Shown here piece by piece: positions 1 through 64,000 of a DNA stretch of 64,000 nt. Origin of the DNA: Candidatus Zixiibacteriota bacterium. GTDB taxonomy: Bacteria; Zixibacteria; MSB-5A5; GN15; FEB-12. The stretch is from positions 16,449 through 80,448 of the forward strand of contig JBFMGC010000001.1 of assembly GCA_040752815.1 (NCBI GenBank), read 5' to 3'. Numbering within the stretch: position 1 is the stretch's first letter; every line of letters begins with the position of its first letter. The position numbers and the translations under genes were made by a program. A model generated the notes under the pieces. The model had not been told where the DNA came from, did not search any database, and saw only the letters and a list, made by a program, of their open reading frames with translations.

Positions 1-1498
1 CGGTGCGCCAGACTTCGTCGGCCTCACCCTCGCGCAGATCGTTCCTCAGTTTAGCGACCTGGAAACATTCCTGGGCCTGACGGCGGTTGGCCAGTTCCAC
101 CTGGCGTAGCTGTTCTGCTTCGAGTGCGCCAATGAACGCCGATGTCACCGCCAGTTCGAGCGCCAGAGCGGCCCTCTTTTGATCCGCCTCCGTACGGTCG
201 CGCTCCAGCCCGGCGGAGCGGATGTCTCGGATAGCCCCGAGCGATAAAATCTCCTGCCGCAGGCTCAGTCGGGCGTGGTAGCGGTTGTTTTCGTAGCGGG
301 GATCGTTGTTGACGGCGTTGTCATCGAAGTAACCAGCTGAGCCGCTGAGCTCCAGTTGCGGAAGATAGACCGACCGCGCCTCAGAATAGGCCGCCTCGGC
401 AGCGTCAAGACTGGCCAGAGTCGCCTGCAAATCCGGATTCTGCGCCAGAGCCACGCCGACCGCGTCGACAACGCTCAGCCGCTCGACACTGTCCGGCGCG
501 GGGGCATCGATGAGCGACACGTCATACCGACGGTCGGTAGACAAAGCGATTCGCAATTCGCGCATCATCTGGGAGTTGAGAGCTAGGCCGCGGGCATCGG
601 CGTAGACGTTCGGCAGGTCGGCCGGAATGACTCCGCCGATGATTCGTACCGCCTTCACCGCTTGATAGTGGGCCTCCACCAGGGGAGTCTCGACCGAACC
701 GCCCGCCAGGGCGCCACGGGTTACCTGGTATTCGCCCTCGCTGCAGAAGACCGGAATCCGGTCGCGCCCGACCATGGCGTGAAACTGGCGCATCCGGTCG
801 CTCTCGCAACCCCACATTGGCGGCAGATAAAGGGCATCAATACTCTTATTCAACTGACGATACGCCTTAAAGAAAGCGTAGGCGCTGTCTACGTCGTACC
901 CCTCCGCCGTGACAATCTCGAAACCGATCCGCCTGCCCAGCACGCGCATGCTGTCGATTACAGTCGGCGCTTCGCTCCCCGATGGGAAATAGAGCACGCC
1001 TATGGTGTCGGCCCGCACTAATTCGGTCAGGTATGCGAAGTCGGACTCTATTTTGCGCGGGCGAATCCGGACTGAGAGATTGTTCACAATCGAGCGGCCG
1101 TTTTGGTCGACCAGTCCTTCCAATACCGGATCGAAACGAAGCGCCGCCAGAATCGGCTTGTCGAATCCAGCTGCGAGCAAATCCTCGACTGTCCACGGCC
1201 CAGTGGCCACCACCAGATCGACATCCTGCGCACCGGCCAGTTCCCTGGCCATGACCCGCGACTGAGCGCGTTTCCACTCAGCAGATTTGTAACCGTCGGT
1301 GGGGTAATTGATCGTCACACCGGCTGGACACAACGCCTCCACCTGCTCGCGAAAATGGTTGCGGAATTCGGAGTGGGCCGGATACGGGCCGCCCTCGAAA
1401 AAGCCGATTCCGAAGGTGCGAGTTCCGCCCCTGGTTAGGGATACCAAGCTGAGAAGAAGCGTTATACAGGCTACTAAACCGACATTTCTATACAACAT
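1..1498 (-). CDS. TolC/OEP-family outer-membrane efflux protein with N-terminal ABC-type substrate-binding-like domain; C-terminus runs off the window
   Basis: Hand translation of the reverse strand from ATG 1498-1496. It gives MLYRNVGLVACITLLLSLVSL (signal), then an SBP-like region (DLVVATGPWTVEDLL..IPVFCSEGEYQVTRGALAGG), then LSVVDAVGVALAQNPDLQATLASLDAAEAAYSEARSVYLPQLELSGSAGY, a typical TolC repeat start. The frame is open to position 1. It is absent from the ORF track because it has no in-window stop. Confidence 0.6.
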   Translation of the reverse strand, partial: MLYRNVGLVACITLLLSLVSLTRGGTRTFGIGFFEGGPYPAHSEFRNHFREQVEALCPAGVTINYPTDGYKSAEWKRAQSRVMARELAGAQDVDLVVATGPWTVEDLLAAGFDKPILAALRFDPVLEGLVDQNGRSIVNNLSVRIRPRKIESDFAYLTELVRADTIGVLYFPSGSEAPTVIDSMRVLGRRIGFEIVTAEGYDVDSAYAFFKAYRQLNKSIDALYLPPMWGCESDRMRQFHAMVGRDRIPVFCSEGEYQVTRGALAGGSVETPLVEAHYQAVKAVRIIGGVIPADLPNVYADARGLALNSQMMRELRIALSTDRRYDVSLIDAPAPDSVERLSVVDAVGVALAQNPDLQATLASLDAAEAAYSEARSVYLPQLELSGSAGYFDDNAVNNDPRYENNRYHARLSLRQEILSLGAIRDIRSAGLERDRTEADQKRAALALELAVTSAFIGALEAEQLRQVELANRRQAQECFQVAKLRNDLREGEADEVWRT

Positions 1499-1733
1499 GC
1501 TTATTACTTCTCCGACATCAACAGGAGCCGGCTGGAAAAATAGACAACGGCTTCGCTGTGGGGAAGCACATTCTGACGGGCTGGGTCTGGGGAAGGATCA
1601 GACAAGCTGACATAGTGTCAGAAATCGCGCCTGGCGTACCTCCCGGTGCGCCAGGATGATGAACGAGCCGGGCATTTTGCAACAGATCGGGCCGTGGTGG
1701 ACAAGAACGTCCCTCACGCACAGCAGAAAAGTG

Positions 1734-1761
1734 TTGACAAAGCTCCGCCGGTCGATAAATT
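1734..1761 (+). promoter_or_regulatory. Candidate sigma70-type promoter for the ABC-exporter leader
   Basis: TTGACA (1734-1739), a 16-nt spacer, then TAAATT (1756-1761). It lies in the divergent intergenic region about 70 nt upstream of the leader ORF. Confidence 0.35.
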
Positions 1762-1832
1762 GCCGGTCAGCATATTCGCCCTTGAAAAGACTTTACGTAT
1801 ATTAAACCCGCTGCCAAGGAGTCGACGAACTA

Positions 1833-1907
1833 ATGATTAAACTCCGGTATCTCTTGTCGGGTGCACCGGTATGCACCCGGTGTGGCGGGACAGGTGTGCC
1901 TGGATAG
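1833..1907 (+). CDS. Candidate 24-codon leader peptide (MIKLRYLLSGAPVCTRCGGTGVPG)
   Basis: AAGGAG at 1816-1821 lies 11 nt before ATG 1833; the stop is TAG 1905-1907. The ORF lies inside alternative RNA pairings immediately upstream of an intrinsic terminator. It is below the size cut-off of the ORF track. Confidence 0.35.
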   Translation: MIKLRYLLSGAPVCTRCGGTGVPG

Positions 1908-1929
1908 GGCCTGTAACCAGAAGATCACG

Positions 1930-1968
1930 AAGCCCGCCACGGTCGCACCGATCCTGGCGGGCTTTTTT
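1930..1968 (+). terminator. Intrinsic terminator in the 5' leader of the ABC operon
   Basis: Stem AAGCCCGCCA (1930-1939) pairs with TGGCGGGCTT (1955-1964) around a 15-nt loop, followed by a run of six T (1963-1968). Confidence 0.75.
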
Positions 1969-2021
1969 CATTGTCCCCTGGGGTCATTCACTCGGCAATG
2001 TTCGAAACTTGGGGCAATGAA

Positions 2022-3821
2022 ATGACAAGTGCACTATACGACGACGAGAAATCATCAATACCCGATAAGGACCTCGGCATCCGCAAGGCGTTCGGCCATC
2101 TGGTACCGTACCTGCAGTGCCACCGGAAGCGCCTGGCGATCTGCCTGGGTTTGTTGGTTTCGGCTACCCTTCTTTCACTGGCCTGGCCAATACTGCTCAA
2201 AGAGGCAATCGACTCACCGCTCGCAGGCGGAAACTACCGGGGTCTGCTTTACCTGGCGGCCGGTATTGCCGCGATCCAGATTGTCAACATCGGCGCGCAA
2301 TACGTGCTTCGGGTACGCCTGGAGACGATCGCGCAGGATATCATGCTGGATTTGAAGCGGCGCCTGTTCGCCCATATCTTGTCGCTCGATCTGTCGTTCT
2401 ACGATCAGAATCCGGTGGGCCGGCTGATGGCGCGCGTGGAGTCAGATACCGAGTCGCTGCGCATGTTGTTTACCAACACCGTGCTATTGGTGCTGGCCGA
2501 CATGCTCCTTGTGACCGGGCTGTACGGCGTGTTGTCTTACTACAACTGGCGGATGGCGTCGCTCCTGGCGGCGCTCATTCCGGCAATCGGGCTGCTCGTT
2601 TGGATCTTCCATCGCCTGACCTCACACCGCTTCCTGGCGGTGCGTAAACTGATGGCCGAGGTAACGGCCACCGCGACCGAGTTTTTGCAGGGGATGTCGA
2701 TCATCCAGATCTTCCACCGCGGCGAATACGCCCGACGGAGGTTCTACCGGGCCAACGAGGCCAAGTTTCACGAGGATGCCTTTGTCAACGTGGCGGTCTG
2801 CGTCTTTTTCAACTCCGCTTTCATCTTCGAGTACGTGAAGATCGGCCTGGTGCTGCTGCTCGGTGCGCAACTCGGGCTGACACCCGGCCTGATGGTGCTG
2901 TTTCTCGTCAATATCTGGCGGTCATTCGACCCGATTTTCCGCATGTCGGAACAGTTGGCCAGCTTCCAGAAAGGAGTGGCCGGCGCAAGACGTATTTTCG
3001 CGCTCCTGGAAACCAAACCGAAACTGCTGGACTCGCCCAAACCGGTCGACTGGCCCGGTCTGCGGTCGAAGATACGCTTCGAAAACGTCTGGTTCTCCTA
3101 CGGCGATGATCGCGAGTGGGTGCTCAAGGATGTCAGTTTCGAAGTCAGGGCCGGCCAGCGGGTAGCGCTGGCGGGTGTCACCGGAGGTGGAAAATCGACT
3201 GTCATCGGACTGCTCCTGCGCTTCTATGATTCGCAAAGGGGTCGGATCACGGTCGACGGAATCGACATCCGCGATATCTGCATGGCGGAGCTTCGCCGCC
3301 GATTCGCCCTGGTGCTGCAGGATATCGTGCTCTTCCCCGGCGATGTGAGCGGCAATATAGGCCTCGAAGCCGAGGAGATACCTGCCGAGCGAATCGTAAA
3401 CGCCGCGCGCACGGTGGCGGCCGACAGGTTCATCGAGCGGCTGCCGCATCAGTATCAGACCGAGGTATCGGAGAAGGGCGCCAACTTCAGCCGGGGCGAG
3501 AGGCAACTGCTGTCATTTGCGCGGGCGCTGGCTTTCGACCCGGAGGTACTGGTGCTTGACGAAGCCACCAGCTCGGTCGACCCGGAAACGGAGCGGGCAA
3601 TCCAGGAGTCGCTGCACAAGCTTATGGCAGGGCGCACATCGCTGGTGATCGCCCACCGCCTGACGACCATTCTGGATGTGGATCAGATTCTGGTGATTCG
3701 CCACGGTGAGATAATCGAGCGCGGCGCGCACACGGAGTTGATCATGCAGAACGGTTACTACACCAAGCTCTTCCACCTGCAGTACAAGAACATGAACGGA
3801 GCGACCGCCTATGTTAAGTAA
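2022..3821 (+). CDS. ABC exporter, fused permease/ATPase, half of a heterodimer (carries the non-canonical signature motif)
   Basis: Type I exporter TMD plus NBD: Walker A GVTGGGKST, signature replaced by FSRGERQ, Walker B LVLDEATSSVD, H-loop IAHRL. The ORF opens at 1971 directly after the terminator, so ATG 2022 (or 1998) is preferred. Confidence 0.9.
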   Translation: MTSALYDDEKSSIPDKDLGIRKAFGHLVPYLQCHRKRLAICLGLLVSATLLSLAWPILLKEAIDSPLAGGNYRGLLYLAAGIAAIQIVNIGAQYVLRVRLETIAQDIMLDLKRRLFAHILSLDLSFYDQNPVGRLMARVESDTESLRMLFTNTVLLVLADMLLVTGLYGVLSYYNWRMASLLAALIPAIGLLVWIFHRLTSHRFLAVRKLMAEVTATATEFLQGMSIIQIFHRGEYARRRFYRANEAKFHEDAFVNVAVCVFFNSAFIFEYVKIGLVLLLGAQLGLTPGLMVLFLVNIWRSFDPIFRMSEQLASFQKGVAGARRIFALLETKPKLLDSPKPVDWPGLRSKIRFENVWFSYGDDREWVLKDVSFEVRAGQRVALAGVTGGGKSTVIGLLLRFYDSQRGRITVDGIDIRDICMAELRRRFALVLQDIVLFPGDVSGNIGLEAEEIPAERIVNAARTVAADRFIERLPHQYQTEVSEKGANFSRGERQLLSFARALAFDPEVLVLDEATSSVDPETERAIQESLHKLMAGRTSLVIAHRLTTILDVDQILVIRHGEIIERGAHTELIMQNGYYTKLFHLQYKNMNGATAYVK

Positions 3822-5604
3822 GATAAGATGGCTGTGGAAATACTACCGCCGGCACCCGTACGTGCTGAGCGTGCTCGTGTTCCTGACCCCGGTACAGGCG
3901 ATGATTAGTGTCACCGTGCCGCAATTGTTCGGCTTTGCGGTCGATCATCTCACTACCGGTAACGTCTCCGACCATTTCGTGGCGCGCTGGGTGATCGGCT
4001 GGGGCGACGCGTTCGGCCTGACGCCCGCCTCGGCGTTCGGTGTCGCCTTTATCGCGCTGGGCGCGTTTTCGTGCGCGTTTTACGCTTTCGTGCAGTCACA
4101 TCGGGCCTGGATGAACACCAAGCTGGAATGGGAATTCCGGCAGGATGCGTTCAACCAGATCACTACCAAGGGACCGGACTTCTTCAATAAGTTCCGGACG
4201 GGTGACATTGTCACTCGCCTGACCGACGATGTCGCCGAAAAGCTCTCCTGGTTCGCCTGCTCCGGTATCTTCCGCCTGTATGAGGCGCTGCTGTATGTGA
4301 TCGTCATCACCGTAATGATGCTCAGTCTCGACCCGTGGCTCACCCTCTGGGCGGCCGCGCCGCTGCCGATTCTTGTGTTCATCTTTTTCCGGAGCTCGTC
4401 GGCGCTGGACAAACGGTACGATCATCTGCAGACGCGGATATCAAAGTTCAACGATGTCATGGAGGCCTGCTTTTCCGGGGTCAGAGTGGTCAAGGCGTAC
4501 GTACGCGAGAACGCCCAGAAGAAGAAATTCGAGCAGGCGGCGCTTGAACGCCGCAAAGCCGAACTGGGCGCGGTGCGACTGACCGCGGTGATCGAATCGA
4601 TGTACCAGTATCTCTGGCAGATTGCGCTTGTCACGGTGTTGGTGATCGGCGGCTACAAAGTGATCTCCTCGGGTCTGTCGGTGGGTGCACTGGCCGCGTT
4701 CATCTACTATGTGGCCTGGCTGGTCTACCCGATGTTTGATATCGGCCAGTTCCTGGTCAAGTCGCGGCAGTCGGCAGTATCGATCGACCGCCTGAAGGCG
4801 ATGGAAGATGTCCCACCACTCGTGACCGATCTCGGTGCAGCGGTCACGGATTCGCAGCCGCACGGCGACATTGCCTTCGAGGGTGTCACCCTCACTTTCC
4901 CCGGATCAGACCGGTGCGTGCTCGATGAAGTCACGATGACGATCGGCGCGGGCCAGAAGATCGCTCTGGTGGGAAGGGTCGGCGCGGGCAAGAGCTGGCT
5001 GATCAATCAGATTCCGCGTCTGGTCGATCCCACCGGGGGTAACATCAAGCTCGACGGGAAGGAACTGCGCCAATTCCGACTGGAAGACCTGCGCCGTGCT
5101 ATCGGCTATGTCCCGCAGGAGCCGGTGCTGTTCAGCGACACGATCCGCAATAACATCCTGCTCGGCCGCGACGAAATCGCCGAGCCGGTGATTGAGTGGG
5201 CAATTGATGTGGCCCAGTTGAAAGACGAAATCGCCGCCTTCCCGCAGGGCCTGGACACGACAGTCGGCACGCGCGGCATGATGCTCTCCGGCGGTCAGAA
5301 ACAGCGGCTCGGCCTGGCACGGGCGCTGGTCGGCAAGCCGAAGATCCTGATACTGGATGATTGCACGTCGGCGCTGGACTCTCGCACCGAGGCAGCACTG
5401 TGGGACAGGCTGCATCAGGTGATGCCCGGCCTGACCGCCATCCTGATTACGCACCGCCCCGGCACACTGGCGCTGGTCGACCGGGTGTTCGTGCTTGACG
5501 ACGGCCGTATAGTTGAATCCGGCACCCACCATGAACTCATCAACCGCGCCGGACAGTACGCCAAGATTTACCGACGGTATCAGTTGGCGGAAGAGGTGGG
5601 GTAA
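3811..5604 (+). CDS. ABC exporter, fused permease/ATPase, second half of the heterodimer (degenerate Walker B)
   Basis: Walker A GRVGAGKSW, canonical signature LSGGQKQR, Walker B ILILDD with Asp in place of the catalytic Glu, H-loop ITHRP. It overlaps the upstream gene by 11 nt. Confidence 0.9.
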   Translation: MLSKIRWLWKYYRRHPYVLSVLVFLTPVQAMISVTVPQLFGFAVDHLTTGNVSDHFVARWVIGWGDAFGLTPASAFGVAFIALGAFSCAFYAFVQSHRAWMNTKLEWEFRQDAFNQITTKGPDFFNKFRTGDIVTRLTDDVAEKLSWFACSGIFRLYEALLYVIVITVMMLSLDPWLTLWAAAPLPILVFIFFRSSSALDKRYDHLQTRISKFNDVMEACFSGVRVVKAYVRENAQKKKFEQAALERRKAELGAVRLTAVIESMYQYLWQIALVTVLVIGGYKVISSGLSVGALAAFIYYVAWLVYPMFDIGQFLVKSRQSAVSIDRLKAMEDVPPLVTDLGAAVTDSQPHGDIAFEGVTLTFPGSDRCVLDEVTMTIGAGQKIALVGRVGAGKSWLINQIPRLVDPTGGNIKLDGKELRQFRLEDLRRAIGYVPQEPVLFSDTIRNNILLGRDEIAEPVIEWAIDVAQLKDEIAAFPQGLDTTVGTRGMMLSGGQKQRLGLARALVGKPKILILDDCTSALDSRTEAALWDRLHQVMPGLTAILITHRPGTLALVDRVFVLDDGRIVESGTHHELINRAGQYAKIYRRYQLAEEVG

Positions 5605-5856
5605 GCTCTGGATGCCCCTCCGCCTGGGACCTGTCTCAATAGCCGAGAGATGTTGCGTGATGTGCTGTCGGGCGCCACTGCCCGACAGTTCGAAACTTAC
5701 GACTGTCGGCCAGCCCGCCGCGGCGGGGGCCGCCACCACACGGTGAGTTTCTCGACAGGGACCTTGCAGTGGGTAATGATGTGGGTGTGACGGAAGCAAA
5801 CCCGCCCCCAAGACCACATCAGTAGCGGATGAGTCACGCTTCGACAGGTTCCGTGC

Positions 5857-5890
5857 GATTCGTGGGTGTCTGGACCACAAGGGTCCGGAC
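5857..5890. repeat. GATTCGTGGG + hairpin element (third copy of the 7066-7135 family)
   Basis: GATTCGTGGG (5857-5866) is followed by a 9-bp hairpin GTCTGGACC/GGTCCGGAC (5868-5890). It sits just downstream of the stop of the 5898-6974 gene. Confidence 0.5.
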
Positions 5891-5897
5891 CTACATT

Positions 5898-6974
5898 CTA
5901 CAAACAATCCGGCAATCCCAGTGTCGCCCCAGTAATAAACAGATAGTCAATCAGGTAGGTCACATCCCCGATAGACAGATCCGTTAACTGCGGGTTCTGG
6001 CCGCCGGACTGGTTGACATCGGCCTCGGCCACGCACGGGATAAACTCCGGCTGCTGCGATATGAATAACACGTCGATGATGGTCGTTATGTCGCCGATAG
6101 TCGGTTCGTCGCCGCCCTCACCGTTAGCGTCACCCACCCGCCCCATACAACAGTCGGAGTCGCAGGCGTCGCCGACCCCATCGGAGTCCTCATCCTCCTG
6201 CCCCGGGTTCGATACAAAGGGACAGTTGTCCAAGGTGCACGTTGTGGCCGCATAACCCGGATTGCCGAAACCGTCCTGGTCGGTGTCCGTACATTCATCG
6301 CAATCGTCGCCGACAGCGTCATTATCCGCGTCAGCCTGACTTGGATTGAACAGGCCTGGACAGTTGTCCCAGGTGTCGCCGACCCCGTCGCCGTCACCGT
6401 CAGGACCAGCATTAACACACTCCTGGCCGCGCCAGTTGACACTGTACTCGCCGGCATCGGGATCGACAAACGACGCACGCACAAAATCGGCTGAGTCGAT
6501 ACAGAACGATTCGCCACCGGCCCACCCCGAAATGGTGAAATAGTAGGTGACAATCAACTTGGGCGAGGACGACGCCACGAGCGCTCCCGACGGAAGCCCG
6601 CCACCGGTGCACTGAAACAGGCGGCGAGTATTGGTGCTATCACGATTCCCCTTGAAGTCAACAATCCGAAACAACGAGAAGGCTGCCGAGGCAGCCGGAG
6701 AGAACACGGCGGAGTCAAAGCTGAAGCGATCGCTGTCCCACGAAAGACCTAACGACGCACCCACTACCGGCTGGGCATCATTGAAAAAATACACGGCGAC
6801 TGCTGCGACCGAGTCCACTCCGAGGCGAGGCTGAGATATCGCTGCGAAAATCGAGTCCGGTGCGCCGAGATCGCGCGGGTCCTGGGCCGACGCTCCTTGT
6901 GCCACTGACAAACAAATGACTGTGACCAGCATGGCGGAGAAAATCAGGGTAAATCGAGAAGTCGGATGCTGCAT
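5898..6974 (-). CDS. Secreted protein: cohesin-like domain, thrombospondin type-3 Ca-binding repeats, dockerin-like C-terminal module
   Basis: Signal peptide [34 protein letters not shown]3 repeats [35 protein letters not shown] and [25 protein letters not shown]-terminal module [60 protein letters not shown] at 5901-6152. Confidence 0.8.
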
Positions 6975-7065
6975 CGTAACAGGCCCTTCGGAGCGAGTAC
7001 TATAATGAATATATCCGGTTCCGGAGGGTTGTCAATCGGCGATAGCGGTTGGAAAATGTGGAGTA

Positions 7066-7135
7066 GCGAATCGTGGGCGGCAGACCTTTCGGTTGCCACT
7101 CGGTGATTCGTGGGCGGCAGACCTCCGGTCTGCCC
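7066..7135. repeat. Tandem direct repeat TCGTGGGCGGCAGACCT (x2, 37-bp period), each ending in a hairpin
   Basis: Copies at 7071-7087 and 7108-7124. The first has hairpin GGCA(G)ACC/GGTTGCC (7078-7096, one bulge). The second has a perfect hairpin GGCAGACC-tcc-GGTCTGCC (7117-7135). Confidence 0.7.
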
Positions 7136-7140
7136 CTCGA

Positions 7141-8850
7141 TCAATTGAAAGCGCCTGAGAAGAAGAGCACGAGTACGATAGTGATAGCGAGGATTGCGCC
7201 GGCAGCGACCAACATCCACGGCGGCACCGACTGCTTTTCGGGCTGGATCGGCGCAACCTGAGTTTGCTCGCGGCGAAGCGCGATCTGTCTGCGCTTATCA
7301 AACTCCTCGTAGTCGAGCTGCATCTCGCCCATCGCATGGTAACGCTGGTTGGGTCGAATTGCCAGCAGCCGCGTGAGTATCTTCTGGATCTCATCGGGTA
7401 ATTGGCCGGCTATGTCGTCCAATCGAAGTGTACCGGAGGCGTCGTACGTGGGGGCCCGCCCGGCTAACAGTTGGTGAAGAATGACACCAATGGCGTAGAT
7501 ATCGCCTAGTTTCGACTGTTTCCGTTCCGGCGGCCCGTACCAATTCTTGCCGGGGGTGGCTTCATAGTGAGCGGGGAGACCAAAATCGGCAATCTTGACT
7601 GTGTCGTCGGCGTCGAACAGGATATTCGATGGTCTCAGGTTGCCGTGCACGATGTTGTTCTTGTGGGCGAAATCAAGTCCGGCGGCGATTTGGAGGCCGA
7701 TGGCGATCGCTTTTTCCCAGTCGTACTTGCGGACCATCCGCTCCGCCAGCGATCCGCCCTGGGCGTAGTCGGACACTACGACAGTATGTTTGAGATCACC
7801 GCCCGAGCCGAGAATGTTATTGATGTTCTTGTGCTTGAGCGTGGTCAGCAGCTTCGCTTCCTTGCGACCGATTTCTCCTCGAGTATGCTTCTTAATCACG
7901 TACAGCCGCTTGTTGACCTTATTCTCAACGAGAATAGTCGACGCGAACTTGTTCTCCTTGATTGTGTCCAGATACTGGCAGTGCCCCACAAACGACTCGA
8001 CATCGGCCACCGCGTAATCGGAGGTCCGCTTCATCGTTGTGCCGCCGCCTATTGCGTTCAAAATCGCGTTCTTGAGATCGTTGGCCGACTGGAAGCGGTC
8101 TTTCGGTTCCGGGGCGAGGCATTTTTGGACGAGATGATCGTACTCGGGAGGATTCGATGGATCGAGCTCCGACGGCATCTTGAACCGTCCCAGCGGCTTC
8201 TTATCGGTGAGGATTTCGTAAACAATGACGCCGAGCGCATAGATATCGGTGGTCTGGTCGACATTGGTGCTGCTGATTTTCTGCTCGGGCGACATATAGG
8301 CCAGGGTGCCCATGACCATGTCCGAGGCGGTCACCTCCCCCTCGCCGGAAGTCACGATCTGGGCAATCCCGAAATCAGCCACCATCGGGTTGCCTTCGCG
8401 ATCGATCAGGATATTGGCCGGCTTTATATCGCGGTGGATAACGCCGTTCTTGTGAGCGTAGTCCAGCGCTTTGCAGATCTGGGCCACCATCTCGAGCTTG
8501 GTGCGGCGGGGAATCTTGGTCGAGTCCATTACTTCGCGGAGCGAGGTTCCGTCGACATACTCCATCACGAAGTAGTAGCGATTGCCGGCTTTCCCCTTGT
8601 CGATTACATGCACGATATTGGGATGGTTCAGGCGGGCAATGACCACCGATTCGCGTTCAAAGCGACGAAGAACCTCGGAATCGTTGCAGAACCGGGCAAA
8701 CAGGATTTTGATGGCTACATCACGGTTGAGCGATTCCTGGCGCGCTCGGAAAATCTCCGCGATACCCCCCTGACCGATCTTGCCGGTGAGAACGTACGGC
8801 CCGATTCTGACTTCTTTGGTCTGAGTTTGTATTTCGGCCACCTGGGTCAT
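7141..8850 (-). CDS. Membrane-anchored Ser/Thr protein kinase with a second, degenerate (pseudokinase-like) kinase domain
   Basis: Domain 1: GQGGIAEIF, VAIKIL, HRDIKPANILI, DFG, GTLAYMSPE. Domain 2: YVIKK, HGNLRPSNILF (catalytic Asp replaced by Asn), DFG, no Gly-rich loop. C-terminal TM VPPWMLVAAGAILAITIVLVLFF. Start taken at ATG 8850 (MTQV) behind GGGAG; the ORF opens at 8871, inside the upstream terminator T-tract. Confidence 0.85.
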   Translation of the reverse strand: MTQVAEIQTQTKEVRIGPYVLTGKIGQGGIAEIFRARQESLNRDVAIKILFARFCNDSEVLRRFERESVVIARLNHPNIVHVIDKGKAGNRYYFVMEYVDGTSLREVMDSTKIPRRTKLEMVAQICKALDYAHKNGVIHRDIKPANILIDREGNPMVADFGIAQIVTSGEGEVTASDMVMGTLAYMSPEQKISSTNVDQTTDIYALGVIVYEILTDKKPLGRFKMPSELDPSNPPEYDHLVQKCLAPEPKDRFQSANDLKNAILNAIGGGTTMKRTSDYAVADVESFVGHCQYLDTIKENKFASTILVENKVNKRLYVIKKHTRGEIGRKEAKLLTTLKHKNINNILGSGGDLKHTVVVSDYAQGGSLAERMVRKYDWEKAIAIGLQIAAGLDFAHKNNIVHGNLRPSNILFDADDTVKIADFGLPAHYEATPGKNWYGPPERKQSKLGDIYAIGVILHQLLAGRAPTYDASGTLRLDDIAGQLPDEIQKILTRLLAIRPNQRYHAMGEMQLDYEEFDKRRQIALRREQTQVAPIQPEKQSVPPWMLVAAGAILAITIVLVLFFSGAFN

Positions 8851-8865
8851 TCCGACTCCCATATG

Positions 8866-8906
8866 CCCCAAAAAACAACGGGGACAGCGCGTAAACGCTG
8901 TCCCCG
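8866..8906 (-). terminator. Intrinsic terminator after the cohesin-like/T9SS gene
   Basis: An 11-bp stem CGGGGACAGCG/CGCTGTCCCCG (8879-8889 / 8896-8906) with a 6-nt loop. On the minus strand it is followed by TTGTTTTTTGGGG. Confidence 0.8.
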
Positions 8907-8934
8907 TAGGTATCGGCAGAACGGGCCGGTTCGT

Positions 8935-9792
8935 TTATTTAACGAGCATCATTTTGCGCGTCGCTGTACCGCCATCGTGGCTTAGGCGGTAGAAGTAGAT
9001 GCCCGATGGCAGCTTACCGCCGTCGAATTCGTACGTGTAGACGCCCGGATCACGGTGCCCTTCAAAAAGCAGTGCAACTTCCTGTCCCAAAATGTTGAAG
9101 ACCTGGAGCCGTACGCTTCCCGCCCGAGGCAATGCGTAGCGAATAATAGTAGTCGGGTTGAACGGGTTGGGGTAGTTCTGATCGAGAGCGAACTCAGTCG
9201 GCAGCAGGCCGTTGCCGGTCTCATCGTCAACCCCGGTGGGCAGCAGCACTTCAACATAGCCCGGAGTGAAATCCGGCAGGTAGACTCCGGTGCCGGTGTT
9301 ATCGGCAACATCGATTCGGGTGTAAATGTGGATATTGCTGCCCAGTAAGCTGTCGGCGTAAATCGAATCGATCGCCACCCGCTGAGGAGTGGCCGACGTT
9401 GCCACCCTGAAATGCAGCACCGCCACGATGCCGTTGGTGAAGCTGAGCGACGGCAGAGGGTAGACCATGTCGTTGGGTAGCACGGTTATTCGCGCGGTAC
9501 GCGCCGTGTTGTCGATCACATAATACCCGGAGAAGTCGGGACTCCAGATCGTACCCCCCAGAGATACGGAATCAAGCGTGAGCGCGGAACTGGAGAACTT
9601 GAGCGGCAGGGTGATCGCGGAAATGGCGATGTCGTTGTTTCGCAGCCAGACATTAACGGCCACGGACTCGGTCGGCTTGGCCCGGGCCGAGTCGACTGTG
9701 ACCACTCCGTTATACGGCAGTTGGGCGACCACAGCGTCCGTGATCCCGAGAGTTAGGGCGAAGACGATTATTGCCGTTAGCGTTCTTCTCAT
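8935..9792 (-). CDS. Secreted cohesin-like domain protein with T9SS (Por) C-terminal sorting domain
   Basis: C-terminus NYPNPFNPTTIIRYALPRAGSVRLQVFNILGQEVALLFEG..GIYFYRLSHDGGTATRKMMLVK is a classic T9SS CTD. N-terminal domain VVTVDSARAKPTESVAVNVWLRNNDIAISAITLPLKFSSSALTLDSVSLGG..NGIVAVLHFRV shows a cohesin-like pattern. Start ATG 9792 (MRRTLTAIIVFALTL) follows GGAAAGAG. Confidence 0.8.
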   Translation of the reverse strand: MRRTLTAIIVFALTLGITDAVVAQLPYNGVVTVDSARAKPTESVAVNVWLRNNDIAISAITLPLKFSSSALTLDSVSLGGTIWSPDFSGYYVIDNTARTARITVLPNDMVYPLPSLSFTNGIVAVLHFRVATSATPQRVAIDSIYADSLLGSNIHIYTRIDVADNTGTGVYLPDFTPGYVEVLLPTGVDDETGNGLLPTEFALDQNYPNPFNPTTIIRYALPRAGSVRLQVFNILGQEVALLFEGHRDPGVYTYEFDGGKLPSGIYFYRLSHDGGTATRKMMLVK

Positions 9793-10076
9793 ACTCTTTC
9801 CTTTCGCAACGCAGCAGGGCTTGCTTTGATGCCACCGACCGACCATCCACAACTCGGCCTGACTGGCTTTGCGCAAAGCCCGTGCCGCGCCCGACCACGC
9901 AGCGAGACCGGTCCGACGCTTCGTCAGAGGCCACGACCAACCCGCCTAACCGCCTGAAACAAGGCGGCTTAGACCGAGGCGCGAAACTCTGTACGAGCCT
10001 TGATCAACGCGCTTTAATATACGGCCTTGCGACAGAAATAGGCAGAGATTTTCTCACCTGCCTGGCCGCTGCGAGA

Positions 10077-11549
10077 CTATTCCGCCCGAACATTCACGAA
10101 AAGAGTCTGTCCAAAGCGCCAGACGAGAAGGACGACTTCTGACGGCCCGCCCGCTTCGAGCGCAGTCATCGCCGCTGCGAAATCACCCACTGATGCGACT
10201 TCCTGATCGTTGACGCGCTGGATGACATCGCCAGGCGACAGCCCGGATACGTCGGCCCGCCCGCCGAGCTGCAGCTTGGTCACGACTACGCCGGTGAGAG
10301 ATTGCTGCTCGACATTGTAACCGACATAGTCGGAAAACACGAGGTCGCGCACTGTCAGTTCGAACGGTTTGTATTCGAAATCAGCGGCATCGGCGGCCGC
10401 CAGCGGGGCCGCAGCAAGCACCGCGAGAACGGTAAGCGTATCGAGTCGGTCGTTGTCCGGGCGAATGACGGTTAATTCAACCGGCGCGCCGACTCCTATG
10501 TTGGCGACCTCTCTCTGAAACACCGAAAGCTCTTCCTCACGATCGACCTCGACCCGTCGCCCGTTGACAGCGTAGATTATGTCGCCGACACCCAGCCCGC
10601 AGGCAGCCGCTGGGGAGCCAGGTACAACTTCGTTGACTATGATCCCACCCGGTGAGCCGAGCCGGAGGAAATCAGCAATGTCCTGGGTGAGCGCCTGCAT
10701 GGTGATGCCGAGCCACGAGCGGGCGGCCTGCCCGCGACGGGGTGGATTGGCAATCAGAGGTCTTAATCGTTCAGCAGTGACCACTCCAAACAGGGGAATC
10801 TCCATGCGGTCGAAAGATTCCATCCGGCCGGGATCGGAGGAGCGTCCCGAGGGGTCGTCCAGACGCCCCAGCAGTCCCACCGGGTTGAGACGTTCATCGA
10901 AGAGCACTGATCCAAGTTCGAGCGGGCTGAAACCGACAATGAGCGGGAATACCTCCGGGTCGGTGATTACCGATGAGATCATGCCTATGTCCGCCGCGAT
11001 CGGAGGATCGACGAACTCCGGCAACAACGCATGAGTGGCAACCCAACTTCCGACCGGAAACCGGCTCGCAGGCGAAAACTTGACAGGCGAGAACCTGCGG
11101 CCTGCGCCCGTAATCTGCGCGAAGGCCAACCCGGTGTAGGAATCAACTCCTACGTATTCGGCCATGTATTCCTTCTTATCCAGTGTCGTCACCCTGATGC
11201 GCCGGGGCGTGGAGCGGAAGACCATTCCGCCTGTCGGCACAAACGGGTTGGCCTCACTTAGAAAGCCGCCGTCGAAGACAATCAGACCATCCTCGCGCAC
11301 AATCGTACCGAGCAGCCGCTCCTCCTGTTCGTTAACTTCGGTCCCAAACGAATACTCCACCTGGATGGTCAGGATGACCGTGTACGGAACTATGCGCTGC
11401 TGCAAACGGGCAAAATCAAACGACTGAGCGTACGACTCGGGGGCCAACAGCAATCCCACGCCACACGCAAGGGCAACGGCGCTGGTAACCATCGATACTG
11501 GACTTGATGACACATTACTCATTGGTTTGCTCCGCGCCGGCGAGTTCAA
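10077..11549 (-). CDS. HtrA-like periplasmic protein with two PDZ domains and a degenerate (probably inactive) protease domain
   Basis: PDZ 1: SWLGITMQALTQDIADFLRLGSPGGIIVNEVVPGSPAA; PDZ 2: TGVVVTKLQLGGRADVSGLSPGDVIQRVND. The trypsin-fold region lacks the His (TIVREDGLIVFDGGFL), the Asp (TGLAFAQI) and the GNSGGP motif (ELGSVLFDERL). The start is uncertain: TTG 11549, ATG 11522 or ATG 11492. Confidence 0.7.
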   Translation of the reverse strand: MNSPARSKPMSNVSSSPVSMVTSAVALACGVGLLLAPESYAQSFDFARLQQRIVPYTVILTIQVEYSFGTEVNEQEERLLGTIVREDGLIVFDGGFLSEANPFVPTGGMVFRSTPRRIRVTTLDKKEYMAEYVGVDSYTGLAFAQITGAGRRFSPVKFSPASRFPVGSWVATHALLPEFVDPPIAADIGMISSVITDPEVFPLIVGFSPLELGSVLFDERLNPVGLLGRLDDPSGRSSDPGRMESFDRMEIPLFGVVTAERLRPLIANPPRRGQAARSWLGITMQALTQDIADFLRLGSPGGIIVNEVVPGSPAAACGLGVGDIIYAVNGRRVEVDREEELSVFQREVANIGVGAPVELTVIRPDNDRLDTLTVLAVLAAAPLAAADAADFEYKPFELTVRDLVFSDYVGYNVEQQSLTGVVVTKLQLGGRADVSGLSPGDVIQRVNDQEVASVGDFAAAMTALEAGGPSEVVLLVWRFGQTLFVNVRAE

Positions 11550-12888
11550 GGTTAAGCACGACTATCCGCGTAGCCCCGCTGCGTTTGACAGTCAGCATGA
11601 CTTTGCGGTCGCCGGCCTCGATAAGCTGATTGTATCGAATTACCAGTGAGTCAAGATTCTCAACCGGCTCACGATTGATCGCCTGCAGGACGTCACCCTG
11701 GTTCAGTCCGCCCAGGTCCGCCGGGCCGACCCTCCTGACACCGGTGACAAACACACCGGCCGAATCCCGCAATTGGTGGCTGATCTGCATCTGACGCGTA
11801 ATATCTCGAACCGTAAAGCCCCACTTGGCACACTCGAAATCCTCGCCCTGCAATTGGCCGAGCGGACGGGTCAGCACCGTGACCTGGCGCTCCTGCACGC
11901 CGCGGAGGATCTTGAGCGTGATCGCGGTGCCGGGCGCATGGCTGGCTATGCTGTTGTAGAAAGCGGGAAGTTCCTCAACGAAACGGGCCGAGACCGGTCG
12001 GCCGTCGATCTCGAGTATGATATCGCCGGCCATCAGCGACGCCTCGACAGCGGGCGAACCCGGATCTATCGAGGCAATCAGAACGCCGCGATTGTGGTCG
12101 GTGCCGAAGTAATCTTCCAGCTCCTGGAGGGCCTGAGCGGTAACACCAATCCAGCTCCGCGTGACATGGCCGTCATTCAGAATGGCTTTGGTCACTTCCT
12201 TCACGACGTTTACGGGAATGGCAAAGCCGAGGTTGTTGGCCATGAAAGTAGCGCGCGAGTTGATGCCGATCACACGACCCGATAGATCGACCAGCGGGCC
12301 GCCGGAGTTGCCGAAGTTGATGGCGGCGTCGGTCTGAATCCATAGATTGTAGCGGCCGGTTTTCTCGCCCGACGGAAGCCGGTATTCGCCTGAGAAGTAG
12401 CGGTCCTTGGTAGAGATCACGCCCGCCGAAACCGACCGGGCCAGTGAGAGTGGCGAGCCCATCGCAAGCACTTGCTGGCCAGCCTGGACCGAATCGGAAT
12501 TGCCGAGTACGGCAGCCTCGATCTTTCCCTTGTAATCGTTCAGACGGAGCTTAAGAACGGCTATATCGGTGGCCGGATCGCCCCCGACATAATCGGCCGA
12601 GAGCTGCTCCCGGTTGCTGAGCGTGCAGATAATCCGCTTGGCCTTGCCGGCCACGTGATAGTTCGTAACGACATAACCGTCGGGGTGAAATATCACCCCC
12701 GATCCCACCACCGCCTGTTTCTTCAATTGGCCGGTGCGGTAGTCTTCGACCACCGGCTGGATGTGCACCAGCGCGGGCATGACCCGGTCACGGGCCAGAT
12801 ATACCTGCTCCTGATAGGTGGCTGCAACACCACTCGGTGCGGCAAACAACATTATGCCCACCGGCACAAGCGATAAAACTCGTTTCAT
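11515..12888 (-). CDS. htrA: Periplasmic serine endoprotease HtrA/DegP/DegQ family (protease plus 2 PDZ)
   Basis: Catalytic triad motifs VVTNYHVA, DIAVLKL and GNSGGPLVD, plus two PDZ domains. ATG 12888 follows AAGGAG; N-terminus MKRVLSLVPVGIMLFAAPSGVAA. Confidence 0.92.
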   Translation of the reverse strand: MKRVLSLVPVGIMLFAAPSGVAATYQEQVYLARDRVMPALVHIQPVVEDYRTGQLKKQAVVGSGVIFHPDGYVVTNYHVAGKAKRIICTLSNREQLSADYVGGDPATDIAVLKLRLNDYKGKIEAAVLGNSDSVQAGQQVLAMGSPLSLARSVSAGVISTKDRYFSGEYRLPSGEKTGRYNLWIQTDAAINFGNSGGPLVDLSGRVIGINSRATFMANNLGFAIPVNVVKEVTKAILNDGHVTRSWIGVTAQALQELEDYFGTDHNRGVLIASIDPGSPAVEASLMAGDIILEIDGRPVSARFVEELPAFYNSIASHAPGTAITLKILRGVQERQVTVLTRPLGQLQGEDFECAKWGFTVRDITRQMQISHQLRDSAGVFVTGVRRVGPADLGGLNQGDVLQAINREPVENLDSLVIRYNQLIEAGDRKVMLTVKRSGATRIVVLNLELAGAEQTNE

Positions 12889-13111
12889 CTGACTCCTTGT
12901 CTGGTGGCACGCCCAACACAGTCCTAGAACCACCCAAGCGTAGCCGACCGATCCACGCAGGTCAACAACAGATGTCTCCGGTGTCGGTTCCCGTAGGCTT
13001 TATACACGGATTTGAGCGAAATTGGATAAGCCGGCGCCGCGAGTTCCGCCCGAGCGGACAGGTGAAGCGTTCCCCCCCGAGACACGCACATTTGAGGGGC
13101 CAACCGCGGTA

Positions 13112-13972
13112 CTACCGCTTGGCGTGGATGTCAATCGATCCCATGGCTACGTCGGCGGAAATGACAATGCGATCCGTCGCGGTATCGAAATCTTCCGTCT
13201 CCCAGACCCCGTCCCGGACCTTTTCCAGGTCTATACCGCGGAAACCGATATCGGAGAACCAGTGGTCATCGCCTTCCACCCTCACGGCCGTACCCTTCGA
13301 GACAATCACGTCCATCGAACCCATCCCCACGCTGATATCGAGGCTGACCTCGCCTTTGATGTCCCCGCGAAGGTCGATCTCACAAGAACCGACACCGACA
13401 TCGAATTCCATCAACCGCGCATTTGCGTTGGCAAGACCTGTAATTTCGAGTGCCGACGCGCCGCAATCGACTTTGAAATCGTCAATCTCTTTTGGATTGG
13501 GCGCGGAGAAGTCTATTTCCAGATCGGCGGCGCCGATATCGAGCGAAAATCCGGTCAGGGGAACGCCGCCCAGGTCCATCCTCGCCTCGCACGCGCCGAT
13601 GTCTATTTCGAGCGACACGGGGATTTTTCTTGATAACTGGACGGTCCATTCATTCTCCGAGTCGTCGTCGTCGCCCCAGCCGCGACGGCGCTCGCTTTCC
13701 AGATACACTATACACTTATCGCCTCTGACCGTTTTGTCCACGTCATAGCGAACGGCATCCGGGGTGTAATATATATCGAGCTTCACCAGATCGGTGATGT
13801 CCGCAGGAACGAGAGCGATGGTTCCGGCAGCGAAATCGAGTCGGACCTCCGCCTGGTGGCAGTCATCAGCCGTAACCACCTCAGTGACTCGCTCCGGGCG
13901 GTCCGCATGCACCCAACCCGCGGTTGCCAGACAAAAAGCAGCACTGAGAAACGCCGATTTCAAAGTGACCAT
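13112..13972 (-). CDS. Secreted toastrack-type (DUF2154/DUF4097-like, LiaF C-terminal-like) beta-repeat protein
   Basis: Signal peptide, then repeats LEIDIGACEARMDLGG, LDIGAADLEIDF, VDCGASALEITGL, FDVGVGSCEIDLRGD and LDISVGMGSMDVIV. AAGGAGA lies 7 nt before the ATG. Confidence 0.6.
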   Translation of the reverse strand: MVTLKSAFLSAAFCLATAGWVHADRPERVTEVVTADDCHQAEVRLDFAAGTIALVPADITDLVKLDIYYTPDAVRYDVDKTVRGDKCIVYLESERRRGWGDDDDSENEWTVQLSRKIPVSLEIDIGACEARMDLGGVPLTGFSLDIGAADLEIDFSAPNPKEIDDFKVDCGASALEITGLANANARLMEFDVGVGSCEIDLRGDIKGEVSLDISVGMGSMDVIVSKGTAVRVEGDDHWFSDIGFRGIDLEKVRDGVWETEDFDTATDRIVISADVAMGSIDIHAKR

Positions 13973-14042
13973 TAGCCCATCTCCTTAAACCACAGCACCG
14001 ATGTGTCCATGTTAAGTTTACTGGAGCGGGAGGGAATTTGTT

Positions 14043-15365
14043 TCAGTTTTCCGGGGAATCGGGTGGCCCGAATGCTGAGGGATCGGAAGGCATCGGACGG
14101 ATTGGCGGACGGGGCGTACGGGGCTCAACCGGGGGCATGGCCTCCGGCATGGGTGGCGGCGCGGGAGCGGGGGCAGGCTCAGGGTGCCGAGTGGCCGTGG
14201 ACGTTCGCTTCACATACGGCCGACCACCCATCCGGGTCATCACGGCGGCGCCGATTCCGGCCAAAAGCGGGTAGCAGGTTAAAATGATGGATATGACAAG
14301 CAGAAAGACGCTCAGCGCGTCCGCCGCCAGCCAGTGTCCCGAGGCTGCACCCAGCATAAACGCGGTGAGAGTCCAGAGGCCGACATAGAAAGCCACTCCC
14401 GCCAGCGATCCCAGCCAGGTTCCGGGGGCGTGGCGGCCAAGACGTCGCGCTGCGAACGTGTACACCTGCATGCCAACCGCGCACATACCGACCGCGAACG
14501 CCACGAAGTACGCCAGCGGTACGAGCCACACTACGAGCAGACCGACTACGGTGAGGCATACCAGGGTCACGATTATCGGCAAGAGGAATAGGAACAGCAA
14601 CCCCATGAAGCTGGATTTAACCGGGTGGTTCTCGATGCATTCGGTGAAATTGGCCACACGCATGGGCGCCAGGGACAGAGTAAGGAAGGCTATCAGCAGG
14701 ATGCCAATGCTGATTCCGAACACCACCCAGATTCCGGCCATGGAAAAACCGGAGGCAATTACGTCCACCGGAATCTCGTACGTGGGAGTTTCGATCACCC
14801 GGCCGAGGACCACCCCCCCCTCGCGAATCTCCACCTGGGGAGCCTGGACATCGCCGTCGACCTGCCCGGTCGACGCAATCAGCACCGCCTTACTGAATGA
14901 CTGCACCTTCCCTTTGACCCAGCCTTTTACTGTTACCCGGCTATAGGCCACGATGTCGCCGTCGACAAATTCGTCATAGCCAACGTAAACTGCGGTAAGC
15001 GCGGGGTAGTCGACCACCTTCCGCTCGGTGCAGCGCACGGCCACCGGCGGAACGACTTCATCGCGATCGCCGGCTTCCCGGCCCCCGGCCTCGGAACCAG
15101 CCTCGAGGGGAGCAGAAACAAACCGATGTCTCTCAAAATCGTAGGCCCAGCGCCCGCCGGCGCTGTCGTAAGCGATTACGCCCTCGGCAGTCAATTCGAT
15201 TTCGACGAATCTCAGGGCTGATGGAGAGGAAGGCGCCGGGCGCGGCTCAGGCCGGACGTCCACAAATCCGGTGTCACCCGACTCCTGCCCGTACGCGGGC
15301 ATGGCCCCTATCAGTAGGGCAAGCAGCACCGATATGAAAGTGAATTTGCCTGAGCCGGGCCTCAT
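14043..15365 (-). CDS. Membrane protein with periplasmic bactofilin-like (polymer-forming cytoskeletal, DUF583-like) domain, about 5 TM helices and a Pro-rich tail
   Basis: DGDIVAYSRVTVKGWVKGKVQSFSKAVLIASTGQVDGDVQAPQVEIREGGVVLGRV resembles a bactofilin beta-helix. Hydrophobic helices follow. The tail is PEPAPAPAPPPMPEAMPPVEPRTPRPPIRPMP. Confidence 0.55.
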   Translation of the reverse strand: MRPGSGKFTFISVLLALLIGAMPAYGQESGDTGFVDVRPEPRPAPSSPSALRFVEIELTAEGVIAYDSAGGRWAYDFERHRFVSAPLEAGSEAGGREAGDRDEVVPPVAVRCTERKVVDYPALTAVYVGYDEFVDGDIVAYSRVTVKGWVKGKVQSFSKAVLIASTGQVDGDVQAPQVEIREGGVVLGRVIETPTYEIPVDVIASGFSMAGIWVVFGISIGILLIAFLTLSLAPMRVANFTECIENHPVKSSFMGLLFLFLLPIIVTLVCLTVVGLLVVWLVPLAYFVAFAVGMCAVGMQVYTFAARRLGRHAPGTWLGSLAGVAFYVGLWTLTAFMLGAASGHWLAADALSVFLLVISIILTCYPLLAGIGAAVMTRMGGRPYVKRTSTATRHPEPAPAPAPPPMPEAMPPVEPRTPRPPIRPMPSDPSAFGPPDSPEN

Positions 15366-15395
15366 GGTTACACCAGTCCTATGTGTAAACCGAAG

Positions 15396-16367
15396 TCAGA
15401 ACTGTGCTACGGTCACATCACCGGACACCGATGTCAAGTTTATCTTTACGCCGCCGAATCCGAACGTTCCTTCCACCTGTTTGCGCGACATTGACTTTAT
15501 GGTGATGGGTATCTCCGTCTTGATGTCGCCCGTCTGGGATTCTATTCGTAAATCACCCGACGATGTTTCCGGAATAGTCAGTCGGATGTGGCCGCTTTCG
15601 GTGTTGACAAAGTAATCACGGGAGCTGTCCAGGTTGGTCTGAATATCGACATTGCCGGATCCAGTGGTCAGATCGAGCGCCCCCTGGTCCTGGCGTATGC
15701 TGATTGCTGCGCTCGACGATTTCACTCTGATATCGCCCTCGACGAATTTAAGGTCGATCCTGCCCAGCGCCTGGCGAATATCGACCGAGCCGAACAAAAG
15801 CTCGCCGGCCACTGACCCGGAGGAGCTTTCCACGCTCACGCTGCCCTCGATACTTGTTAGCTCGATGTCTGCCGCCGAGCTGCGGACACTAACGTCCCCC
15901 GCTACGTGACTGATTTTCACCGCGCCGTCGGTGTTGACAATGCTCACTCTGGTGCCGACCGGCACGCGGATGGACCAATCGACCTGGCCGAAAGCATCCT
16001 CGCCCCCAGTGCCGAGAACCTTGGTCCAGAAGGTGCGGGATTGATTTCGCATTCGCAGGTAATTGGCGGCCACGGTTACCTTGCGGCCTTTCTGATCCAC
16101 CTTGATCTCGATATGATCGGCAGCGATCTGGGCCTCATCGGAGCTGACCGCGCTAACTCGCTTACGGGCCTCGATGATGAGGCGGTCGTCATCGCTCTGG
16201 GTCAGAAGCAGATTGCCGCTGACATAGGTCAGGGTCAGTTCGGCATCTTGCCCGGTAGACAGAATCTTCTGGTAGTCGAACTGGAATTCCTTGGCCGTCG
16301 ACATCGGTGCCGGTCCGAGAGAAAACGCCAAAAGACTCAGCGCCGCTATGAGCCATCCGTTGCGCAT
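15396..16367 (-). CDS. Secreted DUF4097 (putative adhesin / LiaG-YvlB-like) protein
   Basis: Signal peptide, then repeats typical of DUF4097: VNTDGAVKISHVAGDVSVRSSAADIELTSIEGSVSVESSSGSVAGE..GDIRVKSSSAAISI..GSGNVDIQT..SGDVTV. Confidence 0.7.
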   Translation of the reverse strand: MRNGWLIAALSLLAFSLGPAPMSTAKEFQFDYQKILSTGQDAELTLTYVSGNLLLTQSDDDRLIIEARKRVSAVSSDEAQIAADHIEIKVDQKGRKVTVAANYLRMRNQSRTFWTKVLGTGGEDAFGQVDWSIRVPVGTRVSIVNTDGAVKISHVAGDVSVRSSAADIELTSIEGSVSVESSSGSVAGELLFGSVDIRQALGRIDLKFVEGDIRVKSSSAAISIRQDQGALDLTTGSGNVDIQTNLDSSRDYFVNTESGHIRLTIPETSSGDLRIESQTGDIKTEIPITIKSMSRKQVEGTFGFGGVKINLTSVSGDVTVAQF

Positions 16368-16395
16368 ATGCTCGTCCTCGCCGGACCGGGATCGG

Positions 16396-16959
16396 CTAAA
16401 TGTTCTTGAGTTTCCGCTTTAGAAGCTCCCGCGCCCTGAAAATGCGGGCTTTGACCGTCCCGACCGGTATAACCAGTAAATCGGCTATTTCCTCGTAGGA
16501 TTTATCGTCCTTGTGCCGATAGATAATGACTTCCCGGTACTTGGGCGGTAGGGAATCAATCGCCTCGTCTATCGAAAAGCGCTGCTGCTTGCGGACCAGC
16601 TCCAGCTCGGGGTTGTGGGTGTCGTCCGGGACCTCTATTTCCATCCGGCCGTCGCCGGTTTCCACAGGGGAATCCAGAGACAGCGCCTGTATGCGCCGTT
16701 TGCGAAGGTAATCGATCGAGGAGTTGGCCGCAATTTTGTAAAGCCAGGTGGAAAAACGGTACTCCGAGCGGTAGGAGCCCAGCGAGGCGAAGGCCTTCAT
16801 AAAGGTTTCCTGGGCCAGGTCGCGCGCGGCTTCATCGTTGTGAACGATACGATTTATGATATGAAAAATCGCGGCCCGGTGGGTATCGACCAGTTGCGCA
16901 CAGGCCTTCTGGTCTCCCTTCAAAGCGGCGGCAATGAGCGCTGATTCGTCCTCGATCAA
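16396..16959 (-). CDS. ECF (group IV) RNA polymerase sigma factor
   Basis: Region 2: AARDLAQETFMKAFASLGSYRSEYRFSTWLYKIAANSSIDYLRKRR. Region 4: LPPKYREVIIYRHKDDKSYEEIADLLVIPVGTVKARIFRARELLKRKL. Start placed at TTG 16959 behind GAGGAAGGA. The ORF-track start (17046) coincides with the -35 box of the promoter listed below. Confidence 0.9.
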   Translation of the reverse strand: MIEDESALIAAALKGDQKACAQLVDTHRAAIFHIINRIVHNDEAARDLAQETFMKAFASLGSYRSEYRFSTWLYKIAANSSIDYLRKRRIQALSLDSPVETGDGRMEIEVPDDTHNPELELVRKQQRFSIDEAIDSLPPKYREVIIYRHKDDKSYEEIADLLVIPVGTVKARIFRARELLKRKLKNI

Positions 16960-17017
16960 TCCTTCCTCTTTCGAAACCGACCGTAACTCGCTGTGTGATC
17001 GGGTACCATAATTTAAT

Positions 17018-17046
17018 AGTATAGTAGTCTTGGGGCCGGTTGGCAA
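17018..17046 (-). promoter_or_regulatory. Sigma70-type promoter of the ECF sigma operon
   Basis: On the minus strand: TTGCCA (17046-17041), a 17-nt spacer, TATACT (17023-17018). Confidence 0.5.
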
Positions 17047-17082
17047 TTCAACATGTGGCGTCGCCCCCCGGGGTTCCGACTA

Positions 17083-17559
17083 TCAGCTGTTTACGAATCC
17101 CTGGCGATACGATTTGGCGGGATCGTGGCTCCGCAGATCCACTCCGTGTTCGAGAAAGGCCTTCAGGTTTGAAAGGAAGAACGCCCAGCCCTCGCGGCAG
17201 CCAAGGTGCATCTGCACCCGGTCACGGGGCGATGCCTTCATGTCATACTGGTGCAACTCGACCAGTGAGCCTCTCCGCTGCTTCCGAATTGTGACCGCCA
17301 CTTTTTCCCCCTTGCTGCCGAAAGGAAAAACGAACTTGCCCGGCTTCTTGATATCGATGATGCGCGCGTCGAGCTTGTCTCCGGCGAGCCATTCCCATTG
17401 CAGGCGGCCGTTGCGGCGTGGTTCCATCTCAGCCTTGACCACGAACCATTTGACAATCGTCTTTGGCTCGGTCCAAGCTTTGAATACTCTTTCCGGTGAC
17501 GCCTGGATTTCGATCTTCTGGCAGAATTGAGTCCAATCGTATGAAAACTTCGCAGCCAT
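17083..17559 (-). CDS. SRPBCC/AHSA1-family protein
   Basis: MAAKFSYDWTQFCQKIEIQASPERVFKAWTEPKTIVKWF.. shows an AHSA1-like pattern. ATG 17559 follows GAGGAG. The upstream part of the 263-aa ORF has a non-protein-like composition. Confidence 0.65.
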   Translation of the reverse strand: MAAKFSYDWTQFCQKIEIQASPERVFKAWTEPKTIVKWFVVKAEMEPRRNGRLQWEWLAGDKLDARIIDIKKPGKFVFPFGSKGEKVAVTIRKQRRGSLVELHQYDMKASPRDRVQMHLGCREGWAFFLSNLKAFLEHGVDLRSHDPAKSYRQGFVNS

Positions 17560-17758
17560 GGGTTCTCCTCGGCGAAAAGCGGGTGTTATGCTACCATCAT
17601 GACAAGTATAGCGGTCGCCCCGGGGCGTCGGCAAGAGGTAGTCAGCAGACGACTTGTCGGCGAGATCACCGATAATCGAAAGAAGTGCTAATCTCCGTGC
17701 CGCGCTCAGCCGACTTGGCATATAGAGGCTCGACGAATAGCCGGTTGTATAAAACTCT

Positions 17759-18154
17759 ATGACTCGAACTATTACTTTGACCATGTCCCTTGCTTCGGCG
17801 GCGTTGTTTCTGGGCGCCTGCCACAAAGATCCCACATCCTCGTACATCCCCAACGTGGTAAACCTCCGGGACAATTTCCATTTTCGGATGAGCGATGTCC
17901 GGAATCATGACACCGTGATGGTCTACTACTGGCAGATGGAGGGCACCTCGGCGAATATCGATCAGTCGGCCTCGATTCAGGCCGGATATGTCTCGATCAC
18001 AGTAGAGGACGACTCCCGCGTCCAGGTCTACCAGACCGACATGCGCCAGTCGGGGGGCTTTTCGACGGCGTCGGGCAGCCCCGGGATGTGGCGAATCAGG
18101 ATTTCCCTGACCGACTTTTCCGGATTGCTTGATTTCCGCGCCCAACGGCGTTGA
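17759..18154 (+). CDS. Hypothetical lipoprotein
   Basis: MTRTITLTMSLASAALFLGAC has a lipobox (LGAC). It is preferred over the Arg-rich antisense ORF 17666-18145. Confidence 0.45.
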   Translation: MTRTITLTMSLASAALFLGACHKDPTSSYIPNVVNLRDNFHFRMSDVRNHDTVMVYYWQMEGTSANIDQSASIQAGYVSITVEDDSRVQVYQTDMRQSGGFSTASGSPGMWRIRISLTDFSGLLDFRAQRR

Positions 18155-18165
18155 GAGTTCTAATC

Positions 18166-18666
18166 CTAACGCGCAATCTTGATCCGACTTGAGTTGTTCG
18201 CATTAGCCGCGGTTTCCGGGTCGATCTCGTTAAACAGCCAATTCAGGCCGCGTTCTTCCCAGTCGGCAACAGTGGAAGCGTCGATGTAGCGTTCCCATTT
18301 CCCGATGCCGGTTTCCCCGCCGATTCGCCGGAATTGGGCGGCCACGACCGGGCTTGACAGAATCACCACCGACCTGACCATCCCTTTAGCCCGATAAAGC
18401 TTCTGTCCCTCGTACATGGGTACCTGGGCCTCTTTGTCGAGCGGAATCAGGGTGCGCATGTCGACGAAGACGTAGAACTCGTCTTCCTGGTTGGATAGTA
18501 TTCGACGGGACTCCTCCAGCCAGGCCGTCAATTCATTGACATCGGTCGCGCCGCCAAATGTCAGACGGTAGCCCCAATGGGTCTTTTCGATGTTGTACAT
18601 GATGCGTTGTCTGTTTTTCTCCTGTTTTCTTGTTATCGTCAGGATTGGTGAATTTTGAAGAGTCAA
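18166..18666 (-). CDS. Hypothetical protein (possible STAS/SpoIIAA-like fold)
   Basis: ORF with normal composition. ATG 18600 (MYNIEKTHWGYRLTFGG) is a plausible alternative start. No diagnostic motif was recognised. Confidence 0.4.
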   Translation of the reverse strand: MTLQNSPILTITRKQEKNRQRIMYNIEKTHWGYRLTFGGATDVNELTAWLEESRRILSNQEDEFYVFVDMRTLIPLDKEAQVPMYEGQKLYRAKGMVRSVVILSSPVVAAQFRRIGGETGIGKWERYIDASTVADWEERGLNWLFNEIDPETAANANNSSRIKIAR

Positions 18667-18775
18667 GCAGCGACTCTCGGCGGATAGCGGTCTGGTGAGT
18701 CATGATTAGCCCAAGTGAACAAAGGCCAGCGGGATATCCGCTCGCCCTTGACCTTCGGATCTTTGAGCGGTCAGG

Positions 18776-19381
18776 CTACCTTGACGCCTCGACGTATAAG
18801 TCATTGACCCTGTTCCAGTTAATGACACAGAAGAAGGCTTCGATATACTCCGGCCGCCGGTTCTGATATTTCAGATAGTAGGCGTGCTCCCAGACATCCA
18901 GGCCCACGATCGGCTTCTTGCCCAGGGACAAGGGCGAATCCTGATTGGCCGTGGCTACGATCTCGAATTCTCCCTTAGTCAAGGTCAGCCAGACCCAGCC
19001 GCTGCCAAACAGATTTGCCGCCGCGGTTGAAAATTGGCTTTTGAACTGATCAAAACCGCCGAAATGCTTTTTGATAGCGTCGGCAGCCGGGCCACCGAAA
19101 GTCGTCCCCTTTGCCAGAAGCGGCCAAAAAAAGTCATGGTTGGCCGTACCGCCGCCGTGGTTGCGGACCGCGGTGCGAATAGACTCCGGAATTGCAGCCA
19201 GATTGCTGATCAACTCCTCCGCTGACTTTGCCTCCAGCTCAGGATGGCCGGCGAGGGCGGCGTCGAGCTTGGTGACGTAGGTTTGATGATGCTTCGTGTG
19301 GTGGATTTCCATGGTTTGAGCGTCGATATACGGCTCCAGCGCGTCGTATGCGTACGGGAGTTTAACGAGAGTGTGTGCCAT
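18776..19381 (-). CDS. Fe/Mn superoxide dismutase
   Basis: [29 protein letters not shown] and [26 protein letters not shown] lies 9 nt upstream of the ATG. Confidence 0.95.
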
Positions 19382-19569
19382 TTTTCGTGACCTCCTTGAC
19401 GTCGGCTGATTTGGTCGCCTCAGCCGGAACTAAGCGTTCGTTTCAGGCTCATAATGCCGGGTTGCCGGAAAAGTTCCCGAAAATAGACATTGTGGTTCCA
19501 CTTAGCCAACTGGCGGCGGGGCCATGAGGATTTGTCCGGAGACCCGGCGGAGACTATATTGCTCCGCCC

Positions 19570-20712
19570 ATGGATCTCAAGGACTATCGCTTCGCGTCGT
19601 ACTGCTCATCGCCGGCCTGGGGCGGGCTTGAGATGCACGTATTGCGATTTCTCCGCTGGATGTCAGAGCGCGGCCGGCAGGCGGTGTTCTACGGTGACCC
19701 GGCCACCCGGCTGTACCGCGAAGCGATTCAGGCTGGAATCCCCGCTTACGCGGTGGTGCAGCGCCTTCGCACCGGCGATGTACTGTGCGCAGCAAAGCTC
19801 GCGCGAATCGCCAAGGGGGACAACGTCCGGTGGCTCATCGTGCACCGCAGCGCCGATTACTTCGCAGGCGCTTTGGCGCGGACACTGTCGGGAGACCGCC
19901 TGCGGCTCATCTATCATCAGCACATGCACATCGGCAAAAACAAAAGGGATCCCTATCACCGGTGGCTGTACCGCCGCCCCGACGCGTTCGTTACTCCGGT
20001 GCCATGGCTGGCCGAGCGGGTACTGCAAAAGACAAGCGTCCCGAAAGAACGCCTGCATACAATTCCACAGGGTATCGAAATCGCGCCCCTCACTGCAGGC
20101 AAGCCGGACGAATCAGCCGCTCGCGCAAAACTGGGATTGCCGCTCGACGCGATCGTGATCGGCCTGGTGGGGCGGCTGGACCCCAAGAAGGGCCAGGACA
20201 TCGCCATCGAGGCACTCGCCCGTCTTCACCAAAACGACCGCAGGGCGCATCTGCTGCTTGTCGGCGAACAGAGCTTCGCCGAGGGAGACGCTTTTGCCGC
20301 GTCTGTTCGAGCGTTGGTAAACAGACACGGGCTTCGAGACCATGTCCATTTCGTGTCGTTTCTTCCCGAAGTCGAGTGGGCATACGCCGCGATGGACATC
20401 TTCGTGCTGGCGTCGAAATCGGAATGCTACGGCATGGTCACCGTTGAAGCGATGGCCGCCGGCTTGCCGGTGGTCGGCACGAATGACGGTGGCACGGTGA
20501 GCATTATCGATTCGGGTCGCAACGGCCTTCTGGTGACACCTCGCAATGTCGACGAACTGGCGGCGGCGCTAATGAAGCTGCTCGATGATCCGGCGTTGGC
20601 ATCGCGCCTGGGGAGGACGGCGCACGAAGAAGCGATCGTCAAATACACGCACTCCCGCCAGTGCGAAGCGTGGGAGAGGTTGTTTGAGAGTTTAGCCAGA
20701 TGTGACGTCTGA
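19570..20712 (+). CDS. Glycosyltransferase family 4 (GT-B)
   Basis: GRLDPKKGQDIAIEAL, SKSECYGMVTVEAMAAGLPVVGTNDGG and the EX7E-type region. Confidence 0.85.
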   Translation: MDLKDYRFASYCSSPAWGGLEMHVLRFLRWMSERGRQAVFYGDPATRLYREAIQAGIPAYAVVQRLRTGDVLCAAKLARIAKGDNVRWLIVHRSADYFAGALARTLSGDRLRLIYHQHMHIGKNKRDPYHRWLYRRPDAFVTPVPWLAERVLQKTSVPKERLHTIPQGIEIAPLTAGKPDESAARAKLGLPLDAIVIGLVGRLDPKKGQDIAIEALARLHQNDRRAHLLLVGEQSFAEGDAFAASVRALVNRHGLRDHVHFVSFLPEVEWAYAAMDIFVLASKSECYGMVTVEAMAAGLPVVGTNDGGTVSIIDSGRNGLLVTPRNVDELAAALMKLLDDPALASRLGRTAHEEAIVKYTHSRQCEAWERLFESLARCDV

Positions 20713-20722
20713 CCTTCGGCGG

Positions 20723-23011
20723 TCACAAGCACGCCGGCAGGCCGAGCTCGGGGCCGGTAATAAACAGGTAGTCGATCAAGATGGTGACATCACCGATCGA
20801 GACATCCAGCGGCGACGGCAACGCCCCGCCGGATTGATTGACGTCGGCCTCGGCCAGACACGGGGGCTGGGTCCCGGAGATGAACAGCATATCGATGAGG
20901 AGAGTGACGTCGCCGATTGTCGGCTCGTCTCCGCCCTCGCCGTTGGCATCCCCCACACGACCCGAGCAGCACGATACGTAAACACTGCCGTCGCTCGTCT
21001 CGGGGGTATAGTCGCCTGCGTAGGTAGTCAGCCAGAGACTCTGGCCCGCATAGCTGGTAAAGACAATCGGACTGCTGCCCGACACCGCCGAGCCGAGATC
21101 GGTGAAAAACAGCGACACAATCGAACCGCTTCCGGCCGCAAGCGGCGGCTCATTGCCTGCCCCGAGAAACAGGGTCGCCGACTTGGTGGCGGGCACGTAG
21201 CTGACGATAGATTTTATGTCGAAAAACTCGGTCCGGTGGCCCACAATGGAAATGGAATCGAATCTGAGATTGAACGGGCCGGCCCAACTGAAGGGAATTC
21301 TCACCTCAGTCAGCGCCAGGTAATTGGTGGCGCTTAGGTCGATTCTTGCCCGGTTATTGACAAGGGGGGCATCACTCATGCGCAGCGTGTCGGCGAACGC
21401 CGAGATCATGCCGTCGAATGTGCGACGGTACGTTCGCTCGGGTGTGGTTACGCTGACCGTCACGCTAAAATAGCCCGGCATGTCGTACATATGCTGGGGA
21501 TGTTGCTCCGTCGACGTAGCGCCGTCGCCGAACTCCCAGAACCAGCCGATGCCATTTAGAGAATAATCTGTGAACTGAACCGCCAGCGGGATCGGCCCGA
21601 AAGTGCTGTCGGCGGCTATGTCAACAAACGGCGGATTCGTGTTCCCATAGACCAAATTGACCGTGTCCCAGTTGGCTACCGCCAGGTCATTGTGGAACGA
21701 GTACCGGTAGTAGCCGACGGCGCTGATTACCGGCGCCGTCGCGAGCGACAGCCAGCCTGACACAAGGTCGTAACAGTAATCTGCTTCGGACAAAAGCGCG
21801 CCGTCTGTTAGCACCGAGTCTATTTCATACAAAGGGCTATGTTCGGTGTAGAACAGCTTCGTAGAACCGTCGACCACAAAGGTATCGGCAAGCGTAACCA
21901 CCCCAAGCCCGTCTATATCCACCCAGGCCAGCTCCTCGGCCACCATCGAAAGAGCTGACGACCACACCGGCGCCGTAGTAAGGGTCGTACCCAGGTTCTC
22001 ATACACCCACACCTTTTGAAACCAGCGCCCGGCGGCGAGGTCATCGTCGCCGTCATTGTCATAATCGTATAGCGCTAGCGCCGAGCCGTAACCGCCGGTG
22101 GAAGACTGCCAGCCGTGCGTGGTGCTCAGGCTCCCGGCACCGTCGTTGAAATACACGCGAAAACGTCCCTGTCCGCCGAGTTGATTGTTGTAAGCTACCA
22201 CCAGGTCGAGCCAGTCATCGCCGTTTATGTCACCGAACATCAGCGTATTGCCGGGTTCGACCGTGGCCGCTTGCCAGGTGGGCGTGGTGGAGATAGCCCC
22301 CGCGTTGTTGTGGAACACGGCGGTAGCTGCGGCGTCAAACGTGAAAGCCAGGTCGAGATCGCCGTCCCGGTCAACATCACCCCAGGCAACATCGAGCGCC
22401 GCCCCCGACGCCGATGACAGCCAGTAGGGACTTCCTCCGAATGATCCCTCATCGTTTAGATAGATGCGCTGCTGCTGGTAATCCTGATTGTACCCCTCGC
22501 CACAGGCAAAAGCGATATCAAGATCGCCGTCGCCGTCAACATCGCCCAGCGCGCAGGAAAATGAGAAGAGCTCATCCGGTGTGAACCAGTCCGGCACGGT
22601 ATGCGGAAAGCCGGTGTTGTTAAGGTACAGATTGCTGCGGTTGGGATCGCCGAAGCCGCTGCCAAGATAGTTGGACACGAAGAGATCCGGAAAGCCGTTG
22701 TCGTCGACATCCCCTACCGCGCAATGCCCGGAGTACTCGAGATCGGCTGAAAACCATGATGCCGAAGCCGGGAAGCTCGAGGTACCGAAGATATATATGG
22801 TGTTGGCCGCCTGGACGATGTCGTTCCCGTTGGAATAGAACACGTCGATAATTCCATCGCGATTGCAGTCCCGCCAGATCATGCCGGTTGAGTAGACGTC
22901 TTGCTCGGCGGAAGACCATATCGGCGTCGTACCGAGTGGGACTTGCGCCGACGTGGAACGGACAACGGGCAGAATCGCGGCGAGGATGATCAAACGGGCG
23001 GCGGAATTCAT
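20723..23011 (-). CDS. Secreted FG-GAP/VCBS-repeat protein with PKD, cohesin-like and dockerin-like C-terminal modules
   Basis: FG-GAP repeats: DCNRDGIIDVF, GDVDDNGFPDLFV, GDVDGDGDLDIAF, GDVDRDGDLDLAF, GDINGDDWLDLVV, YDYDNDGDDDLAA. PKD: WEFGDGATSTEQHPQHMYDMPGYFSVTVSV. Cohesin-like: VRIPFSWAGPFNLRFDSISI. Dockerin-like module at 20726-20971. Confidence 0.85.
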   Translation of the reverse strand: MNSAARLIILAAILPVVRSTSAQVPLGTTPIWSSAEQDVYSTGMIWRDCNRDGIIDVFYSNGNDIVQAANTIYIFGTSSFPASASWFSADLEYSGHCAVGDVDDNGFPDLFVSNYLGSGFGDPNRSNLYLNNTGFPHTVPDWFTPDELFSFSCALGDVDGDGDLDIAFACGEGYNQDYQQQRIYLNDEGSFGGSPYWLSSASGAALDVAWGDVDRDGDLDLAFTFDAAATAVFHNNAGAISTTPTWQAATVEPGNTLMFGDINGDDWLDLVVAYNNQLGGQGRFRVYFNDGAGSLSTTHGWQSSTGGYGSALALYDYDNDGDDDLAAGRWFQKVWVYENLGTTLTTAPVWSSALSMVAEELAWVDIDGLGVVTLADTFVVDGSTKLFYTEHSPLYEIDSVLTDGALLSEADYCYDLVSGWLSLATAPVISAVGYYRYSFHNDLAVANWDTVNLVYGNTNPPFVDIAADSTFGPIPLAVQFTDYSLNGIGWFWEFGDGATSTEQHPQHMYDMPGYFSVTVSVTTPERTYRRTFDGMISAFADTLRMSDAPLVNNRARIDLSATNYLALTEVRIPFSWAGPFNLRFDSISIVGHRTEFFDIKSIVSYVPATKSATLFLGAGNEPPLAAGSGSIVSLFFTDLGSAVSGSSPIVFTSYAGQSLWLTTYAGDYTPETSDGSVYVSCCSGRVGDANGEGGDEPTIGDVTLLIDMLFISGTQPPCLAEADVNQSGGALPSPLDVSIGDVTILIDYLFITGPELGLPACL

Positions 23012-23128
23012 AGTACCTTCACGGATTGGGCGAGTATCACAGATAAAGAAAGCCCGCTATTAGGTTACCGCAAGGACGTTTAAATGTCTCGCCTGTGCAT
23101 TCGCGGCTGATCGGAGCCGCGGCCCAAC

Positions 23129-25528
23129 TCAGGGACAGGTTGGTAATATCAGCGACGGTCCGGTGACAAACAAATAGTCGATCAGTATGGTCGCATCCAC
23201 AATTGAGACATCCTCCGACACCGGGTCGGCCCCGCCCGACTGGTTGACATCAGCCTCAGTCAGGCACGCGACCGGTTCCTGGGTGATGAACAGATAGTCC
23301 ACCAGGCGGGTCACATCGGCAATTGTCGGCACGTCCCCTCCGTCGCCGTCAACATCGCCCACAATTCCGATACAGCAGCCAAGACGAATCGAGCCTGATG
23401 TTGTCGCTGTCACGTACTCATAGGTGTCGGCGCGAAAACTGGGGGCGTAACTGCCATACGTGACAAATGTAACCGGATTGGTCGCGGTACCGAACTGAAG
23501 AGGTACCCTGAACCACAGACTGACCACCGGACCGCTCCCCGGCGCCAGGGCCGGCTCCTGTTCCGTGTTGGGTGTTCTGAGCGAGATGGTCGCCCGTTTC
23601 TGGGCCAGGGCAATGCTGATGATACTCTGTGTGGGGAAATACGACGTTCTAAGGCCGGCGGTGGAAAACGAGTCAAAAGACATTCCCAGTGGACCGTCCC
23701 ACGAGAACGGGACTTCAATCTGGTTTACCGGCAGAAAATTGCGGGCGTAGACATCCATGCGCACGCGTGAGCCGGCCTGGACCTGTATGTTTGGCAGGGC
23801 CAGTGAGTCAGAGTGGGCCAAAACCATACCGGGAATTGTACGAGTGAACTGACCCTCCTCGGTGCCAATGGTAAGCGAAACGTTGTATATCCCGGGATCA
23901 GCATACTCATGGGCAGGGGTGGAATCGTCGGACAAGGCCCCATCGCCAAAGTCCCAGGTCAGCGCCGAAGCCGGCAGCAAAGATGAATTCGCGAAAGTGA
24001 CTGTAAGCGGTGCCTGTCCGCGCGTGGTATCCGCCGAGAACGCCACCGGCCAGGTGAGGGCCTTGCCCAGGTCGATGGTCCCCCAGCCGTAGGAGTTATC
24101 GGGACTGGCCGCCCGCGTTGCGGTGGCTTTGAGCGCCTCGCGCACCTGGCGGGCGGTAAGTTCAGGGCGGGCTTCGATTAAAAGGCAAGCCGCCCCGGCA
24201 ATCAGAGGTGCCGACAGTGACGTGCCGCTGGCGTAGGCGTAACTCTGATCCCCGGATGCCGACGCGCCGTAAGTATCCACACCCAGCGCGCACACCTCGG
24301 GTTTGATACGGCCGTCGAAAGTCGGCCCGCGCGACGAAAACGACGCTACAAAGCCACTGGTGTTCACCGCACCGGCGGCCAGAATGTCAAACGCGTCAGC
24401 GGGCGCCGAAATCGTGCCAGGCAAATACCCGGCGTTGCCGGCAGAAACCACCAGCACGATACCGAGCGCGTCGCAGGTGTTGGCCGCGAGCGTAATCACC
24501 GCCGTGCGACCGTCCATGTCGGAGTAAGTGTACCAGTCGGAATAACCGAGCGAAGTGGAGATTACATCGGTCCCGATCGAGTCCGCGAACTCCAATGCGG
24601 CGACCCAGTTGTCTTCCTCCACCTGAGTCTCATCGGTAATATCCTCCGTCTTGCACAGAATGAAATCAGCGCCGTAGGCGGGGCCAATCAGCCTCCCTGG
24701 CGCGTAGCCGCCCGCCACCGACCAGGTCAGCGTGCCGTGATTCCACTGATTGGGCGAATCGCCCGGTTCCATGGAAGTGTTCGGGTCGTTCATCACGAAA
24801 TCGTATTCCGCGAGCACTCGCCCCGCAGCGACAGCGCCCGCTACCGCCGCGTGGGTCTTGCGATAACCGGTATCGGTCATTGTGAGCGCCACGCCCCGGC
24901 CCGTCAAACCCTGCGCATGAGCGGTCGCTACGTTTATCTGGTATATCTGCGCCTGGGACTGGCCATAGTCCAGTGCGTCCCCGGACATCGTGCCGCCTTG
25001 CGGGCCGGGGCGCTCATCCTCCCCAACCTCGAAAGGCCGTCGGAAGACAGCCACCGGTCGTACCTCGGCCACCATGGGAAGGGCCGCAAGGTCGGCCAGT
25101 CGGTCTATGGAAATATCAAAAGATGCGGCGTTGAGCCAACGGGACACACGGCGCACCGTGCCGCCAAGTGCCAAGACCTGACTTACATAGCTTGCCGAGA
25201 GGGGAAGATCGGCGAACTGCACGTCGGCCGCGCCCAAACGCATGCGACGACTCAAAGCGCGATCGGTTAAACGTACTCTCTTGGCCGCCGACAAAAACTC
25301 CGCGTGCGTCCAAACCCCCTTATCCGTAAAGAAAACCCAGACACGCGCAGTATCTTCATCGCGCCCCGCGAGGTACGAGAGGACTCTCTCGGGCACAAAC
25401 CCAGAGGCTTTTTGGCGGACAAATACTGTTTCTCCAGCTACGCCAGTCACGATTCCCCCGAGAATTACCGAGCAGGAGGCTAATATTGAGGTTACGGCGG
25501 TTAAGTGATGTCGACGCGGTAAGTACAT
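23129..25528 (-). CDS. Secreted subtilisin-family (S8) serine protease with PKD, cohesin-like and dockerin-like C-terminal modules
   Basis: S8 triad motifs MTDTGY (Asp), NHGTLTWSVAGG (His) and SGTSLSAPLIAGAAC (Ser). PKD: WDFGDGALSDDSTPAHEYADPGIYNVSLTI. Cohesin-like: IEVPFSWDGPLGMSFDSFST. Dockerin-like module at 23132-23377. Start ATG 25528 (MYLPRRHH..). Confidence 0.9.
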   Translation of the reverse strand: MYLPRRHHLTAVTSILASCSVILGGIVTGVAGETVFVRQKASGFVPERVLSYLAGRDEDTARVWVFFTDKGVWTHAEFLSAAKRVRLTDRALSRRMRLGAADVQFADLPLSASYVSQVLALGGTVRRVSRWLNAASFDISIDRLADLAALPMVAEVRPVAVFRRPFEVGEDERPGPQGGTMSGDALDYGQSQAQIYQINVATAHAQGLTGRGVALTMTDTGYRKTHAAVAGAVAAGRVLAEYDFVMNDPNTSMEPGDSPNQWNHGTLTWSVAGGYAPGRLIGPAYGADFILCKTEDITDETQVEEDNWVAALEFADSIGTDVISTSLGYSDWYTYSDMDGRTAVITLAANTCDALGIVLVVSAGNAGYLPGTISAPADAFDILAAGAVNTSGFVASFSSRGPTFDGRIKPEVCALGVDTYGASASGDQSYAYASGTSLSAPLIAGAACLLIEARPELTARQVREALKATATRAASPDNSYGWGTIDLGKALTWPVAFSADTTRGQAPLTVTFANSSLLPASALTWDFGDGALSDDSTPAHEYADPGIYNVSLTIGTEEGQFTRTIPGMVLAHSDSLALPNIQVQAGSRVRMDVYARNFLPVNQIEVPFSWDGPLGMSFDSFSTAGLRTSYFPTQSIISIALAQKRATISLRTPNTEQEPALAPGSGPVVSLWFRVPLQFGTATNPVTFVTYGSYAPSFRADTYEYVTATTSGSIRLGCCIGIVGDVDGDGGDVPTIADVTRLVDYLFITQEPVACLTEADVNQSGGADPVSEDVSIVDATILIDYLFVTGPSLILPTCP

Positions 25529-25622
25529 TTGCTTTCGATGCTCGGGAGTCCTATGTCTGCCAGCCCGCACTCGCCTACTTCAAGAAAACCGAGCCCGCTC
25601 AATTGTCAAGAAATATTCCTAA

Positions 25623-25638
25623 CTTGTTAATTAACAAG
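25623..25638. promoter_or_regulatory. Perfect 16-bp palindrome, candidate operator
   Basis: CTTGTTAATTAACAAG lies in the AT-rich divergent region between the S8 protease gene and the Fur/PerR-family gene. Confidence 0.4.
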
Positions 25639-25708
25639 GTGATAAATCGATGATACGGCCCCAATCAGGACCGGAACTTTTTCTGCGGTCCGCTGTTTAG
25701 TGCATAAC

Positions 25709-25727
25709 GATAATGATAACGATTTCT
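25709..25727. promoter_or_regulatory. Fur/PerR-box-like site upstream of the regulator gene
   Basis: GATAATGATAACGATTTCT matches 14 of 19 positions of the classical Fur box GATAATGATAATCATTATC. It lies 24 nt upstream of the perR-like ATG. Confidence 0.45.
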
Positions 25728-25750
25728 AATAAGGACAAGATCAGTCAGGT

Positions 25751-26173
25751 ATGACAGCCCGGCGCAACACCTTACAGAGGAAAATAATCCTCGAGGAGGT
25801 CCGGGGATCGCTCGAGCATCCGACCGCAGCCGAAGTGCACGCCGAGGTACGCAAGAGGATACCGCATATCAGCCTGGGTACTGTTTATCGGAACCTCGAT
25901 CTCCTGAGCCAGGAAGGGCTGATACGAAAACTCGAGCCGAATGGCCGCGAGGCGAGATTCGACGGCATACTGACACCCCACTATCATCTGCGATGCCGCG
26001 TTTGCGGCCGGATTGAAGATGTACTTGATCCGGTAACCGTTCGGGTGGATGGTGGCATTGATGAACCATCGGGCTGGCAGGTATTGATACCGCAAGTTGA
26101 ATTCGCAGGGCTCTGTCCCGACTGTGGGACGGGTTCCCAGGTTTCACCCAGGGACAACGCGACCAGAGAGTGA
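25751..26173 (+). CDS. perR: Fur-family transcriptional regulator, PerR-like by context
   Basis: HPTAAEVHAEVRKRIPHISLGTVYRNLDLLSQEGLI (winged helix), HYHLRCRVCG and CPDCG (structural Zn CxxC pairs). It heads an oxidative-stress gene cluster. Confidence 0.85.
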   Translation: MTARRNTLQRKIILEEVRGSLEHPTAAEVHAEVRKRIPHISLGTVYRNLDLLSQEGLIRKLEPNGREARFDGILTPHYHLRCRVCGRIEDVLDPVTVRVDGGIDEPSGWQVLIPQVEFAGLCPDCGTGSQVSPRDNATRE

Positions 26174-26363
26174 CATGTTACGGAGTGTAGCAGGACAGGA
26201 GATCCTCGGTATTGACAAGGAGTAGATTATCCGACATGCTGTGGTGAACGAGCTGCCGCCGGGCCGCCATGTGGGCAGGTGGCCAAGTATCTTACTCGCC
26301 ACAGCCAAGGGGCGCTCGATCATGACAAGAACCGGGTAAGGCAAAAAAGTTCCGGAGGAGCTA

Positions 26364-26867
26364 ATGACTCTCGAAAAAGCGATCAAGACAGCAATCGACT
26401 ATGAAATCAAGGTCCGCGACTCTTATCTGGCTTCGGTAAAGAAGATCCGCGACGAAACCGGGCGCCGGGTTTTCGAGGTGCTGGGGAAGGAAGAGCAGGG
26501 CCATATTGACTACCTGCAAGCAAAGCTTGCCGAATGGCAAAGCACGGGTCGGATCAAACCGGGAAAGCTTAACACGGTTGTGCCGGCGCGGAAGATAATC
26601 GACGCCGGAGTCAGAAAGCTGAGCGCCCACATATCGGCCAACGAGTACGATACGGAACTTGAGATGCTGCGTAAGGCGCTGGCTCTTGAGCAGGAAACGT
26701 CCGGTTTCTATCGCCGCATGGTTAGCCAGCTCAAGCAGGACGGCGAGCTGTTTGGCAGATTCCTCGAAATCGAGGAAGGTCACCAGGCGATCGTCCAGGC
26801 TGAGATAGACTATCTGACTCGCAGTGGTACGTTCTTCGACTTTCAGGAGTTCAATCTCGAAGACTGA
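26364..26867 (+). CDS. Rubrerythrin-family diiron four-helix-bundle protein lacking a rubredoxin domain (erythrin-like)
   Basis: Diiron ligands E (DYEIKV), ExxH (EEQGH), E (ALEQET), ExxH (EEGH). GGAGGAG lies 3 nt before the ATG. Confidence 0.8.
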   Translation: MTLEKAIKTAIDYEIKVRDSYLASVKKIRDETGRRVFEVLGKEEQGHIDYLQAKLAEWQSTGRIKPGKLNTVVPARKIIDAGVRKLSAHISANEYDTELEMLRKALALEQETSGFYRRMVSQLKQDGELFGRFLEIEEGHQAIVQAEIDYLTRSGTFFDFQEFNLED

Positions 26868-26883
26868 AGGCAGCCGGAATCGT

Positions 26884-27399
26884 ATGTTTGACGCAAAACA
26901 GGAAACCCTGGCCAAGGCGCTGCTCGACGCAATTCGCGCCGAGAAATACGGGCACAGTTTCTACCTGATGGCCGCAAACAGCACCCAGGATTCCCGAGGC
27001 AAGGAGGTGTTCGAGACTCTCGCGGCCGAGGAACTCGATCACGCCCGCTTCCTCCAGGCGCACTACGAATCGGTGCTCAAAACCGGCAAGCCGAGCCGTA
27101 GTGTTTCGCTGGGAGACCGAGCCGAACTGTCCGAGATATCGCCGATATTTTCGGATCAGCTGCGGGCACGCATCCAGGACGCGGCCTTTGAGATGACCTC
27201 GCTGTCTATCGGCATACAGCTCGAGAAGGACTCCATGGCGTATTACCGTGAGCAGGCCGAGAAGTCTCCCGACACGGAGATGAAGCAGATCTTCGAGTTC
27301 TTGTCGGACTGGGAAGCGGGGCATTATCGCGCGCTGCTCAGGCAGCACGACATGCTCAAAGAGGACTATTGGGCAGCCGGTGGCTTTGCGCCCTTCTGA
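26884..27399 (+). CDS. Rubrerythrin-family diiron protein (erythrin-like), paralogue 2
   Basis: E (RAEKYGHSFY), ExxH (EELDH), E (QLEKDSMAYY), ExxH (WEAGH). Start ATG 26884 (MFDAKQ). Confidence 0.8.
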   Translation: MFDAKQETLAKALLDAIRAEKYGHSFYLMAANSTQDSRGKEVFETLAAEELDHARFLQAHYESVLKTGKPSRSVSLGDRAELSEISPIFSDQLRARIQDAAFEMTSLSIGIQLEKDSMAYYREQAEKSPDTEMKQIFEFLSDWEAGHYRALLRQHDMLKEDYWAAGGFAPF

Positions 27400-27474
27400 G
27401 TGACAGGGCAGTTTGAAGATGAGGACTTTCGGATTTTCAATAGACGTACCGAATACCGGAAAGGAGCCATGAAG

Positions 27475-27852
27475 ATGGCTACCCAGAGGCTACAGATTTA
27501 TAGATGCAAGGTCTGTGGAAACATGGTGGATGTGGTTCACGCAGCGGGCGGCACCCTGGTCTGCTGCGGACAGAACATGTGGCTGTTGAAGGAAGGTGAG
27601 ACCGACGCCGCCACGGAGAAACATGTCCCCAAGGTCACGAAAATCGACGGGGGCTTCCGCGTGGCGGTCGGCGAGATCACCCATCCGATGGAAGAAAAGC
27701 ACTACATCGAGTGGATCGAGCTTGTCGCCGACGGCAAGGCGTACCGCGAGTTTTTGAAAGCGGGACAGCCGCCCGAAGCGACCTTTCACGTGGCGGCCGA
27801 TAACGTTTCCGCCCGTGAATTCTGCAACCTGCATGGACTATGGAAAGGATAA
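27475..27852 (+). CDS. dfx: Desulfoferrodoxin (2Fe superoxide reductase)
   Basis: Desulforedoxin-like N-terminus YRCKVCGNMVDVVHAAGGTLVCCGQNM. SOR centre II residues EKHVP, HPMEEKHYIEWI, CNLHGLW. AAGGAG lies 8 nt before ATG 27475. Confidence 0.92.
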   Translation: MATQRLQIYRCKVCGNMVDVVHAAGGTLVCCGQNMWLLKEGETDAATEKHVPKVTKIDGGFRVAVGEITHPMEEKHYIEWIELVADGKAYREFLKAGQPPEATFHVAADNVSAREFCNLHGLWKG

Positions 27853-27855
27853 GAC

Positions 27856-28368
27856 ATGATCAGCAAGAAGATGCAAGACGCATTCAACGACCAGATCGCC
27901 GCCGAGTTTTCGTCGGCGCATCTGTACCTGTCGATGGCGGCCTACCTCTACTCGATCGACCTGCCCGGTTTCGCCAACTGGATGCGGGTCCAATATCAGG
28001 AAGAGGTCTTCCACGGCATGAAAATGTTCGACTATGTAGTCGAGCGTGACGGGCGGGCGATAATCAAGACCTGGCCGGCTCCCGAGTCCGAGTGGAAAGG
28101 CCCACTTGACGTGTTCGAGGCGGTGTACAAACACGAGCAGAAAGTAACCAGCCTGATCATCAACCTGGTCGAAATCGCCCAGGCGGAGAAGGACCACGCC
28201 TCGCAGATATTCCTGCAGTGGTATGTCAACGAACAGGTCGAGGAAGAAGCCTCGGCGAACGCCCTCATCCAGCAGCTCAAGATGATCGGCGACTCGCGCG
28301 CGGCGTTGTTCCAGATCGATCGCGAACTTGCCCAGCGGACGTTTTCGGCCCCGAGCGAGACGGAATAG
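27856..28368 (+). CDS. ftn: Non-haem ferritin
   Basis: MQDAFNDQIAAEFSSAHLYLSMAAY, QYQEEVFHGMKMFDY, KHEQKVT and QWYVNEQVEEEA are ferroxidase-centre motifs. Confidence 0.9.
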   Translation: MISKKMQDAFNDQIAAEFSSAHLYLSMAAYLYSIDLPGFANWMRVQYQEEVFHGMKMFDYVVERDGRAIIKTWPAPESEWKGPLDVFEAVYKHEQKVTSLIINLVEIAQAEKDHASQIFLQWYVNEQVEEEASANALIQQLKMIGDSRAALFQIDRELAQRTFSAPSETE

Positions 28369-28432
28369 GGCCTATTAGTACAACCTGCTCGCGTGCTCGC
28401 GCGCGGGCAGGTTACTTGCTCGACTATTAAGT

Positions 28433-29128
28433 ATGGGGTCGCACATTCGCAAGGAAACCGTGCGGGAGCTTCTGCGCCGTCGCGATTGGGCGGCATTGAT
28501 CCAGTTGTCTCACGTAGAACGCGGTTTGCTCAGGACACTTGTATCATTCACTTTTGATCCCGACGAACTGGTGCGATTTCGGGCGGTGGAGGCGATAGGT
28601 GTTGCGTCGGGAGCCCTGGCCGAATCCAACGAAGAAAAAGTGCGGGATTTCATACGCCGGCAGCTCTGGCTGATGAACGACGAATCCGGCGGATTGTCTC
28701 CCCTCGCACCGGACATAATCGGCGAAGTACTGGTGCGAGTGTCAGGATTGGTCGACGAATTCGGCCCGCTGCTGATATCTTACCTGAGAGAATCGCCGTT
28801 TGAGCGCGGCACCCATGCGGCAATCGTCCGGCTGTCTGAACGCCGACCGGACTTATTCGTCAGCGCGGTAGGCGATCTCCGCCAATCACTTCATGACTCA
28901 GATCCGGCGGTGCGCGGCCTGGCTGTGCGGGCGTTGAGTATGATCGACCCGATCGGCTCGGCGCCACTTTTCGACGCCATGAAAGACGATCCCTCTGAAG
29001 TCGAGTGGTATGATTTTGATCGGGGCGATCTGATTCGTACCACTCTTGCCGATTTTATCGGCGGGGCCAGACAGGGATCGAATCCGACCGCCAGCCCGGT
29101 GCACCCGAATACGAGACAACAGATATGA
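28433..29128 (+). CDS. HEAT/armadillo-like repeat protein
   Basis: Repeated helical motifs: DELVRFRAVEAIGV, DPAVRGLAVRALSMID. No catalytic motif. Embedded in the oxidative-stress cluster. Confidence 0.55.
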   Translation: MGSHIRKETVRELLRRRDWAALIQLSHVERGLLRTLVSFTFDPDELVRFRAVEAIGVASGALAESNEEKVRDFIRRQLWLMNDESGGLSPLAPDIIGEVLVRVSGLVDEFGPLLISYLRESPFERGTHAAIVRLSERRPDLFVSAVGDLRQSLHDSDPAVRGLAVRALSMIDPIGSAPLFDAMKDDPSEVEWYDFDRGDLIRTTLADFIGGARQGSNPTASPVHPNTRQQI

Positions 29129-29304
29129 CAAGGGAGTTGACGCCGAAACGCCGGAAGCGTAATCTTCGCCGGTGCGGCCGCTTCGAGCGGGGCAAATGCG
29201 CCCGGTGCGAGCAGCCTGACGATGACGGCCACGTGTGCGACATAAAAAGAAAGCGCGGCGGTTTATCTACACCTTCGGAAGGAGACAGCGATGGACGTTT
29301 ATGA
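29125..29304 (+). CDS. Candidate small basic 4-Cys protein (59 aa)
   Basis: Its ATG overlaps the HEAT-gene stop (ATGA). Sequence MTRELTPKRRKRNLRRCGRFERGKCARCEQPDDDGHVCDIKRKRGG.., with third codon positions mostly G/C. It is one codon below the ORF-track cut-off. Confidence 0.3.
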   Translation: MTRELTPKRRKRNLRRCGRFERGKCARCEQPDDDGHVCDIKRKRGGLSTPSEGDSDGRL

Positions 29305-29782
29305 ACATGCCATGAAAATGGAACAGGATGGAAGGGCCTTCTATCTCGAACAGGCCGGCAAGACTGCCGAACCTGCGCTCAAGCGGATTCTGCAGGAGCT
29401 GGCCAACGACGAGCTCAAACACTACAACCTTTTCAGGGCGATGCGCGACCGCGAGAGTGCCGATTACAAAGACGCAGAAAAGACTACTATCATAACGACT
29501 GCCAAAAACGTGTTCGAGGAATTGAGCGAACGAGGGGGAACTATCGCGTTCTCCAATGATGTTCGCAAGCTGTGGGAATTCGCCTGCGAAGTGGAAAAGA
29601 AATCGGAGACTTTCTACCGGGAAAAGGCCGGGGAGATGAATGACGAAAGCCAGAAGCGGATTTGGAATCGAATTGCCGATGAGGAACACCGCCACTGGAA
29701 TACGATCGAGCTGGTGATCCAGTTCCTCGAACGGCCCAAACAGTGGCTAGCGGACGCCGAGTGGAACACCCTGGAGGATTAG
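29291..29782 (+). CDS. Rubrerythrin-family diiron protein (erythrin-like), paralogue 3
   Basis: E (MKMEQDGRAFY), ExxH (DELKH), E (EVEKKSETFY), ExxH (EEHRH). GGAAGGAGA lies 5 nt before the ATG. Confidence 0.8.
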   Translation: MDVYEHAMKMEQDGRAFYLEQAGKTAEPALKRILQELANDELKHYNLFRAMRDRESADYKDAEKTTIITTAKNVFEELSERGGTIAFSNDVRKLWEFACEVEKKSETFYREKAGEMNDESQKRIWNRIADEEHRHWNTIELVIQFLERPKQWLADAEWNTLED

Positions 29783-29845
29783 TTCACTCGGCATTGAGGT
29801 TCACTTCCGCGGCCCCAACCACGTGACTGCTGCATCGACGCCAGG

Positions 29846-30670
29846 ATGGCTGAAAAAACACTGAACGCTCTGGTTACCCAGAGAATCGAAATCACTCCCG
29901 GCCTTATCAAACTGCGGGTCGTGCCGCAGGGATGGGAATTGCCGGAGTTTTCGCCCGGCCAGTATGCCACTCTGGGCCTGCCCGGTACGACGCCGCGCAT
30001 TGCGCTGGCGGAGCCGGAAGAACGGCCGCCGCTCGATCCGAGCAAAATGGTGATGCGGGCCTATTCGATCGCGTCTTCGTCGGTCGCGCGGGAGTTCCTT
30101 GAGTTCTATGTGGGCCTGGTGCGAACCGGATCGCTCTCGCCGCGCCTTTTCGGCCTCAAGCCGGGCGATGCGCTCTGGATGTCTAATCGCTTTCGCGGCA
30201 TGTTCACATTGGCGGAAGTGCCCGAAGGGTTTCACGCTGTTCTTATCGCCACCGGCACCGGCGTGGCACCTTACATGAGCATGATTCGTACCGAAATCAC
30301 CCAGGGACTCAAGCGCCGCTTTGCGGTGTTTCACGGGGCCTATCATTCGTCTGATCTGGGCTATCACTCTGAACTGACCACGCTGGACGCTGTCAGCCCG
30401 AATTTCACATACATCGCCACGCTCAGCCACGCCCACGAAGAACCGGTGCCCTGGAAAGGCCATCAGGGCTTTGTACAGAAACTCTGGAACGACCGAATAC
30501 TGGACAAGGTATGGGGCTTCCGCCCTGGCCCGGACAATACACACGTATTCCTGTGCGGAAACCCATACATGATAGAAGAAATGACTGAAATCCTGCTTGG
30601 AGAGGGATTCACCAGCCATTCCAAGGGCACACCGGGGCAAATTCATTCCGAGCAGTTTTTCGTAAAATAG
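29846..30670 (+). CDS. Ferredoxin-NADP+ reductase-type flavoprotein (FNR/Fpr family)
   Basis: FAD motif RAYSIASS and NAD(P) motif GTGVAPYMSMI. Size and order fit the plant-type FNR fold. Confidence 0.85.
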   Translation: MAEKTLNALVTQRIEITPGLIKLRVVPQGWELPEFSPGQYATLGLPGTTPRIALAEPEERPPLDPSKMVMRAYSIASSSVAREFLEFYVGLVRTGSLSPRLFGLKPGDALWMSNRFRGMFTLAEVPEGFHAVLIATGTGVAPYMSMIRTEITQGLKRRFAVFHGAYHSSDLGYHSELTTLDAVSPNFTYIATLSHAHEEPVPWKGHQGFVQKLWNDRILDKVWGFRPGPDNTHVFLCGNPYMIEEMTEILLGEGFTSHSKGTPGQIHSEQFFVK

Positions 30671-30829
30671 GCTCTCGCCATGCGCGCTTCAGCGCTCGCC
30701 GCTCGTCTCGGCTAACCTGCTGAGCGATTGGCGATTGGCGGCTGCGGATCGCACGCCACGAAGGCAAGAATAGCGGGAACTTTTGTTCGATGGGCCAATT
30801 TATAACTCTGATGTTTGGAAAGAGGTGCC

Positions 30830-31003
30830 ATGGGAAGGTATGTTTGTGACTCCTGTGGGTGGGTTTACGATCCCGAGCATGGAGTCCCTGAGCTTGATAT
30901 CGAGCCGGGTCTGCCGTTTGAGGACCTGCCCGATGAATTCGCTTGCCCTGAATGCGGCGCCGGTAAAGAAGAGTTGTACCCGGAAGAGCTGGAGCTGCGA
31001 TAG
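30830..31003 (+). CDS. Rubredoxin
   Basis: [31 protein letters not shown] carries two CxxCG knuckles. Confidence 0.92.
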
Positions 31004-31090
31004 ACCCGGGTCAGAGGACGACCCGTCGAACCAGTTTGACCGATCTACGCGACTGAGCGAAAAGGCCACCCGACGAGACAGAGTGAATCC

Positions 31091-31903
31091 ATGATCGACT
31101 GGCTCAGCCAATTCCATCCGATCCAACAGGCCCTTATCGGCACTCTGTTCACCTGGTTTCTAACAGCTCTTGGAGCGGCCCTGGTGTTTCCGGCTCGGGA
31201 GCTAAGCCGCCGCGCCCTCGACGGCATGCTCGGATTCGCGGCCGGCGTGATGATCGCCGCCAGTTTCTGGTCTCTTCTGGCGCCGGCGATAGAGATGTCC
31301 GGAGAAATGGGCTATCTCCCATGGGTTCCGGCAGTAGTCGGGTTTCTCCTGGGAGCGGCGTTTCTGCGTTTGATCGACCGCTTCCTCCCCCACTTACACC
31401 TTTTCTTGCCGCGTGAAAAAGCCGAGGGAATAAAGACCACCTGGCGGCGGACCACACTTCTGGTGTTGGCGATCACCCTCCATAATATCCCGGAAGGCCT
31501 GGCGGTGGGCGTGGCGTTCGGTGCGGTAGCTGCCGGTTACGATTCCGCAACTCTCGGCGGGGCCATCGCGCTCGCTCTCGGCATCGGCATTCAGAATTTC
31601 CCCGAGGGTACGGCGGTATCGATGCCGCTCCGCCGCGAGGGGATGTCCTTGCCAAGGTGCTTTTGGTACGGGCAACTGTCGGCGGTTGTGGAGCCGATCG
31701 CCGGCGTTTTTGGAGCCGCGCTGGTGATTATCGCCCGCCCCATTCTTCCCTTCGCGCTCGCCTTTGCCGCCGGGGCGATGATCTTCGTGGTTATCGAGGA
31801 GCTGGTTCCTGAATCGCAGACCAAAGGGCACTCACATGCGGCCACCATGGGTGGCATCCTGGGCTTCGCGGTGATGATGACACTCGACGTTGCCCTGGGC
31901 TGA
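31091..31903 (+). CDS. zupT: ZIP-family divalent metal transporter (ZupT-like)
   Basis: HNIPEGLAVGVAF and QNFPEGTAV signature helices; about 8 TM segments. Confidence 0.85.
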   Translation: MIDWLSQFHPIQQALIGTLFTWFLTALGAALVFPARELSRRALDGMLGFAAGVMIAASFWSLLAPAIEMSGEMGYLPWVPAVVGFLLGAAFLRLIDRFLPHLHLFLPREKAEGIKTTWRRTTLLVLAITLHNIPEGLAVGVAFGAVAAGYDSATLGGAIALALGIGIQNFPEGTAVSMPLRREGMSLPRCFWYGQLSAVVEPIAGVFGAALVIIARPILPFALAFAAGAMIFVVIEELVPESQTKGHSHAATMGGILGFAVMMTLDVALG

Positions 31904-31970
31904 AAGGATAGTTATAGTAGTTCTTTGATAATGAACAGTAAACACGTGAATAGATCGTTTAGGAGGTCAG

Positions 31971-33005
31971 ATGCCTGCGAACACCAAATCTGCCGGCAAA
32001 ACCGCGCTTGCTGAAACCGGGCTTTCCGAGCAGACACTGATGGGACTTTACACCAACCTGCTCAAGACCCGGCTGCTCGACGAGCGTTTTCGCAAGCTGT
32101 TTCGCCAGGGACGCTTTGCCGGAACCTACTTTTCTGCGGTCGGCCAGGAAGCGACGACAGTCGGCCCGACTTACGGACTTCGTGATGACGATATAATCGC
32201 GCCCTCGCACCGGGAAATCGGCGCCAACGTAACCAAGGGTGTGCCGATTGAGATAATCGCCGCCCAGGTGTACGCACGGGGCAACTCTCCGGATAAAGGC
32301 AAGAGCCATCCGTGCCATTACGGCTGGCGGCCGAAGGGCGTGATTACGCCGGCTTCAACAGTCGCCGGACAGACTATTATCGGCACCGGCTGTGCGATGG
32401 CTTTTCGTATTCAGAAGAAGGACAATGTGGTCGTGGCGTTTTTCGGCGAAGGTTCCACCGCTCGCGGCGGCTGGCATGAGGCGCTGAACTACGCCGGCAT
32501 TTACAAGCTGCCGATCGTGTACGTCTGCCAGAATAATCTATGGGCCGAATCGGTCCCGGCCACGCTGGCCGCAGGGATCACTGATTTTGCTGATCGCGCC
32601 AAGGCCTATGGTTTCCCCGGGGTAACGATCGACGGCAACGACATTGTCACGGTCCACAAGACGGCTGCTGACGCAATTGCCAAGGCCCGCAGCGGCGGCG
32701 GCCCGACCCTGATCGAGTGCAAAACCTACCGCTGGTACGGCCACTCCGAAATCGACCCGGCCGACTATCGCGCTCAGGAAGAGCTCGAAGCGTGGAAGAA
32801 GAAAGATCCGGTTCTGCGCGCTGAAAAACTGCTTACGGATCTTGGACTGCTCACCACGGAGAAGCGGGAGGCCATGGTCGAGCAGATCAGCGCCGAGATC
32901 GATGCGGCGATTGACTCGGTCGATAAGGCGCCATACTCCGCACCGGAGGAAGCGTACAACGACGTCTACTCGGCGCAGTTTCCCGTTCGCCGGGATGAAT
33001 ACTAA
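31971..33005 (+). CDS. 2-oxoacid (pyruvate/branched-chain/acetoin) dehydrogenase E1 alpha subunit, TPP-dependent
   Basis: AGGAGG lies before the ATG. Motifs: FFGEGSTARGGWHEALNYAGIYKLPIVYVCQNN (TPP motif), YRWYGHSEIDP. Confidence 0.9.
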   Translation: MPANTKSAGKTALAETGLSEQTLMGLYTNLLKTRLLDERFRKLFRQGRFAGTYFSAVGQEATTVGPTYGLRDDDIIAPSHREIGANVTKGVPIEIIAAQVYARGNSPDKGKSHPCHYGWRPKGVITPASTVAGQTIIGTGCAMAFRIQKKDNVVVAFFGEGSTARGGWHEALNYAGIYKLPIVYVCQNNLWAESVPATLAAGITDFADRAKAYGFPGVTIDGNDIVTVHKTAADAIAKARSGGGPTLIECKTYRWYGHSEIDPADYRAQEELEAWKKKDPVLRAEKLLTDLGLLTTEKREAMVEQISAEIDAAIDSVDKAPYSAPEEAYNDVYSAQFPVRRDEY

Positions 33006-33036
33006 GCGGAACCACGATTAGCAAAATGGTGAGAAC

Positions 33037-34020
33037 ATGAAGAAAGTCACGTACATAGAAGCAATCACTCAGGCGCTGGACGAGGAGATGGCGCGCGACG
33101 AGCGAGTGTTCCTGATCGGCGAAGATATCGGCCTTTATGGTGGTGTTTTCAAAGCAACCAAGGGCCTGATGGACAAATACGGCGCCGAGCGGGTGATCGA
33201 CTCCCCCATTTCCGAGGTGTATATCGCCGGAGGTTCGGTCGGCGCGGCGATGGTCGGCATGAAACCGGTCCCGGAAATCCAGTTCGCCGATTTCATCACG
33301 CCATCGATGGACCAGATCATCCAGCAGATGGCCAAGCTGCGCTATCGCACTGCCGGCCAATGGACCTGCCCGGTCACTATGCGAGTGTGCTGCGGCGCGG
33401 ATGTAGGCGGCGGTCTGTATCACTCCCAAATCAACGAGCAGTGGTTTGTCTCCCAGCCCGGCCTGATCGTGGTCATGCCGGCCACACCCTACGACGCCAA
33501 AGGGCTGCTCAAGGCCGCAATCCGCGGCGAGGACCCGGTGATCTATTTCGAACACAAGCGGCTCTATCGCTGGATCAAGGAGGAAATCCCGGAAGACGAT
33601 TTTACCGTCCCGATCGGCAAGGCGGCCGTACGTAAGAAAGGGAACGACATCACGATAGTCTCCTACGGTCTCATGTACCATCGCGCTGCTGAAGCGGTGA
33701 CTGCTTTGGAGAAGGACGGCATCTCGGCGGAGCTGATCGATATGCGCACGCTCCTCCCGTGGGACCGCGAGACGATTTTCGAATCGGTCAAAAAGACCTC
33801 GCGGGCCGTGCTGGTCCAGGAAAGCTCCAAGACCGGCGGCGTGATGGGCGAAGTGGGCGCGGCGATTGCCGAAGAGATTTTCGATTACCTCGACGCCCCG
33901 GTTACGAGGGTGTGCGGTATCGATGTTCCGGCGGTGCCGTTTGCTCCGCCCATGGAGCATTTCTTCCTTCCCAACGCCGACAAGATTTCGCGCGCGGTAA
34001 AGAAAGTGCTGGAGTACTAA
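33037..34020 (+). CDS. 2-oxoacid dehydrogenase E1 beta subunit
   Basis: VFLIGEDIGLYGGVFKATKGL, DSPISE and the transketolase-like C-terminal domain. Confidence 0.9.
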   Translation: MKKVTYIEAITQALDEEMARDERVFLIGEDIGLYGGVFKATKGLMDKYGAERVIDSPISEVYIAGGSVGAAMVGMKPVPEIQFADFITPSMDQIIQQMAKLRYRTAGQWTCPVTMRVCCGADVGGGLYHSQINEQWFVSQPGLIVVMPATPYDAKGLLKAAIRGEDPVIYFEHKRLYRWIKEEIPEDDFTVPIGKAAVRKKGNDITIVSYGLMYHRAAEAVTALEKDGISAELIDMRTLLPWDRETIFESVKKTSRAVLVQESSKTGGVMGEVGAAIAEEIFDYLDAPVTRVCGIDVPAVPFAPPMEHFFLPNADKISRAVKKVLEY

Positions 34021-34027
34021 GGGGACT

Positions 34028-35311
34028 ATGATGGAATACAAAGTGATCGTACCCCCGCTGGGCGAATCGGTGGTCGAGGGGACCATTGTCAAGTGGCTCA
34101 AGAATGAAGGCGATTCGGTCAAGGCCGATGAGCCGCTAGTCGAAATCATGACTGACAAGATTAATGTCGAGCTCCCCTCCGCCCACGCCGGCAAAATGAA
34201 GAAGCACCTGGTGGCGATCGGCACCGTAGTCGAGATCGGTCGCGAGATTGCCATCATGGATGTCGAGGGCGTGGTGACTCAGGCCAAGACATTCGACACC
34301 AAACCTGACGGTAAAGAGCATATCCCACAGGAACAGGAAGTGGCCGCGCCACCGGAGGAATTTGTCGGCACCGTGCAGCATCACGCGGAGATGGGTATCC
34401 ACGCCGATGAGGCGGCCATCGCCGCAGGCATTAAAGCCGCCCGCTCGTCCCCGGTCGTACGCCGCCTGGCACGCGAGCACTTCATAGACCTTCGCAAAGT
34501 GAGCGGTTCCGGTCGTAACGGCCGCGTGTCCAAGAGTGACGTACTCAAGTATATCGAGATGCGTCACACTGTCGATCTGGTCCAGCCCGACTTTGTCTTC
34601 CCGCAGGAAGAGCGGGAGGAGATCATCCCGGTCATCGGAGTGCGCAAGGTGATCTCCGAGCACATGACGGCATCGGCGTTCACCATTCCGCATGTGACCA
34701 CGTTTGACGAGTGCGATATGTCCGCCCTGGTCGAATGGCGCCGGAAGTACGCGGACAAGATCCAGGAGGAGAAGGGCGTGCGCATCACCTACCTGCCCTT
34801 TATCGCCAAGGCGATCATATTCGCGGCCCGCAAATATCCCTGGATAAACGCCACGTTTGAAGGCGACAATCTTCATGTCAAGAAGTACTTCAATATCGGC
34901 ATGGCGGTGGCGCGCGAGAACTCGCTGATCGTGCCGGTGGTCAAGCACTGCGAACGGAAGTCGCTGCTTCAGATCGCTCAGGAGATGCGCGACCTGGGCG
35001 AGAAGGCCAATGCCGACAAGCTGCAACTAAGCGAAATCAGCGGCGGCACGATCTCGATCACGAACGCCGGCGGCATGGGCGCTCTGGCCTCGACCCCGAT
35101 CATCGCCAAGCCGCAGGTGGCTATCTTGGGCGTGCACAAGATTGTCGACAAACCGGTGGTGCGCGACGGCCAGATTGTCATCCGGCCGATTCTCAACTTC
35201 GGCCTGTCTTTCGATCATCGCGTGGTCGACGGCGCTTATGCCGTGCAGTTCCTCCGCCTGATGATCGAGTATCTCGAAGCGCCCGACAAGTGGCTGCTCG
35301 ACGTGATCTGA
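34028..35311 (+). CDS. Dihydrolipoamide acyltransferase (E2)
   Basis: Lipoyl domain with EIMTDKINVEL, an E3-binding region (SPVVRRLAREHFIDL) and catalytic SFDHRVVDG. Confidence 0.92.
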   Translation: MMEYKVIVPPLGESVVEGTIVKWLKNEGDSVKADEPLVEIMTDKINVELPSAHAGKMKKHLVAIGTVVEIGREIAIMDVEGVVTQAKTFDTKPDGKEHIPQEQEVAAPPEEFVGTVQHHAEMGIHADEAAIAAGIKAARSSPVVRRLAREHFIDLRKVSGSGRNGRVSKSDVLKYIEMRHTVDLVQPDFVFPQEEREEIIPVIGVRKVISEHMTASAFTIPHVTTFDECDMSALVEWRRKYADKIQEEKGVRITYLPFIAKAIIFAARKYPWINATFEGDNLHVKKYFNIGMAVARENSLIVPVVKHCERKSLLQIAQEMRDLGEKANADKLQLSEISGGTISITNAGGMGALASTPIIAKPQVAILGVHKIVDKPVVRDGQIVIRPILNFGLSFDHRVVDGAYAVQFLRLMIEYLEAPDKWLLDVI

Positions 35312-35329
35312 ACTTAGTGAGGTTGGTAC

Positions 35330-36727
35330 ATGGCTGAAAAGTACACGCTCGTGGTTATCGGCGCCGGGCCGGGCGGCTATGTCGCTGCGATCCGGGCCGC
35401 GCAACTGGGCATCAAGACCGCGGTGGTCGAACGTGAGTACTTCGGCGGGGTCTGCCTCAACTGGGGGTGTATCCCGTCGAAAACGCTGCTTCACGTCACC
35501 GAGATGAAGCGCCACATCGAGGAGGCCAAACGGATCGGCCTGGTCGCGGAGAATGTCAGGATCGACCTGGACCTTCTGCGCAAGCACAAGGAAGCCACGG
35601 TCAAGCGGCTCACCGGCGGAGTCAAGATGCTTCTCGACAAAGCAGGCGTGAAATCGTTTGTCGGCGCGGCGCGGTTCGTCTCCCCCACCAGGATCGAAGT
35701 CACCGGCGAGGCCGGCAAGACTGAGATCGAATCCGAGAACATCATCATCGCCACCGGAGCCCGCACGATGCAGTTGCCGATGCTCAAGCAGGACGGTAAG
35801 CTGATTTTCGGCGCGCGCGAGTCGATCGATATCCCAAACGTGCCTGCCGAGATGCTGGTGGTGGGCGCAGGGCCGATCGGGGTTGAGATGGCAACCGTGT
35901 ATCAGACCCTCGGCTCGAAAGTAACCATTGTTGAAATCCTCTCGTCGGTTTTGCCCACGCTTGATACTGATATCTCGACTGTCACCGAGCGAGCGCTCAA
36001 GAAACAGGGAATGAAGATCCTGCTGTCATCTAAAGTGACCAAATCTGAAATCTCCGGCGGCAAAGTGAAAGTGACGATTGAAACGGGCGGCACGAGCGAG
36101 CAGCAGACATTCGACGCGGTTCTGGTCGCAGCAGGGATGATTCCGAATACGTCAGACATGGGGCTGGACAAAATCGGCGTTAGGCTAGATGCCAGGGGTT
36201 TCGTGCAGGTCGACAAGAAGATGCGCTCCAACGTGGCGAACATATTTGCGATTGGCGATGTAGCAGGCGGGCTGCTGCTGGCACATAAGGCCTCGCATGA
36301 GGGAATTGTCGCGGCGGAAGCGGTCGCCGGCTCTGGCGCGAGTGCCGACTGGAAAGGCGTGCCGTACGCCGTGTTCTGCGACCCTGAGGTGGCCGGTATC
36401 GGCCTGTCCGAGAAAGAGGCGGCGCAGAAGGGCCTGAAAGTGCGAGTGGGCAAGTTCCCGTATCAGGGAGTAGGCAAAGCTGTCGCCACGCTCGCTACTG
36501 ATGGCTTCGCGAAAGTCATCTCCGACGCCGAGACCGATGAGATCTTAGGTATACATGTAGTCGGGCCGCACGCTGGCGATATCGTCTTCACCGGCACCGC
36601 GATGATGGAGCTCGACTGCACCGCCGAGGACCTGGGCCACCTGATGGCGGTCCACCCGACCTTATCCGAAGCCCTGATGGAAGCCGGCCTCCACGCCCAC
36701 AAGCGGGCGATACATATACCGAATTAG
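35330..36727 (+). CDS. lpdA: Dihydrolipoyl dehydrogenase (E3)
   Basis: GAGPGGYVAAIRAAQLG, redox disulfide GGVCLNWGCIPSK and C-terminal HPTLSE. Confidence 0.95.
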   Translation: MAEKYTLVVIGAGPGGYVAAIRAAQLGIKTAVVEREYFGGVCLNWGCIPSKTLLHVTEMKRHIEEAKRIGLVAENVRIDLDLLRKHKEATVKRLTGGVKMLLDKAGVKSFVGAARFVSPTRIEVTGEAGKTEIESENIIIATGARTMQLPMLKQDGKLIFGARESIDIPNVPAEMLVVGAGPIGVEMATVYQTLGSKVTIVEILSSVLPTLDTDISTVTERALKKQGMKILLSSKVTKSEISGGKVKVTIETGGTSEQQTFDAVLVAAGMIPNTSDMGLDKIGVRLDARGFVQVDKKMRSNVANIFAIGDVAGGLLLAHKASHEGIVAAEAVAGSGASADWKGVPYAVFCDPEVAGIGLSEKEAAQKGLKVRVGKFPYQGVGKAVATLATDGFAKVISDAETDEILGIHVVGPHAGDIVFTGTAMMELDCTAEDLGHLMAVHPTLSEALMEAGLHAHKRAIHIPN

Positions 36728-36752
36728 GGAGACGTCCCTCAAGACAATCGTG

Positions 36753-36809
36753 CCCGGCAGATGCCCGCCCTCGACTTGATCGGGGGTCCTCATCTGCCGG
36801 GTCTTTGTT
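36753..36809 (+). terminator. Terminator-like long hairpin after lpdA
   Basis: CCCGGCAGATG (36753-36763) pairs with CATCTGCCGGG (36791-36801) around a 27-nt loop, followed by TCTTTGTT. The same arms recur at 39550-39575. Confidence 0.5.
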
Positions 36810-36829
36810 CGTCAAAGAGGTTCAAGGAT

Positions 36830-36856
36830 GTCGAAACCACAGGGGTTTCGACCTAC
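36830..36856 (+). repeat. REP hairpin copy 1
   Basis: GTCGAAACCACAGGGGTTTCGACCTAC. Stem GTCGAAACC/GGTTTCGAC. One mismatch to copy 3. Confidence 0.8.
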
Positions 36857-36870
36857 ATCTGTCTCGGGCA

Positions 36871-36913
36871 CTGATAATATCCGTCCTTCAAATAGTCTGC
36901 GGCCGAGGAGAAG
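36871..36913. repeat. 43-bp duplicate of the RAYT gene 3' region (orphan fragment)
   Basis: CTGATAATATCCGTCCTTCAAATAGTCTGCGGCCGAGGAGAAG matches 37013-37055 with one mismatch. It lies between REP copies 1 and 2. Confidence 0.85.
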
Positions 36914-36918
36914 TCCTT

Positions 36919-36945
36919 GTAGGTCGAAACCCCTGCGGTTTCGAC
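36919..36945 (-). repeat. REP hairpin copy 2 (inverted)
   Basis: GTAGGTCGAAACCCCTGCGGTTTCGAC is the exact reverse complement of copy 3 (37507-37533). Confidence 0.85.
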
Positions 36946-36958
36946 ATTCTGTTATTCT

Positions 36959-37460
36959 TCACTCGCCAAACTCACCTTCGAACTCAATCGGTTCGCGCAC
37001 TCCCCAATCCGACTGATAATATCCGTCCTTCAAATAGTCCGCGGCCGAGGAGAAGCGCCACATGAACGGATTGTCGATCAGCCCGTGCTTCACCGGATTA
37101 TAATGAATATAATCGATGTGCTTATTCAGATCATCCTGGTCGCGCATAATCCGATCCCAGAATCGATATTGCCAAATTCGCCCCTCTCGCATCCCCAAAC
37201 GGGCTCTCAGATTGGTCGAGAACGACAGCTTGATCCGGCGCACGATACTCGATATGTCACCGTCACTCACGTGGACCAGCATGTGCATGTGGTCAGGGAG
37301 AACAACCCAGGCGGCGAGAGCTAGCATGTTTCTGACGCGCGGTCTCCATCGCGTGCCAAAGCAGGTCAAAGTGATCGATTAGAATAGGCATCCGACGGTA
37401 AGTAATATGTGTGAGAAAACACGCTTGCCCCTCGGTGAAATACCTCCGGATGTTGGTCAT
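36959..37460 (-). pseudogene. REP-associated tyrosine transposase (RAYT, IS200/IS605 Y1 family), interrupted by a frameshift
   Basis: C-terminal frame (ORF 36959-37369): AAWVVLPDHMHMLV (HUH motif) and IDYIHYNPVKHGL (catalytic Tyr). The N-terminal 45 aa, MTNIRRYFTEGQACFLTHITYRRMPILIDHFDLLWHAMETARQKH, are in another frame from ATG 37460. The frames switch near 37321-37330. Confidence 0.75.
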
Positions 37461-37506
37461 TGAAGGAATATATACATGGTCGCATTTGAGTCAATCACAT
37501 TCGACG

Positions 37507-37533
37507 GTCGAAACCGCAGGGGTTTCGACCTAC
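37507..37533 (+). repeat. REP hairpin copy 3
   Basis: GTCGAAACCGCAGGGGTTTCGACCTAC. With copy 2 it forms perfect inverted repeats bracketing the RAYT gene. It overlaps the rlmI stop by 4 nt. Confidence 0.85.
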
Positions 37534-38702
37534 AATCTCTCCAACACAAAGCACTTCAAATACTGCGTCTCGGGCATCGCCTGCAATATCGGATGATCGG
37601 CGGATTGGGTCAGGAAGGCGCGCTGGCGAAAACGGACGTGAGCGTCGCGGGCGGCGGAGCGAAGCAATTCCTGAAACGCCGACACGCTCAGGTTCTGCGA
37701 ACAACTGCATGTCACGAGTATTCCGCCCGGTGAGAGTAGTTTCATAGCCGACATGTTAATCTCGCGGTATCCCGCAACCGCTGCTTTCAACTGGCTCTTG
37801 CTTTTGACAAACGCGGGCGGATCGAGAATGATCAGGTCGAAATGCCCGCGCTCGTCGCTTAGCCGACGCAACAAGTCAAAGCAGTCTTCGCGTGTGGCTG
37901 TGATTTTGTCGGCGACCCCGTTTAGTTCAGCGTTTTCCCCCAGCAGTTCGAGTGCGCTCTGCGAACTGTCGGCTGCTACCACGCTCGATGCACCACCCAG
38001 CGCGGCATTGACAGCGAATCCGCCCGAATAACAGAAACAGTCCAGAGTGCGACGGTCTCGTGCGAGTTGGCGTACGATTGCCCGTGTGTCGCGCTGGTCG
38101 AAAAAGAACCCGGTCTTCTGGCCATGATACGGGTCGACCACAAAACGCGCGCCGCTTTCCTCGATCTCTATTCGCTCCGGTACGGCACCGTAAACGGCAT
38201 CGACTGACTCAGGCAGCGTCTCAAGCTGGCGATAAGACGAGTCATTGCGCAGTAGTATCCCTTCCGGCCCGAAGACCTCCAACAGCGCTTCGACGATTGA
38301 CGCCCGCAATCGTTCCATTCCAAGCGTCAGTATCTGCACTACAAGACAATTATCATACTTATCGACAATCAGCCCCGGCAGCAAATCTCCTTCGGAAAAC
38401 ACGACCCGTCCCGACGAAAACACTCCGAACAGTTGCTGCCGGTACGCCAGCGCCGCTTGGAGTTTTCGCACGAGGAAAGCTGTGTCAATCTCTTCTTTTC
38501 TATCCGTCAGTATGCGTGCGGCTATCAGGCTGTGCTTGTTGTAGTAGGCACGGCCGAGGAATTTGCCGCGGTCGCTAAGAACGTCGACCAGGTCACCGTT
38601 CTCGCCGAAATCGCACACGTCCGCGATTTCATTGCTGAACACCCAGAGATGTCCGGCGCGGATGCGGCGGTCTTCTTTCGGCTTGAGTCTGAGCGTGGCC
38701 AT
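37530..38702 (-). CDS. rlmI: SAM-dependent 23S rRNA m5C methyltransferase, RlmI-like (PUA plus MTase)
   Basis: MATLRLKPKEDRRIRAGHLWVFSNEI (PUA-like N-terminus); LDCFCYSGGFAV and ILDPPAF (MTase motifs). Confidence 0.85.
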   Translation of the reverse strand: MATLRLKPKEDRRIRAGHLWVFSNEIADVCDFGENGDLVDVLSDRGKFLGRAYYNKHSLIAARILTDRKEEIDTAFLVRKLQAALAYRQQLFGVFSSGRVVFSEGDLLPGLIVDKYDNCLVVQILTLGMERLRASIVEALLEVFGPEGILLRNDSSYRQLETLPESVDAVYGAVPERIEIEESGARFVVDPYHGQKTGFFFDQRDTRAIVRQLARDRRTLDCFCYSGGFAVNAALGGASSVVAADSSQSALELLGENAELNGVADKITATREDCFDLLRRLSDERGHFDLIILDPPAFVKSKSQLKAAVAGYREINMSAMKLLSPGGILVTCSCSQNLSVSAFQELLRSAARDAHVRFRQRAFLTQSADHPILQAMPETQYLKCFVLERL

Positions 38703-38945
38703 GACAAGGGAAGGTTACAGACATTCAAACCTAATTGCAAGAGCGCACAGCGAGTGGTCTGTGCCGCAATTGGTATCCACTTGTATAGTCACTATCCAGT
38801 GTAGGCGGCGACCGCACACAACAAGCTGAATCGGGAATTGTCGACTACGCAGTCTCTTACAGCACTTTCACAAATCATGCGCACTCCGGCAGCCGGATTG
38901 CAGTGCCTGTTAGTGACAGGAACCTTAAACCAATGGAGGTGAGTT

Positions 38946-39521
38946 ATGAAAAACTGTCTAACGACTGTGTGCGTAGTGTGTATCGGATGCGCGGCGTTCG
39001 CAGCCGACAGCCCGATTTCCAAAGGAAGCGTGAGTCTCGGCGGGCAGATGTTCTTTCAATCCTTGACGGACGAGGCTTACGAGAACTGGCGTGGCGACGG
39101 GCTGACCACAATCACCCTTAATCCGCGAATAGGGGGATTCGTAGCGGACGGCCTTTCTCTCGGTGCGGAGACCGAATTCCTCTGGGGATCGCGAGGGAGT
39201 TACTCCGAGACTCTGTTCGGAATCGGTCCGAGAATCGCGTACTACTTCCCCACCAGGAAGAACCGAACAGAGATCAAGGGGTCGGTGTATCCGTATGTCG
39301 CCGGGCTGGCTACTTTTGGCTCGTGGAGCTGCGATGGCGGCGACGACGATCTCTTTATAATCAAGTTCGGTGGCGAATTGGGTGCGTTACTGATGTTCGG
39401 AAATTCGGCAGGAGCTGACGTATCGCTTCGGGTGAAACGCGACGTGTATGACGTTGGTGGGCACCCCGCATTCGGCACGAATGTCCAGTTCGGTGTGGGT
39501 CTCACCGCGTTCGTGCTCTGA
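38946..39521 (+). CDS. Small outer-membrane beta-barrel protein
   Basis: Signal MKNCLTTVCVVCIGCAAFA, alternating beta-strand pattern, C-terminal GVGLTAFVL. GGAGGTGA lies before the ATG. Confidence 0.6.
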   Translation: MKNCLTTVCVVCIGCAAFAADSPISKGSVSLGGQMFFQSLTDEAYENWRGDGLTTITLNPRIGGFVADGLSLGAETEFLWGSRGSYSETLFGIGPRIAYYFPTRKNRTEIKGSVYPYVAGLATFGSWSCDGGDDDLFIIKFGGELGALLMFGNSAGADVSLRVKRDVYDVGGHPAFGTNVQFGVGLTAFVL

Positions 39522-39549
39522 GCGTCCGCGATTATGAGGGGGGACAAAG

Positions 39550-39585
39550 CCCGGCAGATGAGGACATCTGCCGGGCACGTTTTCA
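39550..39585 (+). terminator. Intrinsic terminator after the OM barrel gene
   Basis: CCCGGCAGATG-agga-CATCTGCCGGG (39550-39575), followed by CACGTTTTC. Confidence 0.65.
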
Positions 39586-39655
39586 TACGTATCGTGTGTG
39601 CGCGACTCAGTGACCCCTCCTGCGTCAATCGCGATTCGGATTATGGCAACCTGTA

Positions 39656-39823
39656 GTCACCCTTCGACAGGCTCAGGGTGACTTTAGAGTTGGCCTAACA
39701 ATGGTTTTGGGCACAACACTGCCAGTTCAACACAATCTACACATAAGTCAGACTGAGCCTGTCGAAGTCTGACTAATCGCCGCGAGCAAAGACACCCTTC
39801 GACCGGTCGATAGCTCAGGGTGT
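39656..39823. repeat. Three hairpins sharing the core TTCGAC(A/C)GG..CTCAG
   Basis: 39656-39682: GTCACCCT-tcgacaggctc-AGGGTGAC. 39746-39774: AGTCAGAC-tgagcctgtcgaa-GTCTGACT, the same core inverted with different stems. 39792-39823: ACACCCT-tcgaccggtcgatagctc-AGGGTGT, overlapping the lipB stop. Confidence 0.55.
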
Positions 39824-40549
39824 TTCTAGGAAGGAATCTAACATGTATCGAACGCCATCGGGAGCATTAACGGCCTCATAACCGAAGTAGTCTGCGAAGT
39901 GCTGTACCAACAGTTCATTGAAATGCGCCGGCTTGATCTCGCGCCCGACTAACTGCGAAACCGATCCGACCGGATACTGTGTGATCCCGCACGGATTGAT
40001 GAGTTTGAAGTAGTCGAGGTCAGTATTGACATTGATCGCCACACCGTGGTACGAGATCCACTTTGACACGGCCACGCCGATCGCCCCGACCTTGCGATTC
40101 TCGACCCAGATACCGGTGAGCCCCTCTTTGACACTAGCCACCAACCCCAGATCGGCGAGCGTCTCGATGACCATCTGTTCCAAATCGCGCAGGTACCGGC
40201 GCACGTCGCGGCCACGCTCTCGCAGATCGATAATCGGATAGAGCACCGCCTGCCCGGGGCCGTGGAAGGTAATGTCTCCCCCGCGCTCGATTTCGTGGAG
40301 GTCGACACCACGTGCCGCGAGATTGTCAGCAGTGACCAGCAGATTTGTTCGATCCGTTCCTCGACCCATCGTGATAACCGGCTCGTGTTCAGTCAGGATA
40401 AGACAATCCGGGACGGCGGACTCGGCCCGCCGCCGGACGAGATCCTTCTGGAAGTCCCAGGCGGTCTGATAGCGGGTGCGACCCAGGTCTATTATTCGCA
40501 GTTCACAACTCAAAGCGGCGACTCCGGAATCTCCTTCAGCGGGCCTCAA
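39815..40549 (-). CDS. lipB: Lipoyl(octanoyl) transferase LipB
   Basis: ITFHGPGQAVLYPIIDL and RKVGAIGVAVSKWISYHG. The start codon is uncertain (TTG at 40549). Confidence 0.88.
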   Translation of the reverse strand: MRPAEGDSGVAALSCELRIIDLGRTRYQTAWDFQKDLVRRRAESAVPDCLILTEHEPVITMGRGTDRTNLLVTADNLAARGVDLHEIERGGDITFHGPGQAVLYPIIDLRERGRDVRRYLRDLEQMVIETLADLGLVASVKEGLTGIWVENRKVGAIGVAVSKWISYHGVAINVNTDLDYFKLINPCGITQYPVGSVSQLVGREIKPAHFNELLVQHFADYFGYEAVNAPDGVRYMLDSFLETP

Positions 40550-40711
40550 ACGCTCGGCGGCAATATTGCGTAAACCGGTTGCGCAGGCAAGCCGTTCCCG
40601 TTATAATGGACCAAACCGGCCCAAACGGTCGGGGAACAATCTTCGCCCCAGGCTGTTGCAGCGGTGTGGTTTACACAACGATGTGGAACGCAAAGACAGA
40701 GGGAAATGTCA

Positions 40712-41467
40712 ATGTATCCTGAACTGAAAGGCAAATGTGCGCTGGTGACCGGCGCGGCACGCGGTTTTGGACGGGCGATCGCCATTCGTCTGGCCGATGA
40801 GGGGGTCAAGGTGATTGTCAACTATCGACGAAGCAAAGGGGACGCCGAAGGCGTTGTTGCGGAGATCAAGAGCCGCGGCGGGCAGGCGATGGCGATCCGC
40901 GCCGATATCGGCAAAGAAGATAGCCTCGAACGCCTGTTCGAGGTCATTCGGTCAGAATGTGGACATCTTGATATAGTAATTGCCAACGCCGCGTTTGGCG
41001 TGCCCGGCAAGCTGATCGACACCACCGCCAAACACTGGGATGTCACCCTGGCGGCGTCGGCGCGGTCGCTTCTGGACATGGCCAAGCGGGCGGTGCCTTT
41101 GATGAACGACTTCGGTCGAATAATTAGTATCACCAGCGACGGCGGCCGGCGCGTTATCCCCGGCTACGGAGTTGTCGGTCCGGCGAAAGCAGCTCTGGAG
41201 TCACTTACGCGCGGATTGGCAGTGGAACTGGCGCCGCGCGGAATCCGAGTCAACGGCGTGCTGGCAGGCCTCGCGGATACGCGCTCGTCGCGCTCGATCC
41301 CCGGCGCCGACACGGTTATCTCCCACGCTAAGTTCCATACACCGTGCGGCCGTATTGTCGAGCCGGAGGATGTGGCTCAGGTTGTTGCCTTTCTCTGCTC
41401 GAATCAGGCCGACATGATCTGCGGGCAGTTTATTACCGTAGATGGCGGCCGGAATATCATGGGGTGA
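40712..41467 (+). CDS. Short-chain dehydrogenase, FabL-like enoyl-ACP reductase candidate
   Basis: ALVTGAARGFGRAIA (Rossmann) and YGVVGPAKAALESL, which has the Y-x6-K spacing of FabL/FabI rather than Y-x3-K. ATG 40712 follows GAGGGAA. Confidence 0.6.
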   Translation: MYPELKGKCALVTGAARGFGRAIAIRLADEGVKVIVNYRRSKGDAEGVVAEIKSRGGQAMAIRADIGKEDSLERLFEVIRSECGHLDIVIANAAFGVPGKLIDTTAKHWDVTLAASARSLLDMAKRAVPLMNDFGRIISITSDGGRRVIPGYGVVGPAKAALESLTRGLAVELAPRGIRVNGVLAGLADTRSSRSIPGADTVISHAKFHTPCGRIVEPEDVAQVVAFLCSNQADMICGQFITVDGGRNIMG

Positions 41468-41601
41468 GTTACACCGACAGGACTAGAGACTGAACAGACG
41501 CCATGCTGTTCCGCATCGGCAATCCAGTCCTTGACATCTACCGACAATAAGTCGAGTTTGCAGGGGAGTATCGGCTTCAAGCCGCATTGAAGGAGTCCGC
41601 C

Positions 41602-42864
41602 ATGCTTCTCAATGAGTACGACAAACCCACCAAAGCTCATTATCAGATTCTGTTGATGAGTTGGGCAGGGTGGGTGTTCGACTTCTATGATCTTATTCTC
41701 TACACTTTTCTGCTGACTCTCATCGGCAAAGACCTAAACCTTTCCAACCAGGATCTCTCATACGTACTAGGGGCGTCGCTGGCCGCGACCGCGCTCGGAG
41801 GTGTGGTATTCGGGGTGCTTTCTGATCGCTGCGGACGGAAGACGGTATTGCAGTGGACGATTCTGACATACAGCCTGGGGACGTTATTGTGCGGCTTTGC
41901 CACCGGTTTGTGGACGCTGATCGCGTTCAGGATAATCACCGGACTTGGCGTTGGCGGAGAATGGGCAACCGGACAGACGTATGTAGGCGAGACCTTTCAT
42001 CCTAAAGTCCGAGGCAGATACGGCGCATACATGCAAACCGGCGCGCCGATCGGCATCGCGCTGGCTTCGGTCATCGGCGGCTTCGTCGCGCCGGAGATTG
42101 GCTGGCGGTGGTCGTTCATCATATCAGTTTTGCCGGCAGCGATGGTAATTCATATCAGAAGGAGTCTCCCAGAGTCTGATTTCTGGCTGGAACGGAGAAA
42201 GACGGCCGCTTTCAGCCTGACGAATTCCCCTACGCCGAAATCGAGTGAGCAGAACAGGCTTAGCCTACTTCTCTCCAAGGTTCACCGCAGACCGTTTATA
42301 CTTGTGCTAGTTCTTGCGACCCTCGACATGACCGCCTACTGGTTCACGTATTCATGGCTGCCGGGCTATCTCCAACAGCAGCGGCAGTTTTCGCTCGTGA
42401 AGTCGGCGCTGTGGATGCTTGTCACCCAGACCGGCGGCTTTCTCGGCTATACATCATTCGGTTTCGTAGCGGACAAACTCGGGCGAAGGCCGGCATACTC
42501 GATCTACTGTTTCATCATGGCTCTCGGCCTGTTGATGATAACGCTCATGTGGGATGCGATCGCAGCGAATCCGACAGTCATACTGCTGTTCATGTTTCTT
42601 GTGGGTTTCGGCACTGGGATGTTCGGCGGTTATGGGCCGCTGATCTCTGAGTTGTTTCCGACCGGAATCCGAAGCACGGCGATGGGAGCGGCGTTCAATA
42701 TCGCCCGTGGGCTTCAGTTCTTCACGCCGGTGACTATCGCCAGAATCGCAGAGAAGCACGGTCTCGGCACAGGGATATCATTAGCGGCGATTTTCGCGCT
42801 CCTGACAGGAATTTGGATTTGGACCTTTCCGGAGACCAGGGGTAAGCGCTTGGACTCGGCATAA
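41602..42864 (+). CDS. MFS transporter
   Basis: Twelve hydrophobic segments and the loop motif GVLSDRCGRK. AAGGAG lies 6 nt before ATG 41602. Confidence 0.85.
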   Translation: MLLNEYDKPTKAHYQILLMSWAGWVFDFYDLILYTFLLTLIGKDLNLSNQDLSYVLGASLAATALGGVVFGVLSDRCGRKTVLQWTILTYSLGTLLCGFATGLWTLIAFRIITGLGVGGEWATGQTYVGETFHPKVRGRYGAYMQTGAPIGIALASVIGGFVAPEIGWRWSFIISVLPAAMVIHIRRSLPESDFWLERRKTAAFSLTNSPTPKSSEQNRLSLLLSKVHRRPFILVLVLATLDMTAYWFTYSWLPGYLQQQRQFSLVKSALWMLVTQTGGFLGYTSFGFVADKLGRRPAYSIYCFIMALGLLMITLMWDAIAANPTVILLFMFLVGFGTGMFGGYGPLISELFPTGIRSTAMGAAFNIARGLQFFTPVTIARIAEKHGLGTGISLAAIFALLTGIWIWTFPETRGKRLDSA

Positions 42865-42931
42865 CAGCCGGTTGCGCTGCGTAAGCGCGAAAGCCCCTCG
42901 ACATGGTTTTCGAGAGGCCTAATCTGGATTT

Positions 42932-43005
<74 letters not shown>

Positions 43006-43119
43006 GTCTCACAGCATGCTATCGGCATCCCAACCGACAGCGCTTATGTCTGGTCGGGCCAGAATATAGGCCCTGCAATCAAACTGTCAAGCTGAACTCA
43101 ACATCGGCCTGAAGGAATT

Positions 43120-43776
43120 TCAACGCCGTGAAACCAGCCGGACCACAAAGGCTTGCCCCACAATCTGAAAATCGGCTCGCGCGGCCATAATGCGGTTGCG
43201 CGCAGGTCGGGTCTCGCCCCGACTGATCCGCACGCCGGAGATATCGAACGCGGTCCCCCGGCAGGTCAGGCGGATGCGGTCGGACACCGGTATGATCGAA
43301 ACGATACTGCCTCGCGCGCCGGAAAACCTGATCCCGCTGTCCTGAAGAAAGAATGCCTCGTAGGCGGGGCCGACCAGGCGCATTTTCGGAGCCTTGGGCT
43401 CAAGCGAGACGCAACGTCGAGTGAGCAGAAACAGGTTAGCCAGAAAATGGTCCGGCTCACCGATACTTGGCTCTACAATATCGATTGATTTCGCCCCGCG
43501 TTCGATACACTGATCAACCGCCAGTTCGGTATCGGTTTTGTCTTTGTTCACCGGGTACGTGAGCACCTTCGTGCGTGCACTGAGCTTCTTGGGCAGGCGT
43601 TTCAGCGAATCGAAGTCGCCAATCAGGAGATCGGGCACCATGCCGGAGCGCAGGAAAAAACGATAGCCGCCGTCGACAGCAACTTTGAAACACCCTCTCG
43701 CCAGCCCACGATAATACGGCAGGTCTCGTGCCAGGTAGCGGCCGGTCAAAAAACAGGTAGCTTTGTCCATGAGCAC
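43120..43776 (-). CDS. Thiamine pyrophosphokinase
   Basis: VAVDGGYRFF, LLIGDFDSL and KDKTDTELAV are TPK catalytic motifs. Confidence 0.8.
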   Translation of the reverse strand: MLMDKATCFLTGRYLARDLPYYRGLARGCFKVAVDGGYRFFLRSGMVPDLLIGDFDSLKRLPKKLSARTKVLTYPVNKDKTDTELAVDQCIERGAKSIDIVEPSIGEPDHFLANLFLLTRRCVSLEPKAPKMRLVGPAYEAFFLQDSGIRFSGARGSIVSIIPVSDRIRLTCRGTAFDISGVRISRGETRPARNRIMAARADFQIVGQAFVVRLVSRR

Positions 43777-43777
43777 A

Positions 43778-44749
43778 TCACAGGGTCATGCCGATTGCCG
43801 CCGCGCCCAGCAGCGGAGTTTTCTCTTCTATGATCACACCGACCGGAATTTGCCTCAGGAGATTCTCCATCTTGCCGTGATGCACAAACCGGCGCATGAA
43901 CCGGCCCTGATCGAGAATCGTGACAATGCCTGGCGCTATATGGCCGCCGATATAAACGCCGCCGAGAGTCATCCCTTTCAGGGCGAGGCTGGCAGCCTCC
44001 GAGGCGTAGCAATCGACAAAGACCTTGACCGCCCGCGAGGCGGTTTCGTCCTTTCCGGCCAGGGCCATCTCGATGATTTTGGCGGGGCGGTCCTCGGCTG
44101 ATTCCAGCCATGGGCCGCGCCGCCCTCCCTGGGTGTCTACGAGGAAATTGAAGATGTTCTCCAGCCCGCGATAGGATACAACGTCCTCCACTTCGACCCG
44201 CCCCAATTCCGAATAGAGATACTGCCACAGTTCCACCTCGAGTTGGTTGGCAGGCGCGAAATCTGAGTGGCCGCCCTCGGACGGTATCGGCCGGTTCTTG
44301 CCGCCCTCGACATGAATCAGCGCCTCGCCCAGACCGGTACCGGCAGCGATCAGCCCAAGGTTCCCATTGGCCGGTTCGACACCGCTGTTGAGCATGTAGA
44401 TCTTTTCCCTGCCCAGTTGTGACAAACCATGCGCGGTGGCGACTACGTCGTTCACCAGGCGCACCTTGCGAAAGCCGAAATCGCGCTTCAGATCAGCGCT
44501 GGATAGTCGCCACGGAAGATTGGTGGTGGCGACAGTTTCGTGTATGACCGGGCCGGCCACACCCAAACAGGCGGTGGTGAACTCCGCGCGGCTTTTGCGC
44601 ACGTAGAGTTTGAGAATATTGTCAAAACTGGAAAACTCGCGTACATGGAATACGGACTGCCCAATCAGGCGGAGGCCGTCTTTCCGCTCGGAGACTCGCG
44701 CCAGCTCGACCAACGAGCCGCTGATAAATCCGACCAGTAGACTTGCCAT
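43778..44749 (-). CDS. glk: Glucokinase-family (Glk) protein with atypical N-terminal phosphate-1 motif
   Basis: Collinear with Glk: VNDVVA, AAGTGLGEA, SEGGHSDFAP. The N-terminus reads LVGFISGSLVELA where Glk has LVGDVGGTNARLA. Confidence 0.75.
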   Translation of the reverse strand: MASLLVGFISGSLVELARVSERKDGLRLIGQSVFHVREFSSFDNILKLYVRKSRAEFTTACLGVAGPVIHETVATTNLPWRLSSADLKRDFGFRKVRLVNDVVATAHGLSQLGREKIYMLNSGVEPANGNLGLIAAGTGLGEALIHVEGGKNRPIPSEGGHSDFAPANQLEVELWQYLYSELGRVEVEDVVSYRGLENIFNFLVDTQGGRRGPWLESAEDRPAKIIEMALAGKDETASRAVKVFVDCYASEAASLALKGMTLGGVYIGGHIAPGIVTILDQGRFMRRFVHHGKMENLLRQIPVGVIIEEKTPLLGAAAIGMTL

Positions 44750-44848
44750 TAGAGATTATCCATCCGCCTCATGGTCTGTCGGGCAGGGTCGCCCGACAGC
44801 ACAATGAGGGAGTCACCCGACAGCATGGTTACACTGTTATGCTCAACC

Positions 44849-45187
44849 TCACAGACGCTCAATGGAAACCGCCGTGCCGGTAACGTTGACCATCAGCATG
44901 CTGCCGCTGCCGCCAGGATGAATCGTTTCGTAGTCGAGATCGATACCGACAATTGCGTTCGCGCCGAGCGCCTGCGCGCGGGCCTCCATCTCGCTTACCG
45001 CGATTTCCCGCGCCTTCTGTAGTTCCTGTTCATACACCTCGGAACGCCCGCCGACAATATCTCGAATCGACGCAAACAGATCCTTGAACAGATTCGCGCC
45101 CAGTATGGCATCGCCGCTGACCAGGCCATGGTACTTGATGACTCTGTGCCCCTCTATCGTGGGCGTGGTTGATTTCAGCATCTCCAT
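44849..45187 (-). CDS. YbjQ/UPF0145-family protein
   Basis: [55 protein letters not shown]. Confidence 0.85.
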
Positions 45188-45209
45188 CTCTTGTTCTTAT
45201 ACTTCAATG

Positions 45210-47174
45210 TCATGATACCGACTCCGTTTCGATCACGCCAATCAATTGCTTGATCCTGAGAGCCACCGAGGCGCCATCCAGCCCGAGCATCCGGTACAGG
45301 TCGGCCGGTTTCCCTGACGACGCATAGCCGCTCACACCCAGTTTTGTCAGACGCGAAGCGCATCCCTGCTGGGCGAGGGCTGAGCCGATCGCGGTTCCGA
45401 GGCCGGTCTTCACATTATGATCTTCCAGTACGACAATGTCGGAGTACGTAGCGAGATGAGCGAGATCGTCGGGATGAAGGTCCGACCAGTCGGAAACCGA
45501 GATCAGTTCGACCCTGATCCCCTCGGCGGCCAGACGGTTCCAGGCGTCAAGGGCGTTAGCCAGTATATTCCCGGCTGAAACCAGTACGAGGCGCTCGCCG
45601 GAGCGGATTGTCTCCATCCGGCCATAGCGGTAGACATACTTGTCGCCAAAGAACGGCCGACCCTGTTCATCCGTCATCACCGACACAACCGAGCGACCCA
45701 TGATTATGGCGAAATTGCCGCTTGTGCTGAGTGCGTGGCGTACCGCCCGATCGGTCTGGTTCGGATCGGCGGGCGTGATGACCTTCCAGCCGAAGGTCGA
45801 ATTAAGCAGCGCGAAGTAGTCGATACATTGGTGGGTCTTACCGTCCTCACCGACATCGACCCCCGAATGCGTGCATACGAGTTTGAGATTGGCGTGGTTG
45901 ATATCACTGAGGCGGGCCTGGTTGTAGGTCTCCACTATGCCAAAGACACCGAAATCGGCCCATATGGAAAGTGCCTGCTCTGCCGAGAGTGACCCGGCAG
46001 TCGCAGCAGTCGCGTGCTCGGTGATTCCGAACTGGAAGAAGTTGTCCGGATATTTCGCGGCGAACGAGTTGGTCTTAACCGAGCCGGTCAGGTCACAGTC
46101 AAACACCGCCACGCGGAAATCCTCGCGCCCGATATTGGCATCGGCCACGGACATAAGCGCCTTACCCCAGGCGCTGCGGTTGTCGCTCTTGGCATCTGGC
46201 GCATAGGTAGTCGGTGTGCCCGGATTCACCTTGAGCATGTGTGCTAGAGGTGGAGGGAATTCAGCAGGCGGTCCCTGCTTGCGACGCGCCTGATATGTGT
46301 CCAGGTCATCATGAGGTACTCCCAGCTCCTTGAGAGCGTCGACAACTCGATCAGGCTTGACCGCAGCGCCATGGTAGGCCTCATCGTTCTCCATGAACGA
46401 CACCCCCTTCCCCATAATCGAGTGCGCCAGGATCATGTGCGGCGCGTGGTGATCGTGCGTGGCATGGTGCAGCGCCATGTAAACCTGGTCCAGGTCATGC
46501 GCGTCAATCTCCATCACCCGCCAGCCGTCGGCTTCCCATTCGCCGCGGATGTTTTGTGGCAGGATTTTGTCAATCGCGCCCGAGATTTGACGTTTGTTGT
46601 AATCGATCACGACGGTCAGATCATTAAGGCCGTACTTGACAACGTGGCGGCGCGATTCCCCGATTTGCCCCTTCTGCTGTTCGCCATCGCCCATGACCAC
46701 GTAAGTATGGAACTTATGGCCCGACAGGCGCGCGTAAATTGCCTTACCGACACCCACCGCCAGCCCCTGGCCGAGATTGCCCGTTCCCCACTCAACACCG
46801 GGCACGCCACGTTCCACGTGCCCCTCGAACGGCGACCCGGCCATGCGAAAACCGTAGATCGCGAGGTCGACATCGTAAAACCCAGCATAGCCGAGCGCCA
46901 CATAAACGCCCGGAGAGGTATGCCCGTGCGAGATGATGATCCGGTCGCGATCATCAGCATGCGGTTCCCTCGGATTGACCCGTGCGAAATGATACAGCGT
47001 CAGGTATGTCTCGAGCGAGGACATCGAACCGCCCGGATGTCCCGAGCCGGCGATAGAGGTCATCTTGATAATATCTCCGCGGCCGTGTTTGGTCAGCGCG
47101 CTCAGTTTGCTGTGCCACTGCTCGGAGAGTTTGCTTTCGGCAAATCCACGCCAGGAATCAAACATCTTATGCAA
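45210..47174 (-). CDS. tkt: Transketolase
   Basis: SGHPGGSMSS, GNLGQGLAVGVG, VMGDGEQQKGQ (TPP motif) and the pyrimidine-binding and C-terminal domains. The start is either TTG 47174 or ATG 47165. Confidence 0.9.
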   Translation of the reverse strand: MHKMFDSWRGFAESKLSEQWHSKLSALTKHGRGDIIKMTSIAGSGHPGGSMSSLETYLTLYHFARVNPREPHADDRDRIIISHGHTSPGVYVALGYAGFYDVDLAIYGFRMAGSPFEGHVERGVPGVEWGTGNLGQGLAVGVGKAIYARLSGHKFHTYVVMGDGEQQKGQIGESRRHVVKYGLNDLTVVIDYNKRQISGAIDKILPQNIRGEWEADGWRVMEIDAHDLDQVYMALHHATHDHHAPHMILAHSIMGKGVSFMENDEAYHGAAVKPDRVVDALKELGVPHDDLDTYQARRKQGPPAEFPPPLAHMLKVNPGTPTTYAPDAKSDNRSAWGKALMSVADANIGREDFRVAVFDCDLTGSVKTNSFAAKYPDNFFQFGITEHATAATAGSLSAEQALSIWADFGVFGIVETYNQARLSDINHANLKLVCTHSGVDVGEDGKTHQCIDYFALLNSTFGWKVITPADPNQTDRAVRHALSTSGNFAIIMGRSVVSVMTDEQGRPFFGDKYVYRYGRMETIRSGERLVLVSAGNILANALDAWNRLAAEGIRVELISVSDWSDLHPDDLAHLATYSDIVVLEDHNVKTGLGTAIGSALAQQGCASRLTKLGVSGYASSGKPADLYRMLGLDGASVALRIKQLIGVIETESVS

Positions 47175-47185
47175 CTGTCCTTTCG

Positions 47186-48913
47186 TTAGCGAAATGCGCG
47201 GCCTAGTGCCTTTGCGAAATACTCGAGGCCGGCCGCCGCGGAACCGTCGATAGAAATCACCAATGTAGGCAACCGGCGTGCGATCAACGCCTGGGCGTCG
47301 CCGATCGCCTGCGCGGCGATCAGTTGATCGAAACTGAACGGCTGCCCGGGAATGGCCAGATGCGCGTAGTTGTCGCGTACGAAGATCACGAACATGCCGA
47401 CCGGCGGCCCACCCTTATACAACTGACCGATCGAGTGCAAGTAGTGCGGGCCGTAGCCGCGAAGCGTGGCCATGCCGGTCTTGTCCCGCACCAGACGCCG
47501 AAGTCTGCCTAGAGCCGACTCGGAATTGCGACTTGATTGAAAGTAGTTCAGGATAGAAAAATAGCGCGGCGCCCTGGCCCCGGCGAAGAACCGTTTCAGA
47601 AGATGGCCGAGATCGGTTTCCCGTTCGGCACGAGCCTGGACGCCCTCGTACGCGATCAGCGACAGCCGGCCCCAGCGCGAGTGTACCCGTGGCAAGGGAA
47701 GTCCACCCGCCCGTTCAAAGGCCGCGAGTATAGCGTTTGTGTTGTTCTTGCTTTCGGTGACATTGGGTTCATCGAATGGGTTGATCTCCAGATGATAGCC
47801 CGCAACCGCAGTGGCGGCCTCCCAGAGCAGGAACTGCCGGCCTAGCTCATCGGTGGAACCGAGTGTGATGTCTACCAGGGCGAACTTCTTCGCCGAAAGC
47901 GACGGCCTGAGTCTGTCCAACTCCGGTGTCCGTTCACCTGACATCTTCAGAAATACAAACGTCCGATCCGCGCCGTATTTCTCCGACTTGGTCAAGGGTT
48001 CCGCATCTATCGGGATGACTCCCTTGCCGTTCTTGCCGGTGGATTCCGCCACGAGCTGCTCAATCCACGGCACGAGCGGCGCGGCTTTCTTCGATGACGC
48101 GAATGTCAGTTTGTCACATCCATTCGCTGCACCGACAGCCAAAAGTGAACCAAGTAACAGGGCCGGATTGGTATCGTCGCGACGCTCCGCCAGGATCTTC
48201 TGCATCAGCAGGGCGTCGCCGACCAGGGCGCGCAGATCCACACCGGCAAAGATGCCGGGCACGAGCCCGAAATACGACAAGGCGGAATACCGCCCGCCGA
48301 TATCCGCCGGATTCAGGAAGATCTTACGATACTTGTTGCGCCGCGCGAAGCGATGCAGGCCGCTGCCGCCGTCGGTGATGGCAACAAAGTGCTTGCCAAT
48401 ATCGCGCACGCCGGCATCCCGCAGTAGTCCCAGAAAGTAGGCCTCATGCGAGCGCGTTTCGACCGTGCCCCCGGATTTTGATGCAACTATGAAAAGCGTC
48501 TTCCTGAGATTGAGTCTGCGGGCAAGCGTCGTTATGGCACGTGGGTCAGTGGAATCCAACACGTCAAACGACTGCAGACTTGCCGGAAGACGGCACATAC
48601 GGCGAAACAGGTCGGGGCAGAGCGATGATCCCCCCATGCCCATCAACACCACATGCTTGACGCCGTCGCGCAATACGTCGAGACCGAAATTCTCAATCGC
48701 GGCAACGCGGCGTTTCATCTGTGTCGCCGAATCGACCCAACCGAGTCGGTTGGCAATCAGCTCACGCACAGGCTTTGACGCAGTGAACACCGATGCGTCG
48801 CGACGCATGATTCGCGGGACGATTTCATCTTTGATGCCTTGTCGGACAGCCCGTTCGTAGGCGCGGGCCAATCGCCCCGGAGTTATCGCGATGCTTCCCT
48901 GCTTGACACTCAT
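47186..48913 (-). CDS. pgi: Glucose-6-phosphate isomerase (PGI/SIS family)
   Basis: GMGGSSLCPDL, VASKSGGTVETRS and IGGRYSALSYFGLVP. Confidence 0.85.
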   Translation of the reverse strand: MSVKQGSIAITPGRLARAYERAVRQGIKDEIVPRIMRRDASVFTASKPVRELIANRLGWVDSATQMKRRVAAIENFGLDVLRDGVKHVVLMGMGGSSLCPDLFRRMCRLPASLQSFDVLDSTDPRAITTLARRLNLRKTLFIVASKSGGTVETRSHEAYFLGLLRDAGVRDIGKHFVAITDGGSGLHRFARRNKYRKIFLNPADIGGRYSALSYFGLVPGIFAGVDLRALVGDALLMQKILAERRDDTNPALLLGSLLAVGAANGCDKLTFASSKKAAPLVPWIEQLVAESTGKNGKGVIPIDAEPLTKSEKYGADRTFVFLKMSGERTPELDRLRPSLSAKKFALVDITLGSTDELGRQFLLWEAATAVAGYHLEINPFDEPNVTESKNNTNAILAAFERAGGLPLPRVHSRWGRLSLIAYEGVQARAERETDLGHLLKRFFAGARAPRYFSILNYFQSSRNSESALGRLRRLVRDKTGMATLRGYGPHYLHSIGQLYKGGPPVGMFVIFVRDNYAHLAIPGQPFSFDQLIAAQAIGDAQALIARRLPTLVISIDGSAAAGLEYFAKALGRAFR

Positions 48914-48929
48914 TGGTTGTATCTGACCT

Positions 48930-49580
48930 CTACTTCAGCGCGGCGATTTGTTTGACCAGCCCGGCGCGGTCCTTGGCTCCAAAAAACGCCGAGCCCATGA
49001 CCAGAATGTCCGCACCTGCCGCGACCACGTCGGCGGCATTTGAGCTATCCACTCCACCATCGACAGCAATCTGTGTTCGCAGGCCATGACGCTTGATATA
49101 ATCTCGCGCGGTTCGGACCTTTGGAAGTGCTCCCCGGATAAACTCCTGTCCTCCGAAACCGGGAAAGACCGACATGATTAACAGGTAATCAAACTGGTCC
49201 AGAAACGGAAGTACATTTTCGACCGGCATATCCGGGTTTATAGAAATGCCCGGTGCGACTCCAAGTTGTCGCAACTGCTCGGCGTGCGGCCCCGGCACCG
49301 GGTGAACCTCAAGATGAAACGTAATGCTGTCAGCCCCGGCTTTAACAAACGCCTCGAAGTACTTCTCCGGCTCGCTTAGCATCAAATGAACGTCGAGATA
49401 GCAGTCCGTGAGCCGATCGATGGTTTTGACGATTGACGGCCCGAAGGAGATGTTCGGCACAAAATGGCCGTCCATAATGTCGAGATGAAGAATATCGACG
49501 CCGGCCCGGTCGGCGCCGGCTATTTCGTCACCCAACCGGGCAAAATCCGCTCCCAAGATAGATGGTGCCAGCCTTGCCAT
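48930..49580 (-). CDS. rpe: Ribulose-phosphate 3-epimerase
   Basis: LAPSILGADFARLGDEI, HLDIMDGHFVPN, MSVFPGFGGQEF and VDGG. Confidence 0.95.
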   Translation of the reverse strand: MARLAPSILGADFARLGDEIAGADRAGVDILHLDIMDGHFVPNISFGPSIVKTIDRLTDCYLDVHLMLSEPEKYFEAFVKAGADSITFHLEVHPVPGPHAEQLRQLGVAPGISINPDMPVENVLPFLDQFDYLLIMSVFPGFGGQEFIRGALPKVRTARDYIKRHGLRTQIAVDGGVDSSNAADVVAAGADILVMGSAFFGAKDRAGLVKQIAALK

Positions 49581-49691
49581 GCGGGAATCTGGCGAATTGC
49601 TCCCGCATGGTCAACCCTCAAGTTGCGACCACTCGAGCCGCGCGAATTTAGTGGGGGCGGGTCCGCCGTGGCGGGAACCCGCCATTCAACT

Positions 49692-49988
49692 TCATTCCAC
49701 GACCGTAAAAATCTCCCGATAGCCGCTTTCCACCAGTGTCGTAAATCGCCGATACCACGCCGCCCAGGCCTTGGACCCTCCGGCCGACAGGTGAGCCTTC
49801 TCGTACGCTGCGAGCGATGGGTAGGTGCTTTCCAATACAAGAGTATAATACTGGCCGACCAGGTCCGTCATAAGCCGAGGTTTATTGACGCCAGCTTCGC
49901 GAAGAAATTTCGCTCCTTTTTTCCATTCCTGTCTGGCCTGTTTGGCCTTTCCGAATTTCAGTTGGAATACATCACGTACTACGATCAT
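49692..49988 (-). CDS. Small hypothetical protein (NIPSNAP / dimeric alpha-beta-barrel-like)
   Basis: 98-aa ORF with normal composition (MIVVRDVFQLKFGKAKQARQEWKKG..). No diagnostic motif. Confidence 0.45.
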   Translation of the reverse strand: MIVVRDVFQLKFGKAKQARQEWKKGAKFLREAGVNKPRLMTDLVGQYYTLVLESTYPSLAAYEKAHLSAGGSKAWAAWYRRFTTLVESGYREIFTVVE

Positions 49989-50285
49989 CCTAACATCCTT
50001 TCCTGGTTTGAATCTTGAAACCGTAGAGTCCGACTCTGACTACAAGACCGCATGCAAACAAACCCAACCGGAATAACAGTTGTTCTCGCCGCTTGCGTAT
50101 CCGGATCAGTCGCCAGAGTCGAAGCCATCAAGGCTGGTACGCAGGTGAGGCTCAAGTTCGGAGTCGGAATGCTGGCCTGAACAGAAAGAAATCTGACCAA
50201 AGCCCGCCACAGGTCCCGCATCGATTCGCAGAGGGGTCGAAGTGATACATCGAGTATGCGGTCTAATAAATTGTGTCACAATCAG

Positions 50286-51281
50286 TTACGACATCCGCTT
50301 GCTAATGTTGTCACTCACGACTCGGGCGTTGGTCTTCAGACCCTCCAAACCGGGTCGAGTCAGAGTCGTGCCGGCGGTGAGTTGAAGAAACTCCTCGCGG
50401 GTCTGCATCGACAATACGGCCGATGTATCCAGGAATTCGCCCAACCCCTTTGAGGACTTCAACTCCGCGTGAGTGGTGGCCTGTGCCCGATGGTTATGCG
50501 GGCAGACTTCCTGGCATATGTCACACCCGAATATCAGGTTCCCCATTTTCGCGGCCAATCCATCGGGAATTACACCCGGTCGTTCCACCGTCAGGTAAGA
50601 AATGCATCGATTGGAATCCACCACGCCATCGCCGATTATCGCATTAGTGGGACAGGCATCGATACAAAGTCGGCACTTGCCGCAGCGTCCGTGACTGATT
50701 GCATCGGGATCGTCGGGCTCAAGCTCAAGATCCGTGACAATTTCGGCGAGAAAGATCCATGAACCGAACTGTCGGTTGATCAGCATGCTGTTCTTGGCGA
50801 GATAACCAAGCCCGGCCTTCGCAGCATAGGTGCGTTCGAGAAACGGCCCATAATCGACCCACCACTTGAACGCCGTGTTGTCAGTCTCAGGGAATCGAGT
50901 GCGAATCAATTTCAGCAGACGCTTTATCATCGCCTCGACAACCTTGTGGTAGTCGCGTCCGCGAGCATAACGTGATATTCTTCCGTGGCCATCGGGTGCG
51001 GTTTCACTATTCGGCTGATAGTAATTCAAACCCAACATGATTACCGATCTGGCCTCGATACCGACTTGTCCCGGATCAGTCCTTCTGGCGCGGTTTCGCT
51101 CCATCCAGCTCATTCTCGCCTGGTATCCCTTATCCAGCCAGCGGTAGAGCGCCTCAACAGCCTCGGGGACGATTTCGGCTGTAGTGACACCGCAGAGATC
51201 GAATCCAACGCGACCGGCTAATTGCTTGATATCCTTGGACGTAATCATGAAGCTCATCACGCCGATTTGTACCTGTGACAA
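50286..51281 (-). CDS. queG: Epoxyqueuosine reductase QueG
   Basis: DUF1730-like N-terminus and two 4Fe-4S motifs, CGKCRLCIDACP and CDICQEVCP. The true start is probably ATG 51257 or 51248 (MITSKDIKQLA). Confidence 0.85.
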   Translation of the reverse strand: MSQVQIGVMSFMITSKDIKQLAGRVGFDLCGVTTAEIVPEAVEALYRWLDKGYQARMSWMERNRARRTDPGQVGIEARSVIMLGLNYYQPNSETAPDGHGRISRYARGRDYHKVVEAMIKRLLKLIRTRFPETDNTAFKWWVDYGPFLERTYAAKAGLGYLAKNSMLINRQFGSWIFLAEIVTDLELEPDDPDAISHGRCGKCRLCIDACPTNAIIGDGVVDSNRCISYLTVERPGVIPDGLAAKMGNLIFGCDICQEVCPHNHRAQATTHAELKSSKGLGEFLDTSAVLSMQTREEFLQLTAGTTLTRPGLEGLKTNARVVSDNISKRMS

Positions 51282-51475
51282 TATACTTACGTGTAATGCG
51301 CGAAAACATGCAAAAGTGAACTCTAAAGCGGAGCCTTATTACTGTCGAAAGCGTTATGAAACAGAGCGCAGATATCGCCGTACTACTGCAGAGGCTCTTG
51401 ACGCCGGATTTTAAAGTATTATTCTAGAAGGCTAATTGGCCCGATTCAACACGGCACGAGTACGAGGTGAAGAAT

Positions 51476-52759
51476 ATGAACAACATCACAGTGAACAGCA
51501 AACCGACAATCGGATACTCCCAGCTTTCCGACAAACAGATTTTTGATCTCGAGCACACCAGCGGCGCTCAACATTATGGACGTGTCGGCCTGGTGGTGCG
51601 CCGGGCGGAAGGCGCCTGGTTGTACGACGCTGACGACAACAAGTATCTCGATTGCCTGGCCGCGTATTCGGCCGCGAATCAGGGACATCATCATCCGAAG
51701 ATTGTCAAGGCGGTCAAGGACGCGCTCGACGGCCAGTATGCATCGGTGATTTCTAATGTCGTCTACACCGACACGCTCTCGGTTTTCCTCGACAAGGTGT
51801 CGCATCTTCTCCCGCAGCTTGGGCCGCGGTTCGGAGATCATGGCAATAAGTCGCTTCCCAAGAACGGCGGCGTTGAGTCGGTCGAGACCGCGATCAAATT
51901 GGGACGCTGCTACGGCTACAAGGCGAAAGGTATTCCCGACGGCAAGCAGGAGATGATTGTTGTCGAGAATAATTTTCACGGCCGCACGCTGGGAATCATC
52001 TCGTTCTCGAGTTCTGAGAAGTACCGCGAAGGTTTTGGACCGATTGTCCCCGGGTTTGTACGAGTTCCCTACGGCGACGTGGCCGCCATGAAGAAAGCAA
52101 TCTCGAAGAACACTTGTGCTATCCTGATTGAGCCGAGCCAGGGCGAGGGCGGCATGTACATTCCGCCGGACGGGTATCTCGCGGCCTGCCGCAAGCTGGC
52201 CGACGAGAACGATCTGCTCCTGATCTTCGACGAGATCCAGGTTGGACTCGGCCGCACCGGCAAGATGTTCTGTTTCGAGCACGAGAATGTCATTCCGGAC
52301 GCCATCGTGCTGGGCAAGGCGATATCGGGCGGCCTGGTGCCGGTATCGGTCATGGTCACCAACGCGAAACTGATGGACATGGTGTTTCAGCCGGGGCGCG
52401 ACGGCTCCACGTACGGCGGTTACCCGCTGGCGTGCGTAGCCGGATGCGCGGCGATTGATGTGTTGGTCGAAGAGAACCTTCCGGCACGCGCCGCGAGGAT
52501 GGGCGCTATCCTGAAGAAGAAGATCGAAGATGTCTGCAAGCGCTCCAAGCATGTCAAGGAGGTGCGCGGTCGCGGTCTGTTTATCGGGATCGAAGTCAAC
52601 AACGGCGACGCCATGCACTACTGCCGCAAGCTGCTTACACTCGGCGTGCTGGCCAACGACAGCCACGGCCACACTATCCGTATCTCCCCGCCGCTGATTA
52701 TCGGCGAGGCTGAGATCGACTACCTGGTGGAGCGCCTGGAAAAAGTGCTGGTGGACTGA
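51476..52759 (+). CDS. rocD: Ornithine/acetylornithine-type class III aminotransferase (ornithine-oxo-acid transaminase-like)
   Basis: YLDCLAAYSAANQGHHHPKIVKA, LIFDEIQVGLGRTGK and LGKAISGG (PLP Lys). GAGGTG lies 6 nt before ATG 51476. Confidence 0.85.
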   Translation: MNNITVNSKPTIGYSQLSDKQIFDLEHTSGAQHYGRVGLVVRRAEGAWLYDADDNKYLDCLAAYSAANQGHHHPKIVKAVKDALDGQYASVISNVVYTDTLSVFLDKVSHLLPQLGPRFGDHGNKSLPKNGGVESVETAIKLGRCYGYKAKGIPDGKQEMIVVENNFHGRTLGIISFSSSEKYREGFGPIVPGFVRVPYGDVAAMKKAISKNTCAILIEPSQGEGGMYIPPDGYLAACRKLADENDLLLIFDEIQVGLGRTGKMFCFEHENVIPDAIVLGKAISGGLVPVSVMVTNAKLMDMVFQPGRDGSTYGGYPLACVAGCAAIDVLVEENLPARAARMGAILKKKIEDVCKRSKHVKEVRGRGLFIGIEVNNGDAMHYCRKLLTLGVLANDSHGHTIRISPPLIIGEAEIDYLVERLEKVLVD

Positions 52760-52785
52760 GTATCCACTACTTGAGCTGAACGTAG

Positions 52786-52818
52786 GGTAGGACCCCTGTG
52801 GTCCTGCCTTTCATTTTT
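52786..52818 (+). terminator. Intrinsic terminator after rocD
   Basis: A 9-bp stem GGTAGGACC/GGTCCTGCC (one G-U pair) with a 5-nt loop, followed by TTTCATTTTT. Confidence 0.75.
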
Positions 52819-52841
52819 GCTACCGCATAATGGGCCTGTAC

Positions 52842-52936
52842 AATCCCACGCTAAGGGTGGGCCACCCACCTGTTTGGCGTCGAGCCCGCGTGAGCTGAGC
52901 ATCATCAAATCCCACCCGAAGGGTGGGCCACCCACC
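52842..52936. repeat. 29-nt direct repeat x2 with CCCAC/GTGGG hairpins
   Basis: AATCCCACGCTAAGGGTGGGCCACCCACC (52842-52870) and AATCCCACCCGAAGGGTGGGCCACCCACC (52908-52936), 66 bp apart. Confidence 0.75.
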
Positions 52937-52976
52937 GCTAAATACACTCGCCGTTGCAAGAAATGCGGCCACCATG

Positions 52977-53918
52977 TCACTGCGTCTCTCCCCCGCCGAT
53001 TGTCGGAAGGGGCTTTTTTCCGTTCCTCAGGCCACCGAAATAAATCGCCGTGAGCGTTATCGCGGCTCCGAGCACCTGAGTGACAGAGAATTGTTCAGCG
53101 AACCATAATACACCCCATACCACGGCAAGTGTTGGCTGTAGCAACAACACCAGCCCGGCGCGCGAGGCGACTGTTTTCGCCAGCGATGTCGTAATCGTCC
53201 ACCATCCGAGCGCCTGCGGAACCAGGCCGAGAAGAACGAGATTGAGCCACGTTGCTCTATCCGGCGGAACTATCGAATCGGATTCGATCAAAGAGCTTAT
53301 GCCGAGAAAGATCGCCGCGTTGAGCGACACCCAGGCTATGAATACCAGAATATCGGGCGCTGCCTCCCGATGCGCCGACCATCGCATGGTGATAATATAA
53401 TGCGCGTACACAACACCGGTAGCCAGTCCGAGTATCACACCGATTAAGTATCGCTCAGAGAACTGTATATCTCGACTGAAGAAACCCACCAGTAGCGCCA
53501 CGCCGACAATGGCGCTGAACGCCGCCACCCAGAATCGCCGGGTCAGCGTCTCTTTGAAGATGATGAAACTGAGCACCGCGGTCATGAACACCTGTGTGTT
53601 GCCGAGAATAGTCGCCATGCCCGCGCCGCAGTATATCACGGAGCGGTGCCAGATGAACAGATCGAGGAAGAATATGAACCCGGCCAGCGCCGAGAACAGA
53701 TACAGTCTCTTGTTGAGTGTGAACCGCCGTCGCTGCGACGCCGCCATGCCGAAAAGAATCAGCCCGCCCAGAAATGTCCGCCAGAAACCCATCGCGGTGG
53801 GACCGAGACGTTCCGGCCCGATGAGCTTGACGAACACTGGCGCGAAGCTGATACAGGTCGCACCGAAGATGAGCAACAACAGCGGACTGAACGTTGAGTT
53901 ATTCTTTGGGGCCGGCAT
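52977..53918 (-). CDS. DMT-superfamily (EamA) transporter
   Basis: Ten hydrophobic helices in two EamA-like halves. Confidence 0.8.
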   Translation of the reverse strand: MPAPKNNSTFSPLLLLIFGATCISFAPVFVKLIGPERLGPTAMGFWRTFLGGLILFGMAASQRRRFTLNKRLYLFSALAGFIFFLDLFIWHRSVIYCGAGMATILGNTQVFMTAVLSFIIFKETLTRRFWVAAFSAIVGVALLVGFFSRDIQFSERYLIGVILGLATGVVYAHYIITMRWSAHREAAPDILVFIAWVSLNAAIFLGISSLIESDSIVPPDRATWLNLVLLGLVPQALGWWTITTSLAKTVASRAGLVLLLQPTLAVVWGVLWFAEQFSVTQVLGAAITLTAIYFGGLRNGKKPLPTIGGGETQ

Positions 53919-54048
53919 GGTCGAAACTTAATCGTGCTCATGCGCAGCCGCAATGTTATTCGGCGGAGCGACGTGATGTTTATTGTCACAGGGACAGATT
54001 TGTCTAGATGCCAGCGGACTTTGTCATGGGGACAGTCCCGTTAGAGGT

Positions 54049-54068
54049 GCCCACCGCTTGCGGTGGGC
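54049..54068. repeat. Palindromic hairpin GCCCACCGC-TT-GCGGTGGGC
   Basis: Perfect 9-bp stem. An inverted copy lies at 54178-54195. The arms resemble those of the 52842/52908 repeats. Confidence 0.7.
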
Positions 54069-54174
54069 TGAGATTGGGAAACTCAACTTGTCTGTAGAAA
54101 TCTCGGTCGCGCCCTCGACTCCGGTTTCAGCAAGTCGACTGCCTCGTTTTACTCGAAGGGCGAGTCCGGACTCC

Positions 54175-54999
54175 TCACCCACCGCAAGCGGTGGGGCACC
54201 CGGCTATCAGAAAATCGAAACCGCCAAGGCCCTGAGCAGAGTCGATCTTTTCCAGAGTGATCGACACATCCTGATATAATCCCTGAGTCACCTCGCGGTG
54301 ATAACCAATTCTAACCGCATATGTCGCCTCCAGCCAGAAGGTGTCAAAGTAGAAGCGGCAGCGGCTTGTGATGCGTCCTGACGTAAAGGCAACCTCGGCG
54401 GAAAAAGTCGCCCCGGAGTCGGAAGGAGCCGGGATGAAAGTAATTGTATTGTTTGAGGTGTCGAATTCAAACAAACCAACCGGTGCAGGATTCATCCAGA
54501 CCGAGTCGATTCTGGGACTGTCGCACCAATCGGCATCGGTAATCGACAGAGCAACTATCTCTGTATCTCCAGGTAAACAGGTGTACCGGGAATGGCAACG
54601 CGGCGTGATTCGCGGAGGGGCATTGTCCAGACGTAGACTAAAGCGGCAGTGGCTGTCGTCGGTGGTGCTGTCGCCCCTGTGGCTGGCGCCGATCACAACT
54701 TGCTCGTTATAGCCGGGCAATGAATCAGCGGTCTCCGGATGAAATACCCACAGCCCGGTCTGCGCATTCACCGAACCGGGACCGGAGACCAAAAAGTACC
54801 TCATTCCCGGTACCGGTCGGCCAGTTTGCAAATCAACCGCCACCACGCTGTAGTACATGGAATCGCAACGATTGCCCTCGACATACGGCGGGCAGCCGGT
54901 GAAGACGATCTGCGACGGATCATCCTGGGCACTGATCGTGCCGACCGCGAGCAATGTCGGGAAAAGGGCGAGTAACTGGAACAGAGGCGTACGCCACAT
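54175..54999 (-). CDS. Secreted hypothetical protein, possibly 3'-truncated
   Basis: Signal MWRTPLFQLLALFPTLLAVGTISAQ. It ends ..VSITLEKIDSAQGLGGFDFLIAGCPTACGG, where the final residues are encoded by the hairpin repeat. Confidence 0.55.
   Translation of the reverse strand: MWRTPLFQLLALFPTLLAVGTISAQDDPSQIVFTGCPPYVEGNRCDSMYYSVVAVDLQTGRPVPGMRYFLVSGPGSVNAQTGLWVFHPETADSLPGYNEQVVIGASHRGDSTTDDSHCRFSLRLDNAPPRITPRCHSRYTCLPGDTEIVALSITDADWCDSPRIDSVWMNPAPVGLFEFDTSNNTITFIPAPSDSGATFSAEVAFTSGRITSRCRFYFDTFWLEATYAVRIGYHREVTQGLYQDVSITLEKIDSAQGLGGFDFLIAGCPTACGG
54178..54195. repeat. Palindromic hairpin CCCACCGC-AA-GCGGTGGG (inverted copy)
   Basis: Reverse complement of the 54050-54067 core. It forms the last codons (..PTACGG stop) of ORF 54175-54999. 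Confidence 0.7.
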
Positions 55000-55252
55000 G
55001 ACGAAAACCCCCGTTTTCGAGTTCCCAATAATATACTGCGATATCCGGGTTTGTCAAACGGGTATTTCGCCGCGTCAGCATCAATCCATCGACCAAGAGT
55101 CAGACCTGTCAACATCTTGGTGTTCTTTGCCTTCGGTCGTTATTGTCCTTGACTAATCTGCTTGGGTTCGTACTTTAGGGTAGCCCTTCGCTCCCTTCAG
55201 GTCCCACCGGCAAATGTCCGATGATAGGACTGTTGCCCTTTGAGGAGAACGG

Positions 55253-57088
55253 ATGCATAAACGCCTGTTTTGGTTATCTGCTGTTATCGCTGTTTTCGCT
55301 CTTGCCAATCCCGGCAACGCCGCCCAGAGCGAGCAGTACTGGCAACTCGTGTTTCGCTACACGAGCTCTGATCTACAGCTAGTCAAGGCCGACCCGATCG
55401 CTCAAATAGAAAAAGAAATCAGAACTCCCGGGCTGGAATCAGCGGCAATTCGAGTAGGCTACCGTTGCGAGTGGCTGGATAACGCAGGTCGACCCGTGTT
55501 CGTTTCGTCCACGGAGATGCCAGTCGGCATTCGCGTACCCCTGGGCGATTCCCTGCCCTGCCAATGGCTGGTACCTGAAGAGGGAATCATAGTCGTGCGG
55601 ACAACCGGACCTGATCCGAAAGCGAATTCGGAGAGCATCAGGCTGACGCAGACGGGCATAGTCAACCGCGCACGACCGGCGATAAGTCTCCCCGCGCCGT
55701 TTCTCCAAACCGAGGTCTCGGTGAGTGTTGCGTCGGCGACGCGAACCGCCGCCCTGGCGCCGGGGCCGGTGGGAGTTCAGAAGATCAGAGACACCGGCCC
55801 GGACGCCAATCGTCTGGTCATGGTTATCATGGGCGACGGTTACACGGCGGCTGATCTGAGCGGGGGCGCGTTTTCGGGCGCGGCCGCATCGCTGGGAGCG
55901 GCTTTCGAGTCCAAGCCGCCATGGGATGTTTTGTTCGCCGCGACTAATCTGTACCGTATCGATATCGAGAGCAACGAGCAGGGCGCCGACCACGAGGTGT
56001 TCGGTGTTCTCAAAGATACCTATTTGAATTCATCGTTCTGGATCAACGGCATCGAGCGCCTGCTGTCGCTGACCGGGGACGGCTACTTCAAGGCGATTCA
56101 AGCATCTGACAATTTGGTCGGGCCGGGTGTCTGGGATCTTATCCTGGTACTGGTGAACTCGACCAAGTACGGCGGTTCCGGCGGTGGGATTGCGGTTTCA
56201 TCGGTGCACTCGGCCGCGGCAGAGATCGTCATACATGAAGTTGGCCACACTTTTGCCAACCTGGCTGACGAATACGAAACCGCATATCCGGGGTATCCGC
56301 CGGGCGACAGCGAGCCGAATGTTGATTTCGATTACGACGGTCCCGGCCTCAAGTGGCTGATCTGGGTCGAACCGGGCACGCCGCTGCCGACACCTGAGTC
56401 GTCGCCATATCTGACCACGGTGGGTACTTTTGAAGGTGCCCGTTACTTGTCGAGCGGCATCTATCGACCGTGGTATAACTGCGAGATGCGTTCGCTTAAT
56501 CGGCCGTTCTGCCCGATCTGCCAGGAGGCTCACGTGCTTGATTTCACCGGCATGGTTTCCCTGACCGACCTGGTCGCACCGCCCGTCGGTACGAATCAGA
56601 ATATCGACGAAGGCGGAACGCTGTTCGCCGTTACTCCGATTCCGTTGTCAGATCTCGAATACGAGTGGTTTCTTGACGGGGTCCCGATACCGGCAGGCGT
56701 GGGGCCGTCGCTGTCACTCACTCCCGACATGATGGCCGAGCATAATCAGACCCTGCAGCTTAATATCGTGCTGAACACGCCCCTGGTCCGAAAGACGACT
56801 GTCACGCGAAGTTACCTCTGGCCGGTAACGACAGAGGTCAGTCTTTGTTGCACTGGCGTAGTCGGCGACGCCAATTACGACGGCGCATACGATCCAACCA
56901 TCGGCGACATTACGGCCATCATAGATCATCTCTTCGTGAGCGGCACCCCTCTGGCCTGTTACGAGGAAGCCGATGTCAACCAGTCGGGAGGCACGTCGCC
57001 AGGTTCGACCGATATAACGATTGGAGACATTACCATTCTGATCGACAATCTCTTCATCACCGGGGTCACTTTGCCCGCTTGTTTCTGA
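55253..57088 (+). CDS. Secreted M64-like (IgA-peptidase family) zinc metallopeptidase with dockerin-like C-terminal module
   Basis: VLVNSTKYGGSGGGIAVSS..AAEIVIHEVGHTFANLADEY (HExxH in M64 context). Signal peptide present. Module [60 protein letters not shown] at 56846-57085. Confidence 0.8.
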   Translation: MHKRLFWLSAVIAVFALANPGNAAQSEQYWQLVFRYTSSDLQLVKADPIAQIEKEIRTPGLESAAIRVGYRCEWLDNAGRPVFVSSTEMPVGIRVPLGDSLPCQWLVPEEGIIVVRTTGPDPKANSESIRLTQTGIVNRARPAISLPAPFLQTEVSVSVASATRTAALAPGPVGVQKIRDTGPDANRLVMVIMGDGYTAADLSGGAFSGAAASLGAAFESKPPWDVLFAATNLYRIDIESNEQGADHEVFGVLKDTYLNSSFWINGIERLLSLTGDGYFKAIQASDNLVGPGVWDLILVLVNSTKYGGSGGGIAVSSVHSAAAEIVIHEVGHTFANLADEYETAYPGYPPGDSEPNVDFDYDGPGLKWLIWVEPGTPLPTPESSPYLTTVGTFEGARYLSSGIYRPWYNCEMRSLNRPFCPICQEAHVLDFTGMVSLTDLVAPPVGTNQNIDEGGTLFAVTPIPLSDLEYEWFLDGVPIPAGVGPSLSLTPDMMAEHNQTLQLNIVLNTPLVRKTTVTRSYLWPVTTEVSLCCTGVVGDANYDGAYDPTIGDITAIIDHLFVSGTPLACYEEADVNQSGGTSPGSTDITIGDITILIDNLFITGVTLPACF

Positions 57089-57140
57089 GTCGGCGGGTGC
57101 CGAAGGCTGGTGAGTCAGCGGATCAAAGTTCGGTCTGATT

Positions 57141-58040
57141 ATGCAACTGCTCGACAGGCTCGCCAGGGGCGAGGCGCTCGTGTGCGATGGAGCCATGGGC
57201 ACTATGCTGATCGAGCGCGGCCTGAAACCGGGCGAATGCCCTGAGCAATGGAACCTGGAGCGGCCGGAAGTGCTGGTTGACATCGCGCGTCAATACGTAG
57301 ATGCCGGCGCCGACATAGTCGAGACCAACACTTTCGGCGGCTCGCCGCTCAAGCTGGCGCAGTACGGACTGGAGGCACAGACCGAGGAAATCAACCGACT
57401 GGCGATTCGGGCGGCACGCCAGGGAGCGAGCGGCCAGGCCCTGATCGCCGCATCATGTGGGCCGACTGGGCGAATCCTAATACCCTACGGGGATACCGAA
57501 CCGGGGGAAGTCTCTGCTGCCTTTCGCCGCCAATTTGCGGCGCTGCTCGGCGAAGGTATCGACGCGCTGGTAGTCGAGACCATGACAGATCTGAGCGAGG
57601 CCACACTCGCCGTCAAAGCAGCCCGAGAACTCGCCCCCGATCTGCCTGTAATTGCGACGATGACTTTCGATTCCACGTCGCGGGGTTTCTTCACTATCAT
57701 GGGGGTAACTGTCGAGCAGGCGGCCAGGGGCCTTTCTGACGCCGGCACCGATATCGTAGGATCCAACTGCGGTAACGGAATCGACAATATGGTCAAGATC
57801 GCGTCCGAGTTTCGCAAACATACACACATGCCCATTATCATTCAGTCCAACGCCGGGCTGCCTCGTTTTGAGAGCGGCCGGGCGGTCTATGCGGAGACAC
57901 CTGAGTTCATGGCGGCTCATGTGCGGAACCTGCTCGAATGCGGAGTGTCTATAATCGGCGGATGCTGCGGCACCACCCCGGAGCACATTGCGGCTATTCG
58001 GCGGGAACTGGACAAAATCAAACCCGGCAAAAGACCTTGA
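57141..58040 (+). CDS. Homocysteine S-methyltransferase-domain protein
   Basis: LVCDGAMGTMLIERGL, ETNTFG and IIGGCCGTTPEHI (Zn-binding Cys pair). Confidence 0.85.
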   Translation: MQLLDRLARGEALVCDGAMGTMLIERGLKPGECPEQWNLERPEVLVDIARQYVDAGADIVETNTFGGSPLKLAQYGLEAQTEEINRLAIRAARQGASGQALIAASCGPTGRILIPYGDTEPGEVSAAFRRQFAALLGEGIDALVVETMTDLSEATLAVKAARELAPDLPVIATMTFDSTSRGFFTIMGVTVEQAARGLSDAGTDIVGSNCGNGIDNMVKIASEFRKHTHMPIIIQSNAGLPRFESGRAVYAETPEFMAAHVRNLLECGVSIIGGCCGTTPEHIAAIRRELDKIKPGKRP

Positions 58041-58147
58041 ATTCCTGAGAATCCCCCGTTAGCTTCAATGCGGCGAGGACGGGGGTTGACGATTTCCGCT
58101 GACTCCGCACGCGGCCCCGACTGAACATCCGCCACCATCGTGGTATC

Positions 58148-59164
58148 ATGGACGAAAAAGAGCTATTGCAGCAACGCATCAAAGTGGTTACCGGCTGGCA
58201 GCAGGTCGGCCGGGTGCGGATTGTGCGCGATACCTCCGACTGCATGCGCATCCAACGTGGCCATGTGGTCCGGCTCGGCGGCCACGACTACGTGATCGAA
58301 GGCAACCGCCACGAGACCCGTTTCGGCATCGCCGATCAGCCGAAATACTGGGTGTTCGGAGCTATCGAACTTAAGTCCGGACGCCGGATGATCCTCAAAA
58401 CGGTATTTCACGAGGAATTCAATGTCCATATCGGCGTTTTCAAGATCCGCTGCTACCGCAGCCCGGAGAAGGAAGCGCGTGTGCTGGATCTCGTCAGGGG
58501 CGATTTGCGATTCATGCAGGGGTTCACGGAGCAGGATGAGGCCGGCAATTATGTCCGCATAATCGATCTCATCCGGGGGCCGTCGATTTTTCAATACATT
58601 CATAACAATCAGAAAAACCACGAGGCATTTTTCCACGAGGACCTGCCGCTCATTCTGCATCGGTTGACCGGCTGCATGGAGGCTATCAAGTTCCTGCATG
58701 ACCGCGGGACCTGTCACGGGGATATCCGCAATGATCACATAATCATCGAGAATGAAACCGGGCGGTATCGCTGGATCGACTTCGACCTGAACCAGCATGT
58801 CTCTGATTTCGACGTCTGGAGCATGGGCAATATCCTGAACTACGTGGTGGGACAGGGCATAAACTCGTTTCATGTCGTTATGAAGAGCGATCGGTTCCCC
58901 GACGCCGTCAAGTCCAGCTTGACGGCAGCCGATGCGTCCGCGTTTTACCAGTACCGGGTGATGAATCTCAAAAAGCTCTTTCCTTACATTCCGCGGCGCC
59001 TTAACGATATCCTTATGCACTTCGCCATCAAGCCGCAGGGCAGCTATGCCACCATGGATCAACTGATCAGCGACTACCGCGAGATGCTGGATGCGGACTT
59101 CCCGCTCCAAAAACCTGGGCCGATAACAAATTCAATCACGCACAATCGAGGGGGGCGTCCGTGA
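58148..59164 (+). CDS. Atypical protein-kinase-like protein
   Basis: RMILKTV (beta-3 Lys), EKEARVLDLV (alpha-C Glu), CHGDIRNDHIII (HxD..N catalytic loop), WIDFD (replacing DFG), DVWSMGNIL. No Gly-rich loop was recognised. Confidence 0.65.
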   Translation: MDEKELLQQRIKVVTGWQQVGRVRIVRDTSDCMRIQRGHVVRLGGHDYVIEGNRHETRFGIADQPKYWVFGAIELKSGRRMILKTVFHEEFNVHIGVFKIRCYRSPEKEARVLDLVRGDLRFMQGFTEQDEAGNYVRIIDLIRGPSIFQYIHNNQKNHEAFFHEDLPLILHRLTGCMEAIKFLHDRGTCHGDIRNDHIIIENETGRYRWIDFDLNQHVSDFDVWSMGNILNYVVGQGINSFHVVMKSDRFPDAVKSSLTAADASAFYQYRVMNLKKLFPYIPRRLNDILMHFAIKPQGSYATMDQLISDYREMLDADFPLQKPGPITNSITHNRGGRP

Positions 59165-60987
59165 AGACCGCGATTATCGGCGGTGGCAAGGGGTGTGTGG
59201 CGATTCTCGATCTCGCCCGCGGGCCGTTTCTGCGCGAGCTGACAATCGATGTCATGTGTGTAGCCGATCTTGATCCAGACGCGGCCGGAATGCGGCGAGC
59301 GCGGGAGTTGGGCATTCCCACCAGCAGCGACCCGATGGCCGTGCTGGCTATGGACGGGCTCGAACTGGTGATCGAGCTTACTGGCCGGGACCGAGTGGTC
59401 GATGAAATTCTCGAGATTCTGCCGCCGGGGGTGCGGCTGATCGATCACACAATCGCCCACGTATTCTGGGATCTGGCTAAGGCCCAGCAGGAACAGGAGT
59501 GGCACCTTGTGGAGATCACTACGCTCGAAGAGAAGATCGAAACCGAGCGCCGCTTCCTGCAAAGCCTCTTTGACACGATTCCGGAACTGGTGGTCGTGTT
59601 CGACACTCACAAGAAGATCGTGCGTACCAATGCAGCGTTCCTGAAATTCGCCGGGCTGACATCCGATGCCATCATCGGGACATCGTGTCAGGACCTGCTG
59701 GCGGCCACGGAGCTGGCGGCCGCACGGCAGGAGATCGGGACGGTGATTGACGAGGTGCTTCGCACCGGTAAGGCGCGCACGCTAATATGGCAAACCGCTC
59801 ATCCTCGCGAAGCGTACTGGGAGGTGATCCACACCCCGATATTGGGGAAAAACGGCGTGCCGGAGGGGGCGGTCGGCACCTGGCACCGCATTACCGAAAA
59901 GATCATGCTGGTGCGCGAGATCGAACAGGCCGAGCAGCAGTTCAAGGCGTTTATCGATTCGGCTAACGACTGGATTTCCATCAAGAACCTCGAAGGACGA
60001 TACGTGATCGTGAACCCTGCTTGTGCGCACGCTTTCGGTCTCCAACCGCAGGATTTCACTGGCCGGAAACCGGAGGAGATCCTCTCACCCGAGGCTGCTG
60101 AAATCATACGCCGCCACGATGCCGATGTCATTGAGAACAGTCAGTACTATACCTATGACGAAGTATTCCATCTGGCCGGCGGTGACCGACACCTCCACAC
60201 CGTGCGCTTCCCGCTGACCGATTATCGCGGCGATGTCGCTGGCGTGTGCACAATCGCCCGCGACGTCACCGCCGAACGGGAGCTGAACGAACAGCTCGTT
60301 CAGGCGGCCAAGCTGGCCGCTGTGGGCAAGCTGGCCGCGGGAGTGGCCCATGAGATAAACAATCCGCTGACCGGGATACTGGCCTTCGCCGAGGATTTGC
60401 TGGCCGATCTGCCTGACATTCACCCCCATCGGCACGATTTGGGCGTTATCGCTCGGGAGACGATTCGCTGCCGCGAAATTGTGCGCAATCTTCTCGATTT
60501 CGCCCGCCTGGAAAACCTGGTCCTGGAGCGGCGTGATCCCAACCAGGTGGTGCGCGAGACTCTCGTCCTGATCCACAAGTTGCCGCAGTTCAGGAACATC
60601 AAGATAGTCACTGAGCTCGCGGATGTCCTCCCGCAGGTCGAGTGTGACCTCCCGCAGCTTCAGCAGGTACTGCTCAATCTTATGATGAACGCCGCAGAGG
60701 CCATGAACGGGCAGGGAACTATCGTACTACATACGGAATATGAATATACGGCGGAACGATGCCTCATATCGGTGCGTGACAAGGGGCCGGGCATTCCCGA
60801 TGAGCTCCATGCCCGCATATTTGAGCCGTTCTTCTCGACCAAGGGAACCAACGGCCTCGGCCTTGCTGTCAGTTGGGGCATTGTCGAACGGCATCGCGGA
60901 ACCATCGAAGTCGCCAACGCCCCGTCAGGCGGCGCCGTCTTCTTGATCCGCCTGCCAGTAGCAGGAGCCGGCCGCCGCGTCTCCTAA
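59161..60987 (+). CDS. Sensor histidine kinase: N-terminal Rossmann-like domain, two PAS domains, HisKA, HATPase
   Basis: H-box AAGVAHEINNPLTGI, N-box LLNLMMNAAEAM, G-boxes DKGPGIP and GLGLAVS. N-terminus MKTAIIGGGKGCVAILDL..VADLDPDAAGMRRARELGIPT. GTG start overlaps the upstream gene by 4 nt. Confidence 0.9.
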   Translation: MKTAIIGGGKGCVAILDLARGPFLRELTIDVMCVADLDPDAAGMRRARELGIPTSSDPMAVLAMDGLELVIELTGRDRVVDEILEILPPGVRLIDHTIAHVFWDLAKAQQEQEWHLVEITTLEEKIETERRFLQSLFDTIPELVVVFDTHKKIVRTNAAFLKFAGLTSDAIIGTSCQDLLAATELAAARQEIGTVIDEVLRTGKARTLIWQTAHPREAYWEVIHTPILGKNGVPEGAVGTWHRITEKIMLVREIEQAEQQFKAFIDSANDWISIKNLEGRYVIVNPACAHAFGLQPQDFTGRKPEEILSPEAAEIIRRHDADVIENSQYYTYDEVFHLAGGDRHLHTVRFPLTDYRGDVAGVCTIARDVTAERELNEQLVQAAKLAAVGKLAAGVAHEINNPLTGILAFAEDLLADLPDIHPHRHDLGVIARETIRCREIVRNLLDFARLENLVLERRDPNQVVRETLVLIHKLPQFRNIKIVTELADVLPQVECDLPQLQQVLLNLMMNAAEAMNGQGTIVLHTEYEYTAERCLISVRDKGPGIPDELHARIFEPFFSTKGTNGLGLAVSWGIVERHRGTIEVANAPSGGAVFLIRLPVAGAGRRVS

Positions 60988-61004
60988 CACCGGAGAGTGC
61001 TGTT

Positions 61005-61790
61005 ATGGATAAGCAACTCTGTATACTTACCATAGATGACGAGCAAATCGTGCTCGATAGTGTCCAGAAGCATCTTAAGCGCGAGAACTACGAACTGCTC
61101 TTTGCCCTCTCGGCTCGTGACGCGCTCGCCAAGCTGGACAAACAGTCTGTCGATATCGTCCTGACTGATCTGATGATGCCTGAGATCGACGGGCTTGAAT
61201 TCCTGGAGCTGATTAAGAAACGCTCGCCCCAAACCCCGGTGATCATGATCACCGGCTACGCGACCATCAGCTCCGCCCTGCAAGCCACCAACCTGGGCGC
61301 GTTCGATTATATCGCCAAGCCATTTACCAAGGCGGAGCTGCTTTCGGTAGTTAACCGCGCGGCGCAACTGGTCCGGGCGGCGCAGTCGCGTCCCGGGGAC
61401 CTCGAGTCGCAAAATCATCCCGACAACCCGCCAATTGCCGGCAAATCGGGCGAGCATGTCATCGGTGAGTACGGATGGAACTGCCTGCAGGACGACGGAA
61501 CAGTGGTCCTGGGCGTTGGGAAAAACTTCCTCGACGCCATCGGAAAGATTCAGAACATTTTCCTGCCGTCCAGAGGGGACGAGCTTCGCCAGGGAAGCGT
61601 GTACCTGCGAATCTTTTCGGCAGATCTGCGGTCCCATGTCGTCCTCTCCCCACTTTCGGGCACGGTTGCGGACGTGAACGAGAGGGTGACTTCGGAGTCA
61701 GAGACCGGGCCGCGCCTGAGCTCCGAGGACTGGCTGGTGCGGCTAAAACCGTCGAAATTCGAGCTCGAGGTTCGCGACCTGGGACTGTAG
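61005..61790 (+). CDS. Response regulator: receiver domain plus GcvH-like (glycine-cleavage H fold) C-terminal domain
   Basis: Receiver: IDDEQ, DIVLTDLMMPEIDG, VIMITGY, IAKPF. C-terminus GTVVLGVGKNFLDAIGKIQNIFLPSRGDELRQGSVYLRIFSADLRSHVVLSPLSGTVADVNERV aligns by eye to GcvH. GGAGAG lies before ATG 61005. Confidence 0.8.
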   Translation: MDKQLCILTIDDEQIVLDSVQKHLKRENYELLFALSARDALAKLDKQSVDIVLTDLMMPEIDGLEFLELIKKRSPQTPVIMITGYATISSALQATNLGAFDYIAKPFTKAELLSVVNRAAQLVRAAQSRPGDLESQNHPDNPPIAGKSGEHVIGEYGWNCLQDDGTVVLGVGKNFLDAIGKIQNIFLPSRGDELRQGSVYLRIFSADLRSHVVLSPLSGTVADVNERVTSESETGPRLSSEDWLVRLKPSKFELEVRDLGL

Positions 61791-62074
61791 ATAAATAGCA
61801 CTAACTGGCTCCAGCCCTGGATTATTGCCAGAGTGCAACCGATGGGGATATCATTAAGAAAGACAGTGAGTTATGGCTTAGCGTTTGTTTCGGAACGGCC
61901 GGGTAAGTGTACCCGAGATTGTGCAAAAAATCACTTGCAAAAGGACCGGAGTTTTCCGATATCATTATTGGCACCAGCCGTTCGACCGAGTAAGAAAGTG
62001 AAAGGCTGCCGAATTGAATTGATTACGATGTCGCCGCGGCCAAACGGCGGTCATCATTGGTGATGGTTGGTGAC

Positions 62075-64000
62075 ATGAAAGCACTTCGACAGATTCTCCT
62101 GGCAACCTGGTTACCGGCCACGGGACTACTGTTCAGCGCGGGGGTGTTACGGGCACAGGTTGAACCACCCGAGACCGCCAGCTGCCTCACCTGTCACGAT
62201 ACAGAGACATTGCGGGGGAAGGATCACGATCTGACGGCGCTGTTGGACGCCTCCGCACATGCTGGATTCGACTGCGTGGACTGCCATGCGGAGATCACGG
62301 AAATCCCCCATCAGGACTCGGTGCCGGCTGTAAATTGCGGCACCTGCCACACGACCGAGGCCGCGGTTTATGACCGTCACGGCCGCGTTCCGGTCGGTAC
62401 CGATCCCGACATCCCCGGTTGCGCCGGTTGTCACGGCAACCATGACATTCTTCCGTCCAGCGATCGTCACTCTCGGACCAGCGCGGAGAATCTGCCCAAT
62501 ACGTGCGGAAGCTGCCACGAGAATATCGACCTCACTACCAAGCACGAGATCCTCTACGGCGAGGCAATTGCCGCGTTCAAAAGCTCGGTACACGGCCGGG
62601 CCATAACGGGCGGGGTGCTGCTGGCGGCGTCGTGCAACGACTGCCACTCGGCCAACGGCTCCGCGCACAAGATTTACGCCCCCAACAATCCTCACTCCAC
62701 AATTAACCACTTTAACATCCCACGTACCTGCGGTAAGTGCCACTCAAGTGTGGAAGATGAGTTCTGGGAGGGAACACACGGAAAGCTGGTAGCCCGCGGC
62801 GAGGTGGACGCGCCGGTTTGCACCAACTGCCATGGCGAGCATGGGATCATTGCTACATCCGATCCGCGATCGCCGGTGAGCCCGACCCGTGTTGCCGAGG
62901 CCACCTGCTCCCCCTGTCATGAGTCGGCGCTTTTGAATGACAAGTACGGTATCCCTACCGGCCGCTTGCGTTCATGGTATGACAGTTACCACGGCTTGAA
63001 AAGCAAAGTCGGCGATGTGACGGTTGCCAACTGCGCCTCATGCCACGAGGCGCACATGGTACTCCCTCACACCGATCCGAGATCGTCGGTCTTTATCGAC
63101 AATCTCACGAAGACCTGCGGCTCGTGCCATCCGGGGATTTCCTCCGAGATCGCCAGCGTGCCGATCCATGGGGAGCCGGGGGTATCACATACTCCGGCGG
63201 CGAATGTCGTCAAGAATATATACATCGTGGCCATAATCCTGATAATAGGTCTAATGGTCATTCACTGGCTTATCGACCTGCGGAAGCAGATCAACCAGGT
63301 ACGCGGCCGGCCCAGCATACGGCGCATGACCACCAATGAGGTCGGCCAGCATTACCTGCTGATGTTCACGTTTATCGTGCTGGTGATCACGGGATTCTCG
63401 CTGCGATTCAAGGAATCCTGGTGGGTAGTCTGGCTGTTCGGCTGGGAGGGCGGGTTCCCACTGCGCGGGCTGATCCACCGGATCGCCGCGGCCCTGTTTA
63501 CCGGCGCGGTGATCTGGCACATCGTGTACCTGCTGACGCCGCGAGGACGGCAGTTCGTTGAGGACATGTGGCCAAATCTCCGCGACTTCGCCCAGTTTTT
63601 CAACATGATCTCCTTCAACCTAGGCCTGCGCAAGGATCGCCCGCAGTTCGGTCGGTTTTCCTATGTGGAGAAGGCTGAGTACTGGGCGCTGGTGTGGGGC
63701 GCAGCAGTGATGTTTCTGACCGGGTTCTTTCTCTGGTTCGAGGGACTTGCGGTAAGCTGGTTCCCCAAGGGCGCGCTGGATGTCATTCTCGTCATTCACT
63801 ATTATGAGGCGTGGCTGGCGACGCTGGCGATTCTGATCTGGCACATGTACTCGACCGTTTTTAGTCCTAGCGTCTACCCAATGAACCCGTCGTGGATTGA
63901 CGGCAAGATGCCGCTGGACATCTATCAACACGAGCACCCGGCCGACTCAGCCTTCGAGACCACCACCATCGCGACTGGATCGACCGACCGGCCCGATGAT
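62075..64000 (+). CDS. Multihaem c-type cytochrome (11 CxxCH) fused to a membrane b-type cytochrome domain (CbcL-like); 3' end off window
   Basis: Hand translation from ATG 62075 is open to 64000 (642 codons). It gives signal MKALRQILLATWLPATGLLFSAGVLRAQ and the motifs CLTCH, CVDCH, CGTCH, CAGCH, CGSCH, CNDCH, CGKCH, CTNCH, CSPCH, CASCH, CGSCH. TM helices follow with conserved His (HYLLMF, IHRIAAALF, IWHIVYL, IHYYEAW, IWHMYS). It is not in the ORF track because it has no stop in-window. Confidence 0.85.
   Translation, partial: MKALRQILLATWLPATGLLFSAGVLRAQVEPPETASCLTCHDTETLRGKDHDLTALLDASAHAGFDCVDCHAEITEIPHQDSVPAVNCGTCHTTEAAVYDRHGRVPVGTDPDIPGCAGCHGNHDILPSSDRHSRTSAENLPNTCGSCHENIDLTTKHEILYGEAIAAFKSSVHGRAITGGVLLAASCNDCHSANGSAHKIYAPNNPHSTINHFNIPRTCGKCHSSVEDEFWEGTHGKLVARGEVDAPVCTNCHGEHGIIATSDPRSPVSPTRVAEATCSPCHESALLNDKYGIPTGRLRSWYDSYHGLKSKVGDVTVANCASCHEAHMVLPHTDPRSSVFIDNLTKTCGSCHPGISSEIASVPIHGEPGVSHTPAANVVKNIYIVAIILIIGLMVIHWLIDLRKQINQVRGRPSIRRMTTNEVGQHYLLMFTFIVLVITGFSLRFKESWWVVWLFGWEGGFPLRGLIHRIAAALFTGAVIWHIVYLLTPRGRQFVEDMWPNLRDFAQFFNMISFNLGLRKDRPQFGRFSYVEKAEYWALVWGAAVMFLTGFFLWFEGLAVSWFPKGALDVILVIHYYEAWLATLAILIWHMYSTVFSPSVYPMNPSWIDGKMPLDIYQHEHPADSAFETTTIATGSTDRPDD

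Follow-up and report, generated by a model that had tools for sequence, protein, structure and literature searches.

The 250-nt leader of a two-gene operon for a heterodimeric ABC exporter, found in an uncultured Candidatus Zixiibacteriota MAG, is very likely a ribosome-mediated (leader-peptide) transcription attenuator, judging from its sequence and those of its relatives. A ribosome on the 24-codon leader ORF probably chooses between transcription stop and read-through into the pump genes. This ribosome-sensing reading is supported by the comparative sequence evidence given below, and the leader is a new sequence family, in a new phylum, for a familiar type of control. The window (the whole stretch of DNA analyzed, 64,000 nucleotides) had earlier been read from its letters alone. 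That sequence-only reading guessed an FCB-type lineage, correctly, as the host belongs to Zixibacteria. The logic that it proposed (a translated leader ORF containing an antiterminator strand, an exclusive terminator, and a heterodimeric ABC exporter downstream) survived the sequence-level tests as a prediction, and every element that it had listed was located by sequence reading and RNAfold. The features of the locus are as follows.

1734-1761, + strand: sigma-70-type promoter (TTGACA 1734-1739, 16-nt spacer, TAAATT 1756-1761), predicted by a consensus scan
1797-1815, + strand: region 1, 5' strand of P1, the anti-antiterminator helix (GUAUAUU 1797-1803 and CCCGCUGC(C) 1807-1815)
1816-1821, + strand: Shine-Dalgarno site AAGGAG, 11 nt 5' of the leader ATG, from sequence reading
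1833-1907, + strand: leader ORF of 24 codons and a stop, ATG at 1833, encoding MIKLRYLLSGAPVCTRCGGTGVPG
1858-1879, + strand: hairpin P2 inside the leader ORF, codons 9-16 (GGGTGCA/TGCACCC 1859-1878, extended by RNAfold)
1881-1899, + strand: region 2, the shared strand ((U)GUGGCGGG 1881-1889 being codons 17-19 and the whole region codons 17-23)
1929-1968, + strand: intrinsic terminator (hairpin 1929-1965, T6 1963-1968)
1929-1945, + strand: region 3, the 5' arm of the terminator (core 1932-1939)
1949-1965, + strand: region 4, the 3' arm of the terminator (core 1955-1962), with U6 after it
2022-3821, + strand: ABC half-transporter 1, like TmrA, BmrD (YheH), and TM0288 (consensus Walker B LVLDEA, degenerate signature FSRGERQ)
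3811-5604, + strand: ABC half-transporter 2, like TmrB, BmrC (YheI), and TM0287 (Walker B ILILDD without the catalytic Glu, canonical signature LSGGQKQ)

The promoter-like site at 1734-1761 matched 10 of the 12 consensus positions, and two such sites were found in the 800-nt region, against 0.4 expected; transcription of the leader presumably starts near 1768. The terminator at 1929-1968 was missed by a simple terminator pattern scan because of the loop rule of the scan (3-8 nt) and an internal mismatch in the stem. RNAfold found it, with a free energy of -26.7 kcal/mol for the whole hairpin. Hairpin P2 lies directly 5' of region 2 (-15.1 kcal/mol, z -3.3, RNAfold).

In the RNA folds, region 2 paired alternatively with region 1 or region 3. 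The 8-nt stretch GTGGCGGG (1882-1889) is the exact complement of CCCGCCAC (1933-1940), as had been noticed before, and the antiterminator and terminator were claimed on that basis to exclude each other. They do: the 2:3 helix (1881-1889 with 1933-1941) occupies seven of the eight bases in the 5' arm of the terminator core. The anti-antiterminator is an addition to the sequence-only reading. In it, CCCGCUGC (1807-1814), together with GUAUAUU (1797-1803), pairs with the GUGGCGGG strand and with 1893-1899, the latter stretch being the 3' part of P1. The helix belongs to the minimum-free-energy fold, and region 1 ends 1 nt 5' of the Shine-Dalgarno site. The alternative helices are balanced in their predicted energies (-19.6 kcal/mol for 1:2, -18.9 for 2:3, and -21.6 for 3:4).

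Folding with a masked ribosome gave the 2:3 helix when the ribosome was placed at the AUG, at codon 6, or at codon 11, and the terminator when it was placed at the stop codon. In the thermodynamic fold through region 3 with no ribosome, the 2:3 helix was already favoured, so an OFF default hangs on kinetics, which are assumed here. For this one leader sequence by itself, the 2:3 duplex was modestly beyond composition-matched chance (z -1.8), and the case for the antiterminator therefore rests on the relatives.

The comparison set consisted of 83 non-redundant orthologous Zixibacteria loci, and a 77-sequence alignment was used for the pairing tests. An intrinsic terminator was present in 76 of the 83 loci, its T-run lying a median of 63 nt 5' of the ABC start, and the terminator stem was 98.4% paired across the 77 sequences, 4 of its 8 pairs having compensatory changes. 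In all 76 terminator-bearing loci, an ATG ORF (median 25 codons) spanned the best-pairing antiterminator strand, and the 2:3 duplex had a median z of -3.55 over 76 loci. The alignment for testing the 2:3 helix was built with a model that omitted this helix. The helix was nevertheless 90.7% paired in the 77 sequences, compared with 39-59% in slid controls; compensatory changes were seen at 6 of 9 pairs, and none of 500 shuffles reached the observed score. Both the ORF and the complementarity between 1882-1889 and 1933-1940 are conserved in relatives, with compensatory changes, as the sequence-only reading would have it.

Conservation of the anti-antiterminator was below that of the other helices: the P1 core was 69.5% and its extension 51.3% paired in the 77 sequences, and an alignment-free duplex test gave a median z of -1.96 in relatives. 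The region 1 motif AACC(C)GC is conserved among them. A hairpin at the position of P2 was found in only about half of the relatives (median dG -6.0, z below -1 in 53%), and the inner hairpin at 1858-1879 was therefore rejected as a conserved core element.

The leader frame (the GGC-GGG reading, in an ORF with ATG and Shine-Dalgarno site) is kept in 63 of the 77 loci, while the counts for the other two frames are 1 and 10. Among 76 relatives, 69 have a Shine-Dalgarno core 5' of the leader ATG. ORF lengths in relatives range from 20 to 39 codons, and region 2 begins at codon 18 (interquartile range 17-19, 76 loci). In 39 of 76 loci, the stop codon comes 17-18 nt 3' of region 2. The terminator begins a median of 25 nt after the stop. 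The third positions of the two Gly codons are C or U in 70 of 76 loci and G in 63 of 76, respectively, a pattern that fits the pairing rule and not synonymous drift, and from these sequences selection is taken to act at the RNA level. The peptide motif xRGGxG was accordingly rejected as evidence on the peptide: RNA pairing accounts for it, so the conserved xRGG is silent on translation. No conserved stalling motif was found in the N-terminal part of the peptide across 76 loci, and a macrolide-type +x+ arrest motif, found in just 18 of these, was rejected as a family feature. A search of the leader peptide against Pfam gave nothing significant.

The proposed mechanism would run as follows. Transcription would start from the promoter at 1734-1761. 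By default, region 1 would pair with region 2, regions 3 and 4 would form the terminator, and transcription would end near 1968 (OFF). Unimpeded translation would give the same outcome, as a ribosome on region 2, or on the stop codon that separates regions 2 and 3, would leave the terminator to form. A ribosome stalled on the start codon, or no further than about codon 11-12, would separate regions 1 and 2 and leave region 2 bare. Bare region 2 would capture region 3 once it is made, no terminator would form, and RNA polymerase would enter the ABC genes (ON).

The best candidate for the natural signal, at about even odds, is translation inhibitors or another form of translation stress, as the analogous bmrCD and vmlR leaders would suggest. 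We consider it unlikely, though worth stating, that the leader is a housekeeping sensor of ribosome stalling instead of an antibiotic sensor. It would then be kept in single copy across much of a Zixibacteria class and would couple initiation or early-elongation stress to a TmrAB/TAP-like exporter, for example to clear peptides from faulty translation. If so, region 1 placed 5' of the Shine-Dalgarno site, together with an ORF running through the antiterminator strand, would make a two-input stall sensor (initiation and elongation), a layout undescribed for bmrB or vmlR. The practical value of the leader is modest until the inducer is known.

The same attenuator could sense scarce charged tRNA (Asn or Ile), as in classical amino-acid operon leaders, in place of general or drug-induced stalling. 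Compared with the ABC proteins, the peptides 5' of region 2 do show an enrichment of Asn (4.6-fold) and of Ile (1.85-fold), with Ile as residue 2 in 28 of 76 loci and Asn as residue 3 in 24 of 76. However, tandem runs of a single codon are not conserved at any fixed place, and apart from this the N-terminal sequences are unrelated to one another. Codons for Asn and Ile are rich in A/T, and their enrichment would be expected if the stretch has to remain unstructured and support good initiation. The regulated genes encode an exporter and are neither biosynthetic nor involved in aminoacylation, and tRNA sensing was judged very unlikely. Also improbable, to a high degree, is a structured leader that works without the ribosome, for instance a riboswitch or a leader bound by a regulatory protein, where a ligand or protein would stabilize or break P1 and the ORF would be incidental. 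A conserved long-range helix around a second hairpin, followed by a terminator, is the outline of many riboswitch expression platforms. A riboswitch match, which the sequence-only reading had left to an Rfam search, was not obtained: a permissive scan of 1400-2200 against Rfam 15 (E up to 10) gave at best 13-15 bits to unrelated families, far under the gathering thresholds. The sequence enclosed by P1 is poorly conserved except for the Shine-Dalgarno site, ATG(AT), and the helix strands, whereas an aptamer would have conserved junction bases. Against an incidental ORF stand its single open frame, kept despite changes in N-terminal length, and a stop codon at a fixed distance from region 2 and the terminator.

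The ORF might also be an independent small-protein gene with its own terminator, whose product might be, for example, a substrate or a partner of the exporter, with the ABC operon on a separate promoter. In favour of this are the conservation of the mini-gene, its good Shine-Dalgarno site, the strong terminator after it, and its constant adjacency to the ABC genes. But the gap between the terminator and the ABC start is only about 55 nt, and a sigma-70-like promoter was found there in 3 of 77 relatives, compared with 48 of 77 (6 of 77 after shuffling) within 100 nt 5' of the leader. What is conserved in the peptide is set by the RNA: third codon positions obey the pairing rule, and the amino acids shift when the terminator covaries. 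The rest of the peptide is unconserved and has no signal peptide, double-glycine leader context, or Pfam family, and the exporter is without a C39 peptidase domain. A separate small protein, which would leave the complementarity between the ORF interior and the terminator arm unexplained, is thus extremely unlikely. The ribosome-mediated attenuator was retained as the reading of the leader.

The regulated pair is, by its sequence motifs, a heterodimeric ABC exporter of the TmrAB/BmrCD/TM287-288 type with one degenerate ATP site. TmrA/B, YheH/YheI (BmrD/BmrC), and TM0288/0287 were among the PDB sequence matches, and the start of the second gene overlaps the end of the first by 11 nt. The likeness to BmrB/BmrCD proposed earlier stood for function and gene type and failed for layout, as here the terminator is outside the ORF and the anti-antiterminator strand is 5' of the Shine-Dalgarno site. 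In Bacillus subtilis, the bmrB ORF is 162 nt long, and terminator, antiterminator, and anti-antiterminator all fall within its coding region, at nt 60-162 (Reilman et al. 2014, PMC4191407), and drugs that target the 50S subunit slow the ribosome and increase read-through (PMC4191407). Both systems place a translated leader ORF (here a predicted one) with these three elements before a heterodimeric ABC exporter with one degenerate ATP site, and BmrD/YheH and BmrC/YheI were among the best PDB matches. Unlike bmrB, of about 53 codons, the Zixibacteria ORF has 24, and the terminator begins about 25 nt past its stop. The gene order is reversed, with the BmrD-like gene first; the phyla differ (Zixibacteria and Bacillota), and the leaders show no evident homology. 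The leader was rejected as a BmrB homologue on account of the terminator outside the ORF, and its layout is closer to a trp/vmlR hybrid than to bmrB.

The vmlR leader of Bacillus subtilis has a 3-codon uORF (Met-Ile-Asn) inside the anti-antiterminator hairpin and senses only initiation-arresting drugs (Takada et al. 2022, PMC9226507). The vmlR gene encodes a soluble ABCF ribosome-protection factor, and its leader has NusG-dependent pausing and an SD-sequestering hairpin (PMC9226507). As in vmlR, P1 (1797-1815 with 1881-1899) encloses the Shine-Dalgarno site and ATG, so a ribosome held there would block closure of the helix and free the antiterminator. This enclosure of the ORF start was seen in most relatives, and an intrinsic terminator lies downstream in both systems. 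Many of the Zixibacteria leader peptides begin with Met-Ile-Asn or Met-Ile-Lys, which is a resemblance only. Unlike in vmlR, the ORF is longer, at 24-30 codons, and passes through the antiterminator strand, and the regulated genes are membrane ABC exporters. Because the ORF crosses that strand, the leader could respond to elongation stalls as well, and complete translation would enforce termination. Shared with classical trp-type attenuators are the three mutually exclusive helices (1:2, 2:3, and 3:4), the terminator downstream of the ORF, and a stop codon placed so that a terminating ribosome would block 2:3 pairing. Unlike in that type, region 1 is outside the ORF, 5' of the Shine-Dalgarno site, and contains no regulatory codons. 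In contrast to the trp/his/leu/thr leaders, there is no conserved run of cognate codons, just the general Asn and Ile enrichment, and the genes are not biosynthetic.

In Streptococcus pneumoniae, disruption of the terminator in the patAB attenuator leads to constitutive overexpression (Baylay and Piddock 2014, PMC4319486). That leader likewise has a terminator, antiterminator, and anti-antiterminator before a heterodimeric ABC multidrug exporter, but no leader peptide is described there, and sequence and phylum are unrelated. The claim that this logic would be new in a distant lineage is weakened by precedent, as multidrug ABC exporters with an attenuator in front are already on record, namely bmrCD, patAB, and a lactobacillus multidrug export operon (PMC4191407, PMC4319486, PMC2965389). 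The leader is a Gram-negative, FCB-superphylum addition to a recurring pairing of ribosome-sensing attenuators with ABC exporters, for which experimental documentation has so far come from Bacillota. Zixibacteria, a group with no cultured member, gain a well-supported cis-regulatory RNA. Indirectly, the leader suggests that Zixibacteria couple transcription to translation tightly enough for attenuation to work, and that they use Shine-Dalgarno-led initiation and intrinsic terminators.

The covariance model gave a single match in the window's own genome and matches in 95 of 151 sampled genomes of the phylum; the few second matches in other genomes had E values of 0.005 or weaker. Four genomes without a model match (two families) were checked, and the orthologous exporter was absent from them, only a paralog of 35-39% identity being present. 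In a fifth genome without a match (third family), the ortholog is 52% identical, and a promoter, a 31-codon ORF, and a terminator lie 5' of it. This leader was not counted as a member of the family, as the antiterminator complement was only 6 bp (z -0.6). All model matches that were compared with the ABC ortholog were directly upstream of it, and the model could be used for annotating the leader in metagenomes and for correcting annotations that miss the mini-gene.

The leader of the ABC operon had been read from the sequence alone as a BmrB/BmrCD-like attenuator, and this observation was confirmed. Every element in the sequence-only reading was real and in place; one pairing, that of region 1, had gone unnoticed there and was added by RNAfold. 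The features are as follows.

Features of the leader and of the operon behind it
1499–2021, divergent intergenic region, with the TolC-like gene leftward from 1498 and the ABC genes rightward
1734–1739 and 1756–1761, + strand, promoter-like site TTGACA-16 nt-TAAATT, 10/12 consensus positions
1816–1821, + strand, Shine-Dalgarno AAGGAG
1833–1907, + strand, leader ORF of 24 codons, encoding MIKLRYLLSGAPVCTRCGGTGVPG
1858–1879, + strand, inner hairpin (RNAfold)
1882–1889, + strand, within region 2 (1881–1899), GTGGCGGG
1933–1940, + strand, within region 3 (1929–1945), CCCGCCAC
1929–1965, + strand, terminator hairpin (−26.7 kcal/mol), closed by region 4 (1949–1965), with T6 at 1963–1968
2022–3821, + strand, ABC half-transporter gene 1; protein 1 matches TmrA, YheH (BmrD), and TM0288
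3811–5604, + strand, ABC half-transporter gene 2; protein 2 matches TmrB, YheI (BmrC), and TM0287

Two promoter-type sites were observed in the region, against 0.4 expected (consensus scan, shuffles). Region 1 consists of CCCGCUGC (1807–1814) with GUAUAUU (1797–1803), directly 5' of the Shine-Dalgarno site, and its partner in RNAfold is the same GUGGCGGG strand together with 1893–1899. Since region 1 pairs with the region 2 strand, the leader holds three helices in the classical competing arrangement: an anti-antiterminator (1:2, −19.6 kcal/mol), an antiterminator (2:3, −18.9 kcal/mol), and a terminator (3:4, −21.6 kcal/mol for the outer stem). The mutually exclusive antiterminator and terminator pairings, as originally proposed, were recovered in folding.

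Orthologs of protein 1 were found in 41/41 related genomes and in 80 further public loci. The comparative set, freed of duplicates, comprised 83 loci with upstream sequence of 330 nt or more. A hairpin with a T-run was present in 76/83 loci, at a median of 63 nt before the ABC start. In all 76, an ATG ORF (median 25 codons, range 20–39) spanned the segment pairing best with the terminator 5' arm, and a Shine-Dalgarno core preceded the ATG in 69. The duplex between ORF segment and terminator 5' arm had a median z of −3.55 relative to shuffled leaders (z < −2 in 86% of loci). Region 2 starts at codon 18 (interquartile range 17–19, 76 loci), the leader stop codon lies 17–18 nt past region 2 in 39/76 loci, and the terminator stem begins a median of 25 nt past the stop. 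Only about half of the loci have the inner hairpin. An extra hairpin, TTGTGA-N5-7-TCACAA, was seen between leader stop and terminator in six orthologous loci (L007, L008, L013, L017, L018, and L019), but not in the leader of the window itself; its 5' arm includes the leader TGA stop, and such leaders often end in ...RRL.

A covariance model was made from 27 leaders, with no helices other than 1:2 and the terminator, and then used to align 77 leaders.

Pairing in the 77 aligned leaders
Antiterminator (2:3), outside the model: 90.7% of cells paired, compensatory changes in 6/9 pairs
Terminator (3:4), in the model: 98.4% of cells paired, compensatory changes in 4/8 pairs
Anti-antiterminator core, in the model: 69.5% of cells paired, compensatory changes in 7/8 pairs
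Anti-antiterminator extension, in the model: 51.3% of cells paired, compensatory changes in 7/7 pairs

The ORF and the complementarity between 1882–1889 and 1933–1940 are kept in relatives. When the antiterminator partner was slid by 1–3 columns, 39–59% of cells were paired, versus 90.7%; the covariation score was reached by 0/500 shuffles, a figure inflated by relatedness, so that the slid controls are safer. Three-way covariation of region 2 with both terminator arms is exemplified, in that order, by GTGGCGGG, CCCGCCAC, and TGGCGGG among the closest relatives, by GCGGCGGG, CCCGCCGC, and CGGCGGG in most loci, and by ACGACGGG, CCCGTCGT, and CGACGGG in locus L110. A duplex test of the anti-antiterminator that needs no alignment gave a median z of −1.96, and long, clearly covarying helices were present in several loci (e.g., L004, L013, L016, L017, and L044).

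Translation of the ORF was addressed by a phase test, in which the first G of GGCGGG served as a fixed column and the codon phase of the ATG plus Shine-Dalgarno ORF running through it was recorded. Phase 0 (GGC GGG) ORFs were found in 63/77 loci and the other phases in 1 and 10, and the preference persists although the N-terminal parts vary in length and sequence. The amino acids shift together with changes in the terminator arm. At third position, the two Gly codons had C or U in 70/76 and G in 63/76 leaders, following pairing with CCCGCC rather than Gly synonymy; the encoded xRGG motif is therefore in itself no evidence for a functional peptide, and was ruled out as such. Residue 2 is Ile in 28/76 and residue 3 is Asn in 24/76 leaders, many of which begin Met-Ile-Asn or Met-Ile-Lys. 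This resembles the Met-Ile-Asn uORF of vmlR, but the start codon may equally have to be followed by codons that are A/T-rich and unstructured.

The switching behaviour that we infer has three ribosome states. With no ribosome, region 1 would pair with region 2 once this is made, well before region 3, and regions 3 and 4 would terminate transcription (OFF). Under smooth translation, the ribosome would be on region 2, or at the stop between regions 2 and 3, while regions 3 and 4 are made, and the terminator would form (OFF). A ribosome stalled on the AUG or anywhere in the first ~11–12 codons would separate regions 1 and 2 and leave region 2 bare (ON). The RNA 3' of an early-stalled ribosome, up to region 3, formed the 2:3 helix at every stall position tested, and a ribosome placed at the stop codon gave the terminator. 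When the transcript through region 3 is folded without a ribosome, on thermodynamics alone, the 2:3 helix already prevails, so the OFF default would rest on folding order.

A sigma-70-like promoter was found within the 100 nt preceding the leader in 48/77 loci (6/77 shuffled), mostly at a fixed distance, and between terminator and ABC start in only 3/77; the operon therefore depends on read-through. Proteins 1 and 2 correspond to the two chains of heterodimeric exporters with solved structures. In protein 2, ILILDD replaces the catalytic Glu, and in protein 1, FSRGERQ replaces LSGGQ; the second composite ATP site is canonical. The two genes overlap by 11 nt (3811–3821; gene 2 ATG at 3811, gene 1 stop at 3819–3821), an arrangement that suggests translational coupling of both exporter halves.

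The guess of an FCB-type lineage was right, as nearly all relatives fetched from public genomes are labelled Candidatus Zixiibacteriota MAGs. The covariance model matched once in the genome of the window and had matches in 95/151 sampled genomes of the phylum (10/19 families), nearly always one per genome. Wherever coordinates were compared, the match lay directly 5' of the ABC ortholog, including 7/7 from other orders. In four genomes checked, from two families without a model match, the ortholog was missing and only a paralog (35–39% identity) was present. In another family of the class (genome G041, locus L112, 1180–1500), a 52%-identical ortholog follows a TTGACA, a Shine-Dalgarno, a 31-codon ORF, and a terminator. 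This leader was undetected by the model, and its ORF/terminator arm complement is only 6 bp (z −0.6). It may represent the attenuator in a diverged form, or in one with different wiring. Locus L027 (genome G018) has a 54%-identity ortholog with neither leader ORF nor terminator, only a promoter of the TTGACA type near the start codon, and appears to represent a lineage that lost the attenuator; it is one of a few leaderless loci with a plain promoter.

Ribosome-mediated attenuation of the ABC exporter is supported at the level that sequence analysis allows. The likeness to BmrB/BmrCD holds in part: the bmrB leader shares the working logic and the kind of pump, but all three of its structures lie within a 162-nt ORF (PMC4191407), whereas in the window's leader the terminator lies outside the ORF and region 1 outside on the other side, so the leader is not of the bmrB family. 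Stop codon and terminator are placed as in trp. In vmlR, initiation-arrested ribosomes on a Met-Ile-Asn uORF block formation of the anti-antiterminator (PMC9226507), which encloses the ORF start as in the window's leader. Chloramphenicol, erythromycin, and lincomycin induce bmrCD (PMC4191407); if the leader behaves like those of bmrCD and vmlR, its signal would be compounds that target the ribosome, or some other stress on translation. An Rfam scan for a riboswitch gave no match to the leader, and a literature search found no paper tying Zixibacteria to attenuators or leader peptides. As a switch the leader is of a well-known kind, but its sequence family is undescribed. The novelty claimed for it stands for the phylum, in which no such element is reported, but Bacillota already provide documented cases of attenuators ahead of multidrug ABC exporters (patAB of Streptococcus pneumoniae, PMC4319486; a lactobacillus multidrug export operon, PMC2965389).

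The divergent gene (2–1498, minus strand) is a fusion of a PF04392 substrate-binding-like domain and a TolC/OEP domain. It adjoins the ABC operon in only ~10 fetched relatives, mostly closer ones, so its link to the operon is not general. A minus-strand promoter-like site (TTGGCA-16-TAAAGT, 1790–1817) overlaps region 1 and would place ~285 nt of 5' leader before the TolC-like gene, but the match may be fortuitous. A strong GC-rich hairpin, GCGCCTGGCGTACC...GGTGCGCCAGG (1627–1655, ~−26 kcal/mol), lies between the start of this gene and the ABC promoter and may be part of the minus-strand leader. Elsewhere in the window, an intrinsic terminator (8878–8907, minus strand), a 13-bp stem followed by TGTTTTTTGG, is located just upstream of the start of a minus-strand kinase gene; this textbook example indicates that canonical hairpin-plus-U terminators are in use in the genome.

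Follow-up and report, generated by a model that had tools for sequence, protein, structure and literature searches.

We found that four open reading frames in the window (the whole 64,000-nucleotide stretch of Candidatus Zixiibacteriota DNA that was analysed) encode proteins ending in the same cysteine-rich module. This module is probably a dockerin relative, highly divergent and stapled by cysteines, that works in a non-cellulosomal cohesin-dockerin system. It would be an undescribed dockerin variant; for a cohesin-dockerin system with a cohesin anchored by the type IX secretion system (T9SS), the FCB group already offers a predicted precedent. Since cohesin "sockets" are encoded in the same window, one of them carrying a T9SS sorting domain, our data suggest that Zixibacteria hang proteases and adhesin-like proteins on their surface by this system. 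The features concerned are as follows.

5898-6974, minus strand: ORF-A, 358 aa, with signal peptide, cohesin-like N-domain, TSP3 repeats and C-terminal four-Cys module
5901-6161, minus strand: module copy 1, C-terminus of ORF-A (HMM domain E 6e-43; AF2 pLDDT 93.5; stop codon at 5898-5900)
6144-6407, minus strand: thrombospondin type 3 (Ca-binding) repeats of ORF-A (Pfam TSP_3, 38 bits; NCBIfam, aa 190-277)
6411-6884, minus strand: N-terminal cohesin-like domain of ORF-A, A5 type (local HMM, E 9e-73)
8935-9795, minus strand: candidate surface anchor, 286 aa, with signal peptide, cohesin and T9SS type-A C-terminal domain (CTD) (Pfam, NCBIfam)
8938-9183, minus strand: T9SS type-A CTD of the candidate anchor (Por_Secre_tail, TIGR04183, profile)
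9250-9702, minus strand: cohesin domain of the candidate anchor (A4 profile, E 7e-29; Pfam Cohesin above threshold)
20723-23011, minus strand: ORF-B, 762 aa, with signal peptide, FG-GAP repeats, PKD, cohesin and module
20726-20977, minus strand: module copy 2, C-terminus of ORF-B (HMM E 1e-40)
20978-21391, minus strand: cohesin-type domain of ORF-B, directly fused to the module (A4 profile, E 9e-46; 37% identity to the ORF-C domain)
23129-25570, minus strand: ORF-C, up to 813 aa (start uncertain), with subtilase S8, PKD, cohesin and module
23135-23383, minus strand: module copy 3, C-terminus of ORF-C (HMM E 3e-36; the sole window copy with a Dockerin_1 match, a weak one)
23384-23809, minus strand: cohesin domain of ORF-C, directly fused to the module (AF2 dyad model, pLDDT 89.7; Foldseek matches)
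55253-57088, plus strand: ORF-D, 611 aa, with signal peptide, M64 metallopeptidase and module
56840-57085, plus strand: module copy 4, C-terminus of ORF-D (HMM E 6e-34)

A sequence-only reading of this DNA had placed a module of about 80-84 residues, about 85 by our count, at the C-terminus of four secreted proteins. When all six frames of the window were scanned with an HMM, exactly these four copies emerged and no further one at E ≤ 10. That reading had given no strand; translation of its intervals puts copies 1-3 on the minus strand and copy 4 on the plus strand. When aligned, the four modules share 40 invariant columns, including the CC, the central Cys and the penultimate Cys, and the consensus proposed earlier was correct. 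The last Cys of the module is the penultimate residue in all four ORFs, and each ORF begins, as judged by eye, with a signal-peptide-like sequence. The passengers named in that reading were all recovered with Pfam: TSP_3 in ORF-A, FG-GAP in ORF-B, Peptidase_S8 in ORF-C and Peptidase_M64 in ORF-D; PKD was found in ORF-B and ORF-C as well. The names that module proteins carry at NCBI derive from these passenger domains only: ORF-B is the FG-GAP-like repeat-containing protein MEW5794741.1 and ORF-D the M64 family metallopeptidase MEW5794774.1. In ORF-A an NCBIfam match to MtsC is confined to the TSP3 repeats (aa 190-277). Among the four module copies identity is 33-52% at third codon positions versus 73-81% at second positions. 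This argues that the copies are old paralogues under protein-level selection, and a recent DNA repeat was rejected as their origin. Housekeeping genes surround the four genes, which lie scattered, and inspection of their neighbourhoods found no dedicated machinery beside them.

We then compared the module with domain libraries. No Pfam model matched the window modules above threshold; the best was Dockerin_1 (PF00404), at 10.7 bits and E 0.63 in ORF-C, against a cut-off of 22.9 bits. In a set of 48 modules Dockerin_1 matched five (best E 0.0061). No NCBIfam model, those of the T9SS and sortase type among them, matched the module at E ≤ 1. A match to a defined sorting or anchoring domain, which the sequence-only reading had named as fatal to its proposal, was therefore not found. 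The T9SS CTD models TIGR04183, TIGR04131 and PF18962 were silent on the module at E ≤ 1, yet the same models do find the true CTD of the 8935-9795 protein. As the predicted fold is also helical rather than a beta-sandwich, we rejected a T9SS CTD identity. A PEP-CTERM, MYXO-CTERM, GlyGly-CTERM or LPXTG-type tag was rejected since the chain stops one residue past the Cys and has no transmembrane segment; NCBIfam models of the exosortase, rhombosortase and sortase type gave no match on the module. An EF-hand pair was rejected as well, PF00036 and PF13202 giving weak matches in only 3 and 1 of the 48 modules (best E 0.015). Searched against PDB sequences, the module profile (A1) found no dockerin, only a chance match to Lmo1466 (E 0.088). 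An hhalign comparison with a two-sequence alignment of true dockerins (CelS and CelD) was weak (E 0.037, probability 1.4%), though it pairs the motifs correctly, GDANG..D with GDVNDDG and EADVNQSGG with NADLNEDGR; we take it as no more than a lead.

The predicted structure points to a dockerin. An AF2 model of the module, built from 48 sequences, reached pLDDT 93.5 and pTM 0.84, with helices at residues 22-34, 44-47 and 64-76 and a beta-bridge between residues 8 and 85 that joins the N- and C-terminal ends. When this model was searched against the PDB with Foldseek, the top four matches were all dockerins (5m2s_B, 5m2o_B, 8x3a and 5n5p_B). The 5m2s_B match had a probability of 0.89, TM scores of 0.64/0.70 and an rmsd of 2.8 Å, while all non-dockerin matches had TM ≤ 0.26; E-values for so small a module were weak (0.31-3.2). 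The dockerin-like loop-helix repeats described earlier thus reappear as a predicted three-helix fold whose only credible PDB matches are dockerins. The loops are also longer than those of type I dockerins, as had been claimed: they span about 14 and 19-21 residues, where 12 is usual. Canonical 12-residue Ca loops (D-x-[DN]-x-[DNS]-G-x-[IV]-[DN]-x-x-D) are absent, and insertions are present. Loop 1 reads D-A-N-G-x-G-x-D-E-P-T-I-G-D (14 residues), in which the usual ligand position 5 is variable, and loop 2 reads D-[VI]-N-Q-S-G-G, then 6-7 residues, then D-I-T-I-G-D. The starting and terminal Asp of the loops are conserved. The two repeats are nearly symmetric, with xxTIGD[VI]SxxIDxxFI occurring twice, as in dockerins with a dual binding mode.

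Relatives of the module lead in the same direction. In relatives with shorter loops, which are 38-45% identical and keep the same CC/C/C pattern, Dockerin_1 is the sole family found, over the full length, at 16-19 bits. A variant without the N-terminal CC scores 26.3 bits, above the cut-off. The homologue P0337 has the same PKD-cohesin context and carries a canonical-loop dockerin where the module would sit. Taken with the AF2 and Foldseek matches, these relatives are the basis on which the dockerin reading holds despite the sub-threshold Pfam scores.

The cysteines are conserved well beyond the window. Across 270 distinct modules the four Cys are 99.3-99.6% conserved, and they are kept in the relatives of 38-45% identity; the loss of conservation that would have ended the disulfide idea of the sequence-only reading was thus not seen. 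We also found a six-Cys subtype, which that reading had missed. Its extra Cys, in profile columns 39 and 60, are gained and lost together: 148 of the 270 modules have both, 118 have neither and 4 are discordant (Fisher p 5e-72). The Cys count is even in 234 of the 270, and 248 end in Cys-x-COOH, an ending unusual among dockerins. The four conserved Cys and the joint gain and loss of the fifth and sixth make disulfides very likely.

A restriction to four copies would, according to the sequence-only reading, have weakened the idea of a system. At 50% identity we count 2,145, 687 and 306 family representatives at E ≤ 1e-3, 1e-10 and 1e-30, and two Zixibacteria MAGs hold no fewer than 38 and 20 copies, respectively. 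The family is almost confined to Zixibacteria. The earlier remark that no glycoside hydrolase is attached is true of the four window proteins, and none was found among the 25 commonest passenger families.

We found four cohesin-type domains in the window, all missed by the sequence-only reading: three inside module proteins (ORF-A, ORF-B and ORF-C) and the fourth in the 8935-9795 protein. The last of these matches Pfam Cohesin (PF00963) at 28.3 bits over aa 32-138 (cut-off 24.1) and, over aa 208-283, Por_Secre_tail at 36 bits and TIGR04183 at 44.3 bits. It is 100% identical to an NCBI entry from Candidatus Zixiibacteriota that is named for its T9SS type A sorting domain and has more than 100 orthologue clusters in Zixibacteria, each of about 285 aa. 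This protein is a likely partner for the modules. The domain preceding the ORF-C module scores below the Pfam Cohesin threshold; nevertheless, in the AF2 dyad model its top 50 Foldseek matches in the PDB are without exception cohesins (E 9e-11, with TM reaching 0.84). Against PDB sequences the best match of the A4 profile is 5m2s_A, the cohesin bound to 5m2s_B, which is itself the best dockerin match of the module. The N-domain of ORF-A is related to cohesins through an hhalign comparison only, with cohesin family A4 (probability 95.8%, E 8e-9). BLASTP gave no match between this domain and the ORF-C cohesin, so the kinship is visible by profiles only, and its own profile gave no match among PDB sequences. 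Between cohesin and module the linker is 0-6 residues long. A cohesin fused in this way could bind its module in cis or play an X-module-like role instead of acting as a receptor in trans.

Two other readings of the module were weighed. It might be a new C-terminal sorting or secretion domain that replaces the T9SS CTD and is recognised, perhaps also removed, by export or attachment machinery of its own. In about 95% of proteins the module does form the very C-terminus, where Cys-[LMF]-COOH is a nearly invariant ending, and dozens of copies per genome sit on unrelated passengers. Module and T9SS CTD are moreover mutually exclusive (0 of 213 module proteins carry the CTD; cohesin-like domains occur with either ending), and module proteins have no other obvious route across the outer membrane. 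However, true dockerins are likewise mostly C-terminal and multi-copy, and the module is N-terminal or internal in P0139, P0192, P0073, P0117, P0134 and P0202. Some copies directly follow the signal peptide and one protein holds two, which shows that the module is not a C-terminal tag. Its dockerin fold, the lack of a basic tail or transmembrane helix, the silence of the NCBIfam and Pfam sorting models and the absence of conserved machinery adjoining the four genes all argue against a sorting domain, which we consider very unlikely.

The other reading keeps the dockerin fold, the Ca binding and the disulfide lock and dispenses with cohesin binding in trans. The module would then form a cis dyad resembling X-dockerin pairs, bind another ligand (polysaccharide, LPS or mineral surfaces) or act as a stabiliser. 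Consistent with this, cohesin and module abut with no linker at all in at least 18 proteins, and the dyad pTM of 0.71 is fairly high for two domains. About 90% of module proteins have no cohesin of their own, and few cohesin-only proteins were seen against 109 module ORFs in the loci, so that sockets seem far fewer than plugs. Peer et al. (2009) reportedly noted that the partners of many non-cellulosomal dockerins were unknown. Plugs also greatly outnumber anchoring sockets in cellulosomes, however, and the near symmetry of the repeats is that of dual-binding-mode dockerins. The conserved T9SS protein with a single cohesin and no other functional domain, present in the same genomes, is hard to explain save as a receptor. 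We therefore regard this second reading as unlikely and favour a dockerin that binds cohesins, presumably in a Ca-dependent manner.

The module shares with type I dockerins (PF00404), especially those of R. flavefaciens group 1 (5m2s_B, 5m2o_B), the duplicated loop-helix, the D-x-N start and the terminal Asp of each loop, the three-helix fold with adjoining termini and a mostly C-terminal place on many secreted proteins. Loop insertions are also present in R. flavefaciens dockerins. Unlike type I dockerins, it falls below the Pfam threshold, has two lengthened loops (about 14 and 19-21 residues), keeps four or six Cys almost without change, ends in Cys-x-COOH, and is carried by peptidases and adhesin-like repeat proteins of a diderm FCB bacterium. 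T9SS CTDs (TIGR04183, type A; TIGR04131, type B) are likewise C-terminal domains of about 80 aa found dozens of times per FCB genome, but they are beta-sandwiches, whereas the module is helical and also occurs N-terminally. In known clasps and X-dockerin dyads, such as that of the R. flavefaciens ScaA dockerin (PMC3821032), terminal contact stabilises the dockerin and a beta-sandwich abuts it directly, as in the module proteins. Those clasps are non-covalent, while that of the module would be a disulfide, and the abutting domain is here a cohesin rather than an X-module. A C. thermocellum double dockerin (8x3a) places an S8 protease on a cell-bound cohesin, and the disulfide dockerins covered in the same review are engineered versions only (PMC12484212).

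The closest precedent is Ca. Stygibacter (Cloacimonadota), also of the FCB group, for which a cellulosome-like complex of dockerin enzymes and a cohesin scaffoldin with a T9SS CTD has been predicted; there too an S8 peptidase and further cargo other than cellulases bear dockerins (PMC8542988). Given this precedent, the proposed Zixibacteria system is a variant rather than a new kind. In a broader sense it resembles the cohesin and dockerin modules outside cellulosomes that Peer et al. (2009) reportedly treated. The Ca. Stygibacter dockerins are recognised by InterPro and its scaffoldin is a 3,755-aa protein with multiple cohesins and CBMs, whereas Zixibacteria have an unrecognised Cys-stapled dockerin, a 285-aa single-cohesin anchor and many cargoes with a cohesin of their own. 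We found no paper on Zixibacteria with dockerin or cohesin.

We propose that the module is a duplicated loop-helix domain of the F-hand type, both loops lengthened, that would bind Ca. Two intramolecular disulfides would lock its fold, joined by a third in the six-Cys subtype. One probably joins the N-terminal CC to the penultimate Cys as a covalent clasp of both termini, and the other probably runs from the CC to the Cys of the linker between the repeats. Once exported through Sec and oxidatively folded, the module would plug its carrier into cohesin modules. The carriers comprise S8 and M64 peptidases, together with adhesin-like proteins of the FG-GAP, TSP3, beta-propeller and further types. 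One receptor may be the conserved 285-aa cohesin protein, fixed to the outer membrane via its T9SS type-A sorting domain and presumably exposed at the surface, and the cohesins inside many module proteins might allow these to chain onto each other. Taken further, the T9SS cohesin protein could seed a self-organising surface network. Dockerin-bearing proteases, adhesins and multihaem cytochromes would plug into it, and the roughly one tenth that carry their own cohesin would daisy-chain into a disulfide-locked extracellular scaffold. We offer this network as a tentative and rather doubtful extension.

The module family is large (about 2,000 clusters at 50% identity) yet invisible to Pfam and NCBIfam, which leaves surface proteins of Zixibacteria by the hundreds with annotations as hypothetical or by their passenger only. 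A new HMM for the module would mend those annotations. A naturally disulfide-stapled dockerin would also be of practical use in designer protein assemblies, where its pairing with a cohesin should be robust and orthogonal. Under the dockerin reading, one more uncultured diderm phylum would be added to those with cohesin-dockerin assembly, with proteolytic and adhesive cargo and a minimal T9SS-attached cohesin anchor, and it gives a testable model of cell-surface organisation in sediment and groundwater Zixibacteria. If the network exists, it would give a diderm a protein-degrading, adhesive "cellulosome without cellulases", made from dockerins of a lineage hidden from present domain libraries.

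We found all four copies of the module, an ~85-aa C-terminal domain with four cysteines, that the sequence-only reading had placed in the window. On translation copies 1-3 lie on the minus strand and copy 4 on the plus strand, and when the full window was scanned in six frames with an HMM, exactly these four and none further were returned (E 6e-43 to 6e-34). The carrier ORFs are:

5898-6974, minus strand: ORF-A, 358 aa, carries module copy 1
20723-23011, minus strand: ORF-B, 762 aa, carries module copy 2
23129-25570, minus strand: ORF-C, up to 813 aa, carries module copy 3
55253-57088, plus strand: ORF-D, 611 aa, carries module copy 4

All four N-termini look like signal peptides by eye, and in each protein the last residue is one past a Cys. 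The CC, the central Cys and the penultimate Cys, described earlier as common to all copies, were among 40 invariant columns when the four modules were aligned. A Pfam scan agreed with the passengers already named, which are TSP3 repeats (ORF-A), FG-GAP and PKD (ORF-B), subtilase S8 and PKD (ORF-C) and an M64 peptidase (ORF-D). Between copies, second codon positions were 73-81% identical and third positions 33-52%. This rules out a DNA repeat as their origin and indicates that the copies are old paralogues under protein-level selection. Read from an internal Met (window 25486-25528, minus strand), the ORF-C N-terminus is MYLPRRHHLTAVTSILASC.. in which LASC resembles a lipobox and may mark the S8 protease as a lipoprotein. 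Neither of the starts considered here for ORF-C is the annotated one.

No window copy of the module matched Pfam above threshold, and the sole related Pfam signal in the window was Dockerin_1 on ORF-C (10.7 bits, E 0.63). When 48 modules were scanned singly, weak matches were obtained to Dockerin_1 in 5 (best E 0.0061) and to EF-hand in 3. NCBIfam, including its T9SS and sortase-type sorting models, gave no match at E<=1, so the module is not a sorting or anchoring domain defined there. A search with the module profile found no dockerins among PDB sequences. NCBI annotation gives "FG-GAP-like repeat-containing protein" for ORF-B, "M64 family metallopeptidase" for ORF-D and "hypothetical" for short module-only proteins. 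Since Pfam gave no match above threshold, NCBIfam gave none and the NCBI names skip the module, the view that it lies outside described families was borne out in these libraries.

An AlphaFold2 model of the module, built from an alignment of 48 modules (pLDDT 93.5, pTM 0.84), has long helices at residues 22-34 and 64-76, and a short linker helix at 44-47, and its residues 8 and 85 form a beta-bridge that brings the N- and C-terminus next to each other. A comparison of this model with 350,542 PDB chains put dockerins in all four top places, as the description of the module as dockerin-like would predict. The best was 5m2s_B, a R. flavefaciens group 1 dockerin (probability 0.89, TM 0.64/0.70, rmsd 2.8 A), and the others were 5m2o_B (R. 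flavefaciens group 1), 8x3a (the C. thermocellum S8-protease double dockerin) and 5n5p_B. Non-dockerin matches had TM <=0.26 throughout. The E-values were weak (0.31-3.2), as expected for a small helical domain of 87 residues, and we therefore sought sequence bridges to dockerins and found three. The first consists of shorter-loop relatives from other Zixibacteria MAGs, only 38-45% identical (for example CCvGlTGNVDnDPdDlvDIgDvsaLIDyLF...C.eEANiDGdpdG.vDIsDit.LIDYLF.....pC.). These retain the CC, C and penultimate-C pattern and match a single Pfam family, Dockerin_1, scoring 16-19 bits along its entire length; in a variant lacking the N-terminal CC the score is 26.3 bits, above the cut-off. The second is P0337, which is 35% identical over its full length to the C-terminal region of ORF-C and shares the PKD-cohesin context; where ORF-C has the four-Cys module, P0337 has a dockerin with canonical loops (19.3 bits, Dockerin_1 positions 1-56 of 57). 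The third, statistically weak, is an hhalign comparison with the verified dockerins CelS (2mte/1daq) and CelD (1clc), which pairs GDANG..D with GDVNDDG and EADVNQSGG with NADLNEDGR. On the strength of the fold matches and these bridges, the module is very probably a divergent dockerin homologue. Its loops are lengthened, as also claimed before, to ~14 residues in repeat 1 and ~19-21 in repeat 2. The repeats are nearly symmetric (..TIGD[VI]S..ID..FI twice), which may recall dockerins with a dual binding mode.

The cysteines are kept in homologues, each of the four being 99.3-99.6% conserved across 270 distinct full-length modules drawn from the fetched related proteins and loci. Two extra Cys, one in the inter-repeat linker (profile column 39) and one in loop 2 (column 60), were both present in 148 modules and both absent from 118, with 4 discordant (Fisher p 5e-72, which overstates independence as the sequences are related). 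The Cys count was 4 or 6 in 234 of the 270. The six-Cys subtype (..GTCdG..C....PTCdD..) makes up ~55% of the modules in the related proteins P0001-P0213 and loci L001-L078, and all four window copies are of the four-Cys subtype. All-or-none gain or loss is the behaviour predicted by a disulfide, implying that the extra pair would form a third disulfide linking the inter-repeat linker with loop 2. Because of this pattern and the adjacent termini in the model, our data suggest that the CC is bonded to the penultimate Cys, as a covalent N-to-C clasp, and also to the linker Cys.

Among 1.84 billion representatives, a profile search retrieved 2,145 proteins with E<=1e-3, of which 687 had E<=1e-10 and 306 had E<=1e-30. 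Among the best 150 representatives the module reaches the last residue in nearly all; in ~5% of members it is found just after the signal peptide, internally or duplicated. Passengers in 88 full-length members include TSP3 (19), SBBP beta-propellers (10), FG-GAP, PKD, MopE, papain-like peptidases, Kelch and others; glycoside hydrolases are absent from the 25 commonest families. Almost all of the 91 matches in a one-genome-per-species scan came from MAGs of Zixibacteria (Candidatus Zixiibacteriota, a phylum within the FCB group), with a few in MAGs labelled Ignavibacteriales or unclassified. Copies are often clustered; MFD05942.bin.1.404 has 38 or more of them and AUK044 20 or more. The window belongs to a 186-kb contig of a Candidatus Zixiibacteriota MAG, and that assembly has at least 2 more copies on other contigs (P0007, P0072). 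In another Zixibacteria genome, at about 210-275 kb on CAVTJJ010000003.1 (L032, L005, L010, L023, L013, L001), at least 6 copies lie in ~65 kb, a density similar to that in the window.

In P0139 (325 aa), from the search of representatives, the module is N-terminal (aa 38-122), adjoining the signal peptide, and multihaem cytochrome c motifs come behind it, with sub-threshold matches (Cytochrome_C7, Geobacter CxxxxCH...CXXCH); it is possibly a dockerin-anchored extracellular electron-transfer protein. The long proteins P0126, P0144, P0073 and L071:1-3222(+) have a cohesin, an extra, more canonical dockerin-like segment (Dockerin_1 18-22.5 bits) and a C-terminal four-Cys module, which P0073 carries at both termini. 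These are possible adaptor or scaffoldin-like proteins.

A candidate partner of the module, absent from the sequence-only reading, is encoded ~2 kb from ORF-A:

8935-9795, minus strand: candidate anchor cohesin protein, 286 aa, with signal peptide, Cohesin and T9SS type-A CTD

Residues 32-138 match Pfam Cohesin (28.3 bits against a threshold of 24.1), and the type-A sorting domain matches PF18962 (36 bits) and TIGR04183 (44.3 bits). A Zixibacteria protein at NCBI has the identical sequence, and the orthologue clusters of the window protein number >100, nearly all of ~285 aa with Cohesin and Por_Secre_tail. It has no Cys, which excludes an intermolecular disulfide with the module.

A local iterative search linked this cohesin to the ~140-aa domain immediately before the module in ORF-B and ORF-C, where the two are 37% identical. 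An AlphaFold2 model of the ORF-C cohesin-module dyad (pLDDT 89.7, pTM 0.71) had only cohesins among its top 50 PDB matches (E 9e-11, TM up to 0.84). The best PDB sequence match of the pre-module family profile was 5m2s_A (E 0.026), the cohesin crystallised with the very dockerin that matches the module best. The ORF-A N-terminal domain is also related to this family (hhalign 95.8%, E 8e-9), and the window thus holds four dockerin-type and four cohesin-type modules. Dyads with a linker of 0-6 residues occur in at least 18 proteins. In the fetched loci, cohesin-like domains of these types end in either the module or a T9SS CTD. A 299-aa ORF of L050 (AUK044 MAG; frame +2, aa offset 1238) pairs an ORF-A-type cohesin-like domain with a T9SS CTD, placed where ORF-A has TSP3 repeats and the module; judged by its domains, the product is a T9SS-anchored cohesin-like protein of a second kind.

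Our data establish a domain family with its predicted fold and its pattern of Cys, along with the presence of cohesins and of a T9SS tag. We further propose that module proteins would be exported by Sec and then oxidatively folded, that the two modified loops would bind Ca, and that the module would dock onto cohesins. The small T9SS-anchored cohesin protein would be the receptor on the cell surface. Cohesins borne by cargo could chain module proteins or bind their own module in cis, like X-Doc dyads. As the leading alternative, the module would itself be a new domain for sorting or secretion. Its strictly C-terminal end and its copy number fit this idea, as does its mutual exclusion with the T9SS CTD: the two occur together in 0 of 213 module proteins, and the sole overlap among locus ORFs was a weak CTD match (16.9 bits). 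However, the fold is that of a dockerin, the module also occurs N-terminally and internally, it matches no sorting-domain model, and the gene neighbourhoods in the window link no machinery to module genes.

A gene between ORF-A and the cohesin-T9SS gene (7141-8871, minus strand) encodes a membrane-anchored protein of 576 aa with a protein-kinase domain (Pkinase) in each of two stretches. Immediately upstream of the cohesin-T9SS gene are two tandem, overlapping HtrA/DegP-type periplasmic serine proteases (10077-12933, minus strand; Trypsin_2 and 2 PDZ), and after these come toast-rack/LiaF-like and bactofilin-domain proteins along with an ECF-type sigma factor (16396-17046). The genes from the protease pair onward look like an envelope-stress cluster. 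An oxidative-stress island (25751-30670, plus strand), which also has a HEAT-repeat protein and a ferredoxin-NADP-reductase-like protein, and a dismutase away from it fit an oxygen-sensitive organism:

18776-19381, minus strand: Fe/Mn superoxide dismutase, outside the island
25751-26173, plus strand: Fur-family regulator
26364-26867, 26824-27399 and 29291-29782, plus strand: three rubrerythrin/ferritin-like ORFs
27400-27852, plus strand: desulfoferrodoxin
27856-28368, plus strand: ferritin

Non-cellulosomal cohesins and dockerins reportedly occur across life (Peer et al. 2009, cited in PMC8542988). A literature search for Zixibacteria with dockerin or cohesin found no paper linking them in the library searched. 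In Cloacimonadota a complex has been inferred with dockerin-bearing enzymes, including an S8 peptidase, and a T9SS-CTD scaffoldin (PMC8542988). The C. thermocellum S8 protease is anchored via a dockerin having an intramolecular clasp, and a cellulosome review mentions disulfides solely as engineered additions (PMC12484212). Because non-cellulosomal systems, a T9SS-CTD scaffoldin and a dockerin-anchored S8 protease had already been described or inferred, the novelty is limited to variant features: a Cys-stapled, long-loop dockerin lineage that had gone unrecognised and has expanded within a single candidate phylum, a minimal cohesin with a T9SS anchor, and frequent cohesin-dockerin dyads. The module family has practical value in annotation and designer assemblies, and together with the cohesins it provides a testable model, anticipated in concept, of surface organisation.

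Follow-up and report, generated by a model that had tools for sequence, protein, structure and literature searches.

Does a 285-aa protein encoded by Zixibacteria serve at the cell surface as a receptor for the dockerin-like proteins encoded around it? The question is raised by the window analysed here (the whole stretch of DNA, 64 kb long), which holds the gene of this protein together with the genes of four proteins bearing a dockerin-like module at their C-terminus (Table 1). The likeliest answer, judging from sequence, is that it would give dozens of proteases and adhesins, all bearing an unusual cysteine-clamped dockerin, a place to dock at the cell surface.

Table 1. Features of the window relevant to the 285-aa protein and its candidate partners
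Feature	Position	Strand	Remarks
Gene of the 285-aa protein (signal peptide, cohesin, linker, T9SS type A CTD)	8935..9792	-	stop codon included
Sec-type signal peptide, aa 1-24 (MRRTLTAIIVFALTLGITDAVVAQ)	9721..9792	-	sequence inspection
Cohesin domain, aa 25-185	9238..9720	-	Pfam Cohesin, Foldseek, family profile
Linker, low confidence (TGVDDETGNGLLPTEFALDQN)	9175..9237	-	pLDDT <50 at aa 188-194
T9SS type A C-terminal sorting domain, aa 207-285 (NYPNPFNP ... GIYFYRL ... KMMLVK)	8938..9174	-	PF18962, TIGR04183
Putative sigma-54-type -24/-12 promoter element (GGCACGGGCTTTGC)	9873..9886	-	81 nt upstream of the ATG
Intrinsic-terminator-like hairpin (13-bp stem, 9 GC pairs, T tail)	8878..8907	-	directly 3' of the stop codon
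Ser/Thr kinase, two kinase domains and C-terminal membrane helix	7141..8871	-	context only
Upstream neighbourhood: ECF sigma factor, DUF4097, bactofilin-domain membrane protein, toast-rack/LiaF-like protein, HtrA, HtrA-like PDZ protein	10077..17046	-	Pfam
358-aa protein: signal peptide, cohesin-like domain, TSP3 repeats, dockerin variant	5898..6974	-	TSP_3; conserved downstream neighbour
 cohesin-like domain	6483-6827	-	
 C-terminal module	5901-6152	-	predicted dockerin variant
FG-GAP/PKD protein, 762 aa	20723..23011	-	internal cohesin, then dockerin variant
 internal cohesin	20978-21412	-	
 C-terminal module	20726-20971	-	predicted dockerin variant
S8 subtilase-PKD protein, 813 aa	23129..25570	-	internal cohesin, then dockerin variant
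 internal cohesin	23378-23830	-	
 C-terminal module	23132-23377	-	predicted dockerin variant
M64 peptidase, 611 aa	55253..57088	+	without a cohesin of its own
 C-terminal module	56846-57085	+	predicted dockerin variant

A single cohesin joined to a type IX sorting domain

The reading frame starts with an ATG at position 9792 of the minus strand, and this methionine is common to all close homologs, each of ~285 aa. By inspection, the N-terminus consists of MRR, a hydrophobic core, and VVA|Q; the AF2 model places a helix at residues 2–16 of this region, followed by a low-confidence segment. Pfam Cohesin (PF00963) matches residues 31–137 with 28.3 bits (gathering cut-off 24.1), and many of the orthologs already carry this assignment in precomputed annotation. 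The AF2 model has a mean pLDDT of 85 (91–97 over most of the core, residues 31–130) and superposes on solved cohesins, sharing their nine-stranded beta-sandwich. In the Foldseek search of the PDB, ranks 1 to 36 are all cohesins (E down to 1.6e-10), with target-normalised TM scores of 0.70–0.83 for the entries consisting of a single cohesin, and the top matches include 4dh2, 3ul4, 5lxv, and 2xdh. The profile of the family also matches CohA2 of C. acetobutylicum (PDB 6kg8, E 1.6e-5). A homolog search with the cohesin alone retrieves only the 285-aa family and, at that sensitivity, no multi-cohesin scaffoldin of this subtype. The relation of this domain to the cohesins inside the dockerin-bearing proteins is visible in profile methods, not in pairwise BLASTP (E of 0.11 and 4.5, not significant): jackhmmer indicates homology to the internal cohesins with E ~1e-27, and hhalign aligns the N-terminal domain of the 358-aa neighbour with the cohesin profile of the family (probability 87%, E 3.9e-6).

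The C-terminal part is matched by Por_Secre_tail (PF18962, residues 207–282, 36 bits against a gathering cut-off of 27) and by NCBIfam TIGR04183 (44.3 bits against 23). The match ends at residue 282 of 285, which puts the domain at the very C-terminal end of the chain, opposite the Sec signal. Among the 33 invariant columns of the family alignment, 25 fall at residue 205 or later, i.e., in the sorting domain or just before it, and this invariance of the motifs implies that the sorting signal works. The linker, in which the family keeps the pattern PTGVDD...LP..F.L.QN, is the likely region of cleavage of the sorting domain. The original prediction had described a signal peptide, one beta-sandwich-type domain with a cohesin-like pattern, and a textbook T9SS C-terminal domain; reading frame, Pfam/NCBIfam profiles, and AF2 model agree with this layout, to which a linker is added, and the Cohesin and Por_Secre_tail profiles that it had named both score above cut-off.

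None of the T9SS core genes (SprA/Sov, PorV, PorU, PorK/L/M/N) is found among the ORFs of the window, nor is there an SprA-sized ORF in ~0.75 Mb of related loci, so that the case for export is made by the sorting domain alone. Such domains occur in 16 ORFs of the sampled related loci. The 285-aa protein is probably a T9SS substrate, and its cohesin may be retained at the cell surface; according to a passage of PMC10202324, T9SS cargo can be released instead of anchored. Literature searches for Zixibacteria in combination with T9SS, type IX/9 secretion, dockerin, or cohesin returned no such paper.

A phylum-wide family with its own promoter

The protein has more than 100 orthologs of ~285 aa that are 43–71% identical, and nearly all the named ones come from Zixibacteria or GN15. 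They form a family that spans the phylum Zixibacteria and lies in fixed synteny. The gene order upstream is repeated in the loci L001, L002, L003, and L082–L085, and in most loci the Ser/Thr kinase gene sits between the cohesin gene and a dockerin gene. The latter is found directly downstream, beyond the kinase, in five of eight loci, one of these genes (in L007) being an ortholog of the window's 358-aa protein (62% identical); there is no dockerin gene nearby in the other three. The tightest conserved neighbours are the ECF-sigma/HtrA cluster and the kinase, not the dockerin genes, and this counts against surface display of dockerin proteins.

Alignment of the orthologous upstream regions brought out an element that we take to be a sigma-54 promoter of the -24/-12 type. 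It is the sole match to this motif in the 64-kb window and recurs at the equivalent position in all six other loci of the family, the background being 4 matches in 577 kb. No promoter of the gene emerged from the sigma-70 scan, and Rfam gave nothing in the 285-nt gap upstream. The gene appears to be an independent transcription unit, given its terminator and its conserved sigma-54-type promoter. Co-transcription with the kinase or HtrA genes was considered and rejected because of that terminator and that promoter.

A four-cysteine dockerin variant on peptidases and adhesin-like proteins

The modules of the four candidate partners escape the domain libraries. Dockerin_1 (PF00404) is the only match found in Pfam and NCBIfam; it remains below threshold (17.3 bits at best, with a threshold of 22.9) and is missing altogether from two of the modules. 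The profile of the modules matches no PDB sequence at E ≤ 10. The AF2 model of the module of the S8 subtilase (pLDDT 94, pTM 0.83) has helices at residues 19–31 and 59–71, and all 19 of its Foldseek matches with E < 1 are dockerins. Their E-values are weak (0.04–0.8), with target-normalised TM scores of 0.6–0.8 and rmsd of 2–3 Å (0.80 and 2.0 Å for the best). By this model the modules have the duplicated loop-helix fold of dockerins: two repeats, in each of which a helix comes after a lengthened Ca-loop-like segment, and four invariant cysteines that hold them. The alignment keeps D8, N10, and D21 in one repeat, and D43, N45, and D61 in the other. Measured between the outermost ligand positions, the loop of repeat 1 spans 14 residues and that of repeat 2 spans 19, where a canonical loop has 12, and the EF-hand-like loop of 12 residues (D-x-N/D-x-D-G ... 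D) is found in none of the modules, so that their binding of Ca is uncertain. The modelled fold thus identifies the four modules as a long-loop dockerin variant with four cysteines. The original prediction of four dockerin-like modules holds for their presence and for their fold, which resembles dockerins only; by the Pfam threshold they would not be called dockerins.

The variant is abundant: within the species genomes, 164 stretches are confirmed. One Zixibacteria MAG has at least 50 distinct ORFs with it and a second has at least 23, and a library of 1.84 billion representatives contains 246 clusters at E ≤ 1e-30. The 79 dockerin proteins carry peptidases (C1, S8, M6-like, C10, M4, M64, M1, M43), TSP3, FG-GAP, PKD, and beta-propellers. 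Neither a glycoside hydrolase nor a CBM is among their 25 commonest Pfam families, and Pfam identifies no SLH or CBM in the 285-aa protein. Hence, the marks of a cellulosome (carbohydrate-active dockerin enzymes and a scaffoldin bearing CBM or SLH) are missing from these sets, in agreement with the non-cellulosomal character that had been proposed.

Docking at the cell surface and its alternatives

The explanation that we favour, and to which we give slightly better than an even chance, is the following. The 285-aa protein would be a small T9SS substrate with a single cohesin, made with a Sec signal peptide and folded in the periplasm. It would cross the outer membrane by means of its type A sorting domain, which would then be removed, leaving the cohesin on the cell surface or close to it. 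There it would dock the Zixibacteria-specific dockerin variant that each genome places at the end of dozens of secreted proteins, both peptidases and adhesin-like ones. Proteins with a cohesin just before the dockerin could act as adaptors extending the complex. Both the binding between cohesin and dockerin and its specificity are inferred from these domain assignments. The dockerin proteins have Sec signals and no sorting domain, and none of the 116 dockerin ORFs combines the two modules; this mutual exclusion is expected if dockerin proteins rely on a separately anchored partner. The same proteins have no apparent route of their own across the outer membrane, and this counts against surface display. 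So do the cohesins inside dockerin proteins, which are candidate alternative partners of the dockerins. About 98 of the 116 dockerin ORFs lack a cohesin of their own, but it is present in three of the four proteins of the window regarded as cargo. Larger proteins also combine cohesin and sorting domain, such as a 916-aa protein in locus L013 that adjoins dockerin genes. For these two reasons, the 285-aa protein is not the sole possible receptor, although the recurrence of this architecture beside dockerin genes speaks for docking at the surface. The proposed display system for proteases is thus plausible as a whole and partly supported: the repertoire of dockerin proteins is rich in peptidases and a dockerin gene accompanies the cohesin gene in most loci.

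One might suppose that the dockerins pair instead with the cohesins inside dockerin proteins, as Coh-Doc tandems in cis or head to tail, and that the 285-aa protein binds some other ligand and serves a function linked with its conserved envelope-stress/HtrA neighbourhood and with sigma-54 control. This is unlikely, though the most serious of the alternatives. In 18 dockerin ORFs, two of them in the window, a cohesin directly precedes the dockerin, and the conserved 358-aa neighbour has a cohesin-like domain too. Moreover, the firmest synteny of the 285-aa protein, kept in all loci examined, is with ECF sigma, DUF4097, LiaF-like, HtrA, and kinase genes, and its promoter element is specific to it, being absent at the dockerin genes. 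Yet the many dockerin ORFs devoid of a cohesin would still need a partner, the cohesin of the 285-aa protein is homologous to the internal ones, and its gene keeps a dockerin gene beside it in five of the eight loci.

The lack of a sorting domain among dockerin proteins, for which no other outer-membrane route is seen, would also fit a carrier: the protein with cohesin and sorting domain would capture folded, disulfide-bonded dockerin proteins while they are still periplasmic and ferry them across by way of the T9SS translocon. That these proteins fold in an oxidising compartment prior to export is suggested by the four invariant cysteines, and the S8 class occurs either with a sorting domain (a protein of locus L076 with S8, five PKD, and sorting domain) or with a Coh-Doc ending (in the window). 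The dockerin would then be an indirect T9SS secretion signal for at least 50 proteins per genome, and this would be the first piggyback route described for this system. We consider this improbable: the proposal is pure inference, we know of no case of piggyback export through a T9SS, each cargo molecule would use up one carrier, and a type II system, should the genome encode one at another place, could be what exports the dockerin proteins. Slightly less probable still is that the module shares only the fold of dockerins and acts without a cohesin ligand, as a sorting, anchoring, or stabilising domain held by disulfides and Ca, the cohesin-like domains being ordinary beta-sandwich spacers. Its position at the extreme C-terminus of ~105 of the 116 ORFs, its score below the Pfam threshold, the lack of a sequence match to a solved dockerin, and its non-canonical loop lengths agree with such a role. 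But the fold search retrieves only dockerins, cohesins and modules have expanded together in the same genomes, and two relatives with the same upstream cohesin (P0124 and P0170) end in a canonical-looking dockerin. In P0144, P0148, P0166, P0169, and P0171 the module is N-terminal or internal, and these could not be C-terminal sorting signals; a novel signal of this kind was ranked low for this reason and for the dockerin-only fold matches.

The favoured explanation, a T9SS-delivered cohesin that docks dockerin proteins, has partial parallels in known systems. OlpA and OlpC of Clostridium (Acetivibrio) thermocellum tether single dockerin enzymes to the cell by one cohesin and a surface anchor. 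The 285-aa protein likewise joins a single cohesin to a putative anchoring module, and the cohesins of OlpA and OlpC, which the PDB names cellulosome-anchoring proteins, are among its best structural matches (3ul4_A, TM 0.83; 4dh2, E 1e-9). Its presumed anchor is a T9SS sorting domain in a diderm bacterium of the FCB group, whereas theirs is an SLH on a Gram-positive wall. They bind glycoside hydrolases that carry canonical type I dockerins; the partners proposed for the 285-aa protein are peptidases and adhesin-like proteins, with dockerins that are cysteine-clamped and have long loops. Non-cellulosomal cohesins and dockerins were reportedly surveyed by Peer et al. in 2009 (cited in PMC8542988). 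Such proteins, among them those of Archaeoglobus fulgidus, whose cohesin 2xdh matches the one described here (TM 0.75), occur outside cellulose degradation and sometimes in one polypeptide, as in the Coh-Doc tandems of the window; such cases are archaeal or scattered and have neither a link to T9SS nor an expansion to at least 50 dockerin proteins. With the type A cargo of Porphyromonas and Flavobacterium, the protein shares the Sec signal and a C-terminal domain of ~80 aa with NYPNPF, GxYxY, and K-rich terminal motifs. It differs in that its passenger is a bare protein-binding module instead of an enzyme or adhesin, and in that its host lies outside Bacteroidota, its T9SS affiliation being predicted from the sorting domain.

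A published precedent is the cellulosome-like complex predicted in silico for 'Ca. Stygibacter' of the sister FCB phylum Cloacimonadota (Williams et al. 2021, PMC8542988). In that MAG, too, a cohesin protein ends in a conserved C-terminal domain proposed to serve for cell attachment, and the dockerin-bearing proteins include S8 and C25 peptidases (PMC8542988). However, that scaffoldin has 3,755 aa, tandem cohesins, and CBM2/CBM3 (PMC8542988), in contrast with 285 aa, one cohesin, and no CBM here, and its dockerins are recognised by InterPro (PMC8542988), whereas the variant of Zixibacteria escapes Pfam. Unlike that scaffoldin, the 285-aa protein belongs to a single phylum-wide family. This family, with its fixed synteny, conserved sigma-54-type promoter, own terminator, and frequent downstream dockerin gene, is new here.

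If binding were confirmed, Zixibacteria would have a phylum-wide, non-cellulosomal cohesin–dockerin system in which one cohesin, delivered by T9SS, meets dockerins of a subtype that present domain libraries overlook. This would raise the concrete question of the route by which dockerin proteins lacking a T9SS signal get through the outer membrane, and it would offer protein engineers a small, orthogonal cohesin/dockerin pair. Cohesin–dockerin biology would then reach well past Gram-positive cellulosomes, to a mainly proteolytic and adhesive exoproteome organised on a diderm cell, and it would give a handle on protein feeding in an uncultured phylum that is widespread in sediment and soil.

The cohesin-CTD protein

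The target protein, which has the very sequence of an NCBI record on a 186-kb contig (MAG: T9SS type A sorting domain-containing protein [Candidatus Zixiibacteriota bacterium]), belongs to the cohesin and type A CTD (C-terminal domain) families. A TTG start would lengthen its frame to 9876; the start Met adopted here is common to all close homologs, which have about 285 aa. Cohesin (PF00963, aa 31–137, 28.3 bits for a gathering threshold of 24.1) and Por_Secre_tail (PF18962, aa 207–282, 36 bits for 27) are both above the Pfam cut-off, as is the NCBIfam T9SS type A sorting domain (TIGR04183, 44.3 bits for 23). The AF2 model, built with 42 family members, has a mean pLDDT of 85 (91–97 over most of the beta-sandwich core, aa 31–130) and consists of an N-terminal helix, a beta-sandwich, a disordered linker (aa 188–194), and a second small beta-sandwich. 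In a Foldseek comparison with the PDB, ranks 1–36 are all cohesins (best E 1.6e-10), with TM scores, normalised to the target, of 0.70–0.83 for single-cohesin entries. These matches include OlpA (3ul4) and OlpC (4dh2) of C. thermocellum and the non-cellulosomal cohesin 2xdh of A. fulgidus. The family's sequence profile likewise hits cohesins of known structure (6kg8 at E 1.6e-5). Hence, the original prediction of a signal peptide, a single cohesin-like domain, and a T9SS CTD is correct.

Among the matches listed there are more than 100 orthologs of 43–71% identity, nearly all of 280–290 aa and nearly all of the named ones from Zixibacteria or GN15. Searching with just the cohesin domain returns only this architecture. 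The sorting signal is under strong constraint, as 25 of the 33 invariant columns of the family alignment lie in the CTD or just before it (residue 205 onward), including the stretches QNYPNPFNP, N..GQ, PSG.YFY, and T.KM...K. Six secreted proteins of the window have signal peptides ending in A-Q (genes 9792, 6974, 23011, 55253, 54999, and 11549: VVAQ/L, SAQ/D, SAQ/V, AAQ/S, SAQ/D, and YAQ/S). From their sequences, these ends resemble the N-terminal-glutamine "Q-rule," which is described as specific to Bacteroidetes and not to the whole FCB group (PMC5837995).

Positions of the features discussed (window coordinates, except where another locus is named)
Feature	Position	Strand	Remarks
Target ORF	8935-9792	minus	ATG at 9792, product of 285 aa
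Sigma-54-type motif	9873-9886	minus	
Sigma-54-type motif in L001, L002, L082-L085	9895-9917	plus	
Six-gene upstream block	10077-17046	minus	includes DUF4097 toast-rack, bactofilin-domain polytopic membrane protein, Toast_rack_N/LiaF-like
Ser/Thr kinase	7141-8871	minus	Pkinase matched in two stretches, hydrophobic helix at the C-terminus
Module protein	5898-6974	minus	TSP3 repeats
Module protein	20723-23011	minus	FG-GAP and PKD
Module protein	23129-25570	minus	S8 subtilase with PKD
Module protein	55253-57088	plus	M64 peptidase

A variant dockerin and its carriers

Four proteins of the window end in a module of 80–84 aa, with a consensus including [IV][ST]xLIDxLFI, a later D[IV][ST], and a final C. 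By sequence the modules fall outside the curated dockerin family: Pfam Dockerin_1 matches those of the window only below threshold (best 17.3 bits for 22.9), and a profile of 41 modules finds nothing among PDB sequences even at E ≤ 10. The AF2 model (pLDDT 94, pTM 0.83, main helices 19–31 and 59–71) is nevertheless dockerin-like, since the 19 Foldseek matches below E 1 are without exception dockerins of known structure (2ccl_B has TM 0.80 and an rmsd of 2.0 Å). Their E values are weak (0.04–0.8), in keeping with the small size of the domain. Cysteines C1, C2, C38, and C81 are invariant, and the Asp/Asn positions of the two repeats are conserved, although the loops are 14 and 19 residues long where 12 would be canonical. 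The four dockerin-like modules originally proposed thus have the fold but neither the Pfam score nor the canonical loop length, and we read them, from sequence and model, as a cysteine-clamped, long-loop dockerin variant.

We confirmed 164 module stretches, nearly all in Zixibacteria MAGs (one genome per species scanned). Counting distinct ORFs within the fetched loci, there are at least 50 in the MAG MFD05942.bin.1.404 and at least 23 in AUK044. Among 1.84 billion representatives, module clusters number 246 at E ≤ 1e-30 and 2,797 at E ≤ 1e-3. The module lies within 12 residues of the C-terminus in about 105 of 116 module-bearing ORFs, and a few proteins carry it at the N-terminus or internally. 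Relatives such as P0171 and P0198 have three to four stretches or an N-terminal one. In two other relatives (P0124 and P0170), a canonical-looking dockerin (GDTNGDG..LTDVTFLVNYLF) takes its place after the same upstream cohesin. These swaps and the noncanonical placements make it less likely that the module is purely a signal for C-terminal sorting. Module and T9SS CTD are mutually exclusive, as none of the 116 ORFs has a CTD, though the same loci hold 16 CTD ORFs.

Pfam analysis of 79 module-bearing proteins reveals TSP3 (13), PKD (10), and FG-GAP (8) domains, peptidases (C1, 5; S8, 4; InhA-like, 4; C10, M4, M64, M1, and M43, 2 each), beta-propellers, and beta-helices. Neither glycoside hydrolases nor CBMs are among their 25 commonest families. 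The repertoire is proteolytic and adhesive, and the system is not a cellulosome. Adjoining the M64 gene is a gene (54175-54999, minus strand) for a 274-aa protein with a signal peptide and no Pfam or NCBIfam match; it ends abruptly in ..GGFDFLIAGCPTACGG and may be truncated.

Gene neighbourhood and promoter

Gene order is conserved across eight independent loci (the window, L001, L002/L003, L007, and L082–L085). It runs ECF sigma, DUF4097 (missing from L083), bactofilin-domain membrane protein, toast-rack/LiaF-like protein, HtrA, and HtrA-like PDZ protein, followed by a gap of roughly 285–385 nt, the cohesin-CTD gene, and usually a Ser/Thr kinase. The six-gene block resembles an envelope-stress module; its second HtrA paralog has a protease-domain match only below threshold (Trypsin_2, 22.3 bits for 27.6). 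The kinase, which in the window has almost no extracytoplasmic part, sits between the cohesin-CTD gene and a dockerin gene in most loci, and at least one dockerin gene lies past it in five of the eight. For example, four tandem dockerin genes follow it in L001, and an ortholog of window gene 5898-6974 (62% identical) follows it in L007. An unusual output occurs elsewhere in the window, where one protein (60873-61790, plus strand) joins a response-regulator receiver to a glycine-cleavage H-protein (lipoyl-type) domain. Its gene lies downstream of those for a PAS histidine kinase (59161-60987) and for a weak kinase-like ORF product (58148-59164).

The gap upstream of the target gene contains GGCA[CT]-N5-TTGC, which fits the sigma-54 −24/−12 consensus. 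The motif lies at an equivalent position, 81–106 nt from the gene, in all seven loci concerned (the window and six others) and occurs once in the 64-kb window; the background is 4 matches per 577 kb. After the stop codon comes a GC-rich hairpin of 13 bp with a T tail. Together, conserved motif and hairpin make the target gene look like a monocistronic, predicted sigma-54-dependent unit. No gene for an enhancer-binding protein is seen near it. A second conserved element, ..CTGC[CG]TAT[AT]T, lies about 150 nt upstream of the motif (about 10035-10055, minus strand; columns 130–155 of the upstream alignment A4). It is preceded by short inverted repeats, e.g., GGCAG-N11-CTGCC in L082, and may be an activator binding site.

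Proposed surface docking and its alternatives

Cohesins are not confined to the target. A jackhmmer search seeded with the segment between PKD and dockerin of the window S8 protease finds the Coh-Doc tandem (a cohesin directly before the dockerin variant) in 18 dockerin proteins and also reaches the target family (E about 1e-27 to 1e-30), which makes this segment a cohesin homolog. The 5898-6974 product has an N-terminal domain that matches the target cohesin profile (hhalign probability 87%, E 3.9e-6). Thus, three of the four proteins originally regarded as cargo of the target have their own cohesin, the M64 peptidase being the exception. The S8 Coh-Doc subtilase has a possible N-terminal lipobox (..TSILASC..) in place of a plain signal peptidase I site, and so may be a lipoprotein. 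Another S8 subtilase, with five PKD domains (L076:3131-6814, minus strand), ends in a T9SS CTD, so one enzyme class uses either ending in this lineage. Two CTD proteins directly adjoining dockerin genes may be larger anchors or scaffolds: a 916-aa ORF (L013:2-2749, plus strand) in which a near-threshold match to Pfam Cohesin (23 bits) directly precedes Por_Secre_tail, and one of about 915 aa (L040:4550-7288, plus strand). In both, the first 700 aa have no Pfam match.

We lean slightly towards surface docking. The target would be exported by Sec and directed through the T9SS by its type A CTD, which would then be taken off, and its single surface-exposed cohesin would dock secreted peptidases and adhesins by their variant dockerins, with Coh-Doc proteins as possible adaptors lengthening the assembly. 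What the analysis shows are the domain identities, folds, distributions, mutual exclusion of module and CTD, synteny, and promoter; export, retention, and cohesin-dockerin binding are steps that we infer. The cohesin, CTD, and dockerin fold favor such display, but T9SS core genes are not seen in the window or sampled loci. The FCB superphylum is reported to have T9SS (PMC11205867), and T9SS effectors may be released instead of anchored (PMC10202324).

The dockerins might instead pair with the cohesins present within dockerin proteins, in which case the target's role would be one connected with envelope stress; we hold this to be rather unlikely. A weak point of docking is that the dockerin proteins have no evident outer-membrane route. 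That the cohesin-CTD protein ferries them through the T9SS seems improbable, and a non-binding stabilising or sorting role of the module slightly more so.

Surface docking has as closest functional analogues the single-cohesin anchoring proteins OlpA and OlpC, whose anchor is SLH where the target has a T9SS CTD. Among published ideas, the nearest is the inferred cellulosome-like complex of "Ca. Stygibacter" (Cloacimonadota), in which dockerin-bearing enzymes, S8 and C25 peptidases included, would be held by a multi-cohesin scaffoldin of 3,755 aa that has a conserved CTD (PMC8542988). Our literature search found no paper joining Zixibacteria with T9SS, dockerin, or cohesin. In conclusion, the original observation is confirmed and its interpretation partly supported. 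The display idea has a precedent, and its central interaction would be that of cohesin and variant dockerin. Phylum-wide conservation, a dockerin subtype that had gone unrecognised although each genome has 50 or more copies, and the Coh-Doc tandems make this a worthwhile experimental target, to which predicted sigma-54 control and the question of outer-membrane passage add.
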